Source: Candidatus Avelusimicrobium luingense (GTDB lineage: Bacteria > Elusimicrobiota > Elusimicrobia > Elusimicrobiales > Elusimicrobiaceae). From it: 32,000 nt of DNA. Numbering within the stretch: the stretch's first letter is position 1; the number at the start of each line of letters is the position of its first letter. The notes under the pieces were generated by a model. That model searched no databases. It was given only the letters and a program-made list of their open reading frames with translations, and was not told the origin of the DNA. Location of the stretch: contig OOHK01000001.1 in assembly GCA_900315845.1 (NCBI GenBank), positions 262,791 to 294,790 of the forward strand. The letters run 5' to 3'. Shown piece after piece: positions 1 through 32,000 of this stretch. Both the position numbers and the translations under genes were made by a program.

Positions 1-840
1 CATTATTTCCGTCCCTTTTTAGAAAAATACGGAGTAACGGTAGAAGGAATCCACGAAAACGATGATGCACTTTTCGGCGGAGTTACCCCTAACGCCGGGC
101 CGGTCAGTTTGCAAGAACTCACCCATTTGGTAGTACGTAAAAAAATGCATTTGGGGATTGCTTGCAACTCGGATTGCGACAAATTCGGCGTGATTGATTC
201 CGACGGTGAATGGGTTTCTCCTAACGAAATTGCCCCCATGCTTTTAGACCATTTGGTACGCAACAAAAAACAAAAAGGCCGCGTATGCAGAAGCGTTATT
301 ACTTCTAATCTTATTGACCAAGTCGCCAAAGTAAGCGGGCTGATGCTTCGTGAAACCCCCGTCGGTTTTAAGTATATTACCGAACTGATGACTTCCGGCC
401 AATATATTATGGGTATGGAAGAATCGGGCGGACTGGCTATTGCCAATCACATTCCGGACAAAGACGGCCTTTTGGCCTGCCTGCTTGTAGTAGATATGCT
501 TGCTACCGAAGGCAAAACGCTCAAACAACTGCGCAAAGATTTTTACAAAAAGTATAAACAACTTTTTGATCAAAAAGTAAGTATCCCCAAAACGGAAACG
601 GAAATTAACCGCATTATGGAACGGTTGGATATCCGTCCGCCGTTATCTATCAACAAAACCTCTGTGTGGCGTATTGATAACACCGATGGGTTTAAGTTCC
701 TCTTAAAAGGCGGTAGTTGGTTGGCGATTCGTCCTTCCGGCACCGAACGGCTGATTCGTATGTATGCCGAAGCCCAAGATGAAAAAACCCCCGCGGCGTT
801 AATTAAAGAAGGTAAAAAAATTATAGACAGTATGCTATAA
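1..840 (+). CDS. phosphoglucomutase/phosphomannomutase-family protein, C-terminal ~279 aa (5' end lies outside the window)
   Basis: Frame 1 is open from base 1 (HYFRPFLEKYGVTVEGIHEN...) into tracked ORF 109..840. Alpha-D-phosphohexomutase motifs: metal loop region GIACNSDCDKFG, sugar loop GMEESGG, phosphate loop RPSGTE. Confidence 0.85.
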   Translation, partial: HYFRPFLEKYGVTVEGIHENDDALFGGVTPNAGPVSLQELTHLVVRKKMHLGIACNSDCDKFGVIDSDGEWVSPNEIAPMLLDHLVRNKKQKGRVCRSVITSNLIDQVAKVSGLMLRETPVGFKYITELMTSGQYIMGMEESGGLAIANHIPDKDGLLACLLVVDMLATEGKTLKQLRKDFYKKYKQLFDQKVSIPKTETEINRIMERLDIRPPLSINKTSVWRIDNTDGFKFLLKGGSWLAIRPSGTERLIRMYAEAQDEKTPAALIKEGKKIIDSML

Positions 841-868
841 GGCCGCCTAATGCGGCCGAGGGGGTTGT

Positions 869-2137
869 ATGGTTCGCATTGCAAAAATCGCAGCACGCGA
901 AATTTTAGATTCGCGAGGATATCCGACGATTGCCGCCGAAGTTGTGTTAGACAGCGGCGCACGCGGTTGTTCTGCCGTTCCCAGCGGGGCATCTACCGGC
1001 TCGCACGAAGCCGTTGAACTACGTGACGGTGGCATACGTTACGGTGGGAAAGGCGTATTAAAAGCCGTAGAAAACGTCGGTCAAATGGCTACTGCATTAA
1101 CCGGAGAAAACGCGCTTGATATTCGCGCATTAGATAAAAAAATAGGCGAATTAGACGGCACCGAAAACAAGTCGCGTTTAGGAGCAAACGCAACACTTGC
1201 CGTATCGATGGCCCTACTTCGCGCCGGAGCCGCTCATGCCCGCCTGCCACTCTATCAATACTTACGCCAAGCATACAACCTTACGCAAACCGATTATCTC
1301 TTGCCCGTTCCCATGCTTAATATTATTAACGGCGGCAAACATGCCGACTCGGGGTTAGATGTGCAAGAGTTTATGATTTTGCCCAATTTTGCAGATACTT
1401 TTTCACACGCGTTACAAAGTGCCGTTGAAACATATCACACGTTGCGCGCGTTATTAAAAGAACAAGGGCAAGTAATCGCCGTTGGCGATGAAGGCGGCTT
1501 CGCCCCGAAAATTGCGAAACACGAAGATGTACTAAAAACTATCTTACAAGCCGCCCAAAAAGCCGGCCACCCCCACATGGCGCTGGCATTAGATGCGGCC
1601 GCCAGCGAGTTTTTTCATGACGGAAAATATCATTTTGAAGGGCAAGATTTATCCGCCGACAAATTAAGTACTATCTATCAAAACTGGTGTGCTAATTATC
1701 CGCTTTTATCCTTAGAAGATCCGCTGCAGGAAGATGATTTCTCCAACTGGCAAATGCTTACGGCTCAACTGGGCGACCGGGTTAAATTAGTAGGCGATGA
1801 TTTATTTGTTACCAACTATAAACGCTTGCAACGGGGCATTGAGCATAAAGCCGCCAATGCGATTTTGATTAAGTTAAACCAAATCGGCACGGTATCGGAA
1901 ACGATAGACGTTATGCAACTGGCCAAACAAAACGGTTATGCGTGCATTGTATCGCACCGCTCGGGAGAAACGGAAGACACCTTTATCGCCGATTTAGCCG
2001 TGGCTACCAATGCAGGGGCTATCAAAACCGGCGCGCCCGCTCGTGCCGAACGTACCGCCAAATATAACCGATTATTACAAATCGAACAGGAACTCGGCCC
2101 AAAAGCCATTTACGCAAAGGAGATGATTTTTCACTAA
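869..2137 (+). CDS. eno: enolase (phosphopyruvate hydratase)
   Basis: 422 aa. N-terminus MVRIAKIAAREILDSRGYPTIAAEV, SGASTGSHEA and SHRSGETED motifs. G-rich SD (gaggggg) just upstream of the ATG. Confidence 0.97.
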   Translation: MVRIAKIAAREILDSRGYPTIAAEVVLDSGARGCSAVPSGASTGSHEAVELRDGGIRYGGKGVLKAVENVGQMATALTGENALDIRALDKKIGELDGTENKSRLGANATLAVSMALLRAGAAHARLPLYQYLRQAYNLTQTDYLLPVPMLNIINGGKHADSGLDVQEFMILPNFADTFSHALQSAVETYHTLRALLKEQGQVIAVGDEGGFAPKIAKHEDVLKTILQAAQKAGHPHMALALDAAASEFFHDGKYHFEGQDLSADKLSTIYQNWCANYPLLSLEDPLQEDDFSNWQMLTAQLGDRVKLVGDDLFVTNYKRLQRGIEHKAANAILIKLNQIGTVSETIDVMQLAKQNGYACIVSHRSGETEDTFIADLAVATNAGAIKTGAPARAERTAKYNRLLQIEQELGPKAIYAKEMIFH

Positions 2138-2140
2138 ATT

Positions 2141-2437
2141 ATGCAAACATGGTTAGAAAAAATACAAGCCCACAAAAAGCCGCTACTTGTCTTGGCGGGG
2201 CTGATTCTTATTGTCGTGCTTTGGTTAGGAAATACCGTACGCAATTTAATACATAACAAAGCCGAAATGCAAAAATTGACGCATCAAAGTGCGCAGTTAG
2301 ATGCAGAGTACGAACAACTGTTAAAAACCCGGGCCTTATTAGAAGCACAAGATCCGGCACTTATAGAAAAAATTGCCCGTACCGAATACGGACTGGCCAA
2401 ACCGGGGGAAGTGGAATTCCGGTTTTCTACGAAATAA
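2141..2437 (+). CDS. FtsB/DivIC-like septum formation initiator (small bitopic coiled-coil protein)
   Basis: 98 aa with a single N-terminal TM (LLVLAGLILIVVLWL) followed by a helical Q/E/L-rich segment. Starts 3 nt after the eno stop, a common eno-ftsB arrangement. Confidence 0.7.
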   Translation: MQTWLEKIQAHKKPLLVLAGLILIVVLWLGNTVRNLIHNKAEMQKLTHQSAQLDAEYEQLLKTRALLEAQDPALIEKIARTEYGLAKPGEVEFRFSTK

Positions 2438-2438
2438 T

Positions 2439-3044
2439 ATGCAAATTGATGTATTAGAACTCGGCCCGATGGCCAACTGTACGTATTTAATCAGCGAAAA
2501 AAATGACGCGCTGTTAATTGATCCGGCGTGGGATATGAATTTTATTTCGCATACACTCACGCAAAAAAATTTAACTTTGCGCGGCGTACTTTTCACGCAC
2601 GGACATTTTGACCACGTTAAATTTGCCCAACAACTCTTACAACAAACCGGCCTGAAAGGATATTTAGAAGAAAAAGATATTTCGTTAGCCGGCATAGATC
2701 CCCAATTTTTACATACTTATTCGGGCGCACAACAGTTCAAAATCGGCCCGTTTGATATAAAAATTACCCCCACTCCCGGGCATACCGCAGGGAGTGTATG
2801 TATCCAAATCGGTAACGCTCTTTTTACGGGCGATACGCTTTTCCCCGGGGCGTGCGGACGAACCGATTTACCTACGTCCGATCCGCGCGCCATGCGCCAA
2901 AGTTTGGTAGAACTATCCCGCTTGCCGGAAGATACCCAAATTTTTGCCGGCCACAGTTACGGCGGGAAATGCAGTTCTACTATTGGCTACGAACGCGTGA
3001 ATAATCCGTTTATGCGAAATGCCCTTCGCGGTGGAGAAATTTAA
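2439..3044 (+). CDS. MBL-fold metallo-hydrolase (glyoxalase II-like)
   Basis: HxHxDH motif (FTHGHFDHV), later TPGHTAGS and a GD..F segment. I chose ATG 2439 (MQIDVLELGP...), 1 nt after the ftsB-like stop, rather than tracked 2373, which overlaps the upstream gene. Confidence 0.85.
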   Translation: MQIDVLELGPMANCTYLISEKNDALLIDPAWDMNFISHTLTQKNLTLRGVLFTHGHFDHVKFAQQLLQQTGLKGYLEEKDISLAGIDPQFLHTYSGAQQFKIGPFDIKITPTPGHTAGSVCIQIGNALFTGDTLFPGACGRTDLPTSDPRAMRQSLVELSRLPEDTQIFAGHSYGGKCSSTIGYERVNNPFMRNALRGGEI

Positions 3045-3829
3045 TGCATCCCACACTACTTACCATCGGTTCGTTTGAACTTGCCAGTTACGGCGTGATG
3101 ACTGCGCTAGGCTATGGGATAGCGTCGTATTATCTGGTACGGCGGCTGCCTAAAAATTTGGACAAAGATACTTTTTGGAATTTAATTTTTATTTTATTTA
3201 TGGGGGCACTCGTCGGGGCAAAATTATTATTTATTGCGTTGACGTGGCCGCAGTTAAACGGAAGCACTTGGGAAAAAATCTCGTATTTCGTGCAAAATTT
3301 TCGGTATGGGTTTGTGTTTTACGGTGGACTTATCGTAGCGGTAGCCGCGGTAATTACTTACATGAAAAAGAAAAAATTACCGTTACTTGCTACATCCGAT
3401 TTTATTATTACCGCCTTACCGCTCGGACATGCATTCGGGCGCGTGGGCTGTTTCTTAGCGGGCTGTTGCCACGGCAAACCTACCACTATGCCTTGGGGAG
3501 TTACATTCACCGATCCGCACGCTATGGTTGCGCCCGATTTACTCGGTGTACCCGTACACCCCGTACAACTTTACGAAGCCGTCGGCAATTTGCTGATTTT
3601 CTTTATTCTGCATAAACTTTACAACCACCCGCATAAAAACGGCACCGTACTTTTAGCGTATATTTTTTGTTACGGTACGTTACGTTTTGCATTAGAATTT
3701 TTCCGCGGAGATTTTCGCGGAGCGTATTTATTCGGGCTTTCCCCGGCGCAGATTATTACCTTGTTACTTGCGTTAAGTGCCGGCGTAATTTGGTGGCGTA
3801 TTACTAAAAAAGGACAATCTCATGGCTGA
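3044..3829 (+). CDS. lgt: prolipoprotein diacylglyceryl transferase
   Basis: 261 aa polytopic protein with GRVGCFLAGCCHG and HPVQLYEA motifs typical of Lgt. The ATG overlaps the upstream stop by 1 nt (TAATG). Confidence 0.9.
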   Translation: MHPTLLTIGSFELASYGVMTALGYGIASYYLVRRLPKNLDKDTFWNLIFILFMGALVGAKLLFIALTWPQLNGSTWEKISYFVQNFRYGFVFYGGLIVAVAAVITYMKKKKLPLLATSDFIITALPLGHAFGRVGCFLAGCCHGKPTTMPWGVTFTDPHAMVAPDLLGVPVHPVQLYEAVGNLLIFFILHKLYNHPHKNGTVLLAYIFCYGTLRFALEFFRGDFRGAYLFGLSPAQIITLLLALSAGVIWWRITKKGQSHG

Positions 3830-4727
3830 TAAAAAAACGATTATTTTCGACGGATATTCTAAACGCTTGGACGTATTTGTGGCGGACGAGTTGGAAAATT
3901 TGTCGCGCTCGCTCGTGCAAAAGTTAATCAAAGACGGGCACGTTACCGTCAACGGTAAACAAGTAAAACCGTCCTGGCCGCTCACAGCAGGTGAAACAGT
4001 AACGATTGAATTACCGGATGCACACAGCCAAACCAAACTAAAAGATTTAATTATTCATGACGGAAAAGATTTCTTTGCGTTGATAAAGCCCGCAGGCATG
4101 CTGGTCCACCCGCAAAGCCCCATTTGGGAAGAACACCCCGAAACGGTTTTCTCGTCGGAAGAAACGCTGGTATCTGTTATTTTGGCCAATCCCCCCAAAG
4201 GGTTTGATACCAACATGCCGCGCGCCGGACTTGTCCACCGGTTAGACCGCGAAACAAGCGGTGTGATGATTGTAGCCAAAACGCAAGAATTTCAAGCGGA
4301 AATGATTGCACAGTTTGCCGCGCGCGACGTACACAAGACATATCACGCGATTGCGTGTGGAACCGTGCCAGACGATGAAGGCACGATTGATGTGCCGATA
4401 GGGCGCGTAGCCGGCGGAAAAATTAAAGCATCCGACGTAGGGCGCGAAGCCGTAACCGATTACAAAGTATTAGAGCGCAAAAACGGTTTTACCTATATTG
4501 AACTGTATCCGCGTACCGGCCGCACCAACCAGTTGCGTGTACACTTAAATTGGCTGGGTTACCCGGTGCTGGGCGATTGGCTGTACGAAGGGGCCACGGC
4601 AGATCGGCTCATGCTCCATGCCCGGCGCATTGAATTTACCCATCCGCTAACGGGGAAAAAATTAAAATTTGAAGCCCCCGTCCCCCCCGACTTTTTAGCC
4701 GCATGGGAACGTGTAACCGGGAAATAA
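3822..4727 (+). CDS. rluD: RluA/RluD-family 23S rRNA pseudouridine synthase with N-terminal S4 domain
   Basis: 301 aa. S4-like N-terminus (RLDVFVADEL...SRSLVQKLIKDGHVTVNG), catalytic motif HRLDRETSGVMIVAK. Overlaps lgt by 8 nt. Confidence 0.88.
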   Translation: MADKKTIIFDGYSKRLDVFVADELENLSRSLVQKLIKDGHVTVNGKQVKPSWPLTAGETVTIELPDAHSQTKLKDLIIHDGKDFFALIKPAGMLVHPQSPIWEEHPETVFSSEETLVSVILANPPKGFDTNMPRAGLVHRLDRETSGVMIVAKTQEFQAEMIAQFAARDVHKTYHAIACGTVPDDEGTIDVPIGRVAGGKIKASDVGREAVTDYKVLERKNGFTYIELYPRTGRTNQLRVHLNWLGYPVLGDWLYEGATADRLMLHARRIEFTHPLTGKKLKFEAPVPPDFLAAWERVTGK

Positions 4728-4750
4728 TAAATTCTCTTATATAAACAAAA

Positions 4751-4790
4751 AAATCTTCCCCGTTTGAATAAACAGGGAAGATTTTTATAT
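4751..4790. terminator. bidirectional rho-independent terminator between convergent genes
   Basis: Stem aaatcttccc (4751-4760) / gggaagattt (4775-4784), flanked by an A-run and a T-run. Confidence 0.8.
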
Positions 4791-4801
4791 ATTCCTAACC
4801 G

Positions 4802-5560
4802 TTAGCGCACGGCTTTGGCGTTTTTACTCATTAACGCGTTTAATTGGGTTTGTTGTTTGAGCATGATATCTTTAGCCGATGTAACAAAATCTTCATACGT
4901 AGGGCTTTTAGCCGCAATATCTTTTAATTTCTGCTCATTTGTATTGATAATAGCCATGGCTTGATTTCCCACTTTCGCACTAAAGATACTGTTTACGGAG
5001 GCCAATGTTTCGCCGTTTTCATCTTGCACTTTTTCTAAATACTGTTTCATTTGTTCAATGTCTTTAGCGGGCGCAATTCCTTTCAAATCATCCATTACAA
5101 TAATACCAACCACCGACGGTAATTCTTGTTCTTTTTTCTTGGAAACTTTTTTAACAGCAGGCGCTTTTTGGCGTTCTTTTTGCAAGGCTTTCCCGGCACG
5201 CGAAAGTAAATTTTCCGAGTATCCCACAAAAACCTGTTCCCCCACGATAAGCACCGGAACACCGCCGTCCAAATTATGTTTTTTGCGCATGCGGGCAAAT
5301 TGCTGGCGGCCTTGCGGCGTGTGCACTTCATATTCTTCTAATACCACTTGTCCCGCATATTTCTTGCTAAATTTGGCGGAGAAACCTTCTTGCTTTAATT
5401 TGCGGCACCACGGACATCCGTCCGATAAAAACAAATACGCTTTAACGGCTTGCTTATCTTCTTGCGGCACCGCCACGAAAGAAGACACCGCCGCACTTTG
5501 GCTATTGGCTGCTACCAATAAGCCAATTACGAATATAACTCTAACAATTATTTTTTTCAT
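4802..5560 (-). CDS. exported thioredoxin/glutaredoxin-fold protein (CPWC) with long helical C-terminal domain
   Basis: Start moved to ATG 5560 (MKKIIVRVIFVIGLLVAANSQSAA signal peptide). The tracked 5680 start adds 40 implausible residues. CPWC redox motif in FLSDGCPWCRKLK. The C-terminal half is K/E/Q-rich and helical. Confidence 0.75.
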   Translation of the reverse strand: MKKIIVRVIFVIGLLVAANSQSAAVSSFVAVPQEDKQAVKAYLFLSDGCPWCRKLKQEGFSAKFSKKYAGQVVLEEYEVHTPQGRQQFARMRKKHNLDGGVPVLIVGEQVFVGYSENLLSRAGKALQKERQKAPAVKKVSKKKEQELPSVVGIIVMDDLKGIAPAKDIEQMKQYLEKVQDENGETLASVNSIFSAKVGNQAMAIINTNEQKLKDIAAKSPTYEDFVTSAKDIMLKQQTQLNALMSKNAKAVR

Positions 5561-5673
5561 ATTGTATATGATAACAAACTCTTTTCTCATGCACAAGATA
5601 AATAATGCTAAACAACGACTTATTTTAATATAGTAAAATATACTCCAACATCGTCGGGCCGAAAAGCCCACCC

Positions 5674-5701
5674 TTGACAAGTCAAAAAAAAAAACGATAA
5701 T
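5674..5701 (+). promoter_or_regulatory. sigma70-like promoter of pilin-like gene 1 with A11 tract in the spacer
   Basis: TTGACA (5674-5679), 16-nt spacer agtc-A11-c, GATAAT (5696-5701). AAGGAG SD at about 5722, ATG at 5735. Confidence 0.6.
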
Positions 5702-5734
5702 AGAGTATCAGAACAAATAACAAGGAGCAAAAAT

Positions 5735-6289
5735 ATGGCAAATACAAAAGCATTTACGTTAATAGAATTATTAGTAGTCGTTTTAATCATTGGTATTTTA
5801 GCCGCCGTGGCCTTGCCGCAATACCAAAAAGCGGTGGAAAAATCACGCGCGGCTCAAGCATTAACCCTTCTTAAATCGGTTTCGCAAGCAGCCGAAGCGT
5901 ATTTTATGGCGAACGGAACGGAATTTAGGTCGTTTGACGAATTGTCGTTAGATATCCCATGGCCCGCGGGCACACGCGTTATCGGCGGCTCGCAAGATAC
6001 CAAATCAAACGGGGAATGGGCCTTAGAAATTGAAGATTCCAGTTCTTCCGGTTGGACGGTCCTGTTTATGACACGTTTGCAAGGCAAATATCAAGGTGCC
6101 GGTTTCCAAATCGGGATACGCGGGCCTGACGGGCATGTGGGCGGTTCCGTCCCCGGTTGTTTTGAACGGAAAACGGCCTCCACCAAAACTTTTGATTCTT
6201 CATTAACACCCGGAGCCTATTGCACACAAATTATGAAAGGAACCTTGTCTGATGAAAGCCAATGGGGACGCTCCTATCGTTTGCCCTAA
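5735..6289 (+). CDS. prepilin-type N-terminal cleavage/methylation domain protein (type IV pilin/pseudopilin-like), paralogue 1
   Basis: 184 aa. [42 protein letters not shown] is a class III signal peptide plus the conserved hydrophobic alpha1 helix (Glu at +5). The C-terminal part is paralogous to 24037..24606. Confidence 0.92.
   Translation: MANTKAFTLIELLVVVLIIGILAAVALPQYQKAVEKSRAAQALTLLKSVSQAAEAYFMANGTEFRSFDELSLDIPWPAGTRVIGGSQDTKSNGEWALEIEDSSSSGWTVLFMTRLQGKYQGAGFQIGIRGPDGHVGGSVPGCFERKTASTKTFDSSLTPGAYCTQIMKGTLSDESQWGRSYRLP
5750..5850 (+). repeat. dispersed ~100-bp conserved pilin 5' cassette, copy 1
   Basis: Roughly 80% DNA-level similarity, judged by eye, to 18021..18120 and 24481..24577 (both reverse orientation). 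Confidence 0.7.
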
Positions 6290-6324
6290 TCGTGTAAAAT
6301 ATACAAGTTGACCGGAACATAGCA

Positions 6325-6364
6325 AACGTCCGTAAAAGTGAACACTTTTACGGACGTTTTGTTA
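6325..6364. terminator. rho-independent terminator (pilin gene 1 / hydA convergent)
   Basis: Stem aacgtccgtaaaagtg / cacttttacggacgtt followed by TTTTGTT. Confidence 0.8.
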
Positions 6365-6391
6365 TACTAAACTTAACACCCGTCGTTATTC

Positions 6392-8131
6392 TTATTTCTT
6401 TTGGCCGGTGCGGTCTTTGCGGTCAAAGTAGTGCGTATGCAACAGTTCATGCGCTTTATGTCCGCCGATTTTATCAAAGATGGTGCCATACAACGCCATC
6501 ACATCTTTGTTATCTTGGGACTTATACGCCATCTTTGCATCGTCTTCATACAATCCGGCCGCGCGGTTCTTGCGGGCTTGCCAACCTTCAAATTGGGGTT
6601 GTCCGGCACCTGCCACACAACCGCCTTGGCAAGACATGACTTCAATAAAGTCGTATTTATTCTTTCCGGCTTTAATGTCGTCCAAGAGTTTGCGCGCGTT
6701 TTTGAGTCCGCTTACTACCGCCACGCGCACCGTTTTGCCCGCGATGGTGAGTTCGGCTTCTTTGACAGTGCTGTTAGCACGCAAGACACTTAAATCTAAT
6801 TTGCCAGCGCCTTTGGGGTCAAGTTCGGCCGCGGCAAAGCGTAAGGCCGCTTCCATAACACCACCCGACGCACCAAAGATAACACCCGCACCGGTTTTGG
6901 TACCGAACGGATGATCAAATTCTTCGTCTTGGAGGTTCGCAAAATCAATGCCGGCTTCTTTAATCATGCGCGCCAAACCGACGGTCGTGACCACATGGTC
7001 CGTATCCGGGTTGCCGTTGACATAGAATTCTTCGCGTTTGACTTCGCCTTTTTTGGCCGAGCACGGCATAATCGCTACGACCACGAGATCTTCGCGTTTG
7101 CCGCCTTTTTCCACGAAATCGGCTTTGATAACCGGGCCCATCATCTGCATCGGCGAGCGGGCCGTAGAAAGATTGGGGATAAATTCCGGCGTAAATTTTT
7201 CTACATAATTTACCCACGCCGGGCAGCAACTGGTAAGTTGCGGCATATTTTTACCTTCGGTGAAACGATGTAAAAATTCGGTGGCTTCTTCCACGATTGT
7301 TAAGTCAGCGGCGAAGGCCGTATCGTACACGTAATCAAACCCTAACAAGCGTAAAGCCGCGGCGATTTTTCCGTCAATGCTTTTGCCTTGCGGCAAGCCG
7401 AAAATTTCGCCCAAACCTACACGCACCGCAGGAGCGATGTGTACGGCTACTTTTTTAGCCGGGTTATTGATTTCTTTAAATACTTGTTCAATTTCGCTGT
7501 TGTTCGGCGTTAAAGCACCTACCGGGCAAACGCGCGCACATTGACCGCAGGACACACATTCGTGGCTTTCACCCATGCCTTTATCAAAAGCAGGGGTAAT
7601 TTTAGCACGGTATCCGCGGAACGCAAAATCAATGGCACCGATACCTTGTACTTCGTTGCAGATGCGTACGCAGTTACCGCACAAAATACATTTGCTGTTA
7701 TCGCGTACCAAGGCAGCAGAGGAAGTATCACGCACCGTTTCTTTTTGTTTGGCTTTGAAGCGGATTTCCGTAATACCCATTTCTTGGGCTAAACTTTGGA
7801 GTTTGCAGCGGCCCGATTTGGAGCAGAGCGTGCAGTTGTGATTACCGGACGCCAATAAGAGTTCCAAGTTGATGCGGCGCAAGCGGCGGATTTCATCGGT
7901 ATTGATGTGTACTTTCATCCCCGCACGCGGTGCTACACAACACGAGGCCACAACGCCCATACCTTCTACTTCTACCAAGCACAAGCGGCATGCACCGTAA
8001 ATTTCCAATTCCGGCTGATAGCAGAACGTGGTAATATTGAAACCCGCTTTGCGGATTAGTTCCAATAAATTCCGTTCGCCTTCAATGGCTACATTTTTTC
8101 CTTCAATAGTAACAAAGTTTTCTTTTTCCAT
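6392..8131 (-). CDS. hydA: [FeFe] hydrogenase catalytic subunit (HydA of a trimeric NADH/ferredoxin-type HydABC)
   Basis: 579 aa. N-terminal 2Fe-2S-type and multiple 4Fe-4S Cys motifs (CILCGNCVRIC, CVSCGQCARVCP). H-cluster signatures TSCCPAW, MPCSAKKGE, EVMSCQGGCVAGAGQP. AAGGAA SD. Confidence 0.95.
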   Translation of the reverse strand: MEKENFVTIEGKNVAIEGERNLLELIRKAGFNITTFCYQPELEIYGACRLCLVEVEGMGVVASCCVAPRAGMKVHINTDEIRRLRRINLELLLASGNHNCTLCSKSGRCKLQSLAQEMGITEIRFKAKQKETVRDTSSAALVRDNSKCILCGNCVRICNEVQGIGAIDFAFRGYRAKITPAFDKGMGESHECVSCGQCARVCPVGALTPNNSEIEQVFKEINNPAKKVAVHIAPAVRVGLGEIFGLPQGKSIDGKIAAALRLLGFDYVYDTAFAADLTIVEEATEFLHRFTEGKNMPQLTSCCPAWVNYVEKFTPEFIPNLSTARSPMQMMGPVIKADFVEKGGKREDLVVVAIMPCSAKKGEVKREEFYVNGNPDTDHVVTTVGLARMIKEAGIDFANLQDEEFDHPFGTKTGAGVIFGASGGVMEAALRFAAAELDPKGAGKLDLSVLRANSTVKEAELTIAGKTVRVAVVSGLKNARKLLDDIKAGKNKYDFIEVMSCQGGCVAGAGQPQFEGWQARKNRAAGLYEDDAKMAYKSQDNKDVMALYGTIFDKIGGHKAHELLHTHYFDRKDRTGQKK

Positions 8132-8142
8132 AATTTAATTCC

Positions 8143-10026
8143 TTACGCGCCGATTTTTACTGCGCCGAATTTACATGTAGATTTGCAACTACCGCATTTG
8201 ATACATTTTTTCGGATCAACCACATGCGGTTTGCCTACTGCCCCGGAAATGGCTTGTACCGGGCAGGCGCGTTTGCACATGCCGCAACCTTTACATTTGG
8301 CGGGGTCAATTTCGTACTTGGCAAGCGCTTTACATACGCCGGCGGGGCAGCGTTTTTCTACCACGTGGGCGAGATATTCATCCTTAAAGTATTTCAAGGT
8401 AGAGAGCACCGGGTTGGGGGCCGTTTTACCTAAAGCGCACAGCGAAGATTTTTGTACGGCTTTGGCTAAATCTTCCAACGTTTCCAAGGTTTTCATCGTA
8501 CCGCGGCCTTCGCAAATGTCGGTAAGTAAGGATAACATTTGGTCGGTTCCTTCGCGGCAAGGCACGCATTTTCCGCACGATTCGCGTTTGGTAAATTCCA
8601 AGAAGAAGCGGGCCACGTTGACCATACAGGTTTTTTCGTTCATAACCACGAGTCCGCCCGAACCGATCATCGCACCGGCTGATTTTAACGAATCAAAATC
8701 AAGCGGTACATCATAATGTTCTTTGGTCAAGCATCCGCCAGAAGGACCGCCGATTTGGGCGGCTTTGAATGCTTCGGGATTGACGGTACCGTCGCTGTTG
8801 GTCGTACCGCCGGCCACGTCGTTAATTACTTGGCGCAAGGTCGTACCCATAGGCACTTCCACGAGCCCCGTATTGGCGATGTGTCCCGTTACAGCAAACG
8901 TTTTGGTACCCGGGCTGGTCGGCGTACCGATCTTGGCAAATTTTTCGGCACCCATTTCAAACACTTTGGCTACGGTAGCCAACGTTTCTACGTTGTTAAT
9001 AACGGTGGGTTTACCGAAAAGACCACTGTGGGCCGGGAACGGCGGTTTAACTTTAGGCATACCGCGTTTCCCTTCTACAGAAGCGATTAAAGCGGTTTCT
9101 TCCCCACAGACAAACGCTCCCGCGCCTTCCATGACGTTAATTTTGAAATTCTTGCCGGAACCGAAGATGTTTTCACCTAAAATACCCAATGCTTCGGCTT
9201 CTTCAATGGCTTTGCGCACCCGTTTAATGGCGAGCGGATATTCCATACGAACATAGATGTATCCTTCATCCGCCCCGATAGCGCGCGCGGCAATCATCAT
9301 ACCTTCCAAAACGGCGTTGGGGTTACCTTCCATAACGGAGCGGTCCATAAAGGCACCCGGGTCCCCTTCGTCAGCGTTGCAGATAACGTATTTTTTGCCT
9401 TCCGGTTCAATGCGGGCAAATTCCCATTTTTTACCGGTAGGGAAACCACCGCCGCCGCGTCCGCGAAGACCCGATTTAATCATTTCTTGGCAGACTTGTT
9501 CGGGGGTCATTTCCAAATAGACGCGTTTGGCTTGAGCATAACCGCCGTGAGCGATATATTCATTGATATCTTCGGGGTTGATGCGTCCGCAATCGGCGAG
9601 CAAAATGCGTTGTTGTTTAGCATAAAACGGAATTTCGGCTACGGTTTTGGACTTTTGGTTATTGGCCGGATTGTGATATAACAAGCGGTCAATGACTTCG
9701 CCTTTGAGCAAGGTTTTTTCAATAATTTCCGGAACGTCGGCTGCTTTTACTTTGGTGTAGAAAATATCGCCCACGCTCACGAGCGGCCCTTGTGCACAGA
9801 AACCGCGGCAACCGCTTAAACTTAAATAGTTTTCACGGCAACCTTTGGAAACTTCTACACTGCACGCGATACCGCGTTTTTCCATTTCCGTTTGGAACGC
9901 CTTATATACATCCAGCGAACCGCCGGCAATACAACCGGTACCGCCGCAAATGACGATACGGTTTTTAATATTTTTATAGGCATCATTAAAATCTTTTGCG
10001 ATTTTTTCAATATCTTTCGTTGCCAT
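8143..10026 (-). CDS. hydB: NuoF-like flavoprotein subunit of [FeFe] hydrogenase (HydB)
   Basis: 627 aa. N-terminal thioredoxin-like Fe-S domain, NADH/FMN region GRGGGGFPTGKKW, C-terminal 2x[4Fe-4S] motifs (CKGCGMCKRACP, CIKCGSCKSTC). Confidence 0.93.
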   Translation of the reverse strand: MATKDIEKIAKDFNDAYKNIKNRIVICGGTGCIAGGSLDVYKAFQTEMEKRGIACSVEVSKGCRENYLSLSGCRGFCAQGPLVSVGDIFYTKVKAADVPEIIEKTLLKGEVIDRLLYHNPANNQKSKTVAEIPFYAKQQRILLADCGRINPEDINEYIAHGGYAQAKRVYLEMTPEQVCQEMIKSGLRGRGGGGFPTGKKWEFARIEPEGKKYVICNADEGDPGAFMDRSVMEGNPNAVLEGMMIAARAIGADEGYIYVRMEYPLAIKRVRKAIEEAEALGILGENIFGSGKNFKINVMEGAGAFVCGEETALIASVEGKRGMPKVKPPFPAHSGLFGKPTVINNVETLATVAKVFEMGAEKFAKIGTPTSPGTKTFAVTGHIANTGLVEVPMGTTLRQVINDVAGGTTNSDGTVNPEAFKAAQIGGPSGGCLTKEHYDVPLDFDSLKSAGAMIGSGGLVVMNEKTCMVNVARFFLEFTKRESCGKCVPCREGTDQMLSLLTDICEGRGTMKTLETLEDLAKAVQKSSLCALGKTAPNPVLSTLKYFKDEYLAHVVEKRCPAGVCKALAKYEIDPAKCKGCGMCKRACPVQAISGAVGKPHVVDPKKCIKCGSCKSTCKFGAVKIGA

Positions 10027-10028
10027 AC

Positions 10029-10505
10029 TTATTTGGCCTCCGCTTTGAGGACTTCGTCAATGAGTTCTTCGGCTTTGGCCGGAGTCACTTGACCGTGGAC
10101 AACTTCGTCCACCACCATTACCGGGGCCAACCCGCACGCCCCTAAACAGGAAACGCATTCCAATGTAAAAAGTAAATCTTCGGTCGTTTCTTGTCCGTCT
10201 TTAAGTTTAAGTTTCTTTTTGACAGCGTCAATAATGCCGGCCGAACCTTTTACGTGGCAAGCCGTCCCGTTGCAAACGCGGATAATGTGTTTGCCTTTGG
10301 GGGTAATAGCGAAATGGGCAAAAAACGTCGCCACGCCAAATACTTTAGCGGGCGAAATTTTGAGTTCGTTAGCAATATAACGCATGATATCTTCCGGAAG
10401 GAAGTGGTAGGCATCTTGCACTTTTTGCAAGATGGGAATTAACTTGGCGCTATCGTAATTATTTTCTTTTAAGATTTGCGCCGCGGGTGCGAATCTATCT
10501 GACAT
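10029..10505 (-). CDS. hydC: NuoE-like [2Fe-2S] subunit of [FeFe] hydrogenase (HydC)
   Basis: 158 aa. CNGTACHVKG ... CVSCLGACGLAP Cys pattern of the NuoE/HydC family. AGGAGA SD. Its stop lies 2 nt before the hydB start. Confidence 0.9.
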   Translation of the reverse strand: MSDRFAPAAQILKENNYDSAKLIPILQKVQDAYHFLPEDIMRYIANELKISPAKVFGVATFFAHFAITPKGKHIIRVCNGTACHVKGSAGIIDAVKKKLKLKDGQETTEDLLFTLECVSCLGACGLAPVMVVDEVVHGQVTPAKAEELIDEVLKAEAK

Positions 10506-10552
10506 AAGTTCTCCTATAGAAGTTTACTACAAAAACAAATCGTTAGTTCATT

Positions 10553-10571
10553 AAGACGGAAAAACCGTCTT
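10553..10571. terminator. short hairpin between the membrane-protein gene and hydC (weak terminator or RNA-stability element)
   Basis: Stem aagacgg / ccgtctt with a 5-nt A loop. The T-run follows only on the plus strand. Confidence 0.3.
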
Positions 10572-10577
10572 TTCTTA

Positions 10578-11642
10578 TTATAGCAAAATACACAGGGCAA
10601 TAAAATAGCCCCCCATAAGCAGTAATCCGGTCGGTACGGCTACACGCGCCCATTCACGGCTTTTGATACCCAGTTTTTCAGCCGCTACAATGTTGGGCAA
10701 ATTACCCTGCACGAGCATACTGCCAAAGGCCGCCAATCCGATAACCATATACGTTAAATCGGTCGGGGAAATGGTAGGCACAATTTCAATTGCGGCAAGC
10801 GTAGCGTTATCAATGATAACCGACACCGCATTGGCAAAAAACAGTATTTTCCCGCCGAGATGGGCTATCGTACTTTGGGCCAGCGGCCGCAAGCCCGTGC
10901 TAATTAAATGCAACGCCGCCACGAACATATAAATATGCCAAGTACGACGTAAAACGGAACTGTATGTTTCTTTATCTTCCCGGATATACATTTGCAACCC
11001 CGTGCCGGCATGACGCGCAGTATATCCGGCGGCTATCGCCAATACGGCCACCCCGGGTAATATCCAACCGGCAAAATGGCGTAAGGCAAAAAAGAAATCG
11101 GCATTATAAGGTGGTTCGGAAAGCGCCTGTTTCATCACAAGGCCCATCGGTTCGGCCAGTGGGGTGAGTACGGCGCCTAACCCAATGGCATAGCAGGCAA
11201 AAACCGTAATAAAAACCGTTTGGCGGTGCTCCAAATTAACCACTTTTAACACTTCGGCCAACACGAGCGCCGACACCGTCACGCTTACTAAAGACGACGA
11301 CAAACCCAACACAAAAATCAGTAATGCAAAACTATAGCGCGGCTCCAAGGCCTTAAAAAAGGTAAATAATACGCGAAAAATATAGCGTGAGTAATTATTA
11401 AAAATCACACTGACAACTAATACAATAAAGGCTACATTGACCGGATATTTTAAGGTTTCGTAGAGAAAATCAACACTCCACCCCCCACTGACGGTAACGG
11501 CCGTTGCCCCTACGCTAAGTAAAAAAATTTCCAAGTGGCTTTCTACCCATCTTGACGTAAGCGGCCAAACGAGCAAATTTATGACGATAATTCCTAACAA
11601 TATATTTACCCACAATGGGGTTTGTGCAACTACAGTTTCCAT
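10578..11642 (-). CDS. polytopic integral membrane protein, transporter-like (possibly DUF1646-type putative cation transporter)
   Basis: 354 aa with about 10 hydrophobic segments and no soluble domain. The family assignment is from memory of length and composition only. Confidence 0.6.
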   Translation of the reverse strand: METVVAQTPLWVNILLGIIVINLLVWPLTSRWVESHLEIFLLSVGATAVTVSGGWSVDFLYETLKYPVNVAFIVLVVSVIFNNYSRYIFRVLFTFFKALEPRYSFALLIFVLGLSSSLVSVTVSALVLAEVLKVVNLEHRQTVFITVFACYAIGLGAVLTPLAEPMGLVMKQALSEPPYNADFFFALRHFAGWILPGVAVLAIAAGYTARHAGTGLQMYIREDKETYSSVLRRTWHIYMFVAALHLISTGLRPLAQSTIAHLGGKILFFANAVSVIIDNATLAAIEIVPTISPTDLTYMVIGLAAFGSMLVQGNLPNIVAAEKLGIKSREWARVAVPTGLLLMGGYFIALCILL

Positions 11643-11749
11643 AGATATATTTTACTAAATTGACGGAAATAACGCAGAAAAACACATAAATTTAGTACAA
11701 TAAAAAGGTAGAAAAAATCTATTGCAAATTACAAAGGAGAAAAATCAGC

Positions 11750-12403
11750 ATGAAAAAAATTATTGCTTTATTTGCGGTATGTGGTTTAGCCGCTGTTGCC
11801 GCGTATGCCGATGATTGCGGATGCGCCTCGATGGACGTTACCTGTGTAAACAACTGCACGTTGTCTAAAATTAGCAACTTGCGCAAAAATGTTCAAGCAC
11901 AAAAAGCGGCCGCAGCCAAAAAAGTAAAAGCCGTTAAAGCCCAACAACAAGCCGCTCAAAACAATTCTGCGGTAGAAGACGTTAAAGCCCAAGCCAAGGC
12001 TAAAAAAGAAGAATTAAAAGCCAACGCTCAAGCCCGCAAAGAAGAGGCCAAACAACAAGCCGCGGCCAGAAAAGCCCAAGCCGAACAAGCCAAAGCCGAC
12101 GCTAAAGCCCAAGCCAAACAAGCCAAGGCCGATGCTAAAGCCAAAGCCGAACAAGCCAAGGCTGAAGCTAAAGCCCAAAAAGAACAAGCCAAAGCCCAAG
12201 CCAAAGCACAAAAAGCAGCCGCTAAGGCTCAAGCCGAACAAGCCAAAGCCGACGCTAAAGCCAAAAAGGCCGAAGTAAAAAACAACGTCAAAAACGCTAA
12301 AGCCGATGTAAAAGCCAAAAAAGCGGAAGTCAAACAAACCGCCAAAGATGCTAAACAAGCGTTCAAAGACGAACAAAAAGCGTGGAAAGAATTAGCCAAA
12401 TAA
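11750..12403 (+). CDS. secreted low-complexity Ala/Lys/Gln-rich repeat protein
   Basis: 217 aa. Signal peptide MKKIIALFAVCGLAAVAAYA, Cys cluster DDCGCASMDVTCVNNC, then about 150 aa of AKA(D/E/Q)AKA(Q/K)A(E/K)Q 11-mers. AAGGAG SD. Confidence 0.8.
   Translation: MKKIIALFAVCGLAAVAAYADDCGCASMDVTCVNNCTLSKISNLRKNVQAQKAAAAKKVKAVKAQQQAAQNNSAVEDVKAQAKAKKEELKANAQARKEEAKQQAAARKAQAEQAKADAKAQAKQAKADAKAKAEQAKAEAKAQKEQAKAQAKAQKAAAKAQAEQAKADAKAKKAEVKNNVKNAKADVKAKKAEVKQTAKDAKQAFKDEQKAWKELAK
12068..12290 (+). repeat. 33-bp (11-codon) periodic tandem repeat inside the CDS
   Basis: Recurrent gccaaagccgacgctaaagcc(c/a)a units. Protein register: AEQAKADAKAQ / AKQAKADAKAK / AEQAKAEAKAQ / KEQAKAQAKAQ. Confidence 0.75.
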
Positions 12404-12422
12404 GTTAATTCAAATTCACTTT

Positions 12423-12454
12423 AAAAAACCCCCGGCCGCAAGCCGGGGGTTTTT
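12423..12454. terminator. bidirectional rho-independent terminator
   Basis: A6 - cccccggc / gccggggg stem - T5, between convergent genes. Confidence 0.85.
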
Positions 12455-12471
12455 ATTGTAAGAAGTATGAC

Positions 12472-13578
12472 TTATAAGTCTTTTTGATACACACGGTAGC
12501 GTTTATACAGGTGGCAACCGCATTCTTCTATGCCGCGAATCATCCCGGCGTTATCTTCTAACACCCACGAAAGTTCGGCCGCGTTCCATACGGCTACCCC
12601 GTGGGTAACGATATGCTTAATTAAAATTAAATCAAGACCGCGTTTTCTAAATTCCGGCATCACACCCAGCATAATCAGCCGCGCATCCTTAATATGTTTC
12701 CACGCCCACAAGGCTTTTAACACGCGCCACGGATTTTTCAAACTTCCGCGCAAAATTTTAAGCACGTGATTCATATTGGGAATACAAATATAAAAGCCGG
12801 CCGGAACACCGTTTTCTTCAATAACGCAAGTGCCTTCTATGCGGATAATGGGTTTTAATTCTTTGACGATATCGGCCATCCCTTGTTTGGTTAACGGCAC
12901 AAATCCCCAATTTTCGGCCCATGCGGCATTGTAAATCTTGCGGATGATTTCGGCTTCTTCGTCAATGTTTTTCAAATTCAAACGGCGCAGCGTAATGCCT
13001 TTGGCGCGTTCACACCGGGCACACACTTTCAAAAACCGCTCGGAAAAGACATCGTCTTTGGTGCGGTAAAACGCCAACAAATCTTTTACTTTTGTTAAAC
13101 CGGCCTTTTCTATTAAACCCGCGTAATAGGCAAAATTGTACGGCATCATAATGGCGGGCATACTGTCAAAACTATCTACGAGCAGTCCGTAGACGTGATT
13201 GCTGGACGGATTAGCCGGGCCGCGCATTTTTTCTACGCCTTGTTTTTTGAGCCAACCTTGTGCGGCTTGAAATAAAGCAGAAGAAACTTTCTCATCGTTA
13301 ATTGAGTCAAAAAATCCGAAGAATCCGATATTTTCTTTATGATATTCGTTGTGCGCACGATTGACAAGCGCCATAATGCGCCCGACGGGTTTTTCCCCCT
13401 CATACGCCATAAAAAGCGCGCGCGAAGCAGACGCCCAAAATGGGTTTTTTTCATCCAATAAATGCCGGGTATCGGCTTTTAATTCCCCCACCCAATACGG
13501 ATTATCTTTATATAAGGTAAAGGGGAACTCAATAAAGGCGTTTAATTCTGCCGGGGAAGAAATTTCTTTAATCTGCAT
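12472..13578 (-). CDS. GNAT-fold N-acyltransferase-like protein (two-lobed, 368 aa)
   Basis: The C-terminal lobe has GNAT motif-A-like LGVMPEFRKRGLDLILI. The N-terminal lobe is MQIKEISSPAELNAFIEFPFTLYKDNPYWV. No closer family call is possible by eye. Confidence 0.65.
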   Translation of the reverse strand: MQIKEISSPAELNAFIEFPFTLYKDNPYWVGELKADTRHLLDEKNPFWASASRALFMAYEGEKPVGRIMALVNRAHNEYHKENIGFFGFFDSINDEKVSSALFQAAQGWLKKQGVEKMRGPANPSSNHVYGLLVDSFDSMPAIMMPYNFAYYAGLIEKAGLTKVKDLLAFYRTKDDVFSERFLKVCARCERAKGITLRRLNLKNIDEEAEIIRKIYNAAWAENWGFVPLTKQGMADIVKELKPIIRIEGTCVIEENGVPAGFYICIPNMNHVLKILRGSLKNPWRVLKALWAWKHIKDARLIMLGVMPEFRKRGLDLILIKHIVTHGVAVWNAAELSWVLEDNAGMIRGIEECGCHLYKRYRVYQKDL

Positions 13579-13591
13579 AATTTTCGTAAAG

Positions 13592-13617
13592 AAAAACCCC
13601 GCACAAGGCGGGGTTTT
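13592..13617 (-). terminator. intra-cluster hairpin (terminator/attenuator) between the SPT-like and GNAT-like genes
   Basis: ccccgc / gcgggg stem with a 5-nt loop, flanked by an A-run and a T-run. It lies about 12 nt upstream of the GNAT-like ATG. Confidence 0.55.
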
Positions 13618-13628
13618 GACAATCTATA

Positions 13629-14819
13629 TTATTTAATAATACCAATCGCGCGGCCCGCTTGTGCAAAAGCGTCCACGATTTTTTGGACATGTTCATCCGT
13701 ATGTGTCGCCATCAAGGTCAAACGCATCAGTGCGTGTCCGGGCGGCACCGCGGGACTAATGACCGGGTTAGCGAAAATGCCCAGTTCATGCAACGCACGC
13801 CACATCTTAAAGCAGTTTTCATTACTACCGACGTGGACGGGCAAAATCGGCGTAGTGCTGGTGCCCAAATCGTAGCCCAAATCTTCCAGGCCTTTTTTGA
13901 GTTTCGCCGTCAAACGGAACAGATTATCGCGCCGTGACGTATCGTTTTCAATCAGTTCCAACGCTTTTGTAATAGAAGCAATACAAGACGGCGGCATAGA
14001 AGCCGAGAAAATCTGACTGCGTGCGTTGTGACGCATATAGTGGATAACATCTTCATCGCCCACCACAAATCCGCCGACCGTAGCAAACGTTTTAGAGCAG
14101 GTACCGACGATTAAATCTACTTCACCGTTTTCCAAACCGAAATACTCGCACGTACCGCGCCCCGTTTTACCGATAATACCCGTAGCATGCGCGTCATCTA
14201 CCATAATACGCGCACCGTATTTTTTACCGATTTTAACAATATCGGGTAGCGGGCAAATATCCCCTTCCATACTAAACACGCCATCTATAATAATCAGTTT
14301 TCCGGCATCGGCGGGGATTTTAGCCAACACACGTTCCAAATCGGCCATATCGTTGTGCTTAAAGCGAACCATTTCGCCTTCGGACATTTTAACACCGTCC
14401 AAAATGCTGGCATGGTCTAATTTATCCACAATAGCATAGTCACCTTTTTTCATTAAGCACGACACGACACCTAAATTCATTTGATAACCTGTGGCGAATA
14501 AAAGTCCGGCTTGTTTGCGTTTGAATTGGGCTAATTTTTTCTCTAAATTATCGGCGAGTTTTGTGTTTCCGTTGAGTAAGCGAGATCCGGCCACACCGGT
14601 ACCGTATTTCTGCACCGCTTCCACAGCGGCTTTTTTCATCTCGGGGTCATTGGCTAAACCCAAATAGTTGTTAGAACCTGCCATGATATAGGTTTTGCCG
14701 TCTAAAATTACTTCCGGTCCTTGGGCCGATTCAATCGGTTGGAAATAGCCGTAAATGCCCATACGCATCGCAATTTTGGCGTCTTTGTAATTTCTGCACT
14801 TCTCAAAAATATCAGCCAT
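13629..14819 (-). CDS. PLP-dependent alpha-oxoamine synthase, serine palmitoyltransferase-like
   Basis: AOS-family motifs GSNNYLGL, GSRLLNGN, DHASILDG, DDAHATG and the PLP-lysine GTCSKTF. VRFKHNDMADLERVL, FSASMPPS and the C-terminal FAQAGRAIGIIK resemble my recollection of Sphingomonas SPT more than BioF or Kbl. I chose ATG 14819 (GAGAGGA SD 8 nt upstream); the tracked alternative is 14843. Confidence 0.85.
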   Translation of the reverse strand: MADIFEKCRNYKDAKIAMRMGIYGYFQPIESAQGPEVILDGKTYIMAGSNNYLGLANDPEMKKAAVEAVQKYGTGVAGSRLLNGNTKLADNLEKKLAQFKRKQAGLLFATGYQMNLGVVSCLMKKGDYAIVDKLDHASILDGVKMSEGEMVRFKHNDMADLERVLAKIPADAGKLIIIDGVFSMEGDICPLPDIVKIGKKYGARIMVDDAHATGIIGKTGRGTCEYFGLENGEVDLIVGTCSKTFATVGGFVVGDEDVIHYMRHNARSQIFSASMPPSCIASITKALELIENDTSRRDNLFRLTAKLKKGLEDLGYDLGTSTTPILPVHVGSNENCFKMWRALHELGIFANPVISPAVPPGHALMRLTLMATHTDEHVQKIVDAFAQAGRAIGIIK

Positions 14820-14851
14820 ACTGGTTATCCTCTCACAACGCATAAACTATG

Positions 14852-15316
14852 CTACTTGCTTACTTTTTTAATAATGTTTGTAGTAGAACGTCCTTTTAAC
14901 AAGGCAAAACGCACTACTTTTTTTGCAAATTCACGGCCGACAATTTCACTCGGCTTGTAATCTCCGCCCTTGACGAGCACGTCCGGGCAGACATTTTTAA
15001 TTAAATTATACGGCGTATCTTCGTCAAAAATACATACCGCACTCACGCTTTCCAAGGCGGCTAACACCAAGGCTCGGTCACTTTGCGTATTGACGGGACG
15101 AGTCGGGCCTTTCAAGCGGCGCACGGATGCATCACTGTTAAGCCCCACAATCAGCGCGTCGCCTTTGCTGCGCGCAAACTCTAATACGCTGACATGTCCG
15201 GCATGTAAAATATCAAAACAACCGTTAGTAAAAACGATTTTTTGCCCTTTTTTACGGGCATTTTCTACCCACGTTTTTAACTGACGCGGCCCTAAAATTT
15301 TACTTTTTGCTTTCAT
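14852..15316 (-). CDS. hldC: D-glycero-beta-D-manno-heptose-1-phosphate adenylyltransferase (RfaE domain II / HldC-like cytidylyltransferase fold)
   Basis: [34 protein letters not shown] nucleotidyltransferase HxGH motif. I chose ATG 15316 (overlaps accC by 17 nt); the tracked 15337 start is a TTG. Confidence 0.85.
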
Positions 15317-16679
15317 CTTCTTTAAGCATCCGTTCAATAAATCCCGTATCGGTATTTCCGGTAATAAAATCGGGGTTATTTAAAATTTTCTGATGAAAGG
15401 GGATCGTCGTTTTTATACCGCTAACCGTAAATTCTTTCAAACACCGGCGGCTGCGCGCTAACGCGCGGGCGCGGTCGGGCGCGGTAACAATCAGTTTGGC
15501 AATCAAACTGTCGTAATACGTCGGGATTGCGTAGCCTGTATAAACGTGGCTATCCAAACGAACGCCTAATCCGCCGGGTAATGTCCATTGGCTAATCGTA
15601 CCGGGACAAGGAGCGAAATTGTGTTCGCTGTCTTCGGCATTAATGCGGTGTTCGATGGCGTGGCAGTTAATAACGCTGGCTTCTTTTTGGGTAAGCGGCA
15701 ACTTTTCACCTTGTGCCAGTTGAATTTGTAATTTGACAAGGTCTTGCCCACATACTTCTTCCGTTACCGGGTGCTCCACTTGCAAACGCGTATTAACTTC
15801 CATAAAATAAAATTCTTTCGTGGGTGCCATTAAAAATTCCACTGTTCCCACGCCGCGGTACGAGGCGGCTTTGACGAGTTTGCATGCGGCTTCTTGCAAT
15901 CTCACGCGTGTTTGTTCATCTACGAACGGTGAGGGCGATTCTTCCACGAGTTTTTGGTGGCGGCGTTGCAAACTGCAATCACGTTCGGCAAAGGCAACGA
16001 CGTTTCCATAATTATCGGCAGCCACTTGCACTTCAATATGGCGCGGATTCAAAACGAGTTTTTCAAAATACATCCGATCGTCGCCAAAGTTAGCACGCGC
16101 TTCGGCCTGCGCGGTTTTAAGCATACGGTCTAAATCTTCTTCTTTATAACACGCGCGCATACCTTTTCCGCCGCCGCCGAGCGCGGCTTTAATCATCAGC
16201 GGAAAACCGATTTTGCGCGCTACTTCTTTGTAATTTTTACCGACGACGCCATCAGATCCGGGTGTTACCGGCACGCCGGCTTTTACCGCCATGGCTCGCG
16301 CGGTGGCTTTTTCGCCCAAGTGGGCAATAGATGTAGCATCCGGCCCGATAAAGGTAAGCCCCGCAACAGCAACAGCGTTGGCAAATTCGGCATTTTCCGA
16401 TAAAAACCCATACCCCGGGTGAATTGCATCGGCGCCGGTAAGTTTCGCGGCCGTTAAAATAGCATCTATATTTAAGTAACTTTGCAACGACGGGGCGGCC
16501 CCAATGCAAACGGCTTCGTCGGCCAAACGCACATGCAAACTATTGCGGTCGGCTTGTGAATAAACAGCCACCGATTGGATATTCATTTCTTTTAAGGTGC
16601 GGATAATACGAAGGGCAATCTCGCCGCGGTTAGCGATAAGCACTTTTTGAAACGGAGTAATTTTCAAATCGCTCGCCAT
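15300..16679 (-). CDS. accC: acetyl-CoA carboxylase biotin carboxylase subunit
   Basis: 459 aa. ATP-grasp motifs GGGGKGMR and [15 protein letters not shown]. The ATG follows the upstream stop directly (TAAATG). Confidence 0.95.
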
Positions 16680-17063
16680 TTATTTCTCCTGCGGCTCAAT
16701 AAAAAATAGCGGCAACCCAAACTCTACCACATTGCCTTCCTGCGCGGCTACTACACGTAATTTACCGGTAACGGGCGCCGTGATTTTATGTTTTTTAGAA
16801 AAAGTTTCCACAATACCTAACGGAGCACCTTTCTCAATGATTTGGCCTTCGGTAAGTGTAAGATTTTGGCCTTTTTCGGCGGCGTGATAAATGCCAACCG
16901 CCGGCGACGTTACCGCGCTAAGCGAGCAAGCAAATTGCGCCGGTTCGGGTAATGCTTCTTGCGTTTTAATTTCAATAGAATCGCCATTGTTTTCATAACA
17001 AAATTCGGCTAAATCGGTAGTTTTAAGCCAGTCGGTTACTTCTCTAATTAGTTTAGTATCCAT
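16680..17063 (-). CDS. accB: biotin carboxyl carrier protein-like protein with non-canonical biotinylation site
   Basis: 127 aa. The C-terminal biotinyl/lipoyl-type domain aligns with AccB (SPAVGIY..., ...VEFGLPLFFIE), but the E-A-M-K-M position reads E-T-F-S-K-K. AAGGAA SD. Confidence 0.8.
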   Translation of the reverse strand: MDTKLIREVTDWLKTTDLAEFCYENNGDSIEIKTQEALPEPAQFACSLSAVTSPAVGIYHAAEKGQNLTLTEGQIIEKGAPLGIVETFSKKHKITAPVTGKLRVVAAQEGNVVEFGLPLFFIEPQEK

Positions 17064-17187
17064 ATGGTTTCCTTAGTACATCTATAAAAAATACTTATGA
17101 TTATTTTACCATTTTTTTACCGTTTCGGGCCGAAACTAATACTTTTTTCCCCTTTACGAAAGTTAGTGAAAAATTTACCATACCCCT

Positions 17188-17649
17188 ATGAACATACTTT
17201 CTTTGATTAAATTAGTAGTTTGGTTAGCGATTTGCCAATTACCCGGCATAGTAGGAGTATCCTATGTCTTTAACAATATGACGTGGTACCGTTCTTTGAT
17301 GCACCCAACGTTCTCCCCGCCCGAAGCGGTGTTCGGCGTTATGTGGAGTGTATTATATATTCTGTTGGGAATCAGTGCGTTTTTAACATTTCGCGAAAAA
17401 TTACACGGCCGGGCAATGATGCTGTTTGTGTTGCAACTGGCCTTAAACGCGTGTTGGACGCCGGTGTTTTTCGGCGCGCATAGTTTGTTGGGGGCCCTTG
17501 TGTTGATTGTTGCCATGCTGATTGCGCTGGTTTTTTTGTTTCGCGCCTTGTGGCCCATTAGCCGCGTAGCCGCCTGGCTACTTGTACCGTATGGATTATG
17601 GCTTGCTTTTGCTACTTATTTAACCGCCGCTACTTGGTGGATGAATTAA
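17188..17649 (+). CDS. tspO: TspO/MBR family tryptophan-rich sensory protein
   Basis: 153 aa with 5 TM segments. WYRSLMHPTFSPP, ALNACWTPVFFG and LVPYGLWLAFATYL motifs. Confidence 0.9.
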   Translation: MNILSLIKLVVWLAICQLPGIVGVSYVFNNMTWYRSLMHPTFSPPEAVFGVMWSVLYILLGISAFLTFREKLHGRAMMLFVLQLALNACWTPVFFGAHSLLGALVLIVAMLIALVFLFRALWPISRVAAWLLVPYGLWLAFATYLTAATWWMN

Positions 17650-17650
17650 C

Positions 17651-18148
17651 CTATAACGAACCCGTAGCCGATAATTGCTGACACAATTTGCGTTGGATAG
17701 CCGTAGCCGTTCCATTAGGATAGGCAGAGCAATCCACGCGATTTGGGGAGTTGGGCATCACAAAAATATAATACACATCCCCACTTCCATTTTGAGCGAC
17801 ATGTTGGGCAACTGCCAGTTGTGCTCCTCCGTCACCTGAAGGCGAATAAATAAAATATTTCGTTTGGATACGTTTGCCACCCAAGCTCGTAGTAAGAGAG
17901 CCGGGCACCTCTATATCCAATAATTCCATTTCATCTTGCGTAGCATATCGTCCGTTGGCCATATAAAAAGCCTGATTGGCGTTAGCAATCGTCCGCACCA
18001 TAGTAACCGCTTCCGTCATACGCGCTTTTTCCACCGCTTTTTGATATTGTGGTAAAGCCACCGCCGCTAAAATACCGATAATCAAAACTACTACCAATAA
18101 TTCTATTAACGTAAAACCGCCTAAACGGCCCGACATTTGTTTTTTCAT
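17651..18148 (-). CDS. prepilin-type N-terminal cleavage/methylation domain protein (pilin-like), paralogue 2
   Basis: 165 aa. [55 protein letters not shown]. Confidence 0.92.
18021..18120 (-). repeat. dispersed pilin 5' cassette, copy 2
   Basis: Shares long identical runs with copy 3 (for example gctaaaataccgataatcaaaac on the plus strand). Confidence 0.7.
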
Positions 18149-18188
18149 ACTTTTGCTCCTTATTTGTCAAAATATTCCGACAAACAAA

Positions 18189-18216
18189 ATCTTAACAAAA
18201 AAAAAAACGATGTCAA
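18189..18216 (-). promoter_or_regulatory. sigma70-like promoter of pilin-like gene 2 with T11 tract in the spacer
   Basis: Read on the minus strand: TTGACA (18216-18211), 16-nt spacer tcg-T11-gt, TAAGAT (18194-18189). Confidence 0.55.
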
Positions 18217-18243
18217 GTAAAACTTTTTCCGACGAAGAAATAC

Positions 18244-18273
18244 AAAAAAAGAACCCCCCGGATTAACCGGGGG
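18244..18273 (-). terminator. rho-independent terminator of the DUF948-like gene
   Basis: Minus strand: cccccgg-ttaat-ccggggg followed by ttcTTTTTTT. Confidence 0.8.
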
Positions 18274-18304
18274 CTCTGTTACAAGTAGTGAATAATTAGG
18301 TAAT

Positions 18305-18565
18305 TTATTTCTCTTTGTGGAAATGCCGAAATATCTCCATTCCCGTTTTAGCAACCTTAAATATTCCCGAATCTAAAAACGAGGACACATTGTCCAAAAG
18401 CACAAACGTGCTTTGCGTTTTATCCACTTTTTCCGCCGTGGAAATGGCCAAATACTCTACGGCTTGTGCCGTATGTAAAATTTGAATCAGCGTGCGAATC
18501 GCAAAAATGACGAGTACCACAAAAGCCACTACGGCCACGAGTACACAACCTTGGTATAAATCCAT
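18305..18565 (-). CDS. small N-terminally anchored membrane protein (DUF948-like)
   Basis: 86 aa. N-terminal TM VLVAVVAFVVLVIFAI followed by a helical segment. Strong SD AAGGGGGA. Confidence 0.65.
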   Translation of the reverse strand: MDLYQGCVLVAVVAFVVLVIFAIRTLIQILHTAQAVEYLAISTAEKVDKTQSTFVLLDNVSSFLDSGIFKVAKTGMEIFRHFHKEK

Positions 18566-18597
18566 AAGTTTTCCCCCTTATATAATAAGTTTCTTAC

Positions 18598-18626
18598 ATT
18601 TAATCAGTTTGCGCTGGGAACGTCAA
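18598..18626 (-). promoter_or_regulatory. candidate promoter of the DUF948-like gene
   Basis: Minus strand: TTGACG (18626-18621), N17, TTAAAT (18603-18598). Confidence 0.4.
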
Positions 18627-18668
18627 GCCCTTATTTTGCCTATTTTTTCGCTAAAATACTAAATTATA

Positions 18669-18706
18669 TTGACAAACATTTCTTTATTAGTAATAATTAC
18701 TAATAA
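18669..18706 (+). promoter_or_regulatory. candidate nrdD promoter overlapped by a perfect 23-bp palindrome (operator-like)
   Basis: TTGACA 18669-18674 and an A/T-rich -10 (TAATAAT) at about 18691-18697. Palindrome ttattagtaat-a-attactaataa spans 18684-18706. Confidence 0.4.
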
Positions 18707-18886
18707 GCAAAAAACAGCAAAAAAAAGAGTTGGCACATAAAAAATAATTTTTTCCCGACGGAAATAACTTTTTTATACAGTTGTCACAAATTATTCTATC
18801 GTCGTAATTTGCATTTTTTGTTTGTTTTTGTCAAAATCTTAAGAGCCGCGACTTATCCGCGGACATTTTTACCTAGGAAGACATTT

Positions 18887-20947
18887 ATGGAAAACTCGGA
18901 AGTTATTACTCAAATCGTCAAGCGTGACGGTTCTGTTCAGCCCTTTGATTCGCGCAAAATTACAAAAGCTATCGCCAAAGCAGCAGAAGCAACCGGCGAA
19001 TTTGATGAAGAAACTGCTAAAAAGTTAACGATTCGCGTCATTAACATTATCCAACAACTTTATTCGGATAAGATCCCCAACGTAGAAAACGTACAAGATA
19101 TCGTTGAAGATGTGTTACTTACTTCTAACCACCACAAAACAGCCAAGGCTTACATCTTGTACCGCGACCAACACGCCCGCATGCGTGAAATTTCGTCCAA
19201 ATTTAACGTAGATTTAGTGGACCAATACTTGCAACAAATTGACTGGCAAGTCAACGAAAACAGCAACATGGGCTATTCGCTCCAAGGCTTAAACAACTAC
19301 ATTTCTTCGGAAATCAGCAAAGTATATTGGTTAAATAAAATTTATCCGGCCAATGTAAAACGGATGCACTCGGAAGGGGATTTCCACTTGCACGATTTGG
19401 GACTTCTCGGTGCTTACTGCGTCGGTTGGGATTTGCAAGATTTATTGTTAAGCGGTTTTACCGGTGTCGTCGGAAAAGCCGAAAGCAAACCCGCCAAACA
19501 CTTACGCACTGCGTTAGGCCAAGTAGTCAATTTCTTCTACACGTTGCAAGGTGAATCGGCCGGTGCGCAAGCATTTAGCAACTTTGACACCTTATTGGCT
19601 CCGTTTATCTATTACGATAAACTTACGTATGACGAAGTAAAACAAGCCCTTCAAGAATTTTTATTTAACGTCAACGTGCCGACCCGCGTCGGTTTCCAAA
19701 CGCCGTTTACCAACTTGACGTTAGATTTAACCGTTCCTTCTTATTATAAGGACCAACCGGTTATCATCGGCGGAAAATTGCAAGACAAAACCTACGGCGA
19801 ATTCCAAAACGAAATGGACATGCTCAACCGCGCCTTCTGCGAAGTAATGCTCGCGGGCGATGCCAAAGGCCGCGTGTTCACGTTCCCGATTCCTACTTAT
19901 AATATTACGCGTGATTTTGATTGGGATAACCCCAAACTTTCTCCGCTGTGGGAAATGACTGCAAAATACGGTATCCCGTACTTCGCCAACTTCATCAATT
20001 CGGATATGAACCCCGAAGATGCACGTTCCATGTGCTGCCGTTTGCGCATTGACAACCGCGAATTGAGAAAACGCGGCGGCGGACTTTTCGGCTCGGCTCC
20101 GTTAACGGGTTCTATCGGCGTAGTAACTATTAACTTACCGCGCTTAGGATATTTATCCAAAAACGAAGAAGAATTTTTTGCCAACTTAAAAGACCGCATG
20201 GAAGTGGCCAAGACGAGTTTGGAAATCAAACGCAAAGTCATTGAACGCTTCACGCGCGGAAACTTATATCCGTATATGAGTTTCTATTTGCGCTCGGTAC
20301 GCCAACGCTTTAACGAGTATTGGAAAAACCACTTCTCCACGATCGGTCTGGTGGGCTTAAACGAAGCATCCCTCAATTTAATCGGCGAAGATATCGGCTC
20401 GGAAAAAGGCCGCAAATTTGCCGAAAAAGTGCTTACGTTTATGCGTGAGACATTAGTTAAATTTCAAGAAGAAACCGGTAACAACTACAACCTGGAAGCC
20501 ACCCCGGCCGAAGGGACTTCGTACCGCTTGGCTAAATTAGATAAGGAACGTTACCCGGATATCATCTGCGCTAACGAAGAAATGTATAAACAAGGTCACC
20601 AACCTTTCTATACCAACTCTTCGCAACTGCCGGTTAACTATACCGACGACGTATTTGAAATGTTGGACTTGCAAAGCACCATCCAATCCAAATACACCGG
20701 CGGAACGGTACAACATATCTTTACCGGTGAGCGCATCAAAGATTTGGAAGCAATGAAGAAGTTCATCCGCACCGTATGTGAAAAATATACGTTGCCGTAC
20801 TTCTCCATCACACCTACGTTTAGCGTCTGCCCCAAGTGCGGCTACATTGAAGGCGAACATTTTGAATGCCCCAAGTGTAAAGCCGAACGTATGCAGGAGT
20901 TAGACCGTAAGGTGAAAATGCTGGAAGAACAACTTTACAGCAAATAA
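18887..20947 (+). CDS. nrdD: anaerobic (class III) ribonucleoside-triphosphate reductase, large fragment lacking the glycyl-radical loop
   Basis: Start at ATG 18887 (AGGAAG SD); the tracked 18809 start adds a non-homologous leader. ATP-cone VIKRDGSVQPFDSRKITKAI, active-site region SMCCRLRID, Zn ribbon CPKCGYIEGEHFECPKC. The ORF ends 21 codons later with no RVxGY motif. Confidence 0.92.
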   Translation: MENSEVITQIVKRDGSVQPFDSRKITKAIAKAAEATGEFDEETAKKLTIRVINIIQQLYSDKIPNVENVQDIVEDVLLTSNHHKTAKAYILYRDQHARMREISSKFNVDLVDQYLQQIDWQVNENSNMGYSLQGLNNYISSEISKVYWLNKIYPANVKRMHSEGDFHLHDLGLLGAYCVGWDLQDLLLSGFTGVVGKAESKPAKHLRTALGQVVNFFYTLQGESAGAQAFSNFDTLLAPFIYYDKLTYDEVKQALQEFLFNVNVPTRVGFQTPFTNLTLDLTVPSYYKDQPVIIGGKLQDKTYGEFQNEMDMLNRAFCEVMLAGDAKGRVFTFPIPTYNITRDFDWDNPKLSPLWEMTAKYGIPYFANFINSDMNPEDARSMCCRLRIDNRELRKRGGGLFGSAPLTGSIGVVTINLPRLGYLSKNEEEFFANLKDRMEVAKTSLEIKRKVIERFTRGNLYPYMSFYLRSVRQRFNEYWKNHFSTIGLVGLNEASLNLIGEDIGSEKGRKFAEKVLTFMRETLVKFQEETGNNYNLEATPAEGTSYRLAKLDKERYPDIICANEEMYKQGHQPFYTNSSQLPVNYTDDVFEMLDLQSTIQSKYTGGTVQHIFTGERIKDLEAMKKFIRTVCEKYTLPYFSITPTFSVCPKCGYIEGEHFECPKCKAERMQELDRKVKMLEEQLYSK

Positions 20948-21082
20948 CATACCTTTTTTGGGTTAGTTGTAATCTAAAAAAGCAGTTGCACCCGCAACTC
21001 TAAAAATACATAATAATGAAACGGGTAATCACGGGCCCGTTTCACCCGGCAAGACCGGATAAATACAATAAGGAGAATTAGT

Positions 21083-21310
21083 ATGACCGCACAAGAAAAA
21101 CAAGCAGTAGAAAACAAGATTTCCGAACTTAAAAAAGAAATGAACGACGTTCACGGTTCCAAATGTGAAGTGTACTCCCGCGTAGTAGGCTACCTGCGCC
21201 CGGTACAAAACTGGAACAAAGGTAAAAAAGAAGAATTCGGTATGCGCAAAAACATGAACGTCAACAACTGCAACTGCTCTTGCGGTTGCGATTGCGCCAG
21301 CGATAAATAA
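21083..21310 (+). CDS. separate glycyl-radical subunit of class III RNR (NrdD C-terminal loop encoded as its own 75-aa ORF)
   Basis: CEVYSRVVGYLRPVQNWNKGKKEEFGMRK matches the NrdD C-terminal glycyl-radical signature. It has its own AAGGAG SD 7 nt upstream. The preceding 135-nt gap contains several in-frame stops. Confidence 0.85.
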   Translation: MTAQEKQAVENKISELKKEMNDVHGSKCEVYSRVVGYLRPVQNWNKGKKEEFGMRKNMNVNNCNCSCGCDCASDK

Positions 21311-21333
21311 GTTTTTTCAGGGGGCACGGCAAG

Positions 21334-21957
21334 GTGAAATTTGGCGGACTTATCAAATTTACGCTGATTGATTTTCCGGGCCGGCCGGCGGCAGTAGTAT
21401 TTACACAAGGATGTAATTTTCGTTGCCGCTATTGCCACAATCCGGAATTAGTATATCCGCATTTATTTACCGAAACCGTCCCCCACGAAGAAATTATGTC
21501 CTTTTTACAACGCCGCCAAGGAACCTTGGAGGGCGTTGTTGTTTCCGGCGGGGAACCTACCCTATTTGACGACTTGCCCGAGTTTATGGCCGAAGTTAAA
21601 AAACTGGGCTATAAAATCAAGTTAGATACCAACGGCTCGCGCCCGGCTATGATTCATCAGTTAATTGACGGCGGGCTGGTTGATTATATCGCCATGGACT
21701 TAAAAGCCCCGCTAGAAAAATACAGCCAAATCACCGGTATCATGACCAATCCGGAAATTATCTTGCAATCCATGGAACTTATCCGCCAAAGCGGGCTTGA
21801 ATATGAGTTCCGCACCACCTACGACACTGAAGTCCTTTCTGAAAAAGATATTGAAGATTTGAAACAATTAACGCGCAATCAACACTACCGCGTGCAAGAG
21901 TGTTTGCCGGTGGCTAAAGAAAAAGCCACGTTAAAAGTTCTGCATAAAGAGATTTAA
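21334..21957 (+). CDS. nrdG: anaerobic ribonucleoside-triphosphate reductase activating protein (radical SAM)
   Basis: 207 aa with a GTG start. The CNFRCRYCHN CxxxCxxC cluster and GGEPTL motif. Confidence 0.9.
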   Translation: MKFGGLIKFTLIDFPGRPAAVVFTQGCNFRCRYCHNPELVYPHLFTETVPHEEIMSFLQRRQGTLEGVVVSGGEPTLFDDLPEFMAEVKKLGYKIKLDTNGSRPAMIHQLIDGGLVDYIAMDLKAPLEKYSQITGIMTNPEIILQSMELIRQSGLEYEFRTTYDTEVLSEKDIEDLKQLTRNQHYRVQECLPVAKEKATLKVLHKEI

Positions 21958-21973
21958 GTATTTGGTTTGAAGA

Positions 21974-22008
21974 AAAAATCCCCGCTCGTTGGAGCGGGGA
22001 TTTTTATT
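21974..22008. terminator. bidirectional rho-independent terminator
   Basis: aaaaatccccgctc / gagcggggattttt stem with flanking A-run and T-run, between convergent nrdG and the aminopeptidase gene. Confidence 0.85.
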
Positions 22009-22023
22009 TATCCGAAATGACTA

Positions 22024-23229
22024 TCAATAACTAAACTCGCCTTTTTCGTACACGGTTACCGTGGTACCGTTTTTGAGTTTAGCGGTAACGCGTTTGTCTT
22101 CGGTATTGATTAAATCCCAATGTAATGACGAATCGTTAAAGCCGAGTTTCTTTTTGAATTCTTTAGTCATATCGCTTTGCGGCCCGGTGTAAGTATCGGC
22201 GTAACTGGCGCCGACGGCCACGTGGCAGTTACCGTATTTCCCGCCGAAGTTTTCATCGTACAAGATATCCGCCATAAATTTAGTGATTTTAGAGAAACGA
22301 CGATCAGTAAGCGAAAACTCGCCGATTTGGCTGGCGCCGCGGTCCATGGCTAGCATCTTGCGCACAAAGTCGCCGCCTTTTTCGGCATCGGCTTTAATAA
22401 CGCGCCCTTTCTTAAATTCCAACCGTACGCCTTTCACGTAATTACCGCTGCGATACGACGACAAATCGGCAAAATATACACCTTTTGTACCGCGCCAATC
22501 GGGTGAGGTGAAAATTTCAAACGACGGCACGTTGCACCCGCCACCGGCAATAAATTTACGTTTTTCGCCCACTAACACTTCAAAGTCCATGTGGGCCGAT
22601 TCAATGTGCAGTGTTTCTATCGGAAGAGACGAAAGCCACAATCCGATTTCGGTAATTTGTTTCGTTACTTCCGCCCATTTTTTGACCGGATCTTTTTCAT
22701 TTAAGAAACACGCGCGCGCCACTTGGTTAGCATATTCTTTGGCGGAAAGTCCGGCGCGTTTGGCGAGTTCTTCCGTCGGGTAATTGCACAACGTCCACGA
22801 AAATTGCCCCTTTTGTTCGCGCACGTCTAAAATTTCGCGCAAGGGTTTATGCGCTACGGCTGTTTGCGCAATGCGGGAAGGTTCTACTTGTTTCAAATAC
22901 GTCAAATCTTCCGGTGCACGCAATGAAATGAGTCCGTTAATACCGCTTTGAAATTCTTTTTCACCGGGAGCAATAAATGACAGTTGTTTTTTATCAGCCG
23001 TCATATAAAAATTTTTCGCCATATTTTCAGGCGTATTAAAACGCAACACCGGCTGCAGGCGTTGCGCCAATAGTTGGTTATAAATTTCTTGGGCAAGCGG
23101 CATCGCGGCGATATCGGTGCGGAGCAAAACTACGTCGTAAGGTTTATATTTTCCGTTGCGACGCGCGGTCTTTAAGGCCCAAATCATTACTTGGGCATAT
23201 TTTTCAAGTTGAGTTTTTGTCAGTAACAT
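22024..23229 (-). CDS. M29-family aminopeptidase (AmpS/PepS-like)
   Basis: 401 aa. Resembles thermophilic metalloprotease M29 (…GGGCNVPSFEIFTSPD…, GNCHVAVGASY, SSLHWDLI). SD AAGGGGGA. Confidence 0.8.
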   Translation of the reverse strand: MLLTKTQLEKYAQVMIWALKTARRNGKYKPYDVVLLRTDIAAMPLAQEIYNQLLAQRLQPVLRFNTPENMAKNFYMTADKKQLSFIAPGEKEFQSGINGLISLRAPEDLTYLKQVEPSRIAQTAVAHKPLREILDVREQKGQFSWTLCNYPTEELAKRAGLSAKEYANQVARACFLNEKDPVKKWAEVTKQITEIGLWLSSLPIETLHIESAHMDFEVLVGEKRKFIAGGGCNVPSFEIFTSPDWRGTKGVYFADLSSYRSGNYVKGVRLEFKKGRVIKADAEKGGDFVRKMLAMDRGASQIGEFSLTDRRFSKITKFMADILYDENFGGKYGNCHVAVGASYADTYTGPQSDMTKEFKKKLGFNDSSLHWDLINTEDKRVTAKLKNGTTVTVYEKGEFSY

Positions 23230-23284
23230 TTTGTTTCCCCCTTTTCTCTTATAATGTTATAATACAAAAAAAGGACGCTTTACA

Positions 23285-24040
23285 ATGAAAAAATTATTTT
23301 TATCCCTTCTGCTGTTTCTTCCGTTAATCGCCTGGGCGGATGTATCACCCAAACCGGAAATGGAATTTTCGTTTATTTACAATACGCAAAATAAACCACT
23401 TATCGATCCGTTACTCAGTGAACAAATTCAATGTACGGATAACCAATGTTTAGAGAGCAAACCGCTGGGACATTATGGCTTGCAAAAATTATATTGCAAA
23501 GCAGGGAATTGTTTTTCAGTAGCGTACGAATATAGTGATTTCCAAAAATTAGTCATCGCATTTACCGACGGAACAAAACGGGAAAGTAATATCTTCCCCG
23601 CCGCGCACAAATTACGCGCACGTTATAACGTATATGTAGATAAAGATAAACTGACGGTAGAACCTTCCAATGTTACACCCGATTTAGGCGCTTGGGCCAG
23701 AGCCGATGCCTTATTCTCTTTATTTTTAGTTTTACTGTTAGAACTCATCGCCGCGGCGGCGTATTTGATGTACACGCAAAAAAGTTTTACGATTTTGTGG
23801 AGTGTAGCCGTAGCCAATGTAGTAACGATGGCAGTATCGTGGATATTGCTAGCGTGGTATGCGTCAGATACGGCGTTTTTATGGATATTTTATGTAGTAG
23901 CCGAAATGCTGATTATCCGGCTGATGAACATCCGCAAACTTGCCTTAAAAGATGCCTTTATGCTTGCCATCACCATGAACGTAACAAGTTATTCTATCGG
24001 TATGATTTTATCGTTCTGGCTGGCGGAACTGTTTTTTTAA
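23285..24040 (+). CDS. hypothetical membrane protein (signal peptide, ~130-aa 4-Cys exported domain, ~4 C-terminal TMs)
   Basis: 251 aa. [18 protein letters not shown] signal peptide, CTDNQC...CKAGNC, hydrophobic C-terminal half. AAGGA SD. No family recognised. Confidence 0.7.
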
Positions 24041-24606
24041 TACGGTAATAAATAGTAGCGCGCAGATCCCGAACTTCTATCATAGGGGGCTTGCATCACT
24101 TTTGTGCAATACGAACCTGCCGCCCCTGAAAAGACTATCCCGGCACTTGTTCTTTCGCCGCAGTAAAAAACATCTGTTTGTGTCGTTTGACCGTTGCCCA
24201 GCGTTTGGGAAGGGAGAATGAAAAACCCGGCTCCTTTATATTTCCCGCTAATTCGGCCCATCAAAAGATTTACGTTATCTTGCCCTTGATGCATTTGTAA
24301 TGACCAATCCCCATTCGAACGCACTTCCCCTGTAACATCGGAGGCCCATTTGGTTGTGCCTGTCCACGGCACATCAATATCCAATTCATCAAAAGAAGAA
24401 GCGAACGCGCCATTAGCCATTTTATAAGCCAACTGAGCCTGATACACACTTTTGAGCAAGGTAAGGGCTTGCGTGGCACGGCTCTTTTCCACCGCTTTTG
24501 TGTATTGCGGCAAGGCTACCGACGCTAAAATACCGATAATCAAAACAACCACTAACAATTCAATTAACGTAAAACCGTTTGCGGGATGAGAGAAATTATT
24601 TTTCAT
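24037..24606 (-). CDS. prepilin-type N-terminal cleavage/methylation domain protein (pilin-like), paralogue 3
   Basis: 189 aa. [54 protein letters not shown]. The C-terminal domain aligns with paralogue 1 (SFDEL.ID.PW...SNG.W...GKY.GAGF...YC). Confidence 0.92.
24481..24577 (-). repeat. dispersed pilin 5' cassette, copy 3
   Basis: See copies 1 and 2. Confidence 0.7.
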
Positions 24607-24678
24607 AGGGTTATTCCTTTTATATATTTAACAAAATGTAACACAGAAAGAATATTGATAAATGATACTAAATTTTTA

Positions 24679-24840
24679 CAGAGAGATTCGGTCACAAGTC
24701 GCTTCGCTGACGCTACGCTCTCGCGACCCCGGCTCGCGGTACTCGCCTTTGCCTAATGGCAAAACTCGTACATCGCTGCGCCTTTCGAATCTCTACGCGA
24801 CACCAAGCAGTTGGTGTCGCTTTCACTCTCTCTTTATGAA
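24679..24840. ncRNA. candidate structured RNA or att-scar element of unknown class adjacent to tRNA-Ser
   Basis: GC-rich island in an AT-rich spacer. Contains a 10-bp perfect hairpin at 24797-24820, a 6-bp hairpin at 24748-24763, and a 9-bp long-range pairing 24682-24690 / 24786-24794. Ends at the 24845-24872 terminator. Strand is unresolved. Confidence 0.4.
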
Positions 24841-24844
24841 TTAA

Positions 24845-24872
24845 AAAAACACCCTTTCGGGTGCTTTTTTAA
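24845..24872. terminator. bidirectional rho-independent terminator (downstream of tRNA-Ser on the minus strand; closes the structured element on the plus strand)
   Basis: A7 - caccc tttc gggtg - cT6. Confidence 0.8.
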
Positions 24873-24878
24873 TTCATA

Positions 24879-24965
24879 CGGAGAGGGAGAGATTCGAACT
24901 CTCGATACGGTTTCCCGTATGCAGTCTTTCCAGGACTGTGCCTTCAACCACTCGGCCACCTCTCC
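24879..24965 (-). tRNA. tRNA-Ser (anticodon GGA), 87 nt, long variable arm, CCA not encoded
   Basis: Manual fold: acceptor GGAGAGG/CCTCTCC, anticodon stem CAGTC/GACTG with loop CTGGAAA, variable arm ATACGG-GAAA-CCGTAT, T-arm GAGAG-TTCGAAT-CTCTC, discriminator G. Confidence 0.93.
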
Positions 24966-25025
24966 AAAATCGGAGTGATTAAAACTACCTTTTTATTATA
25001 GCAAATTATAACCGGCTTGAAAAAT

Positions 25026-25277
25026 TTACCGTCGGGATGAACCGAAAAGAAAACCAAACAACCGCCCTAAAAGCATCAGCGGTACTAAAATACATACGCT
25101 AAAAAGTATTACTGCCACCGTCGCCAAAAAACCTACGGTCAGGACTAACAGTCCCCCCAAAAGTCCGCCGTTATCACCTTGCACACGGGCGTGGTCTTTT
25201 GGAGCAGTGGGCGAAATCACTTGGCCCGTTTCATCAATAATTTCCGGCTCAATAATCTCCGACTGCGGCTGATTCAT
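25026..25277 (-). CDS. small hypothetical membrane protein (acidic N-terminus, C-terminal TM hairpin)
   Basis: 83 aa starting at ATG 25277 (MNQPQSEIIEPEII...), immediately downstream of the luxS stop. No clear SD. The tracked 25355 start would overlap luxS. Confidence 0.5.
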   Translation of the reverse strand: MNQPQSEIIEPEIIDETGQVISPTAPKDHARVQGDNGGLLGGLLVLTVGFLATVAVILFSVCILVPLMLLGRLFGFLFGSSRR

Positions 25278-25287
25278 AGTTGTAAAA

Positions 25288-25776
25288 TCAATTAGCCCGG
25301 CGCGGATACACGCTGTCTTGCGGTGTCCAATTAGCCAGCACTTCGGCAAAAGCACGCGCTTCGCGTTTGGCTCCGTCTAAATCATGCAAGCGGTAATTGC
25401 CGCATTCCCATGCGTATTTAGCCCCGGGGATTTCTCCCTCAAAATTAGCGATAAATAAAAATGCTTCGCACAGTAACGAAACCGCATCCGCGGCTTCCCA
25501 TGTTCCGGCAATCAGTAAATCAAATCCGGTTTGGCAACCCATCGGCCCCCAATACAATACTTTATCAGCCCACGAAGAATGTTCGCGCAAATATACCGCA
25601 CCTAAATGCTCCAGCGTATGAATAATGGCCGGAGTAAGCGGGGTTTGGCGGTACGGGGCTTTTAAGCGTACGTCAAAAGTAGTTACCACTTTGGGCCCCA
25701 TTTGGTCGCGCCGGGCCACATAAATACCCGGGTTTAATTTTTCGTGGTCCACTTCAAAACTGGGAATTTTATTCAT
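25288..25776 (-). CDS. luxS: S-ribosylhomocysteine lyase
   Basis: HTLEHL metal-binding motif (IIHTLEHLGAVYL) and GCQTGF. I chose ATG 25776 with a GGAGG SD; it overlaps the mtnN stop (ATGAATAA). Confidence 0.92.
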   Translation of the reverse strand: MNKIPSFEVDHEKLNPGIYVARRDQMGPKVVTTFDVRLKAPYRQTPLTPAIIHTLEHLGAVYLREHSSWADKVLYWGPMGCQTGFDLLIAGTWEAADAVSLLCEAFLFIANFEGEIPGAKYAWECGNYRLHDLDGAKREARAFAEVLANWTPQDSVYPRRAN

Positions 25777-26485
25777 TCGCAAATTCCTCCGTTAACGCTA
25801 ACAATAAGGCCCACGTCCGTTCAAAACCCGTATGAGCCATGGTCTGCCAAAAATTATCATATTGCGTTTGGTTAGTTTCGTGTTTTCCCGCCACATCACT
25901 AATCAGACGCATACATAAGAACGGAACATCATAACGATAACACACTTGGGCAATCGCAGTTGATTCCATATCACAGGCGAGTGCTTGCGGAAAATGTTTC
26001 AAAATTTTTGCAACCGGTTCAGCCCCGGATACAAATTGGTCGCCCGTACAGATAAGCCCCGTATGCACGGCATGCGGTGTTTTTTCATAGGCGCGCTCTG
26101 CCACAGATAACAAAACCGGTGAAGCCGAGAAATAAGTCGGCAAATCTTGCACTTGCCCGTACTCGTTACCTTCGCCGCACCACATATCGTGATATACATA
26201 TTGCGTACCGATCACGCTGTCTAACGTGTTGAGCGCGGAGTTAAGTCCCCCCGCCACCCCGGAATTGATAATATAATCGGGGGCAAAATTTTTAATCATC
26301 TCCAGTGTACCGATAGCCGCATTGACTTTGCCCATACCACACTGCGATATAACAATTTCGCATTCGTTTAACTGACCTTTTATAAATTTAAACGGTCCGA
26401 TTTTAACGGCCCGGTGTGTCTGCAAACGGGAAACCAGTTGCTCGCTTTCTTGGGATAATGCACAAATAATTCCTATTTTTGTCAT
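25769..26485 (-). CDS. mtnN: 5'-methylthioadenosine/S-adenosylhomocysteine nucleosidase
   Basis: 238 aa. MTKIGIICA, GMGKVNAA, SGVAGG and CDMESTAIAQVC motifs of the Pfs/MtnN family. Confidence 0.92.
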   Translation of the reverse strand: MTKIGIICALSQESEQLVSRLQTHRAVKIGPFKFIKGQLNECEIVISQCGMGKVNAAIGTLEMIKNFAPDYIINSGVAGGLNSALNTLDSVIGTQYVYHDMWCGEGNEYGQVQDLPTYFSASPVLLSVAERAYEKTPHAVHTGLICTGDQFVSGAEPVAKILKHFPQALACDMESTAIAQVCYRYDVPFLCMRLISDVAGKHETNQTQYDNFWQTMAHTGFERTWALLLALTEEFANE

Positions 26486-26602
26486 AAAGCACCTCTTTAA
26501 TATATTTTTACATAAATTTTCCCGCCGCGCAAGATTTAGTAAAATATATATAGGTTACGCGTGAAGTCACATCACGCAATTTCAAAAACCGAGGAAAAAA
26601 TT

Positions 26603-29314
26603 ATGTTACCCAAAGCGTATGAACCGCAGGAAGTAGAACAAAAACTCGCCGAAAAATGGCAAAAAGCAAAACTATTCGCCGCCAAGGCCGATAAAACCAA
26701 AAAACCGTTTGTTATTGTTATCCCCCCACCCAATATTACCGGGGCTTTACACATGGGCCATGCGTCCACCAACACGTTACAAGATGTGCTCATCCGCGCG
26801 CACCGCATGTTTGGTGAAGATGCCTACTGGGTGCCCGGCACCGACCACGGCGGTATTGCCACCCAAAACGTCATTGAAAAAAAACTTTCCAAAGAACAAC
26901 ATAAATCGCGCCACGATCTGGGCCGCGAAGAATTTGTCAAAACCGTTTGGGAATGGTACAACGAATGCGGTAACGCTATTTACACCCAATTTCGCAAAAT
27001 GGGCTGGGCGCTTGATTTAAGCGATATTCGTTTTACGATGGACGAAAAACGTGCCAAAGCCGTTTATGAATGTTTCAAACAATGGTGGGATAAAAAATAT
27101 ATCTACCGCGGCAAACGCCTTATCAACTGGTGCGTGCGCTGCTCTACTGCACTGTCCGATATTGAAGTAGAACACGAACAGCACGCCGGAAAACTTTGGC
27201 ACTTACGCTATAAAGGAGAGGATGGCTCGGACGGCATTGTTATTGCCACCACCCGGCCCGAAACCATTTACGCAGACGCCGCGATTGCCGTCAACCCCAA
27301 AGACAAACGCTTTGCGAAAATGATTGGTAAAAAAGTGATTATTCCCTTGGCTAACCGCGCTATTCCGATAATTGCCGACGAAGCTGTAGAAATGGAATTT
27401 GGTACGGGGGCACTTAAAATCACTCCGGCGCACGACGCGACCGACTATGAAGTCGGCAAACGCCACAACTTGCCCATTATGACCGTTATTAACGATAAAG
27501 GAAAGATGATCAACTGCCCCGAAAAATACTTGGGCATGGACCGAGATGTCTGCCGCAAAGAAACCGTCAAAGATTTAGACGCCGCGGGGCTGCTTGTCAA
27601 AGAAGAAAAATATACAAATAATGTTTCCACTTGCTACCGCTGCCACAGCACGATTGAGCCGTTTATGAGCGAACAATGGTTTGTCAAAATGGACCAACTC
27701 GCCGCGCCGGCTATCAAAGCCGCCGAAACGGGCAAACTCGCCTTTCACCCGGCCAACTGGAAAAATCCGTTTTTGAATTGGCTTAAAAACATACAAGATT
27801 GGTGCATTTCGCGCCAAATTTGGTGGGGGCACCGTATCCCCGTTTGGTACTGCCGCCATTGTAGCGAAAAAGGACTCACTTTCGCCACCGACCAACAAGG
27901 CCGCGAACAACTCACGAAAGTTTCTTTTGAAGACGGAGCCAAACCGATTGTGTCGTTTGACAAACCGGAGAAATGTCCGCATTGCGGCGGGCACGATTTA
28001 GTGCAAGATCCCGACGTGTTAGACACGTGGTTTTCGTCCGCATTATGGCCGATGTCCGTTTTCGGTTGGCCGGAAAAGACAACGGATATGGAACATTTTT
28101 ACCCCACTTCTGTCATGGTAACGGGATATGAAATTTTGTACCTGTGGGTAGCGCGTATGGTAATGACCGGGCTTGATTTTACCGGGAAATTACCGTTTAA
28201 GGACGTATATTTGAACGGTATCGTACGCGATAAAAGCGGACAGAAAATGAGTAAGTCTAAAGGCAACGTCATTGATCCGTTGGATATGACCGCCAAATAC
28301 GGTACCGACGCCGTACGCTTTTCGCTCTTAATGCAAGCGGTGCCGAGTAAAGATATTCCGTACGCCGAAGAAAGTATTACCGGTGCGCGTAATTTCTGCA
28401 ATAAACTCTACAATGCTTCGCGCTTTATCTTAATGAATATGGAAGGGATCAACGGCCCGCTTGCCATGCCTAAAAACGTCACCGAACTGGCCGACAAGTG
28501 GATTATAGATCGCTTTACCAATGCCGTTAAAACGGCGCGCGAAGGTATTGAAAAATACAACTTGGCTTTGACCGCCAATACGCTTTATCACTTCTTGTGG
28601 GGTGATTTCTGCGATTGGTATATTGAACTGGCCAAACAACGTTTCCAGACGCAAGAAAAAGAACACGTTATGGCTTTGTGCGTGAACATTTTGTACGGTA
28701 CATTGAAAGCGTTGCACCCGCTTATTCCGTTTGTAACGGAAGAAATTGCGGCGTCTTTGCGGCCGTATGTGGGAGAAAAAGAAGAATTTTTACTCAACCA
28801 AACCTACCCGCAATTTGAGGCCACGCTTTGCCACCCGGATGCCGTGCAAAAAATGGACGTTATCCAAGGGGTAACGCGTGTAATTCGCACGATTCGCAGT
28901 CAATTTAACGTGCCGCCGGGCCTTAAAATTTCTGCCGTTATCTCGGCTAAAGACGGAAACGATTTAACGATCGTGCGCGACTATGCCGCCTATATCAAGT
29001 TAATGGCAAAAATTGAGAATTTAACCATTGAAGTCAATGCCGCCAAACCGCAACAAACGGCTACCGCGGTATTTGAAAACTTGACGGTCTATGTACCGCT
29101 TACCGGCTTAATTGACTTTGATAAAGAACGCAAACGCTTGGAAAAAGAGTTAGCGCAAGCCAAAGCCAATATTGCCTCGCGCGAGGCGCGTTTATCGCAA
29201 GAGAATTTTATTAAACACGCTCCGGCGGAACAAATTCAAAAGACAAAAGACGAATTGGCCGCCGCCCAATTAGCACTTGCACAAGTAACCGCTTCTCTAG
29301 AGGACTTAAACTAA
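26603..29314 (+). CDS. valS: valine--tRNA ligase
   Basis: Class I motifs PPPNITGALHMGH and KMSKSKGN, CP1 editing region, C-terminal coiled coil. I chose ATG 26603 (GAGGA SD) over the tracked GTG 26561. Confidence 0.96.
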   Translation: MLPKAYEPQEVEQKLAEKWQKAKLFAAKADKTKKPFVIVIPPPNITGALHMGHASTNTLQDVLIRAHRMFGEDAYWVPGTDHGGIATQNVIEKKLSKEQHKSRHDLGREEFVKTVWEWYNECGNAIYTQFRKMGWALDLSDIRFTMDEKRAKAVYECFKQWWDKKYIYRGKRLINWCVRCSTALSDIEVEHEQHAGKLWHLRYKGEDGSDGIVIATTRPETIYADAAIAVNPKDKRFAKMIGKKVIIPLANRAIPIIADEAVEMEFGTGALKITPAHDATDYEVGKRHNLPIMTVINDKGKMINCPEKYLGMDRDVCRKETVKDLDAAGLLVKEEKYTNNVSTCYRCHSTIEPFMSEQWFVKMDQLAAPAIKAAETGKLAFHPANWKNPFLNWLKNIQDWCISRQIWWGHRIPVWYCRHCSEKGLTFATDQQGREQLTKVSFEDGAKPIVSFDKPEKCPHCGGHDLVQDPDVLDTWFSSALWPMSVFGWPEKTTDMEHFYPTSVMVTGYEILYLWVARMVMTGLDFTGKLPFKDVYLNGIVRDKSGQKMSKSKGNVIDPLDMTAKYGTDAVRFSLLMQAVPSKDIPYAEESITGARNFCNKLYNASRFILMNMEGINGPLAMPKNVTELADKWIIDRFTNAVKTAREGIEKYNLALTANTLYHFLWGDFCDWYIELAKQRFQTQEKEHVMALCVNILYGTLKALHPLIPFVTEEIAASLRPYVGEKEEFLLNQTYPQFEATLCHPDAVQKMDVIQGVTRVIRTIRSQFNVPPGLKISAVISAKDGNDLTIVRDYAAYIKLMAKIENLTIEVNAAKPQQTATAVFENLTVYVPLTGLIDFDKERKRLEKELAQAKANIASREARLSQENFIKHAPAEQIQKTKDELAAAQLALAQVTASLEDLN

Positions 29315-30639
29315 TGAAACGCACCTTATTAACAGCACTGATTGTTGTATGTTTGCCGCTTATGGCTATCGGACAAGAAACCGATTGGAAAGTCTTGTCG
29401 CGTTATGAAAAAGCCCCTGTCAAAAAACAATTGGCTTCCCGTTTGACAGACTACGCCAAAATCAATACGCAAAGCCAATTGACGGACAAAGTCCCCAGCA
29501 CGCCGGGGCAACTCAAATTGGCCAAGCAATTGGCGAAAGAACTGAAGAAAAACGGCGCGGTGCAAGTAAAAGTAGATAAATCGGGAATCGTCACCGCTCA
29601 AGTACCGGGCAACGCCGCCAACTATCCCACGGTTGCATTTTTTGCCCATTTGGATACAACGCCGTCCGTAAGTGCCCAAAATGTCCAACCGCAAACGCAT
29701 ACGTATAAAGGGGGAGAGATTGTCATCCATGCAGACAAAAAACTCGTTCTTAATACGTACAATGCCCCCCAACTGTTGCGTGCAAACGGCCACGAAATTA
29801 TCACAGCGTCCGGCGATACATTATTGGGCGCGGATGACAAAGCCGGTGCCGCCATACTGCTTACCGCCGTACAATACTTATACGATCATTCGCAATTACC
29901 TCATGGTACGTTATATTTCGTATTCACACCGGACAGTTATTCCGGCAAAGGGATTGCCCAGTTAGATGCCGCGCAAATCCCCGCCGATTATGTCTATACG
30001 TTAGATGCGGGCGAATTAGGGCAGTTAGTTAGCGAAACCTTTAGCGGCAAACAGTTCAAAGCCGTTTTTGAAGGAGACCGTACCCCGCAATTATCTACGG
30101 CTATTCATTCGCCGTTTGCGGATAACATTTTAATGGCGTCCGATTTTCACACGTTGCTCCCGCGCCATAAACGCCCGGAAACAACCGCCAACAAAAACGG
30201 ATTTATTTACGTGGATAACATCTCCACCCAAGGTAACCGCAGCGAAGTAACCGGTATTATCCGTGCATTTTCCGAAGCAGAATTGCAAACACTTACGCAA
30301 GAAGTAACCCAAGCGTTTAATACGGTAAAAAGCATGAACTATAAAGGGAAGAATTTTGCGCTCACGTTTGTCAGCCAAGATACCAATGTCAAAAATGCCT
30401 TGCCCGAAAAAACGCTCACCCGTGCCCAAACGGCTATGAAGGCCGAAGAAGTGACCCCTCTTTTAGCAGCCGCACGTCAAACAACCGACGCGGCCCGATT
30501 AGCCGTTAAAGGCTTGCCTGCCGCCGGACTGTTTACCGGATATTATCATCCCGGCACGCTGCTTGAATATGCGGATGTTGATGTCATGGAAGCCTCTTTC
30601 CGTACAGTACTGCGGCTGATTACTTCCCCTGCCAAATAA
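29314..30639 (+). CDS. M20-family peptidase T-like tripeptidase with N-terminal signal peptide
   Basis: 441 aa. FFAHLDTTPS and LGADDKAGAAIL motifs as in PepT. N-terminus MKRTLLTALIVVCLPLMAIG. The ATG overlaps the valS stop (TAATG). Confidence 0.8.
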   Translation: MKRTLLTALIVVCLPLMAIGQETDWKVLSRYEKAPVKKQLASRLTDYAKINTQSQLTDKVPSTPGQLKLAKQLAKELKKNGAVQVKVDKSGIVTAQVPGNAANYPTVAFFAHLDTTPSVSAQNVQPQTHTYKGGEIVIHADKKLVLNTYNAPQLLRANGHEIITASGDTLLGADDKAGAAILLTAVQYLYDHSQLPHGTLYFVFTPDSYSGKGIAQLDAAQIPADYVYTLDAGELGQLVSETFSGKQFKAVFEGDRTPQLSTAIHSPFADNILMASDFHTLLPRHKRPETTANKNGFIYVDNISTQGNRSEVTGIIRAFSEAELQTLTQEVTQAFNTVKSMNYKGKNFALTFVSQDTNVKNALPEKTLTRAQTAMKAEEVTPLLAAARQTTDAARLAVKGLPAAGLFTGYYHPGTLLEYADVDVMEASFRTVLRLITSPAK

Positions 30640-30660
30640 ATACAAATTGGATAATATAGA

Positions 30661-30697
30661 ACAGGCCGGAGCGTTTGCTCCGGCCTGTTTTGTTTTT
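30661..30697. terminator. rho-independent terminator between convergent genes
   Basis: 12-bp stem acaggccggagc / gctccggcctgt with loop gttt, followed by TTTTGTTTTT. Confidence 0.85.
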
Positions 30698-30707
30698 AAC
30701 AGAAGTT

Positions 30708-32000
30708 TTATCCGCGTGTACAAGTACAATTACCGCATGTACAATTTCTGTAGTGCCCACCAACGGCACAAGTATATACCGGATAAGAACCCTCCGGGCA
30801 TGGGTTGGAACCGGGCAGTCCCGCATAGAAGAACGAATATCGTTTTCCGGTGTCGTTAAATGAATACCCCGGATCTATATGATCCAACTTTATCGTATGA
30901 TTCTCCGTAATATTATTAGATACAGAATTCATGCAATAATAACTGGTATTACTGTATTCATAGCAACACCAATCTCCATTTGCAGGCCTTGTGGCACACC
31001 CCGGATTGGAAGCCGTACACGACGTACAACCCTGATAGACATACTGATAATTGGGGCTGGTGCAAGCATAACTTGTGACACCGTGATACCCATTAGTACA
31101 TGTACAGTCGCTTCCACTCGGATTAGTTCCGCAGCAGGAACTCGTTGCTGAACATGAAGAATAAGCCTCACTCCCCGTTTTCCATTTGTGAGTAGACGTA
31201 TTACAATAATGCGTCCGAGTACCACAGCCGGACGAATAGCCGCTTCCTGACGGGGTACAAGATTCCGTTGCATTCGCCGTACATTCTATTTCCACACATC
31301 CCGAAGTATCCCAATTGCCGCACGATCTGTCATACGAATTGGTACATGTACAAGTTCGGGTTTTTGTACCGGCATATCCACTAGGGCAAGAACCGGTTTC
31401 CGTTGTGGTTGCTCCCGGATTACACCGGCATGTCCAACTGGTGCTCCAGTAACCGTTTCCCTGACAGGTTTTAACTCTTGTACCGGCTAAACCATTATCA
31501 GAGCAACTATCTCCCTCAAGGAGGGTGTTTGTTGCCGTACAAGAACCGTAATCACCCCAAAAACCATTGGAACAAGTACGCGTTTGGCTACCGCATTGGT
31601 TACAGTCTCTACTTTGTTGCTGTCCACTAGTACATGCGCAATCCGCCACCGTACAAGAACCCCAAGCACCCCAAGTTCCGGTGTTGGTGTCGCAAGTACG
31701 TGTTTGTGTACCTGAGTTGTTACATCCGCAAGATCTCGTATTTGTATAACCACCTTCCGGAGCGCATTCGCAATGAACCCCTTGACAAGCACTCCAAGCG
31801 CTCCATTGACCGGTTGCCGTATCACAAGTACGTGTTTGCGTACCTGAATTATTACAACCGCAGGATTGTTCACTAGCCCCCGGACAAGGAATGGGCGGGT
31901 TGCAACTTTCTTCCGTAGCGGTATAATCCGCACGGGCAATCAGTTGGTTGCACGGCGGATAATCTTTATTTAATTTATCGCATTGGTTACCCGGTGCATC
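30708..32000 (-). CDS. Cys-rich repeat protein, C-terminal ~430 aa (5' end beyond window); WSxWSxC / RxC repeats
   Basis: By manual translation the frame of tracked ORF 30708..31649 (which starts at an internal GTG) stays open up to base 32000. About 15% Cys and rich in T/S/G/N. Repeats such as SCGCNNSGTQTRTCDT(A/N)TG(Q/T)W(S/G)AW(S/G)(A/S)C. Confidence 0.8.
   Translation of the reverse strand, partial: DAPGNQCDKLNKDYPPCNQLIARADYTATEESCNPPIPCPGASEQSCGCNNSGTQTRTCDTATGQWSAWSACQGVHCECAPEGGYTNTRSCGCNNSGTQTRTCDTNTGTWGAWGSCTVADCACTSGQQQSRDCNQCGSQTRTCSNGFWGDYGSCTATNTLLEGDSCSDNGLAGTRVKTCQGNGYWSTSWTCRCNPGATTTETGSCPSGYAGTKTRTCTCTNSYDRSCGNWDTSGCVEIECTANATESCTPSGSGYSSGCGTRTHYCNTSTHKWKTGSEAYSSCSATSSCCGTNPSGSDCTCTNGYHGVTSYACTSPNYQYVYQGCTSCTASNPGCATRPANGDWCCYEYSNTSYYCMNSVSNNITENHTIKLDHIDPGYSFNDTGKRYSFFYAGLPGSNPCPEGSYPVYTCAVGGHYRNCTCGNCTCTRG
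31573..31862 (-). repeat. tandem 120-132-bp (40-44 codon) repeats within the Cys-rich CDS
   Basis: caagtacg(t/c)gtttg... recurs at 31573, 31693 and 31825. The 31693 and 31825 copies are near-identical over about 40 bp. Confidence 0.75.

Follow-up and report, generated by a model that had tools for sequence, protein, structure and literature searches.

Two genes for type IV pilin-like proteins in Candidatus Avelusimicrobium luingense are each preceded by a predicted promoter whose spacer, between the -35 and -10 hexamers, holds an unbroken run of eleven A:T pairs, and the same predicted -35/tract/-10 layout is found in 33 related promoters. Both genes lie in the 32,000-nucleotide stretch of DNA analysed here, referred to throughout as the window. 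Slipped-strand changes in tract length, and with it in spacer length, probably tune or switch the transcription of these pilins in the manner of the Mycoplasma vlp and Neisseria porA and opc genes, and we are most likely dealing with a known type of stochastic expression dial in a new bacterial group.

The first-pass annotation read site 1 as TTGACA-agtc-A11-c-GATAAT, with the tract occupying 11 positions of a 16 nt spacer, and direct reading bears this out (spacer 5680-5695). It also pointed to a second pilin paralogue of the same architecture with a T11 tract, which is indeed present on the minus strand at 18216-18189 in the order TTGACA-tcg-T11-gt-TAAGAT (spacer 18195-18210, 16 nt). Compared with the sigma-70 consensus, the hexamers have 11/12 matches at site 1 and 10/12 at site 2. 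The two sites rank first and third of 31 in a promoter scan of positions 4500-19500, which was scored by the E. coli consensus on the assumption that it holds for Elusimicrobia. The last T of the site-2 tract is also the T of a TGn motif, which is absent from the site-1 promoter, and at both sites a Shine-Dalgarno sequence and an ATG follow 20-45 nt downstream of the promoter (Table 1).

Table 1. Predicted promoter elements, tracts and genes at the two sites (window coordinates)
Feature	Position	Strand	Basis
-35 hexamer TTGACA, pilin-1 promoter (A-type)	5674..5679	+	direct reading
Spacer bases agtc, site 1	5680-5683	+	direct reading
A11 homopolymer (AAAAAAAAAAA), site 1, candidate hypermutable element	5684..5694	+	direct reading
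Spacer base c, site 1	5695	+	direct reading
-10 hexamer GATAAT, site 1	5696..5701	+	direct reading
Shine-Dalgarno AAGGAG, 7 nt before pilin-1 ATG	5722..5727	+	direct reading
Pilin-like gene 1, 184 aa, leader MANTKA/FTLIELL, ATG at 5735	5735..6289	+	ORF list, Pfam
Hairpin ACGTCCGTAAAAGT-gaac-ACTTTTACGGACGT then T run, between pilin 1 and convergent FeFe-hydrogenase gene	6326..6363		direct reading
-35 hexamer TTGACA, pilin-2 promoter (T-type)	18211..18216	-	10/12 consensus matches with -10
T11 homopolymer (TTTTTTTTTTT; A11 on plus strand), site 2	18197..18207	-	direct reading
-10 hexamer TAAGAT after TGt (extended -10)	18189..18194	-	promoter scan
Shine-Dalgarno AAGGAG of pilin gene 2	18161-18156	-	direct reading
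Pilin-like gene 2, 165 aa, leader followed by FTLIELL	17651..18148	-	ORF list, Pfam

The statement that these are the only two 11 nt homopolymers in 32 kb also proved correct, and they are in fact the only runs of more than 8 nt, the next longest being 8 nt. Extrapolation of the run-length decay seen in the window predicts ~0.18 runs of A or T with at least 11 nt (Poisson P for two or more, ~0.015), and a first-order Markov model is more lenient, with an analytic estimate of about 0.8, so that two such runs are in themselves only mildly unusual. Their placement is not chance: they lie inside the spacers of near-consensus promoters, two of the three best matches in positions 4500-19500, they precede paralogous pilin genes, and the arrangement recurs in related genomes.

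Both products begin with a short basic leader and continue with FTLIE, in which Glu occupies position +5, and with a hydrophobic helix at the N-terminus, and both score above the Pfam cut-off for N_methyl (29.7 bits against 21.2 for pilin 1); they are 58% identical to one another across the N-terminal 83 aa. Pilin 1, in which position -1 is Ala and not Gly, matches PilA chains in the PDB (e.g. 8tum, E=7e-11), the match extending to residue 115 for 8tum and covering the N-terminal helix only for the others. Its homologues come from rumen and gut metagenomes, and those that carry a name are type IV pilins of Ca. Avelusimicrobium. The hairpin and T run beyond pilin gene 1 are likely to form a terminator, and since they separate the gene from the convergent FeFe-hydrogenase gene, pilin gene 1 is predicted to be monocistronic. 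A third pilin-like paralogue, on the minus strand at 24037-24606 (189 aa, leader followed by FTLIELL), lies downstream of a tRNA gene and its terminator and has neither a homopolymer nor an obvious consensus promoter upstream. The remainder of the window is taken up by housekeeping genes (hydrogenase, NuoF-like, NrdD, ValRS, biotin carboxylase, TspO), with no pilus machinery genes in its 32 kb; the tRNA at 24879-24965 (minus strand) is the sole Rfam match, and there is none at the tracts or the pilin leaders.

The wider survey covered 312 kb, made up of the window and 19 loci of Elusimicrobiaceae MAGs among the matches listed for a scan of genomes with a three-pilin alignment, a listing in which the window's own species does not appear, and the controls were 856 kb of loci from other phyla among the matches listed for the same scan. 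Of the 40 pilin-like genes in the Elusimicrobiaceae loci listed, 18 are preceded by a run of at least 9 nt that lies no more than 130 nt from the start codon. Such runs are strongly concentrated near pilin genes: of the 29 in the 312 kb of loci listed, 21 precede a pilin N-terminal motif by 200 nt or less. The binomial P for this is 2e-27 if these regions are taken at their actual 2.6% of the sequence, and still 2e-9 if they are generously allowed 20%; among the other eight, four are placed to drive pilin genes with hairpin-repeat insertions or truncations and two to drive genes for signal-peptide proteins, and two are unclear. Run-bearing pilin genes number 19/37 in the Elusimicrobiaceae and 1/97 in other phyla (Fisher P = 5e-12, loci listed), and the AT-rich control genomes alone give 0/30 pilin-motif genes with a run (Fisher P = 9e-7, loci listed). 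The sole control run is a poly-G of about 17 nt in an Akkermansia muciniphila MAG (L042:7033-7050), approximately 180 nt upstream of a pilin-like gene. Spacer-tract promoters with T12 at L022:8343-8354 and L023:6634-6645 precede two non-pilin signal-peptide genes (MKKILLALLAVGCFLPIYSQ… and MKRLFIFSLLLLSSAAYAKNK…), and the tract-in-spacer design is thus not strictly confined to pilins. Viral contigs gave no match for either of the two promoter classes described below. The metagenome pattern TTGACAANNCAAAAAAAAA was too loose, returning at least 120 stretches that were mostly unrelated, and among the metagenome matches listed for it L206 is the only true A-type pilin promoter.

The promoters fall into two classes. 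The A-type, CTTGACA-AnnC-A(10-12)-YGATAATA, is found at site 1, at its orthologue in a sister species, and at L018, L025, L027, L206, P0035 and P0061, with the -35 region of site 1 kept as CTTGACAA in orthologues and paralogues and the -10 region as YGATAATA throughout; L020 (TTGATT-ttc-A14-TAAAAT) has an A tract that is off this pattern. The T-type, TTGAC(N)-(N)YG-T(10-13)-G-N-TAnnnT, is found at site 2 and about 23 others; of these 24, 21 have a TGn extended -10 formed by the tract's final T and the G next to it. Within each class the core is kept between species, and the sequence upstream of the -35 hexamer is unalignable. To judge from these shared cores, each class has spread among paralogues and orthologues by descent. 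The argument in the first-pass annotation, that opposite orientations of the tract speak against simple promoter duplication, therefore stands in so far as there are two distinct classes, and does not extend to the spread of promoters within each.

None of the 33 distinct promoters has an interrupted tract, and the nearby spacer bases do vary (agtc, aacc, aatc and aagc; CG, TCG and AATG). The spacer is 16 nt in 19 of 26 automatically scored promoters, 17 nt in four, 15 nt in two and 18 nt in one, and is 16, 16, 16, 16 and 15 nt at the loci that came later. Longer tracts go with fewer fixed bases, so that 4+T10, 3+T11 and 2+T12, with 2 further bases in each case, add up to 16 nt, and because tract length in this way offsets the fixed bases, it would be the total spacer length that selection sees. 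Both the purity and the length of the tract thus appear to be under selection.

Read on the plus strand, both tracts of the window are A11, and an identical 16-mer, C-A11-CGAT, occurs at 5683-5698 and 18196-18211. The shared CGAT falls within the -10 region at site 1 (cGATAAT) and adjoins the -35 hexamer, on the other strand, at site 2 (TTGACATCG). Family-wide, GC-A(n)-CGAT is common to the reverse-complemented T-type (GC-A11-CGATGTCAA) and the A-type (AAGC-A11-CGATAAT), and one promoter class may be derived from the other through reuse or inversion of the tract core.

Tract lengths could be compared between assemblies at seven loci with at least two assemblies each; the exact-protein look-ups on which the comparison is based collapse places with the same neighbours, leaving two to five alleles visible per locus and three for site 1. 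Site 2 has T11 in the window and in L010, T10 in L003 and L004, and T13 in L006, where the flanks carry SNPs. In the sister species, where the site-1 orthologue has the same hydrogenase gene beside it and a pilin with 78% identity, the tract is A11, A12 and A11, and P0035 has A10, A11 and A11. Site 1 itself is A11 in the window, in L001 and in L011 (the last with flank SNPs), and P0055 (T11 in three), P0061 (A11 in two) and P0097 (T11 in two) are likewise constant. Length polymorphism with conserved flanks is accordingly seen at three of the seven loci, the other four being monomorphic, and at none of the seven is there a substitution inside the tract. The expectation that lengths would vary across strains and MAGs is thus realized at site 2, the sister orthologue and P0035, and not in the three assemblies of site 1, for which it was put forward. 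These differences are between strains, and switching within a population is a separate matter; any homopolymer of 10-13 nt would, moreover, be somewhat variable.

Several independent metagenome contigs end or begin at or near tracts. Contig L007 stops 2 nt into the site-2 tract (1451-1461), L227 begins directly after one (1-35), and L225, L226 and L228 also start or end at or near a tract, breaks that are weakly consistent with repeat heterogeneity or with loss of coverage.

The mechanism that we consider probable would start from the tract as a hypermutable mononucleotide repeat between the two hexamers of a strong promoter of sigma-70 type, predicted to drive a monocistronic type IV pilin-like gene. 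Both A11 and T11 are long enough to slip, given that mononucleotide repeats do so from about 8-9 nt upwards, and the genes behind the tracts encode surface-type products, namely type IV pilin-like proteins and the two signal-peptide proteins. Replication slippage would add or remove one or more A:T pairs and so shift the spacer length, which ranges from 15 to 18 nt among strains; the shift would change the distance and the rotational phasing of the hexamers, and with them the use of the promoter by RNA polymerase. Because about half of the many paralogues carry a tract of their own, a population would come to consist of cells with different pilin sets or doses, among which selection in the gut or rumen could pick variants. 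The 16 nt state is presumably the favoured, expressing one, since it usually dominates, and the 15 and 18 nt alleles at site 2 would be weaker. We infer that the predicted hexamers are a real promoter, that tract length alters transcription, that switching is frequent and reversible, and that it has adaptive value.

The two classes may respond to a change in spacing differently. An extended -10 (TGn) lessens reliance on the -35 hexamer in E. coli, and hence on spacer length, and because the T-type promoter has this motif, the output of site 2 may vary with spacer length in a graded rather than an on/off manner. The A-type promoter at site 1 should be more dependent on its -35 hexamer and on spacing, since it has no TGn.

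A phase-variation switch was the central proposal of the first-pass annotation, and the location of the tracts in the spacer throughout the family, their purity and the length differences at three of seven loci all speak for it; the constancy of A11 in three assemblies of site 1, the very site proposed, and a spacer of mostly 16 nt do not. Known phase-variable promoter tracts often display broader on/off mixes among strains, and narrow lengths around one spacer value would be equally expected from a fixed, length-constrained element. Under that alternative an uninterrupted A:T tract, which is rigid and slightly overtwisted with a narrow minor groove, would be needed in the spacer, where it could set promoter strength or be recognized by a regulator or a nucleoid protein; the spacer would be held at 16 nt, and strain differences would be incidental slippage, mostly mildly deleterious. 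We regard this as unlikely, though by no means negligible. A spacer of mostly 16 nt is as compatible with a fixed promoter element as with a switch that has a dominant favoured state, and the compensation between tract and fixed bases in the roughly three-quarters of promoters that have 16 nt, the constancy of site 1, P0055, P0061 and P0097 across assemblies, and the exact flanks kept with the tract (CG or TCG before and G-N-TA after; C-A(n)-YGATAAT) would all be expected of such an element. However, a spacer that was simply A/T-rich, or of the form A(n)T(m), would have a similar geometry, yet none of the 33 promoters uses one, and a single interruption, which would stabilize the length if constant expression were favoured, is likewise never found. 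The tract can also point either way with respect to transcription, as the A-type and T-type show, and strand-specific recognition is therefore disfavoured, while alleles of 15, 17 and 18 nt persist as the consensus of whole populations.

It is a good deal less probable that the tract is a neutral passenger, a single ancestral homopolymer copied with the gene through duplication and gene conversion and without a role of its own. Paralogues do have near-identical N-terminal coding sequences and within-class core promoters, and cassettes have apparently been exchanged at the shared promoter (L010), as such copying would predict, but the tract is present in two independent promoter classes and is also found, in the same design, ahead of the two non-pilin secreted-protein genes. 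Tracts have moreover stayed pure across species whose pilins are 50-78% identical and in which adjoining bases and upstream sequence have diverged, in genomes that otherwise avoid long runs (the window maximum elsewhere being 8 nt).

That the tracts are an artefact or some other signal, be it a sequencing or assembly error, a terminator tail or a transcriptional-slippage site in the mRNA, is highly improbable: homopolymers are error-prone on some sequencing platforms, and a GC-rich hairpin precedes some T-type promoters (e.g. L017, L023 and L029), but the tracts are also present in independent assemblies of Illumina type that come from different studies. A terminator tail was rejected at site 2, where a separate terminator (18273-18255) serves the upstream DUF948 gene 50 nt ahead of the tract, and at site 1, where the neighbouring gene is divergent and no transcript therefore enters the tract as a T run. 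Transcriptional slippage was set aside since the tract, lying upstream of the -10 box, is untranscribed from the predicted promoter, and a run of Lys codons in an extended ORF since the ORF list has no in-frame upstream extension. That the tract controls the divergent 262-aa gene beside site 1 was likewise rejected, as no hexamers in that orientation surround it.

Among known systems, the closest in organization to the slippage-driven control proposed here is that of Mycoplasma hyorhinis vlp, a multigene surface family in which each copy has its own A:T spacer tract and switching is independent and combinatorial; a poly-A run reportedly lies in the -35/-10 spacer of each paralogue. Vlp products, however, are lipoproteins of a wall-less mollicute, with tracts of ~17-20 nt that span nearly the whole spacer and with switching and length dependence shown experimentally, whereas the Elusimicrobiaceae genes are type IV pilin-like, with tracts of 10-13 nt, fixed flanks and two orientations, and are known here from sequence alone. 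The Vlp system is among those listed in PMC11868660 (refs 20-21). Neisseria meningitidis porA and opc are comparable in that a homopolymer lies between the -35 and -10 hexamers of an outer-surface protein gene, but they are single genes of a pathogen with G:C tracts (poly-G in porA, poly-C in opc) and a wide documented spread of lengths among isolates, in contrast to the A:T tracts, many paralogues and narrow length spread of a gut and rumen commensal from another phylum. One-base changes in the porA and opc tracts are said to give high, intermediate or no expression. For these promoters PMC5084427 cites Sarkari et al. (1994).

The Helicobacter pylori sabA gene offers a parallel of another kind, an adhesin gene with a promoter poly-T and possibly graded output. 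Its tract is said to adjoin the -35 box and not to fill the spacer, and unlike the Elusimicrobiaceae pilins, sabA acts together with a coding CT repeat and encodes an outer-membrane adhesin. A single strain of H. pylori can harbour several lengths of the promoter poly-T (13-16 or 16-19 T), and a graded rather than all-or-none effect on expression is proposed for the tract (PMC2715451). That intergenic repeats can alter the spacing of promoter elements is established more generally (PMC5084427). In Haemophilus influenzae hifA/hifB and Bordetella fim2/fim3, as proposed here for pilins, transcription of fimbrial subunits is set by repeat-dependent promoter spacing. The fim2/fim3 repeat is reportedly a poly-C between an activator site and the -10 box. 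Both hif and fim differ from the Elusimicrobiaceae genes in specifying chaperone-usher fimbriae, and the hif dinucleotide is shared by two divergent promoters; the hifA/hifB TA repeats are those of van Ham et al. (1993), as cited in PMC5084427 and PMC11868660. No publication that connects the pilins of Elusimicrobia with repeats or with phase variation turned up in the literature searched. We know of no promoter-spacer repeats on type IV pilin genes elsewhere.

Elusimicrobia of animal guts have unusually many pilin-like genes, scattered among housekeeping genes, and if each gene has a stochastic dial, the expansion of paralogues makes sense as a repertoire for surface variation. On a bolder reading, which we put forward only tentatively, the gut and rumen Elusimicrobiaceae would have a lineage-wide pilin 'phasome', in which private hypermutable tracts on about half of the scattered paralogues, two promoter lineages of opposite tract orientation, and the swapping or loss of cassettes at a shared promoter combine to make pilus composition combinatorial, heritable and yet reversible, by analogy with Mycoplasma Vlp though with type IV pilins as its basis. 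With a dial on each gene, the repertoire could counter host immunity, phages that use the pilus as receptor or changing attachment substrates, and repeat-driven contingency loci, familiar from a few pathogens, would be known from an uncultured commensal phylum as well. Should the fixed structural element instead be the right account, the promoters would constitute a lineage-specific class with an obligatory A:T tract. The signature TTGAC-N(2-4)-T/A(10-13)-(TGn)-TAnnnT could be used to find such genes in metagenomes.

Some arrangements at the promoters themselves bear on the mobility of the pilin genes. At L010:931-975 the upstream flank of site 2 and TTGACATCG-T11 are followed by a promoter of the P0055 type, at L229:1-90 the P0055 pilin stands behind an unrelated upstream region, and at L005:1940-2023 there is no pilin after the DUF948 gene. 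This suggests that pilin cassettes are exchanged or lost between strains, with the shared promoter as the junction.

A conserved leader of about 150 nt is common to pilin-like paralogues that have no tract, among them P0005 (69% identical to pilin 1); it occurs at L015:2300-2510, at L019:9800-10010, 4600-4810 and 14750-14965, and ahead of the minus-strand pilin genes of L017. The leader has three mutually complementary boxes, ACAGCCGT, ACGGCTGT and ACAGCCGT followed by a T-run, in an attenuator-like arrangement. RNAalifold gives 39 pairs, 14 of them with compensatory changes, from only four sequences, and there is no match in Rfam. It is possibly a cis-regulatory RNA, as yet undescribed, that serves a second class of pilin genes.

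An inserted hairpin repeat resembling REP/MITE elements (…CGAGCGAGAG…GTCATCCCGCA-N-TGCGGGATGAC…) interrupts the stretch between the tract promoter and the start codon of pilin genes at L025:9700-9990, L033:3300-3470, L030:1480-1570 and 3090-3200, L018:3490-3560, L225:1-50 and L027:60-190. In some cases it lies within the region that encodes the leader peptide, where it lengthens or disrupts the N-terminus of the pilin.

Follow-up and report, generated by a model that had tools for sequence, protein, structure and literature searches.

A hypermutable T11 tract in the promoter spacer of a type IV pilin-like gene of Elusimicrobiaceae, a candidate switch shared by a family of pilin promoters

Promoter repeats in described surface-protein systems

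Phase variation through repeats in promoters is a textbook subject for a few pathogens, which belong to Mycoplasma, Neisseria, Bordetella, and Haemophilus. The vlp genes of M. hyorhinis are ON with a tract of about 17 A, the promoter tract of N. meningitidis porA is a poly-G, and fim2 and fim3 of B. pertussis carry poly-C promoter tracts, the fim genes requiring the BvgA activator as well. In H. influenzae, TA repeats are said to have been described by van Ham in 1993 (listed in PMC11868660) in the promoter of hifA/hifB. These fimbrial systems resemble the locus described below in that pilus or fimbrial subunit genes are independently switched (putatively, in our case) by a promoter repeat that alters the spacing of promoter elements. 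However, fim and hif determine fimbriae of the chaperone-usher type and comprise two or three genes, whereas the genes of Elusimicrobiota are type IV pilin-like and there are dozens of them.

By its architecture, the closest known system is Vlp of M. hyorhinis. As relayed in later literature, a poly(A) tract lies in the −35/−10 spacer of every vlp gene and insertions or deletions within it switch transcription gene by gene (Citti and Wise, 1995, via PMC10502178 and PMC2268961). The likeness consists in a multigene family of surface proteins, with a promoter for each gene and an A·T homopolymer between −35 and −10. Nevertheless, the Vlp proteins are lipoproteins of a wall-less Mollicute, encoded at one clustered locus, while the proteins of Elusimicrobiota are type IV pilin-like and their genes are scattered singly, dozens per genome. 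The tracts of Elusimicrobiota are shorter, with 11–12 nt, and occur in both A and T polarity, and their switching of expression is a putative one. The compensation between flank and tract lengths, which is described below for Elusimicrobiota, is a further difference from the known systems.

The genes vlp, opc, and nspA are switched by the gain or loss of one base in a promoter homopolymer (PMC10502178; PMC2268961; PMC6389960). In N. meningitidis, transcription of opc (poly-C) and nspA (poly-A) becomes high, intermediate or nil with such a change, and with the short 5A/6A tract of nspA the switching was undetectable (PMC6389960). In opc, nspA, and porA, as in the promoters considered here, the homopolymer is located upstream of or within the −10/−35 spacer of a surface-protein gene. 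Yet, these are single genes, and opc and porA have G·C tracts, whereas the promoters of Elusimicrobiota serve a paralogous family and their 11-nt tracts vary between strains. Variation of type IV pilin itself is known from N. gonorrhoeae, where gene conversion transfers sequence from the silent pilS copies into one expression locus, pilE (PMC3547852); the goal is likely the same, but the mechanism is different, since the paralogues of Elusimicrobiota are complete genes with promoters of their own. The vpma genes of M. agalactiae are a cautionary negative example: there, too, the promoter of a surface-protein gene has a T homopolymer directly ahead of its −10, but it was shown experimentally that the tract does not cause phase variation and that switching occurs by Xer1 inversion (PMC2268961). 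Literature searches found no paper that ties Elusimicrobia to phase variation or to promoter homopolymers or repeats, and as far as we found, no such case has been described either in Elusimicrobiota or in a large family of type IV pilins of a gut commensal.

The promoter of pilin-like gene 2 and its surroundings

Candidatus Avelusimicrobium is a genus of metagenome-assembled genomes from the chicken gut (PMC8035907). The window, i.e., the whole stretch of 32 kb that was analyzed, contains three pilin-like ORFs, all of which pass the prepilin N-terminal models PF07963 and TIGR02532. They are solitary genes amid housekeeping genes (enolase, lgt, FeFe-hydrogenase, nrdD, biotin carboxylase, luxS, and ValRS). 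The features are as follows.

5674–5701, plus strand: promoter of gene 1, A type, TTGACA (5674–5679)-agtc-A11 (5684–5694)-c-GATAAT (5696–5701), 16-nt spacer (sequence)
5735–6289, plus strand: pilin-like gene 1, 184 aa, 6-residue leader with Ala at −1 (domain models PF07963 and TIGR02532; translation)
17651–18148, minus strand: pilin-like gene 2, 165 aa (PF07963, 27.3 bits vs. cutoff 21.2; TIGR02532, 27.4 vs. 16.3)
18156–18161, minus strand: Shine-Dalgarno AAGGAG, 7 nt ahead of the ATG at 18148 (sequence)
18189–18194, minus strand: −10 hexamer TAAGAT of the gene 2 promoter, 4/6 match (sequence and consensus scan)
18195–18196, minus strand: gt, gene 2 promoter (sequence)
18197–18207, minus strand: T11 homopolymer within the spacer, hypermutable, A11 on the plus strand (sequence, homopolymer listing, assembly comparison)
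18208–18210, minus strand: tcg, gene 2 promoter (sequence)
18211–18216, minus strand: −35 hexamer TTGACA of the gene 2 promoter, 6/6 match (sequence and consensus scan)
18229–18233, minus strand: GTCGG box, 17 nt upstream of the gene 2 −35 (sequence)
18244–18273, minus strand: intrinsic terminator of the DUF948 gene, 7-bp GC stem and T run (sequence scan)
18305–18565, minus strand: DUF948-like gene upstream of gene 2, 86 aa (PF06103, E 2.3e-5, below Pfam's cutoff)
24037–24606, minus strand: pilin-like gene 3, 189 aa, without an upstream homopolymer (domain models)
24635–24661, minus strand: promoter of gene 3, TTATCA-atattctttctgtgt-TACATT, with a T-rich, interrupted spacer (sequence)

An earlier note on this DNA had read the minus strand from 18216 to 18189 as TTGACA-tcg-T11-gt-TAAGAT with a 16-nt spacer, and direct inspection returned exactly this sequence. 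In the consensus scan 10 of the 12 hexamer positions match, the spacer is 16 nt long, and a TG precedes the −10; this extended −10 of the TGn form is composed of T (18197, the last of T11), G (18196), and t (18195). With TTGACA, a TATAAT-like hexamer and a spacer within 16–18 nt, the gene 2 promoter has the composition of a sigma-70 housekeeping promoter. The ATG of gene 2 (18148) lies 40 nt past the end of the −10, and transcription is predicted to start about 7 nt past TAAGAT, near 18182. The same note had placed the promoter directly after the terminator of the DUF948-like gene, and the hairpin of this terminator (18273–18255) was indeed found 38 nt upstream of it, with a T7 run of its own, which rules out T11 as a piece of the DUF948 terminator. 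The tract as a terminator is ruled out also since the promoters of A polarity cannot terminate. Rfam and tRNA scans gave no match at the gene 2 locus; their only match was a tRNA-Ser at 24878–24966.

The kinship that the same note saw between genes 1 and 2 stood up as well: both have the −35 hexamer TTGACA, a 16-nt spacer and 11-nt tracts of complementary composition (A11 and T11), and their SD-to-start contexts, AAGGAGCAAAAATATG in gene 1 and AAGGAGCAAAAGTATG in gene 2, differ in one base. Gene 3 is devoid of the tract, as was also stated there. Its promoter looks like one of the T type with an interrupted T tract, which would fix the length, and interrupted-tract promoters of this kind are present also at two other loci (L029 and L042).

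The protein encoded by gene 2 begins with an 11-residue leader ending in G, followed by FTLIELL with Glu at position 5, thus presenting the short basic leader, G/A, F-x-x-x-E, and hydrophobic helix of a prepilin peptidase site; near the C-terminus there are two cysteines, Cys140 and Cys156. The PDB matches of the protein are confined to the type IV pilin N-terminal helix (residues 12–70), and no specific pilin subfamily (PilA/PilE, GspG, ComGC etc.) was assigned, since every equivalog model scores far below its cutoff. More than 7,000 homologues were found at E ≤1e-10, and the named ones are from Elusimicrobiaceae. On these features the gene 2 product is a predicted surface structure of type IV pilin-like kind. 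No prepilin peptidase or pilus assembly machinery was found within the 32-kb window.

The 11-nt runs of genes 1 and 2 are the sole homopolymers longer than 8 nt in 32 kb. The bare count of A11 is not unusual when compared with dinucleotide-preserving shuffles (mean 1.09, with two or more in 28 of 100), and since it is not significant, it was set aside as evidence. The composites TTGACA-N4-T10 and TTGACA-N4-A10 were each obtained in 0 of 100 shuffles. We consider decisive, as evidence beyond chance, the cross-genome survey of these putative promoters.

A family of tract promoters tied to pilin-like genes

The survey comprised the window and 80 loci (1.14 Mb) from 28 Elusimicrobiaceae/Elusimicrobiales assemblies, 1.18 Mb together. 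The 28 genomes come from a species-representative collection and the window's own genome is not among them, thus the census is one of its relatives. In the 1.18 Mb there are 100 homopolymers of 8 nt, followed by 9 of 9 nt, 7 of 10 nt, 63 of 11 nt, 35 of 12 nt, and 2 each of 13 and 14 nt; the distribution has a gap after 8 nt and then a sharp peak at 11/12. Among the 116 A/T homopolymers that reach 9 nt or more, 98 have a TTGACA of 5–6/6 match 2–5 nt upstream and TAnnnT/GATAAT 0–2 nt downstream, and these are here called tract promoters. Eighteen of the 28 related genomes possess them, one with as many as 25 in the part that was sampled, so that the scale of the earlier note, i.e., two paralogues, is too small for a promoter module that is conserved in at least 18 genomes. 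Many paralogues have each a tract promoter of their own, two in the window and at least 98 in the relatives.

The −35 element CTTGAC(A/T) is conserved among the 98 related promoters, which are of two types. The A type, common to 45 related promoters, has the consensus CTTGACAaatc-A11-cGATAATA. The T type occurs either as CTTGAC(A/T)-tcg-T11-g(c/a)-TAnnnT or as CTTGAC(C/T)-(c/t)g-T12-g(a/g)-TAnnnT, and the TGn extended −10, which both T-type forms create, is conserved. The spacer is of 16 nt in 74 of the 98 promoters, of 15 nt in 12, of 17 nt in 5 and of another length in 7, and different states are mixed inside single genomes (in one of them, for instance, 16 nt in 20 promoters, 15 nt in 3, and 14 and 17 nt in 1 each). 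A flank sum of 5 nt goes with a tract of 11 in 55 of 69 cases, and a flank sum of 4 nt with a tract of 12 in 18 of 20 T-type cases. Since flank and tract lengths compensate each other, the conserved quantity is the 16-nt spacer; the compensation implies that selection acts on spacer length and hence that spacing matters for function. This argues that the predicted tract promoters are working promoters in which spacing matters. The strong promoters of the same DNA that are free of tracts have a spacer peak at 17 nt (19 promoters at 17 vs. 10 at 16), which makes it uncertain which tract length is ON.

The GTCGG box was considered as a defining part of the promoter and dropped: it is enriched 17–21 nt upstream of the −35 as compared with the 3.8% expected by chance, yet only 12 of 97 tract promoters have it.

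The tract promoter is associated exclusively with pilin-like genes. Of the 98 tract promoters, 93 could be assessed, and every one of these is followed by a pilin N-terminal motif, encoded on its own strand no more than 700 nt downstream, while the other 5 run off the contig. Where a non-pilin ORF seemed to come after a tract promoter, it proved to be either a pilin whose leader is long or carries an insert, or the end of a contig. For this reading the pilin genes were searched with a relaxed motif and longer windows, as the strict G-F-T-L-I-E within 120 nt misses gene 1. The enrichment upstream of pilin-like genes that the earlier note anticipated was obtained in the preset test against other ORFs: A/T runs of 9 nt or longer lie within 200 nt upstream of 91 of 158 pilin-like ORFs and of 33 among 894 others (odds ratio 35, p 3e-59, on crude ORF calls and inflated by the common descent of the paralogues). 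When the reach is extended to 500 nt upstream, 107 of 181 pilin-like genes (about 59%) have such a tract. The type of promoter goes together with the type of leader: after A-type promoters the leader has 6 residues and Ala at −1, whereas after T-type promoters it is longer and has Gly at −1. Both tract-bearing genes of the window, 1 and 2, obey this rule.

The orthologue of gene 2 in another species (84% amino-acid identity) has the promoter TTGACT-ttg-T11-gc-TAGAAT, in which T11 is kept and the flanks differ. A metagenome scan with the left flank and T9 gave no further gene 2 alleles; it returned nine paralogous promoters from other organisms, on JGI contigs that share the same 15 nt through the −35 and have, in all nine, T11 upstream of pilin-like genes.

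Variation of tract length and its possible meaning

Independent assemblies of the gene 2 locus were found via the exact pilin 2, DUF948 and TspO proteins. The tract is T11 in the window and in ERZ28612982, T10 in ERZ28614472, ERZ922474, ERZ932404, and ERZ1029110, and T13 in ERZ28634091. The length polymorphism for which the earlier note had proposed to look is thus present among seven independent assemblies of the same species, with T10 as the commonest allele (four T10, two T11, one T13; all length variants are differences between assembly consensus sequences, and short-read homopolymer calls are somewhat error-prone). Between the contig L001 (5,080 nt) and the window there is not a single mismatch, and the only gap, of one base, is at the tract. 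The alignment of nine contigs of the gene 2 locus (5.7 kb) has 42 SNP columns and four indel events, which are the tract, a T6/T5 change confined to one contig, the in-frame loss of 33 nt from the pilin gene of one strain, and the divergent downstream sequence of L024. Save for this T6/T5, the runs of 7–8 nt elsewhere in the alignment are constant.

Three other pilin loci behave in the same way. At P0033 the tract is A10, A11, A12, and A12, and it is the sole indel in 1.29 kb; at P0031 there is T11 in five assemblies and T12 in one. The paralogue P0071 of the window's species, which has a shorter tract and no clear −35, varies between A7, A8, and A9; the alignment of its 10 contigs, each about 5.5 kb long, has 138 SNP columns and no indel other than the tract. 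The gene 1 tract is A11 in both assemblies available, the window and the one other to which gene 1 and its upstream neighbor led. Taken together, tract length changes far faster than the neighboring sequence. In addition, contig ends fall inside the tract in L021 and L127, and these breaks are a hint of length heterogeneity within a sample.

We favor, with a probability of roughly 0.65, the reading that each pilin gene is switched or tuned on its own by slipped-strand changes of the −35/−10 spacing. In this mechanism replication slippage would insert or delete T's in the tract, and the changed spacer would alter the distance and the rotation between −35 and −10, thus shifting promoter strength. 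Expression probably belongs to the 16-nt state, which is the mode of the family and corresponds to T11 at gene 2 of the window, since length would hardly be conserved so sharply if it did not, and T10 (15 nt) and T13 (18 nt) of other strains are probably weak or off. Accepting this, genes 1 and 2 would both be ON in the window's genome and gene 2 would be weak or OFF in the four T10 strains. With dozens of pilin paralogues per genome, each bearing an A11, T11 or T12 tract of its own, a population would hold cells with differing pilin subsets, which could be of benefit as bet-hedging against host immunity, pilus-specific phages and shifting attachment needs. From the 16-nt spacer, kept by compensating flanks and tract, we infer that tract length would set transcription; the ON length, the reversibility, the switching rate, and the adaptive value that we infer for such a switch are to be read in the same conditional sense. 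The TGn extended −10 may lessen the dependence on −35 spacing, in which case the outcome would be modulation instead of ON/OFF.

The sharp peak at 11/12 could equally mean a fixed structural requirement. It may be that the promoter class, or a factor which binds it, needs a rigid, narrow-groove A·T spacer of exactly 16 nt, the length variants being incidental and mildly harmful slippage. Such a requirement would account for 74 of 98 promoters standing at 16 nt though the pilin paralogues are only 40–60% identical in amino acids to gene 2; a contingency locus, by contrast, might show a wider spread of lengths, and the vpma T tract of M. agalactiae is an example of a promoter tract without phase variation (PMC2268961). 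We hold it for rather unlikely, given that the interrupted tracts of gene 3, L029, and L042 presumably belong to working promoters, that both the A and the T polarity exist, that about a quarter of the tract promoters have a spacer other than the modal 16 nt in the genome consensus, and that the commonest allele at the gene 2 locus is T10, not T11. Even so, a spacer that is under length constraint and at the same time unstable in length would necessarily give rise to expression variants, whatever keeps the tract.

Another explanation, which is compatible with the switch, regards promoter and tract as a recombination junction, i.e., a homologous left border for the exchange of a pilin cassette (−10, 5′ UTR, and gene). 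One contig is suggestive in this respect: L024 shares the DUF948 gene, the terminator, the −35 and T11, and continues with a different −10/UTR that resembles the promoter of another pilin family; moreover, the entire terminator-promoter-pilin module is absent from L019, and the P0083 locus has lost the −10 through a deletion between T11 and a T4 further downstream. However, this amounts to one swap and one deletion, the L024 contig stops 25 nt past the tract, and the purity of the homopolymer at 11/12 nt and the compensation to 16 nt would be left unexplained, for which reasons we regard the junction as improbable. That the length differences are sequencing or assembly errors of short-read metagenomes and the tract is without significance is hardly credible. 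Homopolymers are error-prone and several contigs do end at the tract, but independent assemblies agree, four on T10 and two on T11, the other 7–8-nt runs of the 5.7-kb alignment are constant, bar one T6/T5, and the tract recurs with its promoter context about 100 times, in 18 of 28 genomes and nine JGI contigs.

A wider proposal suggests itself, which we advance tentatively and rate as somewhat short of an even chance. The gut Elusimicrobiaceae may possess the largest promoter-SSR contingency system yet seen, in which dozens of solitary pilin genes would be contained in portable terminator-promoter-pilin modules, with A11, T11 or T12 tracts selected to stay one slip away from another expression state, with random, combinatorial pilin repertoires on single cells, and with modules gained, lost or swapped at the promoter.

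The mechanism is a familiar one, while the system of Elusimicrobiota is large, clean, undescribed, and directly testable. Its compensating flank and tract lengths are a clean natural experiment on the constraints of promoter spacers. If the switch is true, annotators and binners should expect assembly breaks and differing homopolymer calls at the tracts, and the tract lengths in metagenomes could serve as a record of the selection by immunity and pilus phages on surface structures in chickens, ruminants and horses. If tract length sets expression, it would explain why dozens of pilin paralogues are kept in small genomes.

The gene 2 locus as a possible movable module

The second pilin gene of the window (17651-18148, minus strand, 165 aa) is preceded by a tract promoter, i.e., a -35/-10 promoter with an A/T homopolymer as spacer, and further upstream by a terminator and a DUF948-like gene. 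When positions 17651-18300 of the window were compared with the Logan assembly ERR5683766 (locus L019, one strain), the DUF948 protein was found to be identical and pilin gene 2 was missing; there, a 43-nt bidirectional terminator lies between the stop codon of DUF948 and the end of the TspO gene, so that the terminator-promoter-pilin module of ~650 nt is a presence/absence polymorphism. A different variant is seen in ERZ28612982 (L024), which has the DUF948 gene, the terminator, the -35 and the T11 in common with the window (compared at 18189-18216), and which immediately 3′ of T11 switches to gcTACATTttatttagtgatataaa, the contig ending 25 nt past this switch. gcTACATTttatttagtgatataaa is similar to a promoter from a different pilin family (L116), and the comparison points to a swap of cassettes whose junction lies at the tract. 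In one strain (L003, ERZ922474) pilin gene 2 carries a 33-nt in-frame deletion, which gives a pilin of 154 aa vs. 165 aa.

Motifs around the two window promoters and surroundings of gene 3

A short motif lies upstream of both tract promoters of the window:
5653-5657, plus strand: GTCGG, 21 nt upstream of the gene 1 -35
18229-18233, minus strand: GTCGG, 17 nt upstream of the gene 2 -35

Of 97 tract promoters, 12 have GTCGG at a distance of 17-21 nt upstream of the -35, against 3.8% expected, and GTCRG stands just 3′ of the -10 box in 18/45 of those with an A tract (A type). GTCGG may be a regulator site, or merely a part of the duplicated module. The tracts themselves are also alike: on the plus strand A11-CGAT is read at both of them (5684-5698 and 18193-18211). 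An ATCG-T11-GAT core adjoins the -35 in many T-type promoters, and the same core is inverted in A-type promoters, where it overlaps the -10 (cGATAAT). This likeness may be due to chance, or an inversion may have given rise to one type from a common source.

Upstream of pilin gene 3, which is tract-free, one further feature was located:
24878-24966, minus strand: tRNA-Ser (GGA)

The GC-rich ~200 nt between this tRNA gene and the gene 3 promoter gave zero Rfam matches. A contig labelled Eggerthellaceae (L086, CAVHDF010000010.1), probably mis-binned, encodes an Elusimicrobiaceae-type pilin with 48% identity to gene 2.

Tract and leader variation at related loci

At a pilin locus of Ca. Avelusimicrobium caledoniensis (P0083, L115 vs. 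L116), the reference-genome allele reads T7-atttaatg and the other assembly T11-gcTACATTTT-atttaatg; the former has lost its -10 box through a deletion between two T runs, which probably silences the gene permanently. Outside the window, in the window's own species, the P0071 pilin gene (L005-L014) has an A7/A8/A9 tract ~40 nt upstream, directly 5′ of TGTAATAT, with no recognisable -35. This tract varies in length among 10 assemblies and is the sole indel in ~5.5 kb; it may be what is left of a tract promoter that has decayed, or a tract promoter of a different kind. At P0031, one of five assemblies has its Shine-Dalgarno region doubled by a tandem duplication of 17 nt (attaaattccagtggag) within the 5′ UTR (L110, 576-593).

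Many related pilin genes carry 100-350 nt inserted between tract promoter and FTLIELL motif, for example:
L033, 3425
L037, 8800
L051, 16612
L079, 9829
L084, 9604
L101, 5221

Translation of the inserts gives the recurring peptides RRHPELDSGSS, SPLAGEDARR and MLKQVQHD, and the inserts resemble short repeat elements that have entered the 5′ UTR or the leader region.

In the Elusimicrobiota MAG JAIRMX01 a C13 tract (L062, 3234-3246) lies ~25 nt upstream of the KGFTLIELL codons, with no obvious start codon in between, and it may represent a different, poly-C-based switch on a pilin gene in another lineage.
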